DNA of 64,000 nucleotides from Macrostomum lignano (taxonomy: Eukaryota), in assembly GCA_002269645.1 (NCBI GenBank), contig NIVC01002123.1, positions 138,706-202,705 on the forward strand. The letters run 5' to 3'. A program made the position numbers and the translations under genes. Positions 1 through 64,000 of the stretch are shown here, piece by piece (position 1 is the stretch's first letter; every line of letters starts with the position of its first letter). Below the pieces are notes generated by a model that saw nothing but the letters and a program-made list of their open reading frames with translations, was not told where the DNA came from and did not search any database.

Positions 1-3000
1 GGATCTTTGTGAGTAGCTCCTGACTCAGTTTGCATGAGGATCTTTGAGAGTAGCTCCTGACTGAGTTTGCATGGGGATCTTTGAGAGTAGCTCCTGACTC
101 AGTTTGAGAATCTTTGAGAGTAGCTCCTGACTCAGTTTGCATGAGGATCTTTGTGAGTAGCTCCTGACTCAGTTTGCATGAGGATCTTTGTGAGTAGCTC
201 CTGACTCAGTTTGCATGAGGATCTTTGTGAGTAGCTCCTGACTCAGTTTGCATGAGGATCTTTGTGAGTAGCTCCTGACTCAGTTTGCATGAGGATCTTT
301 GTGAGTAGCTCCTGACTCAGTTTGCATGGGGATCTTTGAGAGTAACTCCTGACTCAGTTTGCATGAGGATCTTTGTGAGTAGCTCCTGACTCAGTTTGCA
401 TGGGGATCTTTGAGAGTAACTCCTGACTCAGTTTGCATGAGGATCTTTGTGAGTAGCTCCTGACTCAGTTTGGGGATCTTTGAGAGTAGCTCCTAAATTC
501 GTTTGGGGATCTTTGACAGTAGCTCCTGACTCACTTTGCATGAAGATCTTTGAAAGTAACTCCTGACTCAGTTTGCATGAGGATCTTTGTGAGTAGCTCT
601 TGACTCAGTTTGCATGGGGATCTTTGTGAGTAACTCCTGACTCAGTTTGCATGGGGATCTTTGAGGGTAGCTCCTGACTCAGTTTGCATGGGGATCTTTG
701 TGAGTAACTCCTGACTCAGTTTGAGGATCTTTAAGAGTAGCTGACTCCTGACTCAGTTTGCATGGGGATCTTTGAAAGTAGCTCCTGACTCAGTTTGCAT
801 GGGGATCTTTGAGAGTAGCTCCTGACTCAGTTTGAGGATCTTTAAGAGTAGCTGACTCCTGACTCAGTTTGCATGGGGATCTTTGAAAGTAGCTCCTGAC
901 TCAGTTTGCATGGGGATCTTTGAGAGTAGCTCCTGACTCAGTTTGAGGATCTTTAAGAGTAGCTGACTCCTGACTCAGTTTGCATGGGGATCTTTGAGAG
1001 TAGCTCCTAAATTAGTTTGGGGATCTTTGTGAGTAGCTCCTGACTCACTTTGCATGAAGATCTTTGAAAGTAACTCCTGACTCAGTTTGCATGAGGATCT
1101 TTGTGAGTAGCTCCTGACTCAGTTTGCATGGGGATCTTTGAGAGTAACTCCTGACTCAGTTTGCATGAGGATCTTTGTGAGTAGCTCCTGACTCAGTTTG
1201 GGGATCTTTGAGAGTAGCTCCTAAATTAGTTTGGGGATCTTTGACAGTAGCTCCTGACTCAGTTTGCATGGGGATCTTTGAAAGTAACTCCTGACTCAGT
1301 TTGCATGAGGATCTTTGTGAGTAGCTCCTGACTCAGTTTGCATGAAGATCTTTGTGAGTAGCTCCTGACTCAGTTTGCATGAAGATCTTTGTGAGTAGCT
1401 CCTGACTCAGTTTGCATGAGGTTGAGAGTAGCTCCTAAATTAGTTTGGGGATCTTTGACAGTAGCTCCTGACTCACTTTGCATGAAGATCTTTGAAAGTA
1501 ACTCCTGACTCAGTTTGCATGGGGATCTTTGAGGGTAGCTCCTAAATTAGTTTGGGGATCTTTGACAGTAGCTCCTGACTCACTTTGCATGAAGATCTTT
1601 GAAAGTAACTCCTGACTCAGTTTGCATGGGGATCTTTGAGGGTAGCTCCTAAATTAGTTTGGGGATCTTTGACAGTAGCTCCTGACTCACTTTGCATGAA
1701 GATCTTTGAAAGTAACTCCTGACTCAGTTTGCATGGGGATCTTTGAGAGTAGCTCCTGACTCAGTTTGCATGGGGATCTTTGAGAGTAGCTCCTGACTCA
1801 GTTTGCATGGGGATCTTTGAGAGTAACTCCTGACTCAGTTTGCATGAGGATCTTTGTGAGTAGCTCCTGACTCAGTTTGCATGGGGATCTTTGTGAGTAG
1901 CTCCTGACTCAGTTTGCATGAGGATCTTTGAGAGTAGCTCCTGACTGAGTTTGCATGGGGATCTTTGAGAGTAGCTCCTGACTCAGTTTGAGAATCTTTG
2001 AGAGTAGCTCCTGACTCAGTTTGCATGAGGATCTTTGTGAGTAGCTCCTGACTCAGTTTGCATGAGGATCTTTGTGAGTAGCTCCTGACTCAGTTTGCAT
2101 GAGGATCTTTGTGAGTAGCTCCTGACTCAGTTTGCATGAGGATCTTTGTGAGTAGCTCCTGATTCAGTTTGCATGAGGATCTTTGTGAGTAGCTCCTGAC
2201 TCAGTTTGCATGGGGATCTTTGAGAGTAACTCCTGACTCAGTTTGCATGAGGATCTTTGTGAGTAGCTCCTGACTCAGTTTGCATGGGGATCTTTGAGAG
2301 TAACTCCTGACTCAGTTTGCATGAGGATCTTTGTGAGTAGCTCCTGACTCAGTTTGGGGATCTTTGAGAGTAGCTCCTAAATTCGTTTGGGGATCTTTGA
2401 CAGTAGCTCCTGACTCACTTTGCATGAAGATCTTTGAAAGTAACTCCTGACTCAGTTTGCATGAGGATCTTTGTGAGTAGCTCTTGACTCAGTTTGCATG
2501 GGGATCTTTGTGAGTAACTCCTGACTCAGTTTGCATGGGGATCTTTGAGGGTAGCTCCTGACTCAGTTTGCATGGGGATCTTTGTGAGTAACTCCTGACT
2601 CAGTTTGAGGATCTTTAAGAGTAGCTGACTCCTGACTCAGTTTGCATGGGGATCTTTGAAAGTAGCTCCTGACTCAGTTTGCATGGGGATCTTTGAGAGT
2701 AGCTCCTGACTCAGTTTGAGGATCTTTAAGAGTAGCTGACTCCTGACTCAGTTTGCATGGGGATCTTTGAAAGTAGCTCCTGACTCAGTTTGCATGGGGA
2801 TCTTTGAGAGTAGCTCCTGACTCAGTTTGAGGATCTTTAAGAGTAGCTGACTCCTGACTCAGTTTGCATGGGGATCTTTGAGAGTAGCTCCTAAATTAGT
2901 TTGGGGATCTTTGTGAGTAGCTCCTGACTCACTTTGCATGAAGATCTTTGAAAGTAACTCCTGACTCAGTTTGCATGAGGATCTTTGTGAGTAGCTCCTG

Positions 3001-3602
3001 ACTCAGTTTGCATGGGGATCTTTGAGAGTAACTCCTGACTCAGTTTGCATGAGGATCTTTGTGAGTAGCTCCTGACTCAGTTTGGGGATCTTTGAGAGTA
3101 GCTCCTAAATTAGTTTGGGGATCTTTGACAGTAGCTCCTGACTCAGTTTGCATGGGGATCTTTGAAAGTAACTCCTGACTCAGTTTGCATGAGGATCTTT
3201 GTGAGTAGCTCCTGACTCAGTTTGCATGGGGATCTTTGTGAGTAACTCCTGACTCAGTTTGCATGGGGATCTTTGTGAGTAACTCCTGACTCAGTTTGCA
3301 TGGGGATCTTTGAGGGTAGCTCCTGACTCAGTTTGCATGGGGATCTTTGAAGGTAGCTCCTGACTGAGTTTGCATGGGGATCTTTGAGAGTAGCTCCTGA
3401 CTCAGTTTGAGGATCTTTAAGAGTAGCTGACTCCTGACTCAGTTTGCATGGGGATCTTTGAAAGTAGCTCCTGACTGAGTTTGCATGGGGATCTTTGAGA
3501 GTAGCTCCTGACTCAGTTTGCATGGGGATCTTTGAGAGTAGCTCCTGACTCAGTTTGAGGATCTTTGAGAGTAGCTCCTGACTCAAGCTGAGGATCTTTG
3601 AG
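1..3602. repeat. 37-bp minisatellite (GGATCTTTGTGAGTAGCTCCTGACTCAGTTTGCATGA) with 32-bp deletion variants; runs off the 5' edge
   Basis: Direct reading of the tandem units; diagnostic variants recur at an offset of 1884 bp. ORFs 1835..2026 and 3254..3586 are repeat artefacts. Confidence 0.97.
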
Positions 3603-4257
3603 CAGCAGCGTGGTGAGACAAAAACAGGATTAGTACATCTGAATTGAAATCGAAACGGGATATGGGAATCTCTGTATTATTTGGCTTAGGTTTAGAAGAG
3701 CAAATCAAAACGTCAGTGTTGTAATTCTGACAAACTTTTGGCACAAAAAATCACAGAAAAGTAATAATGCTGTACTTTAGTGCAGTGAACTGTTGAGGCA
3801 TAATAATGAATGCATTATTGATGATAAAATCAACTTTTTTCCATTATATTTAAAAAGTTGAATGTATTAAAGCTGAATAATTTGCACAATTATTGTCAGA
3901 TACGAATGTATTTTATACAATTTTTATTACGATAGAAAATAGAGGAAGAAAGGAATTCATAGCAGTAGGTATAAGATCGATACAATTCTAATACATAATG
4001 TAATAATACGCATTCACACCAAATGCGAAATGACTAATGAACTTGTTGGCAGCAACTTGTCAATTTGATAAATTATTAATGCAACACGCATTTTCGATAC
4101 TTAATAAACATAGTGACTACGCTTATTAATGGAATGATTACGAACATGATAGCAATGAAATAATAGTAAAAATACCCAAGAAAAAGTACTTACTTGTCCG
4201 CGTCCTGCCTGCTTTGATTCCAGTTAATAAATTGATTTGATATAGCGTTTTCTACCG

Positions 4258-4712
4258 TTGGAGGTTGGAGGCGCCTGGTTGGACATGCGTATGTACATTG
4301 GAGGAAGAGATTGGAGGAATTTGGTTGGGCGTGTGTATGTACATTGGGGGAAGAGGTTTGAGGCAGTTGGTTAGGCGTGTGTATGTACATTGGGGGAAGA
4401 GGTTGGAGGCGCCTGGTTGGACATGCGTATGTACATTGGAGGAAGAGATTGGAGGCAGTTGGTTGGGCGTGTGTATGTACATTGGGGGAAGAGGTTGGAG
4501 ACAGTTGGTTGGGCGTGTGTACGTACATTGGGGGAAGAGGTTGGAGGCAGTTGGTTGGGCGTGTGTATGTCCATTGGGGGAAGAGGTTGGAGGCGCCTGG
4601 TTGGACATGCGTATGTACATTGGAGGAAGAGATTGGAGGCAGTTGGTTGGGCGTGTGTATGTACATTGGGGGAAGAGGTTTGAGGCGCCTGGTTGGACGT
4701 GTGCCTGTACAA
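4258..4712. repeat. 46-bp minisatellite (GGAAGAGGTTGGAGGCAGTTGGTTGGGCGTGTGTATGTACATTGGG), about 10 copies
   Basis: ATGTACATTG recurs at 4291 and 4337 (period 46); open in several frames on both strands. Confidence 0.93.
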
Positions 4713-5146
4713 TAGGGGAAGGGCATGGAGGTGACTGTTAGACATGACAAGCGTCCCACGCCATTTTTTGGGTTAGAATCCAATGCGAATACAAACAGAA
4801 TTTTGTCAAGTGCAGGAATTTTTTAACGCAGTCAAAAATTAAAGTTAGCGACGCCAAAGAGGTAAACAATTAAGACATACAAGGATTACGCAATAAAAGT
4901 TTAGTGCAATTCGGTTTGGCCAACAAAGGCCTGATATGTGGCTTCAGCTATCAAAACCAAGCTCGCTAAAATGAACAGCACGAATTAACAAGTTAATTTA
5001 ATAATTCAGTCGGGAGAGAATCTCATTGGGGCTTTCGCTATTTATTATTGAGCTATATACGAATATACGCTATATACGATTAGTGTCTTTGATTGGCAAA
5101 GACAGGATTAGATCGAGTTTTAGCAGAAGCACAGGCACAGACTGAA

Positions 5147-6604
5147 CTAGTCCTTCGGCTGGCTGCCCGAGGTTATAGGTTCGAGTCCGGCCAGCTCCAG
5201 CTGCAGTTCCCGCTCCCAATCATTGTAAACAATTTCAACGACATCATCACCGACCTCGGCCTCAAGAGCCTCTCTGGACGGCACTCGCTCAAAGCTATCG
5301 CTGCTGCAGGCTGACGAGCATTCAGAGGCCTCGGCAGGCGAATGCGCTCTCGCTTCCCTAGCAACAGTTGCTAGGGCTGGAGTGGATACTGAGAGCTGCG
5401 CGGAGCGGCGGATCACGCTAACCTGAGGTTGGGAAATGTCAACATTGTATCCAAATCTGGGGGCTAGCAGGGGACTCTGGGGGCTAGCAGGGGACTCTGG
5501 GGGGCTAGCAGGGGACTCTGGGGGGCTAGCAGGGGACTCTGGGGGCTAGCAGGGGACTCTGGGGGCTAGCAGGGGACACTGGGGGGGCTAGCAGGGGACA
5601 TTATGGCGGCTAGCAGGAGACACTATGGCGGCTAGCAGGGGAAACTTTGGCGGCTAGCAGGGGACTCTGGGGGCTAGCAGGGGACACTGGGGGCTAGCAG
5701 GGGACACTGGGGGCTAGCAGGGGACACTGGGGGCTAGCAGGGGACACTATGGTGACTAGCAGGGGACTCTGGGGGCTAGCAGGGGACACTGGGGGGCTAG
5801 CAGGGGACACTGGGGGCTAGCAGGGACACTGGGGGGCTAGCAGGGGACACTATGGCGGCTAGCAGGGGAAACTTTGGCGGCTAGCAGGGGACACTGGGGG
5901 CTAGCAGGGGACACTGGGGGCTAGCAGGGGACACTGGGGGCTAGCAGGGGACACTGGGGGCTAGCAGGGGACACTATGGTGACTATCAGGGGACACTGGC
6001 GGCTAGCAGGGGACACTTTGGCGACTAGCAGGGGACTCTGGGGGCTAGCAGGGCACATTGGGGGCTAGCAGGAGACATGGGTAGTGGGTAGCTACAGCAT
6101 CACTTAACAGGCATGAAAGAGGCACAGCCAGCCAGCAGCCAAGACTCAGCTCCATACCCTATAGAAATAATTCCTCCAGAACTGCTCCTCGGCCAGCCGC
6201 CTCGGCACCAGTCTGAATCGCATCTGCCTGAGCGCCGGGTCGGCCTCCAGCGCGGCCATAGCCGATGGCAGTACCGGCTCCAAGCAGAACTCGAAGCCGC
6301 AGCTGGCAGGCGGTGGGCGGAGAAAATTGCGAGGATCCTCAGCCAGCGATAAAATCTGATTGCGCGGACCCGGCTCCAGGCCAGACCAGGGCGGCTCTGC
6401 AGCGGCCGAGGAGGCCAGAGAAGCTTGCTGTTGCTGCTGCCCAGAGTCGGTGACGGCCATGGCAGCAGCGGCAGCGGCAGCCGCAGTAGAAGCCACAGCG
6501 CTGGTGGCCCGCCGGCCCAGACAGTAGAGTGTGGTGCCCCAGCTCTTGGCAGCACTGCCTAGACTGGCTTGGCGTGGACTAGGCGCTGATGCGTCAGCTA
6601 GCAT
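5147..6604 (-). CDS. SYAP1: Synapse-associated protein 1 / Sap47-like BSD-domain protein; complement(join(5147..5422,6158..6604))
   Basis: BSD domain PPWSGL...QILSLAEDPRNFLRPPP...DPALRQMRFRLVPRRLAEEQFWRNYFYR|VSVIRRSAQL and C-terminal DWERELQLEL match the SYAP1 family. Donor AGG|GTATGG at 6158/6157, acceptor CCTCAG|GTT at 5423/5422, phase 0. The start is uncertain (ATG 6604, preceded by a strong acceptor CTCTTCCAG at 6620; alternative ATG 6688). Confidence 0.88.
5457..6078. repeat. About 20-bp G-run minisatellite (CTGGGGGCTAGCAGGGGACA) filling the SYAP1-like intron
   Basis: Tandem units with variable G-run length lie between the two exons. Confidence 0.95.
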
Positions 6605-6899
6605 GGCCAGAGTTGGCGTCTGGAAGAGCTCTGACTGAGTGATCAACAATTGAAAGTAGAGTTCCACTGTAACCAAAAATTTTCCCATAATTTATCCATA
6701 GCTAAATAATGCTACCCAACTACTCAATAAATTTTAATGATCTTATAATATACATCATTACATCATAGTGAAAGAGTAAATAATGACAGCAATAGTTAAA
6801 CTTGTCACACATAAGTTACATAACTGCGACTCATTTATTTATTGTACAAAAATGGCTGGGACTGCATTTATCTTAACTTGAGTCACCAACCACCCCAAC

Positions 6900-8900
6900 C
6901 ACACAATTCACACGTGGCATTGAAATCTGTTGCCTAAGTCCTCAACTTTTAGGACAAGAGAAGAGTTCATCTCATAAAAAGCTTTGAAACTTTCAAAGCA
7001 TTCAGGTAAATATGATATTTACTTGTCTATTACACCTAAGATTTAGGATATTATATATGCAATTGACCTTAAACTCTTTAAGGCAGTGAAGATATTTGTC
7101 ACTTTGTTTCAGTTGGATAGGTCAAATTTAGGTCAATAGACACTTTCTTCCTATTCAACCCTATATCGCTATTCTAGTTATAAAGACTATAGAGTGAAAG
7201 ATTTTATACATACATGTATGTCAATGTCCTCTATTAGTTTAGAAGTGTTGGTGACAGACAAAAAAAACACTTTTCTCTCTATGAAATAATCTGCAAAATT
7301 CCTAAGTTTTCTAAATGTCATGGGTTTCAGAAGACCTTATCTAAATAAACTTTATTCATTGCAAGATTCAGATATGGTCTTGATTCCAAACTGTTAAGTC
7401 TAAACAAGTCTAACTTGGACTCCAAGGATAAGGCCAATTTTGAAGAAGAAAAAATTAAATTATAGAACAATAAAAAGCCTAGAATATTATATTTGAATAT
7501 GATAACAATCAACTACATCCATGTATTAAATTTCTAGGAACAAATGGTTGCAATTCATCTTGGAATCTACCAGATCAAGCTAATAAAAATGCATCTTTTA
7601 TTGAGAAGTTCTTGACAGGCAACAATTTTTAGCATATTTTGGACTAGAAAAATGCGAGAGCTTGGAAAGAGCTTATGAATGTTTAAGAGCCAGATATGTT
7701 ACCCAAGATAGTTTAATAGAAGGACTGTAGCCCAAATGAAATTTGAAAATCTGTGGGTTTTTGTGCCTGCACAATATATAAGGCTAAATAAGAAGCCTGA
7801 ATTGAATATTTACTAGTCAAAATTTTTTCAATCACTTCTCATATTTAAGCCAACCTTCCTACCTTTCTTATAATCAGTTTAAGAATATCATAGGCTTTAT
7901 ACGATTCTATAATTACAATCCCAAGAACCTAGATAATGCAATTTATAAAAATTAACCTTTTTTGCTTATGCTTGCAGCTTAAAACCTTTGTCAAACCAAC
8001 TACATACTTTGCTATCAAGTATCAACATTGGCAAAAGCCTAATACTATATAAAGGCAGTCAGATTTTAAGTAATATATCTTAAAATGGAGTAGATATTAA
8101 GGTATTAAGCTTTACTGCTTTTGTAAATCCAATAGTGGCTATCTATAGAACCTAGCTGTGTATTTTGTATATTAGTTGTCAAAAGAAAACTTAGAAGATT
8201 GGTATCAACCTCAATTGCAATGAGGTTATTATTGAGCTATCTCAAAACTTGCTCAACTTAGGCTATTATACCCTTTTAAATAGCTAGTTTGGCTCAAATT
8301 GCTTAGCCACTAGAGTAGGCCCTAGCATTTTGATAATAGCATGACATATAAAGAAAGCATTAACAAGAATATATACTCAATAGCATAAAAAGGTTGTCAC
8401 TTTACCTTTGAGTGTCTAATAAATTCTAGCTTAGCATTGAATTTGAATGATAAAACTTGTACCACATGACAGAGTTGGGCTAAATAAGAAAAAATTGAAA
8501 AGTAGATAGCAAAGACTAGATATATGGATTAAAGATTCTTTCTAGGCCTAGTTTTTATTTTTTAATCATTAATATAAAAAAAGAATGGCTAGGTGTTAGA
8601 CTCCAGTTGAAAGATATTAGGGCAAAGGATAGCAACTTTTTAATATTATTGAGTATATTCACTTGGCTACATTCTCAATTAAGAAGAGCCCCACCTGCCT
8701 AGGCAGTGAATGAATAGTTGCTAAGTAATATATTGCTAGTTTTTTTTCAACAAATATTATTATTAGTTTATAAAGGCGTAAAGATAAAGGAAATTGCTGA
8801 GAAAAGCAAAAATCACTCTAGCTAAGTTGATAATAAAGACTTGATCATTTAAAGTAGGCTTAGCACTCATCAAATAGTCTCCAAGATATAAAAGCATTTT
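6900..8900 (-). mobile_element. Heavily decayed non-LTR retrotransposon (RT +/- APE endonuclease) remnant
   Basis: Minus-strand fragments in RT motif order: IESYKAYDIL (D..KAFD-like, about 7880-7910), a degenerate PQG..LGP region (about 7720-7760) and KYA (YADD-like, about 7630). GDYL near 8870 may be an APE GDFN relic. Many stops and frameshifts; motif identity is weak. Confidence 0.45.
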
Positions 8901-8920
8901 GATAGTAAGGCAAAGGCAAA

Positions 8921-9425
8921 TAGGGATTGCAATCCTGGGATTCCAAAATCCTAGGATTGGGCCCAAATCCCAGGATTTCCAGTCCTAGGATTTGGGGTAT
9001 GAAATCCCAGGACTAATTTTTGTTATTGTTTTTATAAAAAGTGCTATAGGAGTATAATATGAACATAATTGGGCCCACAACTAGTTTATTATACTGCACT
9101 AATTTCCATTAATTGCCTCATGTCGCATAGCACCTTTTTTAAACCCCGCATTATAGATTTAAATATGAAATTTATTCCTTTATAAATTTTGATATATGAT
9201 TTGCTTCTTTACTACTATTTAGTACTTTTACTTACTTAAATACATCACAAGATAATGGTGTTTTTCATTTACAAAAAGATCATTATCTCTAGTACAATCA
9301 AAAATGGAAGCAAAAATATATTTAGTGCATATTTTGCCTTGTAATTTCAACCCAAAAGCTTAAAAATCTGTATTTTTCAGATCCTAATCCTAGGATCACA
9401 AAAAACTGGTATTTTGCGATCCCAA
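8921..9425. mobile_element. MITE-like element with imperfect TIR (TAGGGATTGCAA / TTGCGATCCCAA) and subterminal ATCCCGGGAT-derived repeats
   Basis: Inverted ends at 8921 and about 9414-9425; clusters of ATCCTGGGAT, ATCCCAGGAT and ATCCTAGGAT near both ends. Confidence 0.55.
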
Positions 9426-10003
9426 AGGCAAATATAGGCCTAAGCTAAGGCCTAATCAAGAGAACATCAATAAAAAAGAAAAATAGAAAGTACATAAAGA
9501 ATATAAGGAACAATCAAATTGATATAACATGGAACTGGAAGCATACATATAAGATGCTTACTATCAGTAGCGCAACCATAAATTTTTTGAGGGGGGGGGC
9601 AGATTCTGGAGGGTAAAGTCCCAGGAGGGGAGGCAAAAAGGTGGCTTTGTTTTTGGCAAAAAATTGCTTGGCCTATCTATTTTTTGGGTCTTTGCCTAAG
9701 GCGGGGGGACTGCCATTTATTAAATTTATTAAATTTATTAAATTTTCCAAGAAACGAAGTGTTTTCAATTGGACAAGACTATGTTGTTTTATTTTTTAAA
9801 GCAACAAAAAAGTAAAATAAATTAAGGCTAGGTCTATGAAAGTTTTTGATAATTTAAATAGAAAAACGCTATAAATTAGTTAGATAATTTGATTTAATAC
9901 TAAGAAATTCGCGCAAAAATGACTACAGAATTTCCTTAGAATTGCGCCGTTACAGTATTATTTTTTTATGCATAAAAGAATACACTGAATTTCGAAATAT
10001 AAG

Positions 10004-11107
10004 CAGTGTTGGGCAAGTTACTTAAAAAAAGTAACTTGCGTTACTGTAACTTAAGTTACCAATTTTTAAAAAGTAACTTACGTTAGCCTAGTAACTTTAG
10101 ACAAAAACCTGGTAACTTTTAAGTTACTGTCCGTTACTCACTTCCGTTACCCATGTTATTAACAAAATTTTCTGCTTTTTTCACATTGCACATTTTTTCA
10201 CATTGTTGTTACCGAAATTTGCCATTGGGCATTGGGATTAACCGATTAACAGACAGAGACAGGAATTGGCGACACGATGTGAGGCAAATAGAAGGACCAA
10301 TGGGCAATGGCAATCAATAATTAAAATTATAAATGATAAAACAAACGAATATCAATAATTCAATAGAGTAAAATAAATAGAACTGTATAAAATGGTGTAG
10401 TGTACTGCAGTGCCAGTGGAGGGACTTGTGGAGGCTACAGATGAATTTCTTTCTTTGGTTGTTTGTTTGAATCAAACTTGAAAATTTTTAGTAACGAAAA
10501 TGGGCCTTTTCATATAGCTAGTTCTGGTTCCAGAATCAGAACCAATTTGTGAAGTATAACTTTTTGTCTCCATAACTAGAGGGAGATACGTGCTATAAAG
10601 TTTTTATTATTGAATGAAAATCGCTAAGAAGAAAGTGAAAAATTGTGCTATGTGAGGTTGTTAAGGCAGTCAAACATTCAACAGAATTAAATAGTTATAC
10701 TGCTGTTTTTCTTGGAAGATCCGAACCGATTCTGATTCTGGAATTGGTAATATGAAAAGCCTCAATGAAAGGCGAAAATATTTTACCAATATTAACAAAG
10801 TAATACATGTTTCAAGTATTTCTTCATTAATTAAACGCAATACCATATGATACTATTCACTTAATTTTGAATTTATGAATGAAAAATGCAAAAACATGTG
10901 ACAACCGGCGTACTAGCTAAGCATTTCAGTTTTTAATTTAAATATTGCGATTGTTGCAAAGTAACTGTAACGGACTTCCGAAATTTGAGTAACTTACCGT
11001 TACTCCGTTACTAAAATAAAAAAGTAACTTGCGTAAGGAACGCTTTACGAAAAAGTAACTTGCGTTACCATTTGCAAGTTACTCGGTAACGGAAGTGCCC
11101 AACACTG
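10004..11107. mobile_element. Non-autonomous hAT-type DNA transposon, 1104 bp
   Basis: Perfect 12-bp TIR CAGTGTTGGGCA...TGCCCAACACTG; perfect 8-bp TSD AATATAAG at 9996-10003 and 11108-11115; dense GTAAC/GTTAC subterminal motifs; no ORF. Confidence 0.92.
10502..10763. mobile_element. Small MITE nested inside the hAT element
   Basis: GGGCCTTTTCATAT...CCAGAATCAGAACC at the left is inverted at the right as ...TTCTGATTCTGGAA...ATATGAAAAGCCTC. Confidence 0.6.
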
Positions 11108-11574
11108 AATATAAGTATCCGAATATCCGATTAAAAGCGGTTATTTTTTTATTTTTAGCTCTATGTGTTCATACATTTTTGTCTATTTTTTTTTCATAAT
11201 GATGTAAGGATTTTCCTTTTTTAATAAAATATTTCTCTTTCTCTTTCTATGTCATACACTTGCCCAGAAATTGAGACTCAGAGACAGAGTAATATAATAG
11301 TAATAGCTAGCTCAAAATTTAAGTAAATTTCTTTTTGGCAGCTTTCTCTTTGTTATATTGGATAGCCTGAAACAATTAAAATAACTAGCCTGTACGCTAG
11401 TTTTGTATTTTTCTAAGTTCAAGTGTACTTAGTTATGTTCTTTGGGTCTCCAATTAGCAATGATTAATTGAAAATCTTCTGAAGTATGTTTTTTACTGTA
11501 GTGTTAAAAAATTCTCAAATATCCTTTTCAGCCGCAACATTATATTCAGAAAAAACATTATAGTTTACATAGAC

Positions 11575-14500
11575 ATGGATAAAGCACTCGACGGTGGCTG
11601 GGGCTGGATGATTGTCCTAGCCGTCCACTTCATGCACTTTTTAACTGGCGGACTTGACAGAGCAACTGGAGTTTTCTACCGTGAAATTCTCTATGACATG
11701 CAAGAGTCTTCCGCATCGACAGCTGGATTTACTGCACTGCTTTTTTCCTCCAGGTTTCTTAGCGGTGAGTTAAAGATCTGAATCCCTGTGTTATTACTCT
11801 GTGAACGTTTCTCAGACAGGGATGTACATATATGAATGCTTTTACATGTATTTCGTGCAAAATATTTTTATCAAGGCCCAGTAGCGGGGGTACTATGCAA
11901 GTTCTTCTGCTGTCGAAAAGTAATGATGGCTGGAGGCCTCATATCCTTCGTCGGCGTGCTGCTGAGCTCGTTCTGTCGCAGTCTGTCGCTCATCTACCTG
12001 ACCCTTGGTTTCATGACGGGAGTCGGCAATGGCCTCGCCTACACTTCTGGCCTCTTGGCTGTCAACGACTACTTCAGCCGACGCAAGGCGACCGCCCTCG
12101 GCTTGGCGACCGCGGGCACTGGAGTGGGCAGCTTCGTGCTGCCTCTGCTCACCCAGTACCTCATCCAGGTGTACTCATTCCGCGGCTGTATGCTCATTCT
12201 GAGCGGTCTGTCGCTCAATCTGGTGGTGTGCGGCGCTCTGCTTTACCCGCTGCCGCAGGCTGCAGTCGGTGAGGAAAAGCCCGCCGAGTCAGTGGCACTG
12301 CGGGCAGTGGAAGGCGCAGAGAAGAATGGAGACGGAATGAAACCCGATGAGGAACATTCTGCCAAGCAACCAGTGTCAGCTGATGCACAGCCGTTGCAAA
12401 CAGCTGACCCTGCACCTGTGAGCCCCTGTCGTCGGTTCTTCATCCAGTTGTGGGAGAATTTCGACCTGAAACTGTTCCTCAACTGGCAGTTCAGCGTGTA
12501 CGCGCTGGCGGCTTTGTTCATCTCTGCCGGCTTCAAGCCTGTCGCGGTGATTTTGCCGCACCACGGCCAGCTCAAGGGCCTGACCAGAACCACCTCCGTG
12601 CTGCTGATCTCCATTGCTGGTGAGCTGTTTGCAGGCAATCTGCGGATAAAGCAATCATTTCCTGAACTGGTGCAATGGGGGCAGGGTAGCTCAGCCGTCT
12701 CGCTCTCGATCCACAACCCCCCTGAGTTCGTGCGATTCACGCCTGCTTGGAGAGCCAACTTCCAAGACAGAGATAGTGTACAGAGTTAGGGTTCCTTAGG
12801 TGGGTTCCGATACTCTTTCATCTTTTATACTACGTACATTCCCTGTACCTAAAAATCATAAAAATGCATGGCACTTACTTGACTGAGCTGCAGGGGGCTC
12901 CGTGCGTCCGGAAGCAGCGAGGAGGCGTTGCCGCCCATTTTGCTAACCCCTGGCAACCACGGGCAGCTAGTGCTGCGGTGTCGCGCAGGGAGTTCCGGTG
13001 GTGCCGGTGTCCGCAGTGCGGTCCCCCTCCGGAGAGTCCAGGAGGTGGATTGTCGCTCGCCCGGTAGTCCTTAGGTAGCGGACGAGCTAGCAGAGGTTCT
13101 CGGGCCTGAAAACCTCGGAGAGGTCCGGGTTTGGGCCGAGGTAGGTGAGCCTGTCCTGAGTAAAGGCGGGGCATTCACAGATAAAGTGCTCGCATTCTCG
13201 ACACCGGATAGGCAGAATGGGCATCCCTCACTGCGGATTTTTCCATGGAGGTGACGATGCCTGGCAAAACAGCCATGACCCGAGAGGGCCATGGTCACCG
13301 CCCTGATGTCCCTGCGGTTGAGTCCAAGCAGGGCCCTGCGCAGGGCGGAGGAAGGACAGGGGACAGCCGCGCGGGATTGCCGGCAGTCTGGGGCGATTGC
13401 CCACCTCTCCCTGGGCTTTGAAGCCACCCACTGGTTGATCCGAGTGCTGACAACGGCGATGTAAATGCATGGCACAGCTCGACTCGTTGATTTTTTAAAT
13501 CTATTTTATAATCTCTGTTACACATATTGTTACACAGTCAGCTAAGAATGATAAAATAGATTCATAAAACCGACGAGCCGAGCCGTGTCATGTTAATGGT
13601 TCTTATGCACAGGACATGTACAATTGTACGTAGAATAAAAAATTGACACAGAATCCTAATTTTCTAAACGAAAAGCTCTATGAATATCAATGGAGCTATA
13701 CGAAAGGCAAAACATATCAAAAGATGAACATTGGGTCTGCCTCCTGCTCCTAAAATTTTCTAAGAAACGAGGTTTCCCGTCCTTTTAATTGATCGTAGTC
13801 CTTGGCGGGTTGTCGTGCGACTCACAGCCACCAAGGCCAGGGGTTTCCCGTCCTTTTACTTGATCGTAGTCCTTGGCGGTTTGTCGTGCGATTCACAGCC
13901 ACCAGGGCCAGGCCCCGAGACACGGTTTGCACATGCCTGACGAATCTAGAAATTCAGGGCCTCTGTACACCCTTTGTGAGCCTGCGTACAGCACTGGCGC
14001 GCTTGTATGTGCTTTGGAGTCAGCGAAATGGGCAGAATTGCCTCAGCGCTGGTTTCGGGACGGTGTCGCTGAAGGAGAGCACCCAAAAATTTCCTGCAAA
14101 AATTAATTATTAATGTTGAAACTATTTGCGATGTTTAAATTACAGTGGATGTCTGCATAAGCAATGAGGTGCCTATAGGATTACGGCGGTGTGTCCAAAG
14201 AGACTGGAGTTGTTCTAGTAGCTGTTAGTGATCATGCAGTGTCCAGGAAAGGACGGATAGCTCCTCTCACGCACCGATCCGCAGGCGCCTGCGACACGGT
14301 GTCGCGGTTCTCCCTCGGCCTGCTGTTCGACACGTCCCGCCTGGTGCCGCACCGCAGGCGCATCTGGACACTCGGCATGCTGCTCACCGCCTCCAGCATC
14401 GCAGCCTTCGCCTTCATGCACAGCCTGGCTCCGTTTGTGCTCGTGTCGGTTGCGTTCGGCCTGACCTCCGGGCTGTTCGTCAGCCAGCTGTACTGCGTGC

Positions 14501-14766
14501 TTGGCGACCTGATCGGCCGGGAGCGCTGCCGCACCGGCATCGGCCTGCTGATCCTCTGCCGCGGTGTCGGCGTGGCGATCGGGCCGCCTCTGGCTGGGGC
14601 AATCAAGGACATCAGCGGCTCCTATAAGCTGTCGTTCTGTGCCCTCGGCGCGGCCACTTTCGCTGGCTTCGTCTGCCTGTGCGTGCTGGACGTCGTACTG
14701 CTGCTGCGGGGTCGGCGTCAACGATTGTCGAATCCAGAAGCCACGACTGTTGAGATCGCTACCTGA
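11575..14766 (+). CDS. Monocarboxylate transporter (SLC16/MFS) paralogue 1; join(11575..11764,11876..12619,14285..14766), 471 aa
   Basis: SLC16 signatures [27 protein letters not shown] and TM8 D-x3-R (CDTVSR). GT/AG sites give an in-frame 1416-bp CDS; both introns are phase 1. Confidence 0.93.
12875..13462 (-). mobile_element. 5'-truncated LINE (LOA/I-group-like C-terminal zinc-knuckle region), 588 bp, antisense in MCT1 intron 2
   Basis: Translation [12 protein letters not shown]...[27 protein letters not shown].....CPFC...[20 protein letters not shown] with one frameshift. 13-bp TSD AAATGCATGGCAC at 12862-12874 and 13463-13475. Confidence 0.85.
13468..13592. mobile_element. About 125-bp MITE-like inverted repeat
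   Basis: CATGGCACAGCTCGACTCGT ... ACGAGCCGAGCCGTGTCATG: 20-bp imperfect inverted ends around an AT-rich core. Confidence 0.6.
13771..14095 (+). mobile_element. Diverged relative of the tRNA-SINE family (3' body, about 13915-14095), preceded by a 71-bp direct duplication (13771 and 13842)
   Basis: Shares in order ACATGCCT.ACGA, CTGTACAC, GCCTGCGTAC, CGCGCTTGTATG, GGAGTC, AATGGGCAG and TGTCGCT with the copies at 20678 and 61230. Confidence 0.6.
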
Positions 14767-15913
14767 GTGACGCCTGGCAAGGTTTGCCTTGTTGGCACGA
14801 TTTAGTTCTACCAAATATTGTAGTTAATTTTATAAGACAATTTCTGCAGAGCTTTCTACATAGCTTTATGCATAGCTCTTTACGCAAAAGAGCCGCATGT
14901 TCGAGTTTGAGTTTTGATTTCCTACTCGTATTGCTAATTTTTGGATCAACTATAAGTAGCACTTGAGAGTTTAAATAGCTTGGTTGTAATAAACATTAAT
15001 TTTGCGTTTGCATTCACACAGAGGGTAGTTAATTGTATGATTGGCTCTCGTGTGAGGACTGGATCTCAGTGGAACAGAGTTGGGAACCGGATTTCCCAAT
15101 CCATCTGCAAAATCGCCCGTTTGCAAGTATTTAGCCGTAAACTGTTTCTAATAGAACTTAGTTAAAATAACACGGTTGATGAAGTAGTAAAGAAATGAAT
15201 AAATATTAAAAATAAATGAATGCTTCGAAAAAACAGAAATATTAATTTTTGTACCTTTCTTCTTCTGTTTCTATTTTTTTGTTTTAGTGTAGCCAATATT
15301 TAAATTCAAATTTTGCTTGACGAGCTTTTTTGCTATAACCAGCATTCTAGATGCTTTTCAAACAGCTAGCCCCTCAACATTTTAAAGCAAACTGTCCATT
15401 TTGGCAACAAATTTGTTTTGGCTTTGTCAATTTTTCGACACCATGCACCATGCATATATTTTTTATTGTTTTCCAAGATTTTATCTCAATAACAGGCTTT
15501 TCTGTATGCAAATTTCAATAGTATAAACTAAAGCATACCTTTGCGTAGCTGATTTACAAATAAATTTTTATATCATGCAGTCGATTTCAAACAATCGATA
15601 ACTTTTGGAGCGAGCATGTTTCAAAGAAACACAATTTTGCAAGAGTAAAGAACTACATGTCCTTTGATTACTTGCCATTCTTACTGCATTAGCAAAGGTC
15701 ACTGCAACAGGGCAGATAAACCTTCGCTGTCTGGTTTTTTATCTCTGTCGTAACAGTCTCCTACTTTCAGAGTAGTTTGTACTTGCTGTCTGGGCTATCG
15801 TCAGCAGTGTTAGGATTCTGGGTAGGACTGACTACATTTGCTTTAATTGTTGTAGAGCTACATGTAAATGTAATTACGGCTGCGGTGTGTATTCTGTCTC
15901 GCATGCTCAAGTG

Positions 15914-16501
<588 letters not shown>

Positions 16502-17344
16502 ACACACACACACACACTCAAACGCTCACACATGATGTACAGCGGTACTGACTTTCTAGCTCAAGTTGGGGTTCTCTGACACAGTTAACTTGCCGAGACC
16601 ATTCCGGCGCTCCTCCGCAGTGTCGCAGAGGATATTTGTATACAAAAAGCATTTTACTTGTACATTATTTGATAGGCGCTTGCCTCTGCATGAAATCGTA
16701 TCTGTTAAATTTTGACTAAAGCGAAGTTGAATGGAGTATAGTCTAAAAATGTTTAATTGACTGCACCATTTTACACAAAAAGCGTTTTATGAAGCAAGTA
16801 AACGAAATTTGGTCTTTTTGTCACCATACGGTCATGATCAAACCCTCCGAAATCCGTTCTGAATTGATTCATCAAGTCTTACAGCTAGACCCAGATAGTC
16901 TGAATGTCAATTGCAATCATGTTTCAACATATATCGCTTGAATATTTGAATTGAAACAAAACGTCCTAGTGTACTTTAATTGGGAATTAAGGAACCGTCG
17001 GCATTTGACAATCTAAAAGAGCTCCAGACTGCCAGAAACAAATGCAGATAAGTCAACGGACTGGTTTTGTTATACAGAGAATTGGCGGCGTTGAGCCGCA
17101 CAATTTCACGCCAAAGACTCGTGACTGAAGAGTAGCGGTTTGTTTCAACTAGGCCTTCTATATCAACTGGTATCGTTTAAAGTTTTCTTTGCTGATAAAA
17201 ATTGCTAAAAGTTAACAGAAAAGCAGAAATGATAAAGTTAGCGAGCGGCTTGAAAAAAAACCTCGGATAGCTACCATAAAGTTGAGTAGCGGCAATATTT
17301 GCTGAGAATTACAAGCTTCAACTGAGCGATAAAGTGCAACACGC

Positions 17345-19424
17345 ATGTCTCAAAGTGCAGCACCGGACGGTGGCTGGGGCTGGATGGTGCTGCTGGCGGG
17401 TCACTGCATGCACATTCTGGCCGGCGGGCTTGACAGGGCGTCTGGAGTGTTCTACAGGGAGATCCTCAAAGAGCTGCAGCAGTCTTCTGCCTCCACTGCC
17501 GGCTTCAGCGCTTTGCTGTTCGCTTCCAGGTTCATGAGCGGTGAGTGCAAGGTTCAAGTTGCGTTTCCGCGAAAATGATCAGATTAGAGATTTTAAGAGA
17601 CTTCAAAGAAGACTGATCTAGAGCTTGTATTGCATTTGTCTGGCACACAACGTGAGTTATTCAGTTTCTGAATCACCCAGCAGCAAAAATGTTTACACCG
17701 ATGACTTTCAGGCCCCATTACCGGCGTTCTCTGCAAGTATTTTGGCTGCCGCAGGGTCATGATGGCTGGTGGCGTCACCTCCTTCGTCGGCGTGCTGCTG
17801 AGCTCGTTCTGCCGCAGTCTGTCGCTCATCTACCTGACCCTCGGCTGCATGACGGGAGTCGGCAACGGCCTCGCCTACACTTCTGGCCTCTTGGCTGTCA
17901 ACGACTACTTCAGCCGACGCAAGGCCACCGCCCTCGGCTTGGCGACCGCGGGCACCGGAGTGGGCAGCTTCGTGCTGCCTCTGCTCACCCAGTACCTCAT
18001 CCAGGTGTACTCATTCCGCGGCTGTATGCTCATTCTGAGCGGCCTGTCGCTCAATCTGGTGGTGTGTGGCGCTCTGCTTTACCCGCTGCCTGCTGGGAAG
18101 AAGTCAGCAAATGGAGCGCTCGAGGCGGAGGCTGCAGACGCGACTTCTGAGGCACTCATCGATACAGCAGGTCAGAGTGAAACCGCTGAAAACAAAAACT
18201 CCAAGGATTCCACCGGTGAGAAAGTCCTGGGCCAATCCATGACAACGATCAAGTCAAGGACGTCCCTGGAGCGAAGCGGTCGGGGCTTCTGCATGGAGCT
18301 GTGGGCCAACTTCGATCTGAAGCTGTTCCTCAATCCGTACTTCTGCTTGCTGGCCGCCGCCACTCTGTTCATCTCGTCGGGCTTCAAGTCCGTGGCGGTG
18401 ATCCTGCCGCACCATGCGCAGCTTCGTGGTCTGGACGACATGACATCTGTTCTGCTCATATCCATATCCGGTAGGTTCGCATCAAGTACTTTTTTAACTA
18501 TGCATACTTCGTTTTGAAGACGGGTTTCGCCAAAACACACTACGGAAATAGGAGAGTTCTAATTAACTGCACTAGACGCGCAGTTCTGCACTGACAAGCT
18601 GTAAAATGCGCGATGTATGATCTATGTCCGACTTGCCTTCGATATTATGCTCGTATTATAGATTCAGTGAACATTCGATGCTCGTCCAAATGTATTGGTG
18701 TACTTGATGTAAATGTACTTAATTCCTATAACCCAAAGGCGATCGAAGGTTCGAAAGTCCATGCGGGACTTGGTTTAGTAAGCAGGATTCTTTCTGCAGT
18801 AGGACGTTGCGGTGAAAATTTACTGTTGTGGGTGCCGTTTTTTAGTGCAGAAGTAACTATTTCTTTTTATTTCTTTCTATTTCTGAAAATTACCATCATA
18901 ATATTAAATTAAAAATTATGCACATTTTCTGCCCAGGCGCCTGCGACACTGTGTCCAGATTCTCAGTGGGGCTGTTCTTCGACATCCCCCACCTGGTGCC
19001 GCACCGAAGGCGCATCTGGACACTCGGCATGCTGCTCACCGCCTCCAGCATCACAGCCTTCGCCTTCATGCAAAATTTAATACCGTTCATCCTGATCTCG
19101 GGAGCGTTCGGCCTGACCTCCGGGCTGTTCATGAGCCAGTTGTACTGCATGCTGATTGACCTGATCGGCAGGGAGCGGTCCCGCTCCGGCATCGGCCTGC
19201 TGATCCTCTGCTTCGGCTTCGGCGTGGCCGTCGGACCGCCGACAGCGGGCGCGCTGAAGGACGTCACGGACACTTACCAGCTGTCATTCTGCGTGCTCGG
19301 CGCGTCCACCTTCGTCGGCTTCGTCTGTCTGTGCGCGCTGGACGTCGCGCTGATGACGCAGCGACGACAGCGACGGCGGCTGAATTTGAACCCTACCCTG
19401 GATATTTCCGTAGAGAAAAAGTAA
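17345..19424 (+). CDS. Monocarboxylate transporter (SLC16/MFS) paralogue 2; join(17345..17540,17712..18470,18937..19424), 480 aa
   Basis: PDGGWGWMV motif; same intron positions and phases as paralogue 1; in-frame 1443-bp CDS. Confidence 0.93.
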
Positions 19425-20677
19425 CAAACCTTTCATTGTCACTTTTTTTATTGATAGTAGCCAGATCAATACTAAGTGTCCAAGGCACTGATTCTAGTTT
19501 CACGGATTGCTAAATGCAATTTGGGAAAGTACTGGGGCAAAACTGTTCTATGGTGCATTAAAATGCCCAATGTCTGGGAAAATACTGGGCAGATCAGTCT
19601 AGATTCGAGCCAAGAGGTTTGGATGACAGTTTGACCTTTTGCCCGTTTCTGTGCCAAAAATTCAATTACCCATCTTGGTGTTTAGTACTGATCGGTAATA
19701 GGATGCTCGCTAAGAAACAAACATTTTTCCCGTGCCGCATTCCAGTGCCGCATCCACCCATCATCAGTCATTAACTGATGCTAGTAACCGTTCAGAATAC
19801 AACAAAACTAATAGGTGCTAAAACGAAGTAACTCGTAGAAGATATATTTTACTCGTAAATCTGAAAACAATAGCCAATCTTATTGTCAAAATTTATTCTA
19901 GACCTGCCTCGGTCGTGTGTTGAAGTTGACCATGATCGGCGCTACTGTCTTTTTAAACTAAACGACTCATTTTAGTGTAGTGGACTAGCAACCTTGGCAC
20001 CCCGTTGGGCAGTCAACAAATAAAGGGAAAAATTGATAAACTCTATATAGCTTTTGACCTTGTACAGTCACTATTGCTAGTTTCTTAGGAAAAATGATGT
20101 TTAAATCAACAAATTATCAGCCGTAAAAGTCAGTTGTCTAGCATGAGATATCAGCATCTTCTTCGAGCTTCGACATCAAAGCCTCCTTTTAAGCCATGGC
20201 TTGACCCTAGCTCTCTCTTTGATGCTTAGCCTACCAACAACTCCCAATTGACCCTTTTGGCATCCCCTCGATTTCAAAACTTAACGATTGTGATGATGTG
20301 AAAATTTTCGAGTTTATTGGATTTCACGCTTGTGAACCCTCATGCTGCGCGTCTAGCCATTTTGACAGGAAAATTCCGTTTTCTTTCACTTAATTGACCG
20401 AATTTAAAGACTAATTGCAAGCATAAAGGCTCAATCTAGCTTAATTTAGGTCTGATTCTAGTTCTACCAGTTCGACTTTGTAGCGGAAAAATAAGTTTAA
20501 TTCGGTGGCTCATTCCACGCATGTAGAGAAGACTTTATAACTTTTTAATGAGGAAGGACGGTAGATTCGGGCGTAGACAGCCTGCGAAATTTGTTTAATC
20601 AGTGCTGCAATTCACAATCACGTGGAACTTTTACCATAGGCGCCAAATAAGCGAGTCTAAGGGGTAGAGAGTGGGCT

Positions 20678-20907
20678 GGGCCGTAGCCAGTGGTCTGGCG
20701 CGGTGCTCTTACGTGCCAGCGGCCCAGGCTCGATTCCAAATGCAGCCGCTGTACACTCCTGTGTGAGTGTGTGCCTGCGTACGTATCCGCGCGCTTGTGT
20801 GCCTGCTCAGGGGAGTCGGCGGAATGGGCAGCAATGCCTCTCGCTGGTTGTGTGACAATGTCGCTTAAAGTGCGCCAGGGTGCACACAGCCCCCAGCCCA
20901 TAATAAA
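20678..20907 (+). mobile_element. tRNA-derived SINE copy with internal deletion
   Basis: A-box-like TAGCCAGTGG and B-box-like GGCTCGATTCC; shared 3' body; A-rich tail; imperfect 19-bp TSD AAGGGGTAGAGAGTGGGCT / AAGGAGTAGAGAGTTAGCT. Confidence 0.8.
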
Positions 20908-21786
20908 AAGGAGTAGAGAGTTAGCTTTTAATAATCACGAATAGTGCTGACTAATTTGTAATAATTAGTCATTTCTGATTTATTTTGGACTTTTTATTAA
21001 ATATTTATTAGGTAATTCAATTCCCATTTGACTGAGAAAACAAACAACTCAAATCTATATTCAAGTGGTCTCATATTTGGAGCTATAAAGGTCAAATGAA
21101 TTCAGCATTTCTAAAGAAGATTCCTATCTAAAAAGTACAAAATCCCAAAAAGACAGTAGCTAAACATCATTTTCCTTTGGAGCCTAAAAATAGTGACTGT
21201 CGATTGAAAGTCTTAACCTATGTGTAGCTTATTCAAATGCGTTTAGATCCCTTTCTTAGCTGCCTCCCTAACTCCCGATTGGGGTCACAATTTCCAATTC
21301 TGAGTGTCGAAGTAACGGTAGACGATACTACTGAATCAAAAGTAGCTTAATAGCATACGCCTTTTTGTATTAAAATCAAAATACATTTCATGTCCATAGT
21401 AGAGACGCAGATACTTTAAGTAGCAAGTAAGGCATTTTTCGAAATTTTTTATGTTACACAACTTAACAACTCTGAAAAGATGGAGAACTTCGACAGCTCC
21501 GTTTTTCTACTGTCTTTGTCTCTTAAAAATCTTAAAAGTTTAGAAAAATCCAAGCTTTTTGCCACTTACTATGGAGCACCTCAATTTTTGACGAACTCAA
21601 CCTCAACCAAAGCAATAGTTTTGGTTTCTGCCTGTCAATGTCTTGGACTGGGAGATTAGGAAGCTCCCCGAGAGAGACGGGATGAAGGCCTCTCCATGTG
21701 TTGGACCTTCCTCGGCCTTTTGAATAATTAATTGATTTGTACGAGGGGTAGGCGCGTCGGCTGAAGGGGATTAAATAAAGCTCTAG

Positions 21787-21907
21787 TGGGGCCGCTTAGC
21801 GGGAGGCGGAAGCTGGAGATGGCGGTCGGAGGCGAGACTCTGCTCAGGGGCAGCTCGTCCTACTTTGCGGTTGAAATGAAGAAGCTCATGGCCGATCGAG
21901 AGTCCAG
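21787..21907 (+). CDS. Candidate orphan internal exon (phase 1 to phase 2) encoding [39 protein letters not shown]
   Basis: GC-rich island with acceptor CTCTAG| and donor AG|GTGAGG, and GC3-rich codons like neighbouring genes; no family recognised; partner exons unknown. Confidence 0.4.
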
Positions 21908-21944
21908 GTGAGGACTCTCTTTGACTCCCGTGTCTTGCAAAATT

Positions 21945-21947
<3 letters not shown>

Positions 21948-22018
<71 letters not shown>

Positions 22019-22066
22019 CAGACAGAAAGACAGACAGACAGACTGACAGACAGCACAGACAGACAG

Positions 22067-22128
<62 letters not shown>

Positions 22129-22155
22129 ACAGACAGACAGACAGACAGACAGACT

Positions 22156-22242
<87 letters not shown>
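21948..22242. repeat. (GACA)n microsatellite abutting an assembly gap
   Basis: Direct reading. Confidence 0.97.
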
Positions 22243-22858
22243 NNNNNNNNNNNNNNNNNNNNNNNNNNNNNNNNNNNNNNNNNNNNNNNNNNNNNNNNNN
22301 NNNNNNNNNNNNNNNNNNNNNNNNNNNNNNNNNNNNNNNNNNNNNNNNNNNNNNNNNNNNNNNNNNNNNNNNNNNNNNNNNNNNNNNNNNNNNNNNNNNN
22401 NNNNNNNNNNNNNNNNNNNNNNNNNNNNNNNNNNNNNNNNNNNNNNNNNNNNNNNNNNNNNNNNNNNNNNNNNNNNNNNNNNNNNNNNNNNNNNNNNNNN
22501 NNNNNNNNNNNNNNNNNNNNNNNNNNNNNNNNNNNNNNNNNNNNNNNNNNNNNNNNNNNNNNNNNNNNNNNNNNNNNNNNNNNNNNNNNNNNNNNNNNNN
22601 NNNNNNNNNNNNNNNNNNNNNNNNNNNNNNNNNNNNNNNNNNNNNNNNNNNNNNNNNNNNNNNNNNNNNNNNNNNNNNNNNNNNNNNNNNNNNNNNNNNN
22701 NNNNNNNNNNNNNNNNNNNNNNNNNNNNNNNNNNNNNNNNNNNNNNNNNNNNNNNNNNNNNNNNNNNNNNNNNNNNNNNNNNNNNNNNNNNNNNNNNNNN
22801 NNNNNNNNNNNNNNNNNNNNNNNNNNNNNNNNNNNNNNNNNNNNNNNNNNNNNNNNNN
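22243..22858. other. Assembly gap (616 N)
   Basis: Run of N. Confidence 0.99.
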
Positions 22859-22939
22859 ATCCAAATTTGAGCCAGCCGTTTCCGGTTTGAATCCCGGATT
22901 TTAGACATCCTTGATTTTGGACAGTTGTTTTTTGTCCAT

Positions 22940-23675
22940 GGTTTGGGTAGCGCTGTACCAGTCCGGACTCTAGATCGTGGAGTCCATGGTTCGGGTGGCC
23001 CTGCCCCAATCCAGACACTAGATAGTGGAGTCCATGGATCGGGTGGCCCTGCCCCAATCCACACTCTAGATCGTGGAGTCCATGGTTCTATGGTAGCGCT
23101 GCCCCAATCCAGACACTAGATAGTGGAGTCCATGGATCGGGTGGCCCTGCCCCAATCCACACTCTAGATCGTGGAGTCCATGGTTCTATGGTAGCGCTGC
23201 CCCAATCCAGACACTAGATAGTGGAGTCCATGGATCGGGTGGCCCTGCCCCAATCCAGACACTAGATCGTGGAGTCCATGGTTCTATGGTAGCGCTGCCC
23301 CAATCCAGACACTAGATAGTGGAGTCCATGGATCGGGTGGCCCTGCCCCAATCCAGACACTAGATAGTGGAGTCCATGGATCGGGTGGCCCTGCCCCAAT
23401 CCACACTCTAGATCGTGGAGTCCATGGTTCTATGGTAGCGCTGCCCCAATCCAGACACTAGATAGTGGAATCCATGGATCGGGTGGCCCTGCCCCAATCC
23501 AGACACTAGATAGTGGAATCCATGGATCGGGTGGCCCTGCCCCAATCCAGACACTAGATAATGGAGTCCATGGATAATGGAGTCCAGCGCTTGCCCCAAT
23601 CCAGACACTAGATAGTGGAGTCCGTGGATAATGGAGTCCAGCGCTTGCCCCAATCCAGACACTAGATAGTGGAGT
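22940..23675. repeat. 48-50-bp minisatellite (CCCTGCCCCAATCCAGACACTAGATAGTGGAGTCCATGGATCGGGTGG and alternating variants)
   Basis: Period 48 between 23341 and 23389; no unique spacers. Confidence 0.94.
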
Positions 23676-24003
23676 CTTATCTACGAAGTGGCGCAGCACG
23701 CAAACAGTTTACATGAAGAGCGGTTTCACTAACCAAGCCAATTTGGTGTCGGGCTTAGGCGGGTTAGGCTGCAGGCTGCGGACGGTCCAAGAGCACTTTT
23801 TCGTTTAGCACGTGCCCCAGTTTATCCCTTAGAAGAGTTGACCCAGCTATAACAAATCCTTCTGTTTGCTTCAGGCTTATGGGACTGGAACTTCGGTTTA
23901 AAAAATCCAGTAGTCTTCGATAATCCCACAGTATTAATAGAATATAGAATACGTTCAATGTTTTTTTAGTGCTCACACTTAAAATTTTTAATCTTTCTGA
24001 AGC

Positions 24004-25555
24004 TTGTGAAGTATTCGGATTGTGAAGTATTCGGATTGTGAAGTATTCAGATTGTGAAGTATTCAGATTGTGAAGTATTCAGATTGTGAAGTATTCAGAT
24101 TGTGAAGTATTCAGATTGTGAATTATTCAGAATTTGAATTATTCAGATTGTGAATTATTCAGATTGTGAAGTATTCAGATTGTGAAGTATTCAGATTGTG
24201 AAGTATTCAGATTGTGAAGTATTCAGATTGTGAAGTATTCAGATTGTGAAGCATTCAGATTGTGAAGTATTCAGATTGTGAAGTATTCAGATTGTGAAGC
24301 ATTCAGATTGTGAAGTATTCAGATTGTGAAGTATTCAGATTGTGAAGTATTCAGATTGTGAAGTATTCAGATTGTGAAGTATTCAGATTGTGAAGTATTC
24401 AGATTGTGAATTATTCAGATTGTGAAGTATTCAGATTGTGAAGCATTTAGATGTGAAGCATTTAGATTGTGAAGTATTCAGATTGTGAAGTATTCAGATT
24501 GTGAAGTATTCAGATTGTGAAGTATCGAGCTTGTGAAGTATTCAGATTGTGAAGTATTCAGATTGTGAATTATTCAGATTGTGAATTATTCAGATTGTGA
24601 AGTATTCAGATTGTGAAGTATTCAGATTGTGAAGTATTCAGATTGTGAAGTATTCAGATTGTGAAGTATTCAGATTGTGAAGTATTCAGATTGTGAAGTA
24701 TTCAGATTGTGAAGTATTCAGATTGTGAAGTATTCAGATTGTGAATTATTCAGATTGTGAAGTATTCAGATTGTGAAGTATTCAGATTGTGAAGTATTCA
24801 GATTGTGAATTATTCAGATTGTGAAGTATTCAGATTGTGAAGTATTCAGATTGTGAAGTATTCAGATTGTGAAGTATTCATATTGTGAATTATTCAGATT
24901 GTGAAGTATTCAGATTGTGAAGTATTCAGATTGTGAATTATTCAGATTGTGAAGTATTCAGATTGTGAAGCATTTAGATTGTGAAGCATTCAGATTGTGA
25001 AGTATTCAGATTGTGAAGCATTCAGATTGAAGCATTTAGATTGTGAAGTATTCAGATTGTGAAGTATTCAGATTGTGAAGTATTCAGATTGTGAAGTATC
25101 GAGCTTGTGAAGTATTCAGATTGTGAAGTATTCAGATTGTGAATTATTCAGATTGTGAATTATTCAGATTGTGAAGAAGTATTCAGATTGTGAAGTATTC
25201 AGATTGTGAAGTATTCAGATTGTGAAGTATTCAGATTGTGAAGTATTCAGATTGTGAAGTATTCAGATTGTGAAGTATTCAGATTGTGAAGTATTCAGAT
25301 TGTGAAGTATTCAGATTGTGAATTATTCAGATTGTGAAGTATTCAGATTGTGAAGTATTCAGATTGTGAAGTATTCAGATTGTGAAGTATTCAGATTGTG
25401 AAGTATTCAGATTGTGAAGTATTCAGATTGTGAAGTATTCAGATTGTGAAGTATTCAGATTTTGAAGCATTCAGATTTTTAAGCATTTAGATTGTGAAGT
25501 ATCGAGCTTGTGAAGCATTCAGATTGTGAAGCATTCAGATTGTGAAGCATTTAGC
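24004..25555. repeat. 16-bp minisatellite (GTGAAGTATTCAGATT), roughly 95 copies
   Basis: Direct reading. Confidence 0.97.
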
Positions 25556-25977
25556 TTGTTAAGAATTGAACTTGTTTGAAATTCGAAATTGAAATTTGAA
25601 ATTCTGCTAGTGCATCGCAATGGAAACCAGCAGATTAAATCATGAAATTTGCACCGGGTTTGGCCGTGAAGCCTTCTGTCCCATGTGCTACAGAAGGCAG
25701 GCGGTTGTCACGTGACCACTTGTTATCTGAACTAACTGAATATAAAACCTAACAGACTGTATACGCCATAGGAGTATAAAATATGCATTTTTCCTCTACT
25801 TCATACATCGCAGGTTCAGTGAATAGCCCCTCGGTGGCAGCAATATCCTTTAGAAGTTCCGGTTAAAGCCATCAATAGGCGGCCCAGCAACTAAAGCTGA
25901 CTGACTGGATGCAAGGAGACCTAAACCAGCATCTGGAGCTACCTTAATCCTCATCTTCCAATTCCGAATATAGTCAG

Positions 25978-26832
25978 GGCGCCCCTGTCTCCTGGTGGGC
26001 ACCTCTGTCTCCTGGTGGGTCCCCCTGTCTCTTGGTGGGCGCCCCTGTCTCTTGGTTGGCGCCCCTGTCTCTTGGTGGGCGCCCCCTGTCTCTTGGTGTG
26101 CCCCCTGTCTCTTGGTGTACCCCCTGTCTCTTGGTGTGCCCCCTGTCTCTTGGTGGGCCCCTGTCTCTTGGTGTGCCCCCTGTCTCTTGGTGTGCCCCTG
26201 TCTCTTGGTGTGCCCCCTGTCTCTTGGTGGGCCCCCTGTCTCTTGGTGTGCCCCCTGTCTCTTGGTGTGCCCCCTGTCTCTTGGTGAGCCCCTTGTCTCT
26301 TGGTGGGCCCCCTGTCTCTTGGTGTGCCCCCTGTCTCTTGGTGGGCCCCCTGTCTCTTGGTGGCCCCCCCTGTCTCTTGGTGGCCCCCTGTCTCTTGGTG
26401 GCCCCCCTGTCTCTTGGTGGCCCCCCCCTGTCTCTTGGTGTGAGCCCCTGTCTCTTGGTGTGCCCCCTGTCTCTTGGTGGGCCCCCTGTCTCTTGGTGTG
26501 CCCCCTGTCTCTTGGTGGCCCCCCTGTCTCTTGGTGTGAGCCCTTGTCTCTTGGTGTGCCCCCTGTCTTTTGGTGTGCCCCCTGTCTCTTGGTGTGCCCC
26601 CTGTCTCTTGGTGGCCCCTGTCTCTTGGTGGCCCCTGTCTCTTGGTGGCCCCCCCTGTCTCTTGGTGGCCCCCTGTCTCTTGGTGTGAGCCCCTGTCTCT
26701 TGGTGTGCCCCCTGTCCCTTGGTGTGCCCCCTGTCTCTTGGTGGGCCCCCTGTCTCTTGGTGACCCCCTGTCTCTTGGTGTGCCCCGTCTCTTTGTGACC
26801 CCTGTCTCTTGGTGACCCCCTGTCTCTCGGTG
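25978..26832. repeat. About 20-22-bp minisatellite (CCCCCTGTCTCTTGGTG(G/T)G) with variable C-runs
   Basis: Direct reading; the ORFs across it are artefacts. Confidence 0.96.
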
Positions 26833-27224
26833 AGCCTTGCAAAGCGGAGGGTTTCCAGTCAGATTCTGCTTAGCCATAGCAACTATTTTGCCTCTACCGC
26901 GACCGAATAAAAGGTTTGCTTGTCTGACATTTTGCTTCCCTTAATAAAATATGTTTAGTTAATCGCTCGTACATCCAGCGCTATAAGGCCTGAAACCTTT
27001 GCATTAATTCCAAACGGCAGATCTGCATCCGCTCGCTTCCAATGGCTTTGCAGAGGATATTGCAACACAAAATCTGAGATGGTCAGAGATGGCAAGGCCG
27101 CGGATTGAAGTGGAGCAAAAAAAGTGGCTGCATGAGAGATTGAAGTGACCAATTCATCCATATGTACAGGTGAGAGGGTGTGACAGAGTGAAACACGCGG
27201 AGGAAAAGACGTAGAGTGGAAAAA

Positions 27225-27797
27225 ATGGAGTGACAGAGGCGGAGTGACAGACAGAGAGTGCCTAAAAACGGAGTGACAGACTGAGAGTGCCTGAAAACGG
27301 AGTGACAGACTGAGAGTGCCTGAAAACGGAGTGACAGACTGAGAGTGCCTAAAAACGGAGTGACAGACTGAGAGTGCCTGAAAACGGAGTGACAGACTGA
27401 GAGTGCCTAAAAACGGAGTGACAGACTGAGAGTGCCTGAAAACGGAGTGACAGACTGAGAGTGCCTGAAAACGGAGTGACAGACTGAGAGTGCCTGAAAA
27501 CGGAGTGACAGACTGAGAGTGCCTGAAAACGGAGTGACAGACTGAGAGTGCCTGAAAACGGAGTGACAGACTGAGAGTGCCTGAAAACGGAGTGACAGAC
27601 TGAGAGTGCCTGAAAACGGAGTGACAGACTGAGAGTGCCTGAAAACGGAGTGACAGACTGAGAGTGCCTGAAAACGGAGTGACAGACTGAGAGTGCCTGA
27701 AAACGGAGTGACAGACTGAGAGTGCCTGAAAACGGAGTGACAGACTGAGGGTGCCTGAAAACGGAGTGACAGACTGAGAGTGCCTAAAAACGGAGTG
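27225..27797. repeat. 29-bp minisatellite (GAGTGACAGACTGAGAGTGCCTGAAAACG)
   Basis: Period 29 (27481 to 27510). Confidence 0.96.
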
Positions 27798-28564
27798 AGC
27801 GAGCCGCAGACGCAGCCGAAGGGGATTAGTGAACAATGATTATCATACAGGAAAATCGCCAGAAAATTTGCCAAGCTGCTTTGTGAAGCAAATCACAAAA
27901 AACTGACTCAGCGTACGACTCACTGAGCTTCTCTATCAGCCATTGTTTATTAAATAAAAAGGTTCCACCGTGACAGTTGAACCCTGAACAGCTTCACTGG
28001 CAATCTGCCTTGTGCGGAGCGCGGAGACAATGGGAGAGGAGGGATGAGGGAGATTAGGGAGGAGAAAATGGGAGGGAAGACGGGGTGGAAAATTATATCT
28101 ATGAGATCGACGGCGAAATGCATGCAGCAAGCATGTCAGTAATGTTTATAAGCATAAGGACCCGGGTTCTCTGGTTGCCCGGGACTTAGACCAGCAGCTC
28201 AGCCTCATTCATAATCCATCTCCCCTCCCCTTCACTGCAGCAGTGCAGTAATCCATCGAATCCAAATCCATCGTCCGTTGTAAATTCCTACAGAATGGGA
28301 ATTTCTGCCCTGCTTCCTGAAGCCTCAGCCATCGGCTCAGCTCTCAGTCTTTTCCGGCTGGCAGCTCGAGAGTTAGAACTGCCATTTCTTTCTTCATCTT
28401 TTAGAGTCCAGCTTCCTTATACCAGTAGCTGGTATAGAAAGTATATTCAGTTTTAGTATTGAGGGTACTGATTGACGTCCTAGTGAGCCTGCAAAACAAT
28501 ATGACTTTATTTATGCATAGTTGGCGAAAAAAAAAATGAACGGCCTGGGTACAGTAACAACTGT

Positions 28565-29460
28565 CCATAGACTAGACTGTCTCTGCCGTGTTTGGCCATA
28601 GGCTGTCTCTGCCGTGTTTGGCCATAGGCTGTCTCTGCCGTGTTTGGCCATAGACTGTCTCTGCCGTGTTTGGCCATAGGCTGTCTCTGCCGTGTTTGGC
28701 CATAGACTGTCTCTGCCGTGTTTGGCCATAGACTGTCTCTGCCGTGTTTGGCCATAGACTGTCTCTGCCGTGTTTGGCCATAGACTGTCTCTGCCGTGTT
28801 TGGCCATAGACTTTCTCTGCCGTGTTTGGCCATAGACTGTCTCTGCCGTGTTTGGCCATAGACTGTCTCTGCCGTGTTTGGCCATAGACTGTCTCTGCCG
28901 TGTTTGGCCATAGACTGTCTCTGCCGTGTTTGGCCATAGACTGTCTCTGCCGTGTTTGGACATAGACTGTCTCTGCCGTGTTTGGCCATAGACTGTCTCT
29001 GCCGTGTTTGGCCATAGACTGTCTCTGCCGTGTTTGGCCATAGGCTGTCTCTGCCGTGTTTGGCCATAGACTGTCTCTGCCGTGTTTGGCCATAGACTGT
29101 CTCTGCCGTGTTTGGCCATAGACTGTCTCTGCCGTGTTTGGCCATAGACTGTCTCTGCCGTGTTTGGCCATAGACTGTCTCTGCCGTGTTTGGCCATAGA
29201 CTGTCTCTGCCGTGTTTGGCCATAGACTGTCTCTGCCGTGTTTGGCCATAGACTGTCTCTGCCGTGTTTGGCCATAGACTGTCTCTGCCGTGTTTGGCCA
29301 TAGACTGTCTCTGCCGTGTTTGGCCATAGACTGTCTCTGCCGTGTTTGGCCATAGACTGTCTCTGCCGTGTTTGGCCATAGACTGTCTCTGCCGTGTTTG
29401 GCCATAGACTGTCTCTGCCGTGTTTGACCATAGACTGTCTCTGCCGTGTTTGACCATAGA
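28565..29460. repeat. 26-bp minisatellite (TAGACTGTCTCTGCCGTGTTTGGCCA), highly homogeneous
   Basis: Direct reading. Confidence 0.97.
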
Positions 29461-29477
29461 CTTCACTTGGTCAATTG

Positions 29478-29750
29478 CGGCTGTGTGCACCCTGACGCAC
29501 TTTAAGCGACATTGTCACACAACCGGTGAGAGGCATTGCTGCCCATTCCGCCGACTGCCCTGAGCAGGCACACAAGCGCGCGGATACGTACGCAGTCATA
29601 CGCACAGGCACACACTCACACAGGAGTGTAAAGCGGCCCTAACTTTATTTATCGTTAGGCACGTACTTGAGCCTTGGAAGGTGGTTGATTCCAATTTAGC
29701 CCAAAATGAACGCGACTGCATTTGGAATCGAGCCTGGGCCGCTGGTGGCG
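29478..29750 (-). mobile_element. tRNA-derived SINE copy (head partly lost, internal segment shortened)
   Basis: Reverse complement matches the 20678 and 61230 copies, including CCCAGGCTCGATTCCAAATGCAG and the 3' body. Confidence 0.8.
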
Positions 29751-30033
29751 AGTTCGGTAGTTTTCAGATGTTTTTACTGCGGTAACAATCTATAGAGTCC
29801 TTCCTTAAACCATAGATGCAGAGAACATGCAGATGGACGGAGACTGCACTGGTTGCGGATAAACCACCATGCGATTTCATGCATATTTAGCGATAATAGC
29901 GATATTATTAACCATTCCCTAATCTTTCCCAGCTAAGTTCATGCGTTTGTAAGCGACTCAAATTTGGTAAGTTTATAAGCGGGGCTAGTCAGTCAATGGC
30001 GGTCTCCAGCACCTGCCCGGAGCAGAATCCCAG

Positions 30034-31221
30034 TCAGTCGCTCAGGTACCCATCGCAGTAGGTGGAGGTGCCCACCGGGGCCTCGGTGGCGGCCGCGACA
30101 GACAGCAGCTCTTCGGCTTCTCGTCTGCCGGCCGCCCCCGCCGCCGCTCCATCGGCCACGTCTCGAGCCGGTGCCGGCCGCATCGTCAAGGCCTCCCTTC
30201 CCCGACGACCGCCGACGCCAGCAGCGGATCCGCCAGCGGCGGCGGCGTCGGCATCGCTGCAGCCGGCCTGAGCCAGCAGCCCGCCAAGTCCGGTGCGGAA
30301 CGAGTCGTTCAAGAAAGCGTAGAGCACCGGGTTGCCAGCGCTGCCAACGTAGCTCAGCAGGGTCGTCAGGTGCGAACTGTGCGCCATCCAGGCGGCCGGC
30401 TCGGCCACGGACAAGGTGAAGATGACGTGGATCCAGTGCGGCAGCGAGCAGCCCAGGTAGAAGGCCACCACAGCCGTCACCAGCATCGTCACTCGCTCGA
30501 ACCTCGCCGCTGCTCCGCCGCCTCCGCCGCCTCCGCTGGCGGCCCTGGCCAGCCGCAGGCGATGCAGCTTGCGCAGAATGAGGCCGTAAAATCCGGCCAG
30601 CAGGACGGTGGGCAGCAGGCAGCCCACGGCGAACATGTACCAACTCGAGTGCTCCGCGTCAAGGAAAAACCGGCGCAGCGGCGAGGCGGCAGCCAGGGTG
30701 CCGTTCTCGTCGAAGCTGCTGTGCACGCAGAATTTGACGTCGGTCACGTTAAGCTCGTCCGAGCCCATGCGGTGCACGTGGGCGCAGAGGCCGATGGGCA
30801 GCATTGCCAGGGCGCCGAGGAACCACAGGGCCACCAGGAGGCTGATGGCGAAGCCGCGGCTACGGTAGCGCTGCGAGGTGAACGGCGACACGACGGCCTT
30901 GTAGCGATCGAATCCCATGGCAACGATGATGAAGATGCTGACTGTCCAGTTGGTGTAGTACAGGATGTAGTACATGGTGCAGGCGCCGGAGCCCCAGGGC
31001 CAGCTGCCCACCAGAGTGAGGTGGATCAGCGGCGGCACAGACAGCAGGTGAAGGATGTCAGCAACGGCCAGGTTAACCAGGTAGATATTGATGACCGTGT
31101 GGGCGGCCTTCTGCGTGAGCACCACAATCAGTACTAGCAGGTTTCCTATGAAGCCCAAGGCGAATACGCAGCTCAAGGCGACATTGTTGGCCAACAGGAA
31201 GCCCCTGGACAGATCAAGCAT
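30034..31221 (-). CDS. Class A peptide GPCR, somatostatin/allatostatin-C/MCH/opioid-receptor-like, single coding exon of 395 aa or more
   Basis: GN in TM1, NIYLVNLAVAD in TM2, ECL1 WPWG + Cys, DRY, TM4 W, ECL2 Cys, TM5 LLP, TM6 CSLP, NPVLY and helix 8 SFR. A possible in-frame acceptor at 31297 (TTTCTAG|GAA) could extend the N-terminus. Confidence 0.92.
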   Translation of the reverse strand: MLDLSRGFLLANNVALSCVFALGFIGNLLVLIVVLTQKAAHTVINIYLVNLAVADILHLLSVPPLIHLTLVGSWPWGSGACTMYYILYYTNWTVSIFIIVAMGFDRYKAVVSPFTSQRYRSRGFAISLLVALWFLGALAMLPIGLCAHVHRMGSDELNVTDVKFCVHSSFDENGTLAAASPLRRFFLDAEHSSWYMFAVGCLLPTVLLAGFYGLILRKLHRLRLARAASGGGGGGGAAARFERVTMLVTAVVAFYLGCSLPHWIHVIFTLSVAEPAAWMAHSSHLTTLLSYVGSAGNPVLYAFLNDSFRTGLGGLLAQAGCSDADAAAAGGSAAGVGGRRGREALTMRPAPARDVADGAAAGAAGRREAEELLSVAAATEAPVGTSTYCDGYLSD

Positions 31222-31561
31222 CCTCGGGAGTTTCGATGGCAGCGCTGCCGCTGTCGGTCTGTCAAATCTGACTGTTGCCCTGTCCGATGACCTTTCCTAG
31301 AAATTCCTTGACGTATGCAGCCGGTGCAGTGGCTGGTCTGCACTTCTTCTAGCAGCTGAGATTAGCGTAAGGGGATATTCCTATGGAATGGCACGTACGC
31401 TTCATCTCAGTCGGGCCACTGCGTCTTATTGGCACGAAATCCCCTCTCCCCAAGAATGCGCCTCGGGATTGGCTGAAGCTATGAAAACTGCAAGAAATAT
31501 GCACTATCGAGTGCAGAATGCTGCAAGTAGTATATTTACGTGCATACTCTGAATTTGTTTG

Positions 31562-31835
31562 TATCTTTGTGAATTTGTGAATCTACTAAGGTCTTTGTAA
31601 ATTTGTGAATCTACTAAGGTCTTTGTGAATTTGTGAATCTACTAAGGTCTTTGTAAATTTGTGAATCTACTAAGGTCTTTGTGAATTTGTGAATCTACTA
31701 AGGTCTTTGTGAATTTGTGATTCTACTGAGGTCTTTGTGAATTTGTGAATCTACTAAGGTCTTTGTGAATTTGTGAATCTACTAAGGTCTTTGTGAATTT
31801 GTGATTCTACTGAGGTCTTTATGAACTTGTGAACC
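31562..31835. repeat. 28-bp minisatellite (GTGAATTTGTGAATCTACTAAGGTCTTT)
   Basis: Period 28 (31681 to 31709). Confidence 0.93.
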
Positions 31836-32324
31836 TACGGAGATTCTTGTAAATCTATGGAATAAACAGCTATAGTTACTGCAGTCACTCTGCAGCTATA
31901 AAATTAAATGTTCAGTCAAAGCCCAGAACAGGCACACATTAACCACTACAAGAAGTCATTAATCATTAACGCCCCACATGTAAAAAATGGATTCATATTC
32001 GAATTATAATTTTGCAAATAAGCCTATCTGGCACACAATCTGCACATTGATTTTGCTCGCATGGGGCGGCTTTGACTTGCTGAGTAGGGAAGGGTCAAAA
32101 TGGAAAATGCTGATTTTAATTGACGCTGATCCCCCCGCGACCCTCAAGCCTTCGCGCTCTTCTTTCAGCCGAAGGAGAAAAAATATCTATGAAAAATTGA
32201 AAGAGCGCCTTTCTCGGCATGTTTTGCTCCGTACTCCCTTTTCTAATTCTTCATTTCTGCTTGCTCTGCTAAGTTTGAATCTGACTGATCTTTGCGTGCC
32301 TTGTTAGGGTGCTAGTGGTGCCAA

Positions 32325-35003
32325 GATAAGGAGCGCCAGTGGCGCCAGACTAAAGAGCGCCAGGGGCGCCAAACAGACTAAAAAGCGCCAGGGGCGCCAG
32401 GCTAAAAAGCACCAGTGGCGCCAGACTAAAGAGCGCCAGGGGCGCCATACAGACTAAAGAGCGCCAGGGGCGTCATGCAGACTAAAGAGCGCCAGTGGCG
32501 CCAGGCTAAAGAGCGCCAGGGGCGTCAGACTAAAGAGCGCCATTGGCGTCAGACTAAAGAGCACCAGTGGCGCCAGACTAAAGAGCGCCATTGGCGTCAG
32601 ACTAAAGAGCACCAGTGGCGCCAGACTAAAGAGCGCCAGGGGCGTTAGACTAAAGAGCGCCAGTGGCGCTAGACTAAAGAGCACCAGTGGCGCCAGACTA
32701 AAAAGCGCCAGGGGCGCCAGGCTAAAAAGCACCAGTGGCGCCAGACTAAAGAGCGCCAGGGGCGCCATACAGACTAAAGAGCGCCAGGGGCGTCATGCAG
32801 ACTAAAGAGCGCCAGTGGCGCCAGGCTAAAGAGCGCCAGGGGCGTCAGACTAAAGAGCGCCATTGGCGTCAGACTAAAGAGCACCAGTGGCGCCAGACTA
32901 AAGAGCGCCATTGGCGTCAGACTAAAGAGCACCAGTGGCGCCAGACTAAAGAGCGCCAGGGGCGTTAGACTAAAGAGCGCCAGTGGCGCTAGACTAAAGA
33001 GCACCAGTGGCGCCAGACTAAAAAGCGCCAGGGGCGCCAGGCTAAAAAGCACCAGTGGCGCCAGACTAAAGAGCGCCAGGGGCGCCATACAGACTAAAGA
33101 GCGCCAGGGGCGTCATGCAGACTAAAGAGCGCCAGTGGCGCCAGGCTAAAGAGCGCCAGGGGCGTCAGACTAAAGAGCGCCATTGGCGTCAGACTAAAGA
33201 GCACCAGTGGCGCCAGACTAAAGAGCGCCATTGGCGTCAGACTAAAGAGCACCAGTGGCGCCAGACTAAAGAGCGCCAGGGGCGTTAGACTAAAGAGCGC
33301 CAGTGGCGCTAGACTAAAGAGCGCCAGTGGCGCCATGCAGACTAAAGAGCGCCAGGGGCGCCAGAGAAACTAAAGAGCACCAGTGGCGCCAGACTAAAGA
33401 GCGCCAGGGGCGCCATACAGACTAAAGAGCACCAGTGGCGCCAGACTAAAGAGCGCCAGTGGCGCCAGACTAAAGAGCGCCAGGGGCGTCAGACTAAAGA
33501 GCGCCAGTGGCGCCAGACTAAAGAGCACCAGGGGCGCCAGACTAAAGAGCGCCATTGGCGTCAGACTAAAGAGCGCCAGTGGCGCTAGACTAAAGAGCGC
33601 CAGTGGCGCCATGCAGACTAAAGAGCGCCAGGGGCGCCATACAGACTAAAAAGCACCAGTGGCGCCAGACTAAAGAGCGCCAGGGGCGCCATACAGACTA
33701 AAGAGCACCAGTGGCGCCAGACTAAAGAGCGCCAGGGGCGTCAGACTAAAGAGCGCCAGTGGCGCCAGACTAAAGAGCACCAGGGGCGCCATACAGACTA
33801 AAGAGCGCCAGTGGCGCTAGACTAAAGAGCGCCAGGGGCGCCATGCAGACTAAAGAGCGCCAGGGGCGCCATACAGACTAAAAAGCACCAGTGGCGCCAG
33901 ACTAAAGAGCGCCAGGGGCGCCATACAGACTAAAGAGCACCAGTGGCGCCAGACTAAAGAGCGCCAGGGGCGTCAGACTAAAGAGCGCCAGTGGCGCCAG
34001 ACTAAAGAGCACCAGGGGCGCCATACAGACTAAAGAGCGCCAGTGGCGCCAGACTAAAGAGCACCAGGGGCATCAGACTAAAGAGCACCAGGGGCGCCAG
34101 ACTAAAGAGCGCCAGGGGCGCCATACAGACTAAAGAGCGCCAGGGGCGCCAGACTAAAGAGCACCAGTGGCGCCAGGCTAAAGAGCACCAGTGGCGCCAG
34201 GCTAAAGAGCACCAGTGGCGCCAGACTAAAGAGCACCAGTGGCGCCAGACTAAAGAGCACCAGTGGCGCCAGACTAAAGAGCACCAGTGGCGCCAGACTA
34301 AAGAGCGCCAGGGGCGTCAGACTAAAGAGCGCCAGTGGCGCCAGACTAAAGAGCGCCAGGGGCGCCAAACAGACTAAAAAGCGCCAGTGGCGCCAGACTA
34401 AAAAGCGCCAGGGGCGCCAAACAGACTAAAAAGCGCCAGTGGCGCTAGACTAAAGAGCGCCAGGGGCGCCAAGCAAACTAAAAAGCGCCAGTGACGCCAG
34501 ACTAAAGAGCACCAGTGGCGCCAGACTAAAGAGCACCAGTGGCGCCAGACTAAAGAGCACCAGTGGCGCCAGACTAAAGAGCACCAGTGGCGCCAGACTA
34601 AAGAGCACCAGTGGCGCCAGACTAAAGAGCACCAGTGGCGCCAGACTAAAGAGCACCAGTGGCGCCAGACTAAAGAGCACCAGTGGCGCCAGACTAAAGA
34701 GCACCAGTGGCGCCAGACTAAAGAGCACCAGTGGCGCCAGACTAAAGAGCACCAGTGGCGCCAGACTAAAGAGCACCAGTGGCGCCAGACTAAAGAGCAC
34801 CAGTGGCGCCAGACTAAAGAGCACCAGTGGCGCCAGACTAAAGAGCACCAGTGGCGCCAGACTAAAGAGCACCAGTGGCGCCAGACTACAGAGCACCAGT
34901 GGCGCCAGACTAAAGAGCACCAGTGGCGCCAGACTAAAGAGCACCAGTGGCGCCAGACTACAGAGCGCCAGGGGTGTCAGACTAAAGAGCGCCAGGGGCG
35001 CCA
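32325..35003. repeat. 24-bp minisatellite (AGACTAAAGAGCRCCAGTGGCGCC) with 320-bp higher-order repeat
   Basis: The ORF track itself repeats at 32454, 32774 and 33094 (period 320); near-perfect monomers at about 34500-34940. Confidence 0.97.
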
Positions 35004-35375
35004 ACCTAAACAAAATTACGGTTGCGCTACCCAGATGCGCCCTAACAAGTGGAAATCTTTTCTACCTGACCAACTATTTTTAAGACCTTGGACTCCACAC
35101 AGCCTATACCATTTTCACTGTGAGCAGGGCAAGATTTATTTCTTACTTTCGGCCACAATTCTCGCGCACAGAGTGTACGGCGGAGGTAAAAAGAAGAAGT
35201 AAAGAAAAAATCTCTTGCTTCACTTGAATTTGTGCTGGCGTTTTTTCTGCCCCTGCACTGCCGGCCAGAACTGTGCATCCTACTCTCAGCTGTACACAGC
35301 TTCGAAACTCGAGTTAAATGAGCTTATTTATGGTCGGGCTCAAGGCTGAGTCGGTAGCCGCAGGAGTTATTAAGC

Positions 35376-35383
35376 TATATAAA
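35376..35383 (+). promoter_or_regulatory. Possible TATA box of EF-hand gene A
   Basis: TATATAAA about 150 bp upstream of ATG 35528; position only, no transcript evidence. Confidence 0.3.
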
Positions 35384-35527
35384 ACAGTTTTCAAAGCCAC
35401 CAGATTTCAACTACCAAATTCTGTGAATCCATGGTAACCAAGCTGCTGCTACTGGCTACGCAACGATTCAAACAAACCAATTAAACAAACCAACCATTTC
35501 GACGCAACCGTTTGACAGCTCGACAAA

Positions 35528-38500
35528 ATGGGTCAGGGATTGGGCCGGAAAGAGTGCGAAGAGGTTCAGCGGAATTATCGATGTGAGTTGGGGAGTTGAG
35601 CTTCGATCGATGTGCCACTTCTAGGGAGTTTGGGGCGCCATTTTGAGAGTTAGGGGCGCCACTTTTAGAGAGTTAGGGACGCCACTTTTAGAGAGTTAGG
35701 GGCGCCACTTTTAGAGAGTTAGGAGCCTCATTTTGAGAGTTAGGTACGCCACTTTTAGAGAGTTAGGAGCCTCATTTTGAGAGTTAGGTACGCCACTTTT
35801 AGAGAGTTAGGAGCCTCATTTTGAGAGTTAGGGGCGCCACTTTTAGAGAGTTAGGAGCCTCATTTTGAGAGTTAGGGGCGCCACTTTTAGAGAGTTAGGA
35901 GCCTCATTTTGAGAGTTAGGTACGCGCCACTTTTAGAGAGTTAGGAGCCTCATTTTGAGAGTTAGGTACGCGCCACTTTTAGAGAGTTAGGAGCCTCATT
36001 TTGAGAGTTAGGTACGCGCCACTTTTAGAGAGTTAGGAGCCTCATTTTGAGAGTTAGGTACGCGCCACTTTTAGAGAGTTAGGAGCCTCATTTTGAGAGT
36101 TAGGTACGCGCCACTTTTAGAGAGTTAGGAGCCTCATTTTGAGAGTTAGGTACGCCACTTTTAGAGAGTTAGGAGCCTCATTTTGAGAGTTAGGGGCGCC
36201 ACTTTTAGAGAGTTAGGAGCCTCATTTTGAGAGTTAGGTACGCGCCACTTTTAGAGAGTTAGGAGCCTCATTTTGAGAGTTAGGTACGCGCCACTTTTAG
36301 AGAGTTAGGGACGCCACTTTTAGAGAGTTAGGGGCGCCACTTTTAGAGAGTTAGGAGCCTCATTTTGAGAGTTAGGTACGCCACTTTTAGAGAGTTAGGA
36401 GCCTCATTTTGAGAGTTAGGTACGCGCCACTTTTAGAGAGTTAGGAGCCTCATTTTGAGAGTTAGGTACGCGCCACTTTTAGAGAGTTAGGAGCCTCATT
36501 TTGAGAGTTAGGGGCACCACTTTTAGAGAGCTTGGGCGCATTTTTAGGGAGTTAGAGGCGGCATTTTTAGGGAGTTAGAGGCGGCATTTTTAGGGAGTTA
36601 GAGGCGGCATTTTTAGGGAGTTAGGGGCGGCATTTTTAGGGAGTTAGAGGCGGCATTTTTAGGGAGTTAGAGGCGGCATTTTTAGGGAGTTAGAGGCGGC
36701 ATTTTTAGGGAGTTAGGGGCGGCATTTTTAGGGAGTTAGGGGCGGCATTTTTAGGGAGTTAGGGGCGGCATTTTTAGGGAGTTAGAGGCGGCATTTTTAG
36801 GGAGTTAGAGCGCCACTTTTTGGACAGTCCGTTTGAGAGGGTTCTTACCAATCAGACCGCCAATATGCCTCACCAACCCTTCCCAAATATCGCAGTGGAC
36901 GAAGACGAACTGGACGCCTGGGTTCGCGTGTTCCAGCGCTACTGCCGGCGCCGTCGCAACAACGAGATGGACTTCGACGGCTTCTGCAAGGCTTTCGCCG
37001 AGAGCGGCGAGTCCAGGACAAATTTGCAGAAGATTTTCGCCGTGTTCGATTGGGACAAAAACGGCGTGATCTCCTTCAATGAGTTCATGTTCGCCGTGCT
37101 GGTGAACAGCAGGGTGTCCTCGAGAGTCAAGTTAAAGTGTGCGTGCTGGGTCGGGGGCTGAGTGGGTCATTAGATCTATGAATCAAGAAATCTGTAGGTC
37201 AAGGGATTGCTGGGTCAAGGGATCTGCGGGTCAAGGGATTGCTGGGTTAAAGGATCTGTTCGTCAGTGGATCTATGGGTCAAGGGATCTGTGAGTGAAGT
37301 TATCTGTGGGTCAGTGGATCGGTGGGTCAAGTGATCTGTGAGTCAAGGGATTTTTGGGTCAAGGGATCTGTGGGTTAATGGATCAGTGAGTCAATGGATC
37401 TGAGGGTCAAGGGATCTGTGGGTTAATGGATCAGTGAGTCAATGGATCTGAGGGTCAAGGGATCTGTGGGTTAATGGGATCTGTGGGTTAATGGATCAGT
37501 GAGTCAATGGATCTGAGGGTCAAGGGATCTGTGGGTTAATGGGATCTGTGGGTTAATGGATCAGTGAGTCAATGGATCTGAGGGTCAAGGGATCTGTGGG
37601 TTAATGGGATCTGAGGGTTAATGGGATCTGTGGGTTAATGGATCAGTGAGTCAATGGATTTGAGGGTCAATTTTCCGATCAAAAGACTTAAAGTTAGTAG
37701 AGCTCGAGAACAAAGTTTATGCATCAAAAGAAGTCTGCTTCGGTGACAATATCTTTTAAGTAAAAGTTACATGGCACCTGTCCACATTTGCAGTCGCATT
37801 CGATATGATTGACCGAGACGGGAATGGCGAGATTGACGAGAGAGAGCTAATGGACCTGGTGTTCCGCATCAGCTCCACCAAGTCCATGCTCATGTTCGAT
37901 GATGAAACTCCTATAAGCGAAGAGCTAGTGCACGATACTTTTAGGAATATGGACACCGTGAGTGAAAACAATATTCAGTGTTGTTATGGTGACTAGACTC
38001 GCAGTGACTGCCACAATTTGTGCCACAATCAGTGCCACAATCAGTGCCACAATCAGTGCCACAATCAATGCCACAGACAGTGCCACAATCAATGCCACAA
38101 TCAGTGCCACAATCAATGCCACAGACAGTGCCACAATCAGTGCCACAATCAGTAACACAGTCAGTGCCACAATCAGTGCCACAATCAGTGCCGCAATTTT
38201 TGGCACAATCAGTGCCACAATCAGTGCCACAATCAGTGCCGCAATTTTTGGCACAATCAGTGCCACAATCAGTGCCACAGACAGTGCCACAATCAGTGCC
38301 ACAATCAGTAACACAGTCAGTGCCACTATCAGTGCCACAATCAGTAACACAGTCAGTGCCACTATCAGTGCCACAATCAGTGCCACAGTCAGTGCCACAA
38401 TCAATGCCACAGTCAGTGCCACAATCAATGCCACAGTCAGTGCCACAATCAGTGCCACAATCAGTAACACAGTCAATGCCACAGACAGTGCCACAATCAG

Positions 38501-38661
38501 TGCCACAGTCAGTCAGGCAGTGCCGCTTCCCAACTGGCATTCAAAAAATCCCTCTCACACCGCAGAACGGTGATGGCAGCATCTCGCTCGATGAGTTCTT
38601 GGAGCAGGTGGGCCGCCACGGGGAGTGGATTTTGAAGCTGCTGGAAATCCGTCATCGCTGA
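35528..38661 (+). CDS. Neuronal calcium sensor (recoverin/GCAP/NCS)-like EF-hand protein A; join(35528..35582,36896..37138,37794..37957,38566..38661), 185 aa
   Basis: N-terminal MGQGLG; canonical loops [24 protein letters not shown] and DT|[10 protein letters not shown]; degenerate EF1; GT/AG sites give an in-frame 558-bp CDS. Confidence 0.9.
35620..36815. repeat. Intron-1 minisatellite: 44-46-bp dimer (TTTTAGAGAGTTAGGAGCCTCATTTTGAGAGTTAGGTACGCGCCAC) switching to 23-bp TTTTTAGGGAGTTAGAGGCGGCA near 36540
   Basis: Direct reading. Confidence 0.95.
37195..37670. repeat. Intron-2 minisatellite of about 16-bp monomers (GGGTCAAGGGATCTGT) with a 48-bp higher-order unit
   Basis: Period 48 (37381 to 37429). 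Confidence 0.9.
38005..38515. repeat. Intron-3 12-bp minisatellite (CAGTGCCACAAT)
   Basis: Direct reading; in-frame period gives spurious ATIS/VPQS ORFs. Confidence 0.95.
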
Positions 38662-38994
38662 GAGTTGGAACTGCTTCACCCAGCTGCGAAAGCAGTTCTC
38701 GCGAATTGCAGTACAACTAGCAAAATTTGTAAACGCTCCATGTTTGTAAATTATTATCTAATGTTCGTCGCTATTGTCTATTAATTCGAAATCATATTTT
38801 TGCTATGTTCAACTGTTTTGTGTATTGAGTGTATTAAATGTGCCTCACAACATGTGATAGTCCCAATTATTTATGTCCATATATATTGGTTTTCTTTGAT
38901 TGAGATTTTACCTATTCAGAAAATAAACTAAAGAATGTCGTCTGTTCGCCTAACAATTGTTGCACCATTCCACAGTTAAAGAGATACTAAAATA

Positions 38995-39408
38995 ACTAGA
39001 TGGGCCACTCAGGCATATAATACTTAGTAAAACGCTTTCTACTTTCAGTTCAGTAGCAAAGAAGAATATATAAGCTATTTTATAAAATAAAGGCAGATGA
39101 AATGACTGATAAGTCTAGAAGCCAAGCTTGCAGGCGTAAACAGCTTGCTAATTGGTTCAGCAATATTGTACATTGGCCAGTCCACTGAAATGTACATACC
39201 AGCTTTAAGCTTGAATTCCGAAGAAGGCAATAAAAATTGGGGTGGGGCGGGGGGTAGTGTTAAAAGGCGCGGTTGGAGTGTTTATGCTAGGAGTAAGAGC
39301 CGCCAGTAAATGAGCCTTGGCTTTAAAAATACATTAAAATGCTGCTGTTTAACTTACTACTGAACTGAAAGTAGTTTACTCGCAAATGTGCTGAGTGGCC
39401 CATCTAGT
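38995..39408. mobile_element. 414-bp MITE between the two EF-hand genes
   Basis: TIR ACTAGATGGGCCACTCAG...CTACTTTCAGTTCAGTAG inverted at the right end; flanked by TA on both sides. Confidence 0.75.
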
Positions 39409-39721
39409 TATTCTAGAATCTGTGCTCTGCCCTAGGAAAAGTTGGTCACTGCTGCCCTGCAGACAATCATGTGGCGCGTTTTCATGGCCACATGACTACA
39501 CTGGACGCTACCCGCTCTTTCACTCCCCCTCTCTGGACAATCGAACAACCGTACAATTGCAGCAGCAGTAGTGACGAGCGGTTTCTGGGTGCATGACCGA
39601 ATGAAGAAGCTCAATATAGCCTATCCTATTCTTCTCTTCTTTACTCCTACACTGAGACCTATAGGCATTTGAGTGAGGAGTGAGAACACGACAGAGTACA
39701 GATTTATACTACCTTAATTTT

Positions 39722-39726
<5 letters not shown>

Positions 39727-39767
<41 letters not shown>
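39727..39767. repeat. (TC)n microsatellite
   Basis: Direct reading. Confidence 0.95.
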
Positions 39768-39769
<2 letters not shown>

Positions 39770-39978
39770 TGCGTGTACAATGCAACCTACATTGTACATG
39801 CGACTCTATGCTAAACAGAAAGGTGAAAAAAGCATTGAAAAAATACAAAACAGATGAAAGCAACGAATGAAGCTAGAGAACCACAGGCAACCTCAGCTCA
39901 TATTGCAAGTACAGTTAGTTCAACGAAATTCACAAAGACTCCAACAGTTTTACAGACATCTGGAATCTGGACTGAGCA

Positions 39979-43739
<3,761 letters not shown>

Positions 43740-44467
43740 GCTTGGACAACGGTCTGAGATTATATACTGACGAATAACATAGGATATTTATTTGTAAAAT
43801 CTTCACAAAATTGATTTTACATACGCCTGTGCAGTGTGCATACATTCTTATACATTATAAAGATCCTGCTGGAGTGTGTACAATATTTTTTTCAAAAACA
43901 GCTATAGACTTTGCACAATGTGCAATTAATCTTACATGTGCCACTGTGTCTATCCAACTCACTGCTTGGTAGCTATAATGACAGCTCAGAGCTGACTGCT
44001 TCAGCTAGGCCGCCTGCCCCAAGGCACAGAGAGATTGAGTGTACATACCTTAAATCCGAAATTCGCCAAATGGACTACACAGACCAAGGAATTGCACAAT
44101 GTACATGTACTCGTACGAGCGTACGAGCTTCCGCAGTAAAATACAAATCAGCCCATCGTATGCATTTAAATTGTTAACATTTCTTAATTTAAATTGGTCC
44201 AAATATAAATTAGGCAAGTCTTTCTCAGGACACTTGTACTAAGCTTGTACAGCCGTGCATGGCCTGCTGTTGGGAACAGTGCCAAGCGCCCGGCAACTCC
44301 GGGCGGATTAAATGTATTAAAAATGTAAAAATACCAATTTAGCAGCGACATCGACGTAGAGGTCGGAAATATCGGCTGTCGTCGTCGAAGTGTTTTCGGG
44401 TACGTTTGTCTGCTTGTTAATGTTTGTCATGATATTGTTTGTTTGTCTGTTTGTTTTTGTTTGATTG

Positions 44468-44470
44468 TCC

Positions 44471-44554
<84 letters not shown>

Positions 44555-44557
44555 TAG

Positions 44558-44590
<33 letters not shown>

Positions 44591-44681
44591 GTCTGTCTGT
44601 CTGTCTGTCTTAGTGTCTGTCTGTCTGTCTTAGTGTCTGTCTGTCTGTCTTAGTGTCTGTCTGTCTGTCTTAGTGTCTTAG

Positions 44682-44746
<65 letters not shown>

Positions 44747-44761
44747 GCCTGTCTGTCTGTC
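44468..44761. repeat. (GTCT)n microsatellite with TTAGT interruptions
   Basis: Direct reading. Confidence 0.96.
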
Positions 44762-46311
44762 TAACGTGTTACTGTCTGTGTTTGCATGTACGTGGATATC
44801 TGGCCATTGTTTTTCAAAGATATTTGCATTTCAGTTTAACTGGACCTCCAGCCTGGTAGTAGACCTAAACCTATAAACAGGAATCCATAGTTTACACACA
44901 TGTAGTTTCTGGTCTTCCGCGGGTGTAGACCACCCAGGCGATTTACACATGTACTAGCTGAAGCGAAGAATTACTTGTATGGCCCAATTGTATATGTTGA
45001 AGTGAAAGATAGTATGAGAGTAAAGAGTACATACATGGTACATGGAAATTATAGTAAGAGAATTGCGTTAGCTTTCTGTTTTTCACCCCATATAGTGTGG
45101 CAGGATTGGGACCAACAATGAGGACTACTGTAGTTGAATTCATGGGGGTCATGACCCCCCCCAGCTGAACCAGCAGGCCAAATTTTAAGCACCCGGCCCG
45201 ACCTTCCCTGTCGCAGAGGCCTACACCCCCTGCCCCCCCCCCGGTTGCCGTTGTGAGCCTGTGCCTGTGACCCCCCCCAGAAGGAAATCCTGGCTACGCC
45301 ACTGGTTGAATTACGTCTTTCTTATTTGTACATGTATGTACATGTGTCTATTTTAATTCAATATTCATTGCAGGTCCATTGTGGGTCTTTATAACAATTA
45401 GAATCTAGTAATTGAGTGGATCGGCTGCTCTCTACAAAAGTGTAACAGCAGTGGTATTATGAGCAACAGTGAGTCTATCAGAAAGCCTAACATAATTTCT
45501 TTCGACTTTGTTTTCGACCCATAAGCAATATCGATGTAACAGTCTGCCCATTCCGGAAGCGGCTATGCATAAAGTGTTTAGAATTAAACTAATTGCTAAG
45601 AAAAAAATTTAACATTTAATTTCTTTTACGTCTGCTTTTTTATTAAAGAGTTTAAAAAGTTAAAACTTATTTAAATTTTTTTGTTATTTATTTAAGTGTG
45701 AATAATTTTAAGTCTTGACTTTCCATGACCTTCACATAATTTCTAGAATCTAGTAGTAATCGAGTGTTAGAGTAACTCTTAACATACTACATTTAAAAAA
45801 TGTTAAATAAAAGCAAACATTTCTTCTTGTGTTGTTTTTTGTATTGCTGCATTTTGTTGGGGTCAGATCGACCCTTGTCACTAATAGTTAACTTAAATCA
45901 AGATTTCTCAATTTATAACTCTCGTTAGGGGTCGGTTGGACGATATCATCATACGATACGAGCTATTCGAGATTTTCGAGACTCGATCTATTTTCAAGAT
46001 AATCGAGATTCTATGACTCGAGAGATTCGTGATTGAGCTTGATTAGCATCTAGTAGACCTACTTACTTACACTTACACTAGGCCTATTCTACCTATCAAT
46101 GCTAGTATCTTTTTATTAAATGTTTATAAGTATGATAATGATATAGATTATAGAAAGAAAAAAATTATTTAATAATGAGCTTGTTAGTAACTTGATCTGA
46201 CGTGATGTACATCAAGTATAAAAATGATAATGTTGTAGTCACCAATAGTCACATAGTCAAGGCAGATATGAGTTTGGCCTAGCAAATGGTAGGGGCTCTA
46301 TATATTTAAAT

Positions 46312-48325
46312 GGCAGTGCTTATCCCCACGGTACCGTAGGAATAATTTCTGTCTTATTCCAACGGTACCATGCGAATAATTTTCTGCTTATCCACACGGC
46401 ACACTGAGGAGATAGCTGCCCTATCTAGGCTATCTTCTACATATGCCATGCAAATAATTTTCTGCTTATCCGCACGGCACACTGAGGAGATAGCTGCCCT
46501 ATCTTCTACATATGCCATGTGAATAATTTTCTGCTTATCCGCACGGCACACTGACGAGATAGCTGCCCTATCTTCTACATATGCCGTGCGAATAATTTTC
46601 TGCTTATCTGCATGGCACACTGACGAGATAGCTGCCCTATCTTCTACATATGCCGTGCGAATAATTTTCTGCTTATCCGCATGGCACACTGACGAGATAG
46701 CTGCCCTATCTTCTACATATGCCGTGCGAATAATTTTCTGCTTATCCGCACGGCACACTGATGAGATAGCTGCCCTATCTTCTACATATGCCGTGCGAAT
46801 AATTTTCTGCTTATCCGCACGGCACACTGACGAGAAAGTTGCCCTATCTTCTACATATGCCGTGCAAATAATTTTCTGCTTATCCGCACGGCACACTGAT
46901 GATATAGCTGCCTTATCTTCTACATATGCCGTGTAGGAAGTTTATTACATACAATTTGAGTGCAGTATAACAACATAACTTGGCTTGAACATTTGTTGAT
47001 TGAAAATGTGTCTTGTCAGGCTCCATGCTTCGACTATGTTTTCCTAGGCTTGTTGCATGCCGTGGCCTATAGACACTCAAGGGTTTTTAGCCTGACTTGT
47101 GTGTTTTTCTCGTAGCAAGCCAGTTTTTTAGCAGCCAGTTTGTGTCCCATTTTTATTGAAGTGAAAAATTATGGAATAATAGCTATTTTTAGCAGAGTTA
47201 TAGCTTAAATGACAATACTTTTGTTCCACCCGAGCAGCTGCTGCTGTTTGACAAAAAATTACGCAGTAGTATATTTTAAATATTTGCGGTACCACTATTA
47301 TTCTCAATTTGCTATACCATAATTAGCTCCATTTATCCTGCAAGCCTGCTGGTACTCAAAAAGTCAGACGTTTTATTTGCATTTCTTTCTTTTCAATTTT
47401 TTCTTCTACTCATAATATTTCACATTCGACTTTGCCCGCAGAAATTCTATCTGCTACATCTTAACATTATGTAGAAGCATATTATTATTAACTGCGCATG
47501 GTGCTAATACTTTTATTACTGTATTTCTATTTAAAACTAATTCAAAATATTTTGTCCGAAATAATGCAAAAAGGTTAGCATAAAATTTGCGAAAAGAGGT
47601 CAGTACGAGCTAAAAATCACAAATGAGAAATAAAAATACGTGCTGCACGAATCAGTTATAAAAAAGCAGAATATGCGCTCGTACTATCACGTTTTAGTCT
47701 AGGGACAGTTGCTACCTTCTCTGTTACATTTTTATGATATACCTTACGTGTGTTTACTGTTACCTCTGTACTGTCCTTGAACCATTAGGTATGAGTGCTT
47801 TGTCCTCGGGTGAGAGATTGACGCTTAAAGTTCGGGACAATGTTTTGAGATTTCTCTAAAGAACCTAATTTCGAACGGGAGTACACAAGAAACTGAGTAT
47901 ACAATGGCTATCACAACCAAAGTGTCTAATAAAAATATGTTATTATGATCAATTTTATACTTTAGAATGAAATATATTTTGTACACGTGCTTTTACAAAA
48001 AACGATCCATTTTCCTTTCCGAAAATCACCACTTTAGGTAACTTGATGAATCCTATTTTCATTTTATTTCTACTTTTGAACAGTAATAATGCAAAAAGCA
48101 GAAAGCAGAAAAAGCAGAAAATTATTTGCACGGCATATGTAGAAGATAGGGCAGCTATCTCGTCAGTGTGCCATGCGGATAAGCAGAAAATTATTCACAT
48201 GGCATATGTAGAAGATAGGACAGCTATCTCCTCAGTGTGCCGTGCAGATAAGCAGAAAATTATTCACACGGTACTGTTGGAATAAGACAAATTATTCCTA
48301 TGGTACCGTGGAGATAAGCACTGCC
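46312..48325. mobile_element. 2.0-kb MULE/foldback-like non-autonomous element with tandem 69-bp subterminal modules (about 8 left, about 2.5 right, inverted)
   Basis: TIR GGCAGTGCTTATC(C/T)CCACGGTACC; identical 9-bp flanks TATTTAAAT at 46303-46311 and 48326-48334 (near-palindromic, so the TSD reading is somewhat ambiguous). Confidence 0.82.
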
Positions 48326-48349
48326 TATTTAAATACAGAATCCAAAGAA

Positions 48350-49360
48350 GGGAACTGTTAATTCAGTGACAGTCAGTTTGGTGACATCCATTTTGGTAAC
48401 AGGTTACTTTGGCGACAAATGTGTGTCTAGCCAATGCAAATGATTCAATAGAGAAATTTTTGTAAAAAAACCCTTTTTGTCATAAATTAAAAATCAATTT
48501 TGAATTTAGGTTAAAATAGTTTTCTTGGTAATTACTGTATTTCAATGTCTTGCTAAGTTAAGATACATAATATGTCTAAGGGATATTACATTTTTTTTGT
48601 GTAAGCAAAGGATTTCTAATAAATAAATAAACAAAAAAATAAATCTAACAATCTTAATTTAATTTAATATTTTTTTGCTTTAGGCCCTATGCTTTGCCAG
48701 TATGCATGGACATAGTATTTTATTTTTTTATTTTATAAGCTTTTGACAAGTTAATTTTCAACAAAATAAGGAAGTATAAGTATAGAGGTAAATAGCATGT
48801 TTCTGAGAAGCACTTTGCTTTGAGTACTTAGTAGTAATGGTAAGTAAGTTTGGCTTAGGCAGGAAGCCTGTTTGGCCAGTATATGTAAGTGTATTTAATG
48901 AAAATTTAAAAGTAGAAAGAAAACCTTATGCATAAATATGAGTTTTGCAATAGTATAGTATTTGAAAGAGTGCCTAAATTTTTCAAATGAAGAAAAAGTA
49001 TTTAAATAGGCCTAAGGAATTAAAAAACAAGCATTGTATAAACTTGATATATGTGATTGTAATGTGATGTAAATGTAATTTAATGTAATGTGATTTGAAA
49101 GAAATCTTTTAAAAATTTAAATATAGGGCCTACATCTTTTTCTTAGAAACACTTCACTTTAAACAAGACAAGCAGTCCTTTTCAAAACTGACCTATTTAA
49201 GCAAGGCATCAAATTACAAGTGACTAATCTAGAGTATTTATTGCAGTTTAAATGTGAAATTATGCATACATTATTTGTTATCAAGTAACCTGTTGCCAAA
49301 ATGGATGTCACCAAACTGATTGTCACCAAACTGACTATCACTGAAGTAACCGTAATTCCC
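48350..49360. mobile_element. Decayed inverted-repeat DNA element, CpG-free interior
   Basis: Left CAGTGACAGTCAGTTTGGTGACATCCATTTTGGTAACAGGTTACTT is inverted at about 49283-49345; GGGAA termini; no TSD found. Confidence 0.65.
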
Positions 49361-50632
49361 AATAAACTCCCAACTCCACAGAGATGAGTCATAGACTATT
49401 TAAATGAATCTAATATGCTACTTTGTATTTGACTTGTAATTTTAAATTGTAATTTTATAAAATCTTTAGTTTTTTGCCTAGCCCTAGCCTAGGTTTTATT
49501 TAATTACATTAAAATGTAGTTATAGATAGATAGATCTATTTATCATTGAACCAATCAAAAAGGTGACAATTATAAAACCTAGTATATATAGATACTAGTC
49601 AATTTGGTGACAAGTTGCATTTGTGGTAGACATGCTTCATATTTTATGAAAAATTAAAATTTCATGAGTATAGTATAGTCATTTTAGTGATAAGAAGCTT
49701 CATAATATTAATTTGTAACTGTTTTGTTAAGATTTATGTTTTGTATATATATTTGAAAGTTTCTATCAAAAGATTAATATATTAAAGAAAAAATCAAACT
49801 AATTAGATTTTTTTGTGCAGATCATTTTAAATTGTCCTAGAATATTTAAACATAGAAACCATCGACCTATAAAGAATCCTCATAAAATTCTGACCATAAT
49901 AAAAGCAGAGCTATTCACTGGATTTCGATTAGAAAACATAAATTCAAAAGATCACAATTCTATATTTGTCTGTAAATTTTCTCTGTAAACTTTAATGATA
50001 AAAACATTTCTTTTTTAATATAGCCTTAAAATAATCTTTAATAAAAAACTTTTTTATAGATATCTCTACAAATAACACCTAAAATTTTGTTCTTTTGCCT
50101 ATACTATATATACTATATCTGTACCCATAGCTAAGTACTCGTAATTTCCTCTTTAGCCTCTATCACACAATATGCACATAGAGTCAAAAATCTTGGTTGT
50201 ATGAGTCCTCAATCCCAAGGACTTAAGAGTTCCCCTGGCAACATTCATTTAATAATTTATTTCTATCCTCCAATCTATTAACCCAAGAGCTCTAATGATT
50301 AATGGATAAAACTGCAAAGGTTTGCAAGAAATATCAATCTAGTTGCAAATGCTATTTTTAGCAAATATGCCAGACTGTATAAGCATATGACTGATCTTGT
50401 TCTAAATCTTCTCAACAGCCAGCCATATATCTGTATCTGAATCTAAAGCTTTTGAAAAATTAGTTCAATAAATAAGGTAATTGCCACTTTCCAAAGATAC
50501 ATTGCAACACTATAATTATGAGCATACTTTTTTGCCACCCCTCGTAATGAAATAAAAATCGTTAAAAGTTGAACCAATATTTAACGGGCTGTAATCTTAA
50601 CATTGCATGCGATAGCAACTAAAAAGTACATC

Positions 50633-53600
50633 ATGACCACCAAGCTGTTCGGCAAGGACCTGAAGGAGTACGAGGACATCGATGTTGACGAGCTGCTAGC
50701 CAAGCTCACGCCGGAGGAGATTGACGAGCTTAACAGCGAGTTGGACCCCGACAACTCCCTGCTGCCGCCCTCGCAGCGCTGCCGCAACCAGACTGACAAA
50801 GAGCCGACTGGACCGTTCGACCGGGACCGGCTCATTAAATTCTTGCGCGACCAGGCAGCCAAAGAGAAGGACTGGGAAGAGGCTGTGCCGTACGAGAAGA
50901 AGACCCGGGGCAAAGTGTTCGTGCCCAAGGAGCAGTCGGTCAAAGCGTTCAGCGATCAGGATCTGGCCGATATGGGACTCGATCCCGAGACTGAGGACGT
51001 CCTGCGCAACGCCAGCGAAGAGGAGATCGTTGATCTGGCCGCAGCTCTGGGCTTCAGCAGCATCATGAATCAGGTTGGCGATCTGGGAGATCGATAGGGG
51101 GATTGGAGATCTAGATGAGATCTAGAGGGAGGAAGGAGATCTAGAGGGAGAGAGGAGATCTAGAGGAAGATAGAGAGGGGATCTAGAGGAAGATAGGGAG
51201 GGGATCTAGAGGGAAAGAGGAAATCTGGAGGGAAAAAGAAAATCTAGACTTTAAAAGGGATAGTGGAGATCCAGAGGGAGAGAGGAGATCTAGAGGGAGA
51301 GAAAAGATCTAGGAGAGAGGAGATCTAGAGGAGAGAGATCTAGAGGGAGAGAGGAGATCTAGAGGAGAGAGATCTAGAGGGAGAGAGAAGATCTAGACTT
51401 TTAGAGGAATAGAGGAGATCCAGAGGGAAAGTGGAGATCTAGAGGGAGAGAGGAGATCTAGAGGGAGAGAGAAGATCTAGAGGAGAGAGATGTAGAGGAA
51501 GAGAGGAGATCTAGAGGGAGAGAGAAGATCTAGAGGAGAGAGATCTAGAGGAAGAGAGGAGATCTAGAGGAAGAGAGGAGATCTAGAGGAGAGAGATCTA
51601 GAGGAAGAGAGGAGATCTAGAGGGAGAGAGGAGATTTAAAGGGAGAGAGGAGATTTAGAGGGAGAGAGGAGATTTAGAAGGAGAGAGGAGATCTAGAGGG
51701 AGGTTGGAGATCTAGAAGGAGAGAGGAGATCTAGAGGAAGAGAGATCTAGAGGGAGAGAGGAGATCTAGAGGAAGAGAGGAGATCTAGAGGGAGAGAGGA
51801 GATTTAGAAGGAGAGAGGAGATCTAGAGGGAGGTTGGAGATCTAGAAGGAGAGAGGAGATCTAGAGGGAGAGAGGAGATCTAGAGGGAGAGAGAAGATCT
51901 AGAGGAGAGAGATCTAGAGGAAGAGAGGAGATCTAGAGGAAGAGAGGAGATCTAGAGGGAGAGAGGAGATCTAGAGGAGAGAGATCTAGAGGAAGAGAGG
52001 AGATCTAGAGGGAGGTTGGAGATCTAGAGGGAGAGAGGAGATCTAGAGGAGAGAGATCTAGAGGGAGAGAGGAGATTTAGAGGAGAGAGATCTAGAGGGA
52101 GAGAGGAGATCTAGAAGGAGAGAGGAGATCTAGAGGAGAGAGATCTAGAGGGAGAGAGGAGATTTAGAAGGAGAGAGGAGATCTAGAGGGAGGTTGGAGA
52201 TCTAGAAGGAGAGAGGAGATCTAGAGGAAGAGAGATCTAGAGGGAGAGAGGAGATCTAGAGGGAGGTTGGAGATCTAGAAGGAGAGAGGAGATCTAGAGG
52301 GAGGTTGGAGATCTAGAGGGAGAGAGGAGATCTAGAGGGAGAGAGGAGATCTAGAGGAAGAGAGGAGATCAAGAGGGAGGTTGGAGATCTAGAGGGAGAG
52401 AGGTGATCTAGAGGAAGAGAGGAGATCAAGAGGGAGGTTGGAGATCTAGAGGGAGAGAGGAGATCTAGAAGGAGAGAGGAGATCTAGAGGGAGGTTGGAG
52501 ATCTAGAGGGAGAGATGATCTAGAGGAAGATCTAGAAGGAGAGAGGAGATCTAGAGGAAGAGAGATCTAGAGAAAGATTGGAAATCTAGAGGGAGCTAGG
52601 AGATCTAGAGGCAGATTGGAAATCTGAAGAAAGATAGCAAATCTGGAAGAAAACGAGGGCGGAGTATAGAAAGAGGCTACGAGATAGCGGTGGAGAAGCA
52701 GGAAGCAGGAGTTCCTCCTAAGAGCGCGCTGCCAACCCAGTGTTTGGGTAATAATTAAGCTAAAATGCCAGGTTATTGTGCCTAGGAATGCTGAGTCAGA
52801 AGCAAGCTAATAACATTTCACATGCAGCCCTCTTCAAGGGCAACTGAAATCTGTGCAGATTGAATTCAGTCAATGCAAATAGTCAATTCAGTATGTTTCC
52901 ATTTGTAAGTGTGTGAAAGTAAATAGTTGGCGAGGAGTTGGTCTGGCACAATTTAAACATTGCATACACAGTTTTTGATATACACAGTTCGTTTGCACAA
53001 ACAACTATGGGTGTGCAAGAGCTTTTTTTAATCCTATAGGTTTTTAATTCTAAATAGGTTTTTTAGACTAACGAAGCGTTAGATTTTGAAGCCTATTATA
53101 AGTGTGAATCCCATAAATTTCACAGATCCTATAATGCCACGAATTTCACAGATCCCAATAATCCCATCAATTTCTTAGATAACATATCAGAATCCCATAA
53201 ATTTCACAGATCCGATCCAAAATCCCATAAATTTCTCAGATCCCATCCAAAATCCCATAAATTTCACAGATCCCATCAAAAATCCAATAAATTTCTCAGA
53301 TCCCATCCAAAATCCCATAAATTTCACAGATCCCATCAAAAATCCAATAAATTTCTCAGATCCCATCCAAAATCCCATAAATTTCACAGATCCCATTTAA
53401 AATCCCATAAATTTCTCAGATCCAATAAAAAATCCCATAAATTTCTCAGATCCCAAATCCCATAAATTTCATATGCACTAAGCTCCCATCTGAACCTCCG
53501 CTGCCGTCTCCCCCGCCGCAGGTCCAGTACTGGGACTCTGTGAAAAACTCCGGCCAAAGCCTGGAAGGCGGCTTCACCGCCACGGCCAAGTCCGAGCTCA

Positions 53601-55248
53601 TCAAAGCCATGGCCGACGAGCCGCCAAACCCAACTGACTTGAACGACAGCATCAGGCGGCTGGAGTCTGACGCAGCCGATCTGCAGGATTTGAATCTGAA
53701 TAATCTGCGCGAAATCTCCGGCCAGGACTGGGACCGTCTGTGGACTGCGCTGGGCAAAAACACCAAGCTGAAAAAGCTGCAGGCTGCCAACTGCGGACTC
53801 ACCGATGCTAAGGTGGCTCAATTGTTGCTGTGCTTTTTCATTTCCTAGCATTAGTCTTTTGATGTCATTATCTGTAATCACCTGTCATCATCAGTCATCA
53901 CCTTTCATCATCTGTAATCACCTGTCATCACTTGTCATCATCTGTCATCACCTCTCATCACCTGTCATCACCTGTCAACATCTGTAATTATCTGTAATCA
54001 TCTGTCATAATCTGTAATTCCCTATAATCACATGTCATTATCTGTAATCACCTGTCATCATCAGTCATCACCTGTCCTCTATAATCACTTGTCATAACCT
54101 TTCATAACCTTTCATCATCTGTAATCACCTGTCATCACTTGTCATCACCTGTAATCACCTGTCCTCATCTGTCATCATCTGTATTCACCTGTCATCATCT
54201 GTCATCACCTGTCATCATCTGTCATCACCTTTCATCATCTGTCATCACCTGTCAACATCTGTCATCATCTGTTATCATCTGTAATTCCCTATAATCACAT
54301 GTCATCATCTGTCATCACCTGTCAACTGTAATTCTCTGTAATCACATGTCATTATCTGTAATCACCTGTCATCGTCAATCATCACCAGTCATCTATAATC
54401 ACATGTCATCATCTGTCATTATCTGTAATCACCTGTCATTATCTGTAATCACCTGTCATTATCTGTAATTATCTGTCATCACCTGTCATCATCTGTCATC
54501 ACCTGTCATCACCTGTAATCATCTGTCATCACATGTAATCATCTGTCATCACCTGTAATCACTTGTCATCATCTGTAATCATCTGTCATCACCTGTCATC
54601 CTGTAGTTACCTGTCATCTGTCATCACCTGTAATCTTTTGTCATCACCTGTAATCATCTGTCATCACCTGTAATCACTTGTCATCATCTGTAATCATCTG
54701 TCATCACCTGTAATCACTTGTCATCATCTGTAATCATCTGTCATCATCTGTCATCACCTGTCATCCTGTAGTTACCTGTCATCTGTCATCACCTGTAATC
54801 TTCTGTCATCACCTGTAATCTTCTGTCATCACCTGTAATCATCTATCATCTTCTGTAATCACCTGTCATCACCTGTCATCACCTGTCATCACCTGTAATC
54901 ACCTGTAATCTGTCACCCTACCAGGCCGCCGGGCTCCTCACCGCCCTGGAGACCAACAAGACCCTGGAGACGCTCTGCTTGGACTCCAACATCCTGACCG
55001 GGCCGTACATTGTTAAACTATTCTCCGCCATTGGTAACCAAGGACGCATTCGCGAATTGCGCCTTAGTAACCAGCGCCAGCGAGTATTCGGTGTCCAAAT
55101 TGAGATGGAGATTCTCCGTCTGGTTGGGGAGAATGAAACCCTAATCCGCCTGGGCATCGATCTGCAGATTGCCGAGGCCAAGGTTCGAGTTCAGGACCGC
55201 GTCCAGCGCAATATGGACAAGGCCACGAGGCTGGCGAGGGCTTCGTAA
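50633..55248 (+). CDS. TMOD: Tropomodulin; join(50633..51073,53522..53812,54925..55248), 351 aa
   Basis: EDIDVDELLAKLTPEEIDEL, DPDNSLLPPSQR, TGPFDRDRL, PPNPTD, LRR cap (LQDLNLNNL, LETLCLDSN, LRLSNQ) and RNMDK terminus; phase-0 GT/AG introns give 1056 bp in frame. Confidence 0.95.
51095..52630. repeat. Purine-rich about 20-bp minisatellite (GAGAGAGGAGATCTAGAGG) in TMOD intron 1
   Basis: Direct reading. Confidence 0.95.
53105..53470. repeat. 30-bp minisatellite (AATCCCATAAATTTCWCAGATCCCATCCAA) at the 3' end of TMOD intron 1
   Basis: Period 30 at 53221. Confidence 0.93.
53870..54915. repeat. 10-bp minisatellite (TCATCACCTG / TAATCACCTG / TCATCATCTG) filling TMOD intron 2
   Basis: Direct reading; runs to within about 10 bp of the acceptor. 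Confidence 0.94.
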
Positions 55249-55948
55249 TATCAGTCGTATTTCATAATGATTTTTATTATTATTGATTAACAATTTTTTA
55301 ACCAAGTAAAAGTTATAAAAGAGATTTTTCTGAGACATTTTTATCGGAACCAAGGACTCCAGACGGGCGCAGTTGGACTGGTTGTTAGGGTTCAGGGATC
55401 CTTGAATCAATCCTTACGAACCTGTTGCATACCCCCCACACAATCTGATTAAAGGGCTGCTTAAACTTCAATTCGTTTGCTGAATGCATCAATTGGCAAT
55501 ACAAATTATTTTATATTTACATTATTTATTCGTTAAACAGTGTGATTTGCCCTTTATAGTTACTGTGTACTCGCTAGCGTGTGTACCTGGCATCGGCCAT
55601 TTAACTAACCTGCTAAATATGCTTGGCTTCTTCTAGCGATCGAATTGTTAATTATTAGTAAATTAGCAATTATTATTATTAATATTCATATAACATTAGC
55701 CATTATTGAAATTTTACCTGCCGTATATTTTATCTGTAATTGACAATCATTGTCAATTATTTCGTTATAATGCAATTGAGTTGCAAACAGCTCACTAGCA
55801 ACTCCAGCGACTAGTTTTACTACTCAGACGGCTCGCAAGAGCATCGCGTGACTTGTAGAATCGTAAAAAAGTTGCGATAGAGTCATCCAAGATTTGTTGT
55901 GGTTGCGTGGCTGTTTTGTGTTCTGGAGGCTTGCGAGGATCGCTGGAG

Positions 55949-56684
55949 GGGGGGTTTCACAAACTCGAAATTTCACAACGTCGAAAGCACCTTCTTTCAC
56001 AAGGTCGAAATTTCACAAGATCGAAATTTCATAACGTCGAAAACTCAAATAGCAACCACTTTAACAAAATCGAAATTTCATAACGTCGAAAACTCATTAG
56101 CAACCACTTTCACAAAATCGAAATTTCATAACGTCGAAAACTCATTAGCAACCACTTTCACAAAATCGAAATTTCATAACGTCGAAAACTCATTAGCAAC
56201 CACTTTCACAAAATCGAAATTTCATAACGTCGAAAACTCATTAGCAACCACTTTCACAAAATCGAAATTTCATAACGTCGAAAACTCATTAGCAACCACT
56301 TTCACAAAATCGAAATTTCATAACGTCGAAAACTCATTAGCAACCACTTTCACAAAATCGAAATTTCATAACGTCGAAAACTCATTAGCAACCACTTTCA
56401 CAAAATCGAAATTTCATAACGTCGAAAACTCAAATAGCAACCACTTTCACTAGGTCGAAACTTTACAAGATCGAAATTTCACAACATCGAAAACTTTAGC
56501 AAGGGACTTCATAAGGTCGAAATTTCAAAACGTAGAAAACTACTGTATGGTTCTTGTTATATTAAATTTTCGACGTGAAATTTCGAGCTTATGAAGTTTC
56601 GACCTTGTGAAAGTGGCTGCTATTTGAGTTTTCTACGTTGTGAAATTTCGACCTTGTGAAATTTGGACCTTGTGAAAGCACCCC
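55949..56684. mobile_element. 736-bp foldback-like non-autonomous element with a one-sided 48-bp tandem array
   Basis: G-rich termini GGGGGGTTTCACAA / TTGTGAAAGCACCCC; 8-bp TSD CGCTGGAG at 55941-55948 and 56685-56692; inverted TCGAAATTTCACAA submodules. Confidence 0.8.
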
Positions 56685-57369
56685 CGCTGGAGCACCCGAG
56701 ATCAGGCAACACAGATTTCGTCGATTCTTTAGTAGTCCTTGAGTCCTTCATTAACTCAGTCCCAGTGACAGCTTGCTGAGGTTGCTGAGTTGTGCTCAAT
56801 TACTTGCCTTATATGGAAAGTTGAAGCGGGCTCGACCGGCCGAAGTTTCTAGCCTTGCTCTCTTCTCAATAGGGGGTCGCCTTTTTCATGTCAGTCATGT
56901 GACGCTAGAAAAGAAAAAGCAGAATTGTCTCCGAAAGAGAGACAGAAACTGCTTTGAAATGCTAATTTGGTCATTTGCAGTGTTTTACGCCTAACAATTG
57001 TTTATTATCTAGCTAGCGTTTTATGCTGCGCAATGTTCTTTTTTCATTTCTTTGTCAACTGAACCCAGCCATCCCTTACTGTAGTTTCTCTGTCCTCACG
57101 AAGTCGAGTTCAAATATATTCGCAAATTTATATAAAACAAAATGTTACTCGAAAGCTTCTAAACGCAAAATATTGACTCTCAAATTTGCTAATCCTTCAG
57201 GTGTGCGTTTTCCATCTTTTGTTTATTTTTTATTTCATTTATACGCGTTTTTGACTACTAAGAGTAGAGAAATTTGGATTTTATCAAAGAAAACTATGGA
57301 GTATGGCGCAAAGTTACTGTTTTGAACCGCTTATAGACTTTTTCTACTGCTGACACCTTATTTCTCACT

Positions 57370-58266
57370 CTGACATCCCTATCTGATGCTCCTGACATCC
57401 CTATCTGTTGCTCCTGACAACCCTTTCTGATGCTCCTGACATCCCTATCTGTTGCTCCTGACATCCCTATCTGTTGCTCCTGACATCTCTATCTGATGCT
57501 CCTGACATCCCTATCCATGATGCTCCTGACAACCCTTTCTGATGCTCCTGACATCCCTATCTGTTGCTCCTGACATCTCTATCTGATGCTCCTGACATCC
57601 CTATCCATGATGCTCCTGACAACCCTTTTCTGATGCTCCTGACATCCCTATCTGTTGCTCCTTACATCTCTTTCTGATGCTCCTGACATCCCTATCCATG
57701 ATGCTCCTGACAACCCTTTCTGATGCTCCTAACATCCCTATCTGATGCTCCTGACAACCCTATCCATGATGCTCCTGACACCCCTTTCTGATGCTCCTGA
57801 CACCCCAATCTGATGCTCCTGACACCCCAATCTGATGCTTCTGACACTCCCATCTGATGCTGCTGACACCCCTATCTGATGCTCCTGACATCCCTATCTG
57901 ATGCTCCTGACACCCTTATCTGATGCTCCTGACACCCTATCTGATGCTCCTGACATCCCTATCTGATGCTCCTGACATCCCTATCTGATGCTCCTGGCAT
58001 TCCTATCTGATGCTCCTGAAATCCCTATCTGATGCTCCTGGCATTCCTATCTGATGCTCCGGACATCCCTATCTGATGCTCCTGACATCCCTATCTGATG
58101 CTCCTGACATCCCTATCTGATGCTCCTGACATCCCTATCTGATGCTCCTGGCATTCCTATCTGATGCTCCTGACACTCCTATCTGATGCTCCTGACACCC
58201 CTATCTGTTGCTCCTGACACCCCTATCTGATGCTTCTGACACTCCTATCTGATGCTGCTGACACCC
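57370..58266. repeat. 22-bp minisatellite (CTGATGCTCCTGACATCCCTAT)
   Basis: Direct reading. Confidence 0.95.
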
Positions 58267-58675
58267 CACGAGAAAAAAATCGCTCCAACTGCAAATGTTA
58301 CCGGCGCTTTGAAGAGCCATATCGGATATTTTATGGCTGTGTGAACTGCATATTTAACGAGTATACTGGTCGGATAGGTTTTAGTGTTTTTCCGGGCCTA
58401 TAAACCTGCAATCCAATCTGGTAGTTTATGAAATGTACAAGATGTACTTCTCTTTAAATGACCTGTCAATCACAGAAAAATTTCAACGTGTACTGCAGTA
58501 ATGTACAGATTTTCTTAACGCACACAACTAGTCAAGAGTGTATTAGACAGTATTAGATAATTAGCAAGTCATTTTTATTCTAAATTGTAAGCTTAAATTG
58601 TAAACTTTATTGCATAGCACGATAAATGTTAATAAATGAACGCTTAGATTAAAAAAATTTGTGGCCCGAGGTTAG

Positions 58676-59715
58676 GGCTCCCAGATCGGCGCCCTCAGAC
58701 AGACTAGCGCCCCCAGATCGGCGCTCCCAGACTAGCGCCCTCAGACTAGCAAACCCCATACTAGCAACCCCCGACTAGCGCCCTCGGACTAGCGCCCCCA
58801 GACTAGCGCCCTCAGACTAGCAAACCCCATACTAGCAACCCCCGACTAGCGCCCTCGGACTAGCGCCCCCAGACTAGCGCCCTCAGACTAGCAAACCCCA
58901 TACTAGCAACCCCCGACTAGCGCCCTCGGACTAGCGCCCCCAGACTAGCGCCCTCAGACTAGCAAACCCCATACTAGCAACCCCCGACTAGCGCCCAAGA
59001 CTATAGCGCCCCTCCGACAAGCGCCCCCAGACTAGCGCCCCAGATAGGCGCCCTCAGGCAAGCGCCCCAGAGTAGCGCTACCAGACTAACGCTCCCAGAC
59101 TAGCGCTCACAGACTAGCGCTCACAGACTAGCGCTCCCAGACTATAGCGCCCCCAGACTAGCGCCCCAGATAGGCGCCCTCAGACAAGCGCCCCCAGACT
59201 AGCGCCCCAGATAGGCGCCCTCAGACTAGCGCCCCCAGACTAGCGCTCCCAGACTAGCGCCCCCAGACTAGCGCCCCAGATAGGCGCCCTCAGGCAAGCG
59301 CCCCCAGAGTAGCGCTACCAGACTAGCGCTCACAGACTAGCGCTACCAGACTAGCGCCCCCAGACTAGTGCCCTAGATAGGCGCCCTCAGACAAGCGCCT
59401 CCAGACTAGCGCCCAGGATAGGCGCCCTCAGACAAGCGCCCCCAGAGTAGCGCCCCCAGACTAGCGCCCCCAGACTAACGCTCCCAGACTATAGCGCTCC
59501 CAGACTATAGCGCCCCCAGACTAGCGCCCCCAGACTAGCGCCCCCAGAGTAGCGCTACCAGACTAGCGCTCCCAGACTAGCGCCCCCAGAGTAGCGCTCC
59601 CGGACTAGCGCTCCCAGACTAGCGCCCCCAGACTAGCGCTCACAGACAAGCGCCCCCAGACTAGCGCCCCCAGATCAGCGCCCAAGATCACGCCCTTAAA
59701 TCAGCGCCCCCAGTC
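58676..59715. repeat. About 14-bp minisatellite (AGACTAGCGCCCCC) with a 71-bp higher-order unit repeated about 4 times
   Basis: TCAGACTAGCAAACCCC recurs at 58741, 58812 and 58883. Confidence 0.94.
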
Positions 59716-59747
59716 TATAGCGCCAATCATCGAGGCGCACTGCAGCG

Positions 59748-62700
59748 TCAGAGCGCACTGTTGAAGCACTCAGCCGTCAGCTTCTCACAGCTCGGAGCGG
59801 TCAGCAGCACCGCGGTCCAAAAGGTGGCCACGAACAGAGTCCACCACACTGGCAGCACAATCATCGCCAGCAGGCTGCACCCGTTACGCTGTCGTCCCGG
59901 GTTCGAACCGCGACGATTTCGCTGTCGCCGCCGCTGCCGGTGTCGCTGTTGCTGCTGCTGCAGCTGCAGCTGCTGCCGGTCTGCTGCCGTCAGCCTCGCT
60001 GTTGACGCCTGCGGCATGTGCGGCTGCGGCGGGAGCGGCTCCGCCAGGCCGAACAGGTCCAGGTTGTCGAGGACTCCGTGATGGCCGTGCACTTTGAGGA
60101 CCTCGGTCCTTCTGGTAAATCATCGTCTGTGGAAGCATTGTCATTGAGAGGTTCTGCTTTGAGAAAGTCTAATCTGACACATTGTCCCGCCTGACACCAA
60201 CCACATCTGACACCAACCAAGTCTGACACCAACCACATCTGACACCAACCACATCTGACACCAACTACATCTGACACCAACCACATCTGACACCAACTAC
60301 ATCTGACACCAACCACATCTGACACCAACCACATCTGACACCAACCACATCTGACACCAACCACATCTGACACCAACCACATCTGACACCAACCACATCT
60401 GACACCAACCACATCTGACACCAACCACATCTGACACCAACCACATCTGACACTAACCCTATCTGAAACTAACCCTATCTGAAACTAACCCTATCTGACA
60501 CCAACCACATCCGACACTAACCACATCTGACACCAACCACAACTGACACCAACTACATCTGACACTAACCCTATCTGAAACTAACCCTATCTGAAACTAA
60601 CCCTATCTGAAACTAACCCTATCTGACACCAACCACATCTGACACCAACCACATCTGACACCAACCACATCCGACACTAACCACATCTGACACCAACCAC
60701 ATCTGACACCAACCACATCTGACACCAACCACATCCGACACTAACCCTATCTGACACCAACCACATCTGACACCAACCACATCTGACACCAACCACATCT
60801 GACACCAACCACATCCGACACTAACCACATCTGACACCAACCACATCTGACACCAACCACAACTGACACCAACCACATCTGACACTAACCCTATCTGACA
60901 CCAACCACATCTGACACGAACCACATCTGACACTAACCCTATCTGAAACTAACCCTATCTGACACTAACCACATCTGACACCAACCACATCTGACACCAA
61001 CCACAACTGACACCAACCACATCTGACACTAACCCTATCTGACACCAACCACATCTGACACGAACCACATCTGACACTAACCCTATCTGAAACTAACCCT
61101 ATCTGACACCAACCACATCTGACACCAACCACATCTGACACCAACCACAACTGACACCAACCACATCTGACACTAACCCTATCTGACACCAACCACATCT
61201 GACACTAACCCTATCTGACACCAACCATAGGGGGCCGTAGCCCAGCGGTAGCGCAGCTGCTCTGGTGTGCCAGCGACCCAGGCTTGATTCCAAGTGCAGT
61301 CACATTAATTTGGGGCTGAATTGGAATCTCGGCTTGGCTCTGCTCGTGCAATTAACGGCCTTGAGAGCCAACCCCCCAAGGCGCAGTGAAGTGTACATGC
61401 CTAACGATATTATAAAGTTAGGGCCGCTGTACACTCCTGTGTGAGTGTGTGCCTGCGTACGTATCCGCGCGCTTGTATGCCTGCTCAGGGGAGTCGGCGG
61501 AATGGGCAGTAATGCCTCTCGCCGGTTGTGTGCCTATGTCGCTTAAAGTGCGCCAGGGTGCACACAACCCCCTGCCTCTAAAAAAAAAAAGACACCAACC
61601 ACATCTGAAACTAACCACATCTGACACCAACCACAACTGACACCAACCACATCTGACACTAACCCTATCTGACACTAACCCTATCTGACACTAACCCTAT
61701 CTGACACTAACCCTATCTGACACTAACCCTTATCTGACACTAACCCTATCTGACACTAACCCTTATCTGACACTAACCCTATCTGACACTAACCCTATCT
61801 GACACTAACCCTATCTGACACTAACCCTATCTGACACTAAGCCCTCCTGACAACTCACCCCATTGTAGCTGTGCTTGGCCGATCTCGGCAGCTGCAGCGG
61901 ATCCTCAGCAGCCGCAACCTCATCAAGCAGCTCCTCGTCCCCGGGCTCGTTGGACTTCTTGGCCAGTGCGGCCATCAGGCAGCAGCAGATCACGAAGGTG
62001 CACATGGCGTACCAGATGTCCATGGCGTTCACGTAGTGACCAGCCGGCGACCAGTTGAAGATGAGGATGTGCAGCAGGGCCAGGTTGATGAACAGTCGAG
62101 TTGTGCGATCGAAAAAGTACACAGTGGTGAGCGACAGCAGCACCATGATGAAGGACAAGCCGTACTGCCTGACAGCCGGCAGCATCTCATCCAAGCCGGT
62201 CCTGATGCAGATCCGGGTCCAGAACTGGAACTTGCGGCCTGCGACATTGCCAGGGGTAATCGTTTTTGACACTACGTTATTTACTACTCAATAAACAACT
62301 CAGTAAACTGCTCATTAAACTACTCAATAAACTACTCAGTAAAATTCTCAATAAACTGCTCAACAAAACTACTTTATAAACTGCTCAATAAATTGCTCAA
62401 CAAACTACTCAATAAGCTACTCAATAAACTTCTCAATAAACTGCTCAATAAACTACTTAATAAACTGCTCAATAAACTGCTCAACAAACTACTCAACAAA
62501 CTACTCAATGAACTACTCAATAAACTCAATAAACTACTCAATAAACTCAATAAACTACTCAATATACTGCTCAACGAACTACTCAATAAACTACTCAATA
62601 AACTACTCAACAAACTACTCAATAAACTACTCAATGAACTACTCAACAAACTACTCAATAAACTACTCAATGAACTACTCAACAAACTACTCAATAAACT

Positions 62701-63890
62701 ACTCAATAAACTACTTAGTAAACTACTCAATAAACTACTCAAATAAACTACTCAACAAACTGCTCAATAAACTACTCAATAAACTACTTAGTAAACTACT
62801 CAATAAACTACTCAATAAACTACTCAACAAACTACTCAATAAACTACTCAATGAACTACTCAACAAACTACTCAATAAACTACTCAATAAACTACTTAGT
62901 AAACTACTCAATAAACTACTCAATAAACTACTCAACAAACTGCTCTCAATAAACTACTCAATAAACTACTCAGTAAACTGCTCATTAAACTACTCAATAA
63001 ACTACTCAGTAAACTGCTCAATAAACTACTCAATAAACTACTCAGTAAACTGCTCAGTAAAATTCTCAATAAAACTACTCAATAAACTACTCAATAAACT
63101 GCTCAACAAACTACTCAACAAACTACTCAATAAACTACTCAACATTCGTTTGGAGCATGTGAGCGTTAAAATTGGCCGGTAAGTTGTGCGTAAACAGCCA
63201 TGATGGCCAACCCCAAGGCACAAGACTGTACATGCCTGCAGAATAAAAAATCAGGGCTATTTTTTAGAGGCAGGGGGTGCTGTGCACCCTGTCTCACTTT
63301 AAGCGAAATTGTCACACAACTGGCGAGAGGCATTACTGCCATTCCGCCGACTCCCCTGAGCAGGCACTCACACAGGAGTGTACAGCGACCCAACTTTATT
63401 TATCTTCAGGCATGTACACTTCACTGTGGCTTGGGGGTCGGTCCTCAAGGCCGTTAACTGCACGAGCAGAGCCAAGCTGAGATTCCAATTTAGCCCCAAA
63501 TTAATGCGACTGCACTTGGAATCGAGCCTGGGCCGCTGGCACATCAGAGCGCCACCTTGTGTGCATGCATAACTGTGTGAAATGCATGACCTAGCTAGCT
63601 ACCATTGTCGGTGAACGGCTTGGACAGCCGATAGACGAACGAGTATCTTTGATCGTCCACCCGGGTGCAGTTGAGCTGGTGCCGCCTGCCGAGGCTCATG
63701 TGGATGGAGCGCTGGTTCTCCGGGTTTGCTAAAATCAAGCCGATAGTCCGAATGTATTGCTCAATTTAGTAATCATAATTCTAAATTCAAAGCTTGTCAG
63801 AGCTCACCTTCTTCGAAGATTAACACGCAAAGGATGTCGCCAAATGGATGCTGCATTGCGGGACCATCGCATCGGATCCTGGCTCTGTGC
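59748..63890 (-). CDS. Divergent Cys-loop ligand-gated ion channel subunit (GlyR/GluCl/GABA-like lineage), 3' part; exons 63808..63890, 63603..63728, 61859..62238 and a last exon ending at 59748 (5' boundary 60101 or 60111 unresolved)
   Basis: 83-bp exon encodes C-x13-C (RCDGPAMQHPFGDILC). Phase 2/1/1 junctions fit. M1 QYGLSFIMVLLSLTTVYFF, M3 YVNAMDIWYAMC (cf. YVKAIDIWM), M4 LLAMIVLPVWWTLFVATFW. 5' exons lie beyond the window. Confidence 0.8.
60192..61840. repeat. 16-bp minisatellite with two monomer types (CTGACACCAACCACAT and CTGACACTAACCCTAT) in the channel gene intron
   Basis: Direct reading; interrupted by a SINE at 61230. Confidence 0.96.
61230..61590 (+). mobile_element. Apparently full-length tRNA-derived SINE (about 360 bp) with poly(A) tail
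   Basis: GGGGCCGTAGCCCAGCGGTAG (A box) and GGCTTGATTCC (B box); body; A11 tail; GACACCAACCA on both flanks (61217-61227 and 61591-61601; within a minisatellite, so weak as a TSD). Confidence 0.85.
62285..63143. repeat. 12-bp minisatellite (TAAACTACTCAA)
   Basis: Direct reading; LLNK/LLSS ORFs are artefacts. Confidence 0.96.
63260..63553 (-). mobile_element. tRNA-derived SINE copy, 5'-truncated, with an internal deletion in the 3' body
   Basis: Reverse complement matches the 61230 copy from the B box to the CCCCTGCCTCTAAAAA tail. Confidence 0.82.
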
Positions 63891-63904
63891 CTGCGGGAGT
63901 GCGG

Positions 63905-64000
63905 GCAGTGGGTGTCTGTCCGAGTGGAGTGTCTGTCCGAGTGGTGCTGTCTGTCCGAGTGGGTGTCTGTCCGAGTGGGTGTCTTGTCCGAGTGGGCTGT
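63905..64000. repeat. 16-bp minisatellite (GTGGGTGTCTGTCCGA) running off the 3' edge
   Basis: Direct reading. Confidence 0.85.

What the first reader, a model, noticed from the sequence alone, without database searches (positions are those of the whole stretch)
61859..63890. Cys-loop channel subunit with a radically non-canonical pore and gating elements
Seen: an intact C-x13-C loop with central Pro, but HPFGD instead of FPxD. Loop C has no cysteines (RLSKPFTDNGRKFQFW). M1 lacks the conserved Pro (QYGLS vs xYIPS). The selectivity motif is TTR rather than PAR (anion) or xEK (cation). M2 reads R0'-LFINLALLHILIFNWSP: no Thr/Ser rings, His at 9', and the M2-M3 Pro at 17' rather than 23', about 6 residues shorter. 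M3 keeps YVNAMDIW. Established (from memory): an 83-bp phase 2/1 Cys-loop exon is conserved in GlyR/GABA-A genes, supporting that ancestry. Inference: a novel subunit class (non-conducting, accessory, or pH/metal-gated through His9') in an invertebrate receptor expansion.
Basis: partly seen in the sequence, partly recalled or inferred. Interest (0 to 1): 0.72.

Follow-up and report, generated by a model that had tools for sequence, protein, structure and literature searches.

The report
Highly divergent flatworm Cys-loop receptor subunit
The end of this window holds the last four exons of a real but very unusual Cys-loop receptor subunit gene of the flatworm Macrostomum lignano; its odd, short, greasy pore helix is shared with one sister gene, so it is not random decay, but this assembled copy has two one-base frame breaks and no function has been tested.

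Summary
The organism is Macrostomum lignano. The locus is already present in UniProt as fragmentary, uncharacterised gene models.

I found a fourth exon (60126-59748) that carries the intracellular loop, M4 and the stop codon. An exhaustive HMMER search of 1.84 billion proteins found only one relative, a 538-aa M. lignano paralogue (A0A1I8FW04, about 50% identical). This paralogue passes Pfam's Neur_chan_LBD threshold. It shares every odd feature: the shifted Asp in the Cys loop, Leu for the M1 Pro, and the hydroxyl-free M2 that is 5-6 residues short. M2 is the best conserved block between the two genes (77% identity, against 34% in the intracellular loop).

So this is a constrained, lineage-specific offshoot of the GlyR/GABA-A/GluCl branch, not a decayed sequence.

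Caveats:
- "His at 9'" depends on the alignment register; HMMER and MAFFT place His at 7' and keep Leu at 9'.
- This copy has two single-base frame breaks in exon 4, which may be assembly errors or decay of a duplicated (homeologous) copy.
- Function is inferred only. Structure prediction failed.

The parts
63808..63890 (-). Cys-loop exon, 83 bp, phases 2/1. Encodes (W)HRARIRCDGPAMQHPFGDILCVLIFEE.
   Evidence: Translation and splice contexts. tblastn of the paralogue P0005 residues 221-248 gives 61% identity. Same length and same 3' boundary and phase as mouse Glra1 exon 5. The paralogue also reads HRA...RC, so the window's frame is the right one.
63729..63807 (-). Intron of 79 bp. UniProt models P0002 and P0007 read through part of it and skip the Cys-loop exon.
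63603..63728 (-). Loop F / loop C exon, 126 bp, phases 1/1. Encodes ANPENQRSIHMSLGRRHQLNCTRVDDQRYSFVYRLSKPFTDN(G).
   Evidence: P0002 is 98-100% identical. The paralogue is 52% identical.
62239..63602 (-). Intron filled by a 12-bp minisatellite (62283-63142) and a SINE-like element (about 63200-63560).
61859..62238 (-). Exon of 380 bp, phases 1/0. Encodes beta10, pre-M1, M1 (QYGLS...), the M1-M2 loop (FFDRTTR), M2 (LFINLALLHILIFNWSP), M3 (YVNAMDIW...) and the start of the intracellular loop.
   Evidence: P0001 is 98% identical (A0A1I8GIB1). The paralogue P0004 is 58% identical, E 1e-35. The best PDB matches (GluCl, GlyR) fall on this exon.
60127..61858 (-). Intron with 16-bp minisatellites (60191-61227 and 61591-61845) and a SINE-like element (about 61230-61590). 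That element is the inverted partner of the one in the previous intron.
59748..60126 (-). Last exon (379 nt as assembled; 381 nt would be in frame). Encodes the intracellular loop, M4 (LLAMIVLPVWWTLFVATFWTAVLL), a C-x6-C tail and TGA. Similarity to the paralogue runs through three successive frames, implying one-base deficits near 60105 (CC against CCC) and near 60068 (G against GG).
   Evidence: P0001 and P0007 read DPRSSKCTA across the first site. tblastn of the paralogue's M4 hits 59867-59766, E 0.001.
63891..64000 (-). Upstream intron (17-bp tandem repeat). The N-terminal exons lie beyond the window end.
   Evidence: The N-terminal peptides of P0002 are not found in the window.

Best explanation
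The window ends inside a real gene of Macrostomum lignano, which I call gene A. [quoted passage not shown]

Gene A has one paralogue, gene B (A0A1I8FW04). Together they form a small lineage-specific clade.

Kept from the family scaffold:
- the Cys-loop disulfide pair with its central Pro
- the LWTPxFVFxN strand
- four transmembrane helices
- the M2-M3 Pro at the canonical distance from M3
- the M3 motif A[ML]DIW
- the ancestral 83-bp exon

- the Cys-loop Asp is shifted by one residue
- the M1 Pro is replaced by Leu
- no Arg is found at the canonical pre-M1 position
- the PAR motif is absent
- M2 has no Ser or Thr, is about twice as hydrophobic as GlyR M2, and is 5-6 residues shorter than in GlyR

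These traits are shared by two genes that are only about 50% identical, and M2 is their best conserved block. They are therefore old and selected, not decay (shown).

Inferred mechanism: whichever register is used, the pore-facing stripe is Phe/Ala/His/Phe or Asn/Leu/Leu/Trp. A homomeric pore would then be narrow and water-repelling. The subunit most likely does not gate and conduct as a classical Cys-loop channel. It would act as a non-canonical subunit, either silent or modulatory in heteromers, or opened by a different trigger.

This particular assembled copy carries two one-base frame breaks in the last exon. These could be assembly errors, or early decay of one duplicated (homeologous) copy in this recently polyploid genome.

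The confidence of 0.6 is for the whole statement. The identity as a constrained, divergent pLGIC gene I put at about 0.9. The functional reading (silent or modulatory subunit) I put at about 0.3.
For: Identity and organism:
- Three UniProt M. lignano models match at 79-100%, and cluster members were listed.

Family:
- The composite of gene A gives Neur_chan_LBD at E 0.0044, below threshold.
- The paralogue P0005 gives 29.7 bits against a cut-off of 26, E 5e-7.
- A two-sequence profile searched against the PDB returns only pLGIC-superfamily entries (receptor chains and acetylcholine-binding proteins) among its 30 hits with E up to 1. The best is GlyR alpha2 at E 3.4e-4, and GABA-A delta spans both the extracellular and transmembrane domains.
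- hhalign against a GlyR alignment gives probability 82%, E 1e-5, over 227 columns.
- The 83-bp exon has the same end point and phase as mouse Glra1 exon 5.

Constraint:
- Identity between A and B is 77% in the M1-M2 loop plus M2, against 34% in the intracellular loop with 42 gap columns. Fisher p = 5e-4.
- There is no stop in the 196 codons of exons 1-3, whereas 88% of neutral simulations at 22% amino-acid divergence gain at least one.
- All splice sites are canonical.
- B is an intact 538-aa open reading frame with a signal peptide, a full extracellular domain and M1-M4.

Uniqueness:
- Only A and B were found among 1.84e9 representative proteins.

Pore chemistry:
- M2 contains 0 Ser/Thr against 6 in GlyR, and has mean hydropathy 1.9-2.0 against 0.9.
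Against: - Neither A nor B reaches any Pfam Neur_chan_memb score.
- The window copy itself stays below the LBD cut-off.
- Exon 4 of this copy needs two frame corrections to reach M4.
- Other assembled copies or gene models (P0003, P0007) carry different frame disruptions.
- No transcript, ortholog or DNA of the paralogue was available, so dN/dS could not be computed.
- Both AlphaFold2 runs failed (pLDDT 39.6 and 37.0). The pore geometry is therefore argued from sequence only.
- The M2 register is ambiguous.
- The stop-codon argument is only moderately strong (p about 0.12 if the divergence is split evenly between the two lineages).
Confidence: 0.6

Rival explanations
1. The window copy is a pseudogene. 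It would be a redundant duplicated (homeologous) copy of gene A, decaying after the recent whole-genome duplication of M. lignano. The clade itself, or gene B at least, may still be functional.
For: - There are two one-base frame breaks in exon 4. As assembled, the in-phase frame runs into an Ala-rich peptide and a TAA without M4.
- Other copies show other disruptions, for example P0003 loses the second Cys-loop Cys.
Against: - Both breaks are single-base contractions of short homopolymers (CCC to CC, GG to G). This is the typical long-read assembly error.
- P0001 and P0007 read through the first site in frame.
- Each copy is broken at a different place.
- Peptide similarity to B is still clear in all three frames, so any break is very recent.
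- Exons 1-3 have no stop and perfect splice sites.
Confidence: 0.3
2. It is a working ligand-gated channel with a new gate. This is the reader's idea: a homomer or heteromer opened by protons or metal ions through the conserved M2 His, or by an unknown ligand.
For: - The His, two Asn and the Trp of M2 are invariant between A and B. This suggests a specific role for M2 rather than a plain hydrophobic plug.
- The Cys-loop tip and its partner elements at the domain interface (the pre-M1 region and the M2 / M2-M3 stretch) have changed together. This fits a re-tuned rather than an abandoned coupling interface.
Against: - His is at 9' only in one of three possible registers.
- In every register the pore-facing stripe contains large hydrophobic rings (Phe/Phe or Leu/Leu/Trp) and no hydroxyl ring.
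- The M1 Pro and the F/YPxD geometry, which cluster in the coupling pathway in known pLGICs (PMC4795631), are lost.
- Under the MAFFT alignment with GlyR, the loop-B aromatic residues are absent.
Confidence: 0.12
3. It is a chance resemblance or a gene-prediction artefact, not a Cys-loop family member at all.
For: - The window-encoded peptides alone give no Pfam hit.
- Single-sequence phmmer against the PDB gives only E 0.42.
- The UniProt models are mutually inconsistent.
Against: - The paralogue passes Pfam's curated LBD cut-off.
- The profile search of the PDB returns only pLGIC-superfamily entries.
- hhalign gives E 1e-5 over both the extracellular and transmembrane domains.
- The 83-bp exon position and phase are conserved.
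- Four hydrophobic helices occur in the right order, with Y-V-N-A-M-D-I-W at the start of M3.
Confidence: 0.03

Closest known systems
Glutamate-gated chloride channels (C. elegans GluCl alpha, PDB 3RHW; the flatworm GluCl clade of Dufour et al. 2013, PMC3757052)
   Same: - Best single-sequence PDB match.
- Shared FDRT in the M1-M2 loop and Y[IV][KN]A[IM]D[IV]W at M3.
- Same overall order of Cys loop, loop C and M1-M4.
- Flatworms are known to have their own anionic pLGIC clade.
   Different: - No PAR motif.
- No loop-C Cys pair at the canonical positions.
- No Thr/Ser rings in M2.
- Nine fewer residues between FDRT and the M3 motif.
- M1 Pro is lost.
- Similarity is far below family thresholds (E 0.42). 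Not one canonical GluCl reaches E 0.001 against the transmembrane exon in 1.84e9 proteins.
Vertebrate glycine and GABA-A receptor subunits
   Same: - Best profile matches: GlyR alpha2 at E 3.4e-4 and GABA-A delta across both domains. hhalign probability 82%.
- The 83-bp Cys-loop exon ends at the same codon and phase as Glra1 exon 5.
- The next exon boundary falls in the Gly of N-T-G|K-F against D-N-G|R-K-F. The vertebrate exon size used for this comparison is from my memory.
   Different: - About 20% identity.
- Under the MAFFT alignment, the loop-B aromatic residues and the beta-strand core Trp are not conserved.
- The second exon is 126 bp rather than 138 bp.
- M1-M3 are fused into one 380-bp exon.
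- The gating and pore motifs differ as listed above.
Orphan, fast-evolving lophotrochozoan pLGICs (for example Alvinella Alpo4, PMC10338036) and the 'Cys-less' metazoan pLGICs (PMC4795631)
   Same: - Lineage-restricted and phylogenetically isolated.
- No known agonist.
- Unusual pore and loop-C features.
- They show that invertebrate genomes hold pLGICs that escape motif-based censuses.
   Different: - Alpo4 and its relatives are nAChR-like (cationic branch) and keep the F/YPxD and M1 Pro signatures.
- The Cys-less clade lacks the Cys pair, whereas A and B keep the Cys pair and have lost other signatures.
- The nematode YPFE variant is shifted toward the N-terminus. Here the Asp is shifted toward the C-terminus.

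Membership tests
pLGIC / Pro-loop superfamily (conserved residues of Jaiteh et al. 2016, Table 1) | Absolutely conserved Pro in the beta6-beta7 (Cys) loop | tested here: met
   CDGPAMQH-P-FGDILC in gene A and CDGPALQY-P-LSDTLC in gene B. The Pro is at +8 from the first Cys, as in GlyR.
pLGIC / Pro-loop superfamily | Aromatic residue (F 71% / Y 25%) before the Pro, and Asp (93%) at Pro+2 (F/YPxD) | tested here: not met
   Gene A has His before the Pro; gene B has Tyr. In both, Pro+2 is Gly or Ser and the Asp sits at Pro+3.
pLGIC / Pro-loop superfamily | [quoted passage not shown] | tested here: inconclusive
   The beta10-to-M1 stretch is 4 residues shorter than in GlyR. No Arg lies at the canonical distance from the M1 Tyr. 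Basic residues lie at -13 and -2 instead, and the result depends on the alignment.
pLGIC / Pro-loop superfamily | M1 Pro that makes the kink (77%, Gly 5%) | tested here: not met
   QYGLS in gene A and QYCLS in gene B, against MYIPS in GlyR. Both have Leu.
pLGIC / Pro-loop superfamily | M2-M3 loop Pro (88%) | tested here: met
   S-P-AGH-YVNAMDIW against L-P-KVS-YVKAIDIW in GlyR. The spacing to M3 is identical.
pLGIC / Pro-loop superfamily | Buried aromatic residue (W/F/Y) of the extracellular beta-sandwich core | tested here: inconclusive
   MAFFT pairs the GlyR Trp (IFEW) with Gln or Gly in A and B, and there is no aromatic residue nearby. The alignment in this stretch is weak.
pLGIC / Pro-loop superfamily | Pfam curated thresholds (Neur_chan_LBD PF02931; Neur_chan_memb PF02932) | tested here: inconclusive
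   LBD: gene B scores 29.7 bits against a cut-off of 26 (met). The gene A composite scores 16.9 bits (not met). The transmembrane model gives no hit for A or B at E up to 10.
pLGIC / Pro-loop superfamily | Beta-rich extracellular domain followed by four transmembrane helices, with a long M3-M4 loop | tested here: met
   The order and hydropathy of M1-M4 fit. The profile and hhalign alignments span both domains. The 3D models were too poor to count as evidence.
Metazoan Cys-loop receptors | Two Cys separated by 13 residues flanking the beta6-beta7 loop | tested here: met
   C-x13-C in the window copy and in gene B. It is broken in the copy behind P0003.
Anion-selective branch (GlyR / GABA-A / GluCl) | Pro-Ala-Arg at M2 -2' to 0' | tested here: not met
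   DRTTR in gene A and DRSTR in gene B. There is no Pro, and also no Glu at -1', so it is not the cationic signature either.
Anion-selective branch (GlyR / GluCl) | Second disulfide across loop C (C-x10-C around NTG) | tested here: not met
   There is no Cys 7 residues before the conserved Gly. One Cys (TRIC) aligns with the second loop-C Cys, and another conserved Cys lies about 31 residues upstream.
Anion-selective branch (GlyR / GABA-A) | Shared intron positions: an 83-bp Cys-loop exon, phases 2/1 | tested here: met
   83 bp, ending one nucleotide into the 7th codon after the second Cys. This matches mouse Glra1 exon 5 (F159X on duplication).
Conducting pLGIC pore | Polar 2' and 6' rings and Leu 9' (75%) in an M2 of about 23 residues from 0' to the Pro | tested here: not met
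   M2 contains no Ser or Thr. It has 17 residues from the Arg to the Pro in gene A, against 23 in GlyR. Leu 9' is kept only in the register where the Arg is at -2'.

The most novel reading that the evidence does not exclude
Genes A and B would represent a previously undescribed class of Cys-loop-derived membrane protein. [quoted passage not shown] On this reading it would be a natural 'pseudo-channel' or an obligate auxiliary subunit. Alternatively it would be a channel with a new gating principle. Motif- and Pfam-based censuses of flatworm receptors would have missed it.
Probability: 0.25. Interest if true: 0.7.

Novelty: new variant of a known kind. Interest (0 to 1): 0.45.

Why it matters
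pLGICs are defined by a handful of residues at the interface between the ligand-binding domain and the pore (PMC4795631). Here a natural lineage keeps the fold and the disulfide loop but has lost or moved most of those residues, and it maintains a short, greasy M2 under constraint.

If it is expressed, it becomes a natural experiment on which coupling elements are really needed for assembly, gating and conduction. It is also a candidate for a non-conducting or auxiliary Cys-loop subunit.

There is a practical lesson too. Receptor censuses in flatworms that filter on PF02932 and the F/YPxD motif (PMC6881066) will miss such genes. M. lignano is a transgenic and RNAi-tractable model, so the question can be tested.

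Tried and rejected
- **Pfam on the window peptides alone:** no hit.
- **Word-indexed homologue searches** with gene A and with the paralogue: these returned only M. lignano models or the query itself.
- **Spliced composite protein:** the exhaustive search and structure prediction tools did not accept it. I therefore used only the contiguous M1-M3 exon for the exhaustive search.
- **AlphaFold2 on the paralogue**, alone and with a shallow alignment of paralogue plus GlyR sequences: both gave unusable models (pLDDT 39.6 and 37.0).
- **Foldseek with the second model:** it lists only pLGICs, but at TM-scores of 0.15-0.2. It is also circular because GlyR rows were in the alignment, so I do not count it.
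- **DNA of the paralogue or of other copies, for dN/dS:** not on record.
- **Alternative canonical M2 exon:** tblastn of GlyR against the whole window found only the M3 stretch of the known exon.
- **Other copies of the gene in the window:** none found.
- **Alternative acceptors that would splice exon 3 directly into the M4 frame:** considered and rejected. The paralogue shows the G|T(F/M) junction and the following peptides are conserved, so the exon starts at 60126 and the frame changes lie inside it.
- **tRNA scan of the SINE-like element:** negative.
- **First MAFFT run that included the read-through models:** it misaligned the Cys loop and was discarded.


Full report
**What is in the sequence.**
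The finding lies on the minus strand at the very end of the window.
- 63890-63808: 83 bp, phases 2/1. Encodes HRARIRCDGPAMQHPFGDILCVLIFEE.
- 63728-63603: 126 bp, phases 1/1. Encodes ANPENQ...YRLSKPFTDNG.
- 62238-61859: 380 bp, phases 1/0. Encodes RKFQFWTRICIRTGLDEMLPAVRQYGLSFIMVLLSLTTVYFFDRTTRLFINLALLHILIFNWSPAGHYVNAMDIWYAMCTFVICCCLMAALAKK...SYNG.

The introns are filled with 12-17-bp minisatellites and a SINE-like element. That element occurs as an inverted pair on either side of the M1-M3 exon.

**Organism and existing records.**
A word-indexed search found three UniProt models from Macrostomum lignano at 79-100% identity. Cluster look-up added a fourth. All are fragmentary and mutually inconsistent.
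- P0002 and P0007 read through intron sequence and skip the Cys-loop exon.
- P0003 carries a frame-broken Cys-loop exon.
- P0001 and P0007 stop shortly after the third exon.

The locus is therefore already in public databases as uncharacterised automatic models. One of them is even named 'Protein wntless'.

**The rest of the gene.**
The next exon starts at 60126 (acceptor ccacag|ACG) and runs to a TGA at 59748-59750. It contains a clear M4 (LLAMIVLPVWWTLFVATFWTAVLL) and a short tail.

M4 is not in the frame set by the splice site. Comparison with the paralogue shows that similarity runs through three successive frames:
- TMIYQKD, in phase with the splice site
- GPRSSKCTAITESS, in a second frame
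- DNLDLFGLAE...M4...SAL*, in a third frame

The shifts correspond to single missing bases in a CC run near 60105 and at a G near 60068. The exon is 379 nt as assembled; 381 nt would be in frame. P0001 and P0007 read DPRSSKCTA, so they have the extra C.

Both sites are short homopolymers, and every assembled copy is 'broken' somewhere different. That fits long-read assembly error. But M. lignano is a recent hidden polyploid, so decay of one duplicated (homeologous) copy is equally possible. I cannot decide this with the tools at hand. The N-terminal exons lie beyond position 64000.

**Is it a Cys-loop receptor?**
The window peptides alone give no Pfam hit. A composite with the off-window N-terminus from P0002 gives Neur_chan_LBD at 16.9 bits, below the cut-off of 26. 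Single-sequence phmmer against the PDB puts GluCl alpha first, but at E 0.42.

The decisive result came from the exhaustive HMMER search of 1.84 billion representative proteins with the M1-M3 exon. It returned only the gene itself and one other protein, P0004 (E 2.9e-31, 59% identity). Its cluster contains a full-length 538-aa model, A0A1I8FW04 (P0005), also from M. lignano. This paralogue, gene B, has these properties:
- It passes Pfam's curated Neur_chan_LBD threshold (29.7 bits, E 5e-7).
- A two-sequence profile of A and B searched against the PDB returns only pLGIC-superfamily entries (receptor chains and acetylcholine-binding proteins) among its 30 hits with E up to 1. GlyR alpha2 is best at E 3.4e-4, and GABA-A delta is matched across both domains.
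- hhalign of that profile against a GlyR alignment gives 82% probability and E 1e-5 over 227 columns.

The gene structure agrees with this. Mouse Glra1 exon 5 is 83 bp, and its duplication produces F159X. That exon therefore ends one nucleotide into the seventh codon after the second Cys, exactly as here (PMC3484359).

Membership of the superfamily, with descent from the anionic branch, is well supported. The transmembrane half, however, is invisible to Neur_chan_memb.

**Are the odd features real or decay?**
Gene B shares all of them.

| Feature | Gene A (window) | Gene B | GlyR |
|---|---|---|---|
| Cys loop | CDGPAMQHPFGDILC | CDGPALQYPLSDTLC | Asp at Pro+2; in A and B it is at Pro+3 |
| M1 motif | QYGLS | QYCLS | MYIPS |
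| M1-M2 loop | FFDRTTR | FFDRSTR | ends in PAR |
| M2 | LFINLALLHILIFNWSP | LLINLALLHILLLNWQP | 23 residues from Arg 0' to the Pro |

Identity between A and B by region is as follows:

| Region | Identity |
|---|---|
| M1-M2 loop plus M2 | 77% |
| M1 | 60% |
| Extracellular exons | 50-56% |
| M2-M3 linker plus M3 | 46% |
| Intracellular loop | 27-38%, with 42 gap columns |

M2 against the intracellular loop gives Fisher p = 5e-4.

There is no stop in the 196 codons of exons 1-3. In neutral simulations, 88% of runs gain a stop at 22% amino-acid divergence and 99% at 45%. This pattern is that of a protein under domain-specific purifying selection for most of the time since the duplication. The unusual M2 is the most constrained part.

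**How far it departs from the family.**
Jaiteh et al. (PMC4795631) list seven residues conserved across all pLGICs. [quoted passage not shown]
- Kept in A and B: the Cys-loop Pro, and the M2-M3 Pro at exactly the canonical distance from M3.
- B keeps the aromatic residue before the Pro; A has His.
- The Asp is displaced by one position.
- The M1 Pro is Leu.
- The pre-M1 Arg and the core Trp are not found at the aligned positions. The alignment is weak there.
- The stretch from beta10 to M1 is four residues shorter than in GlyR.
- The PAR motif and the canonical loop-C Cys pair are absent. However, a conserved Cys (TRIC) aligns with the second loop-C Cys, and further invariant Cys residues occur at HQxNC and as C-x6-C in the tail after M4.
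- M2 has no Ser or Thr (GlyR has six in the same span) and about twice the mean hydropathy.

**M2 register.**
- Arg at -2', as placed by phmmer against GluCl, hmmsearch against GlyR, and MAFFT. This gives Asn 2', Leu 6', His 7', Leu 9' and Trp 13', with the deletion in the upper half of M2.
- FDRT anchored on the GluCl FDRT without a gap. This gives His 6', Ile/Leu 9' and Ser/Gln 13'.

The M2-M3 Pro is fixed relative to M3, so the missing 6-8 residues lie within M2 or the first part of its linker. In the first two registers the stripe that would face the pore is dominated by large hydrophobic side chains (Phe-Ala-His-Phe, or Asn-Leu-Leu-Trp). The third register (Leu 2', His 6', Ile/Leu 9', Ser/Gln 13') also has no hydroxyl ring at 2' or 6'.

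**Mechanism (inferred).**
A short pore helix without hydroxyl rings, loss of the M1 kink, and a rebuilt contact between the Cys loop, pre-M1 and the M2-M3 stretch all point one way. A and B probably do not gate and conduct as classical Cys-loop channels.

M2 is nevertheless the best conserved block, with an invariant Asn, His, Asn and Trp. It therefore does something specific: helix packing in a heteromer, a gate with a different trigger, or a non-conducting structural role. I commit to 'non-canonical, probably silent or modulatory subunit' as the most likely reading, with low confidence.

The structural route to test this failed. AlphaFold2 gave pLDDT 39.6 and 37.0. The Foldseek hits to pLGICs at TM-scores of 0.15-0.2 carry no weight.

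**Novelty.**
Nothing else among 1.84e9 proteins resembles the transmembrane exon at E up to 0.001. A published census of flatworm LGICs selected candidates through PF02932-based HMMs and manual inspection for the F/YPxD motif (PMC6881066). That procedure would probably exclude these genes.

The closest described things are:
- the flatworm GluCl clade (PMC3757052)
- orphan lophotrochozoan receptors such as Alpo4 (PMC10338036)
- the Cys-less pLGICs (PMC4795631)

I rate this a new variant of a known kind. Interest is moderate. The sequence departure is striking and conserved. But the evidence rests on two gene models in an error-prone polyploid assembly, this copy is frame-broken as assembled, and there is no expression or functional data.

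Noticed in passing
window 61259-61585 and 63260-63550: A SINE-like element of about 350 bp occurs as an inverted pair (90-92% complementary) in the two introns that flank the M1-M3 exon. ARAGORN finds no tRNA in it. Inverted repeats that bracket an exon can promote exon skipping or circular RNA.
   Followed up: partly
window 59748-59830 (post-M4 tail), 63660-63670 (HQLNC), 62200-62215 (TRIC): Genes A and B share extra invariant cysteines: HQxNC in the extracellular domain, TRIC at the start of beta10, and C-x6-C in the extracellular tail after M4. This suggests non-canonical disulfides, possibly tying the tail to the extracellular domain.
   Followed up: no
window 11836-14766 and 17759-19424 (+): Two tandem paralogous MFS-type transporter genes (MFS_1, E 7e-25 and 4e-13 for exons of the first copy). 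The second copy has near-identical exon peptides.
   Followed up: partly
window 30034-31221 (-): An uninterrupted 395-aa open reading frame for a rhodopsin-family GPCR (7tm_1, E 3e-43).
   Followed up: partly
window 50603-51097 (+): An exon encoding a complete tropomodulin N-terminal domain (Pfam Tropomodulin, E 6e-55).
   Followed up: partly
window 36820-38661 and 42722-43739 (+): Two paralogous EF-hand genes in tandem. Their C-terminal exons are similar ([28 protein letters not shown] and GDGYISFGEFVQNVERHGAWILRLFDIR). Long minisatellites between the exons create spurious long ORFs.
   Followed up: partly
window 6146-6688 (-): An exon with a BSD domain (E 5e-12).
   Followed up: no
window 22243-22858: An assembly gap of 616 N. 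It shows that the window comes from a scaffolded draft assembly, which is relevant to how far single-base indels can be trusted.
   Followed up: no
window 15770-16580: A trinucleotide repeat of about 700 bp (GTT/AAC type) gives long poly-V, poly-T, poly-S and poly-Y ORFs in all frames.
   Followed up: no
UniProt models P0002, P0003, P0007 against window 63600-63900: The public gene models for this locus disagree with one another. Two skip the Cys-loop exon by reading intron sequence. One has the exon in a broken frame (AQS... instead of the HRA... that is conserved in the paralogue). One model is named 'Protein wntless'.
   Followed up: yes
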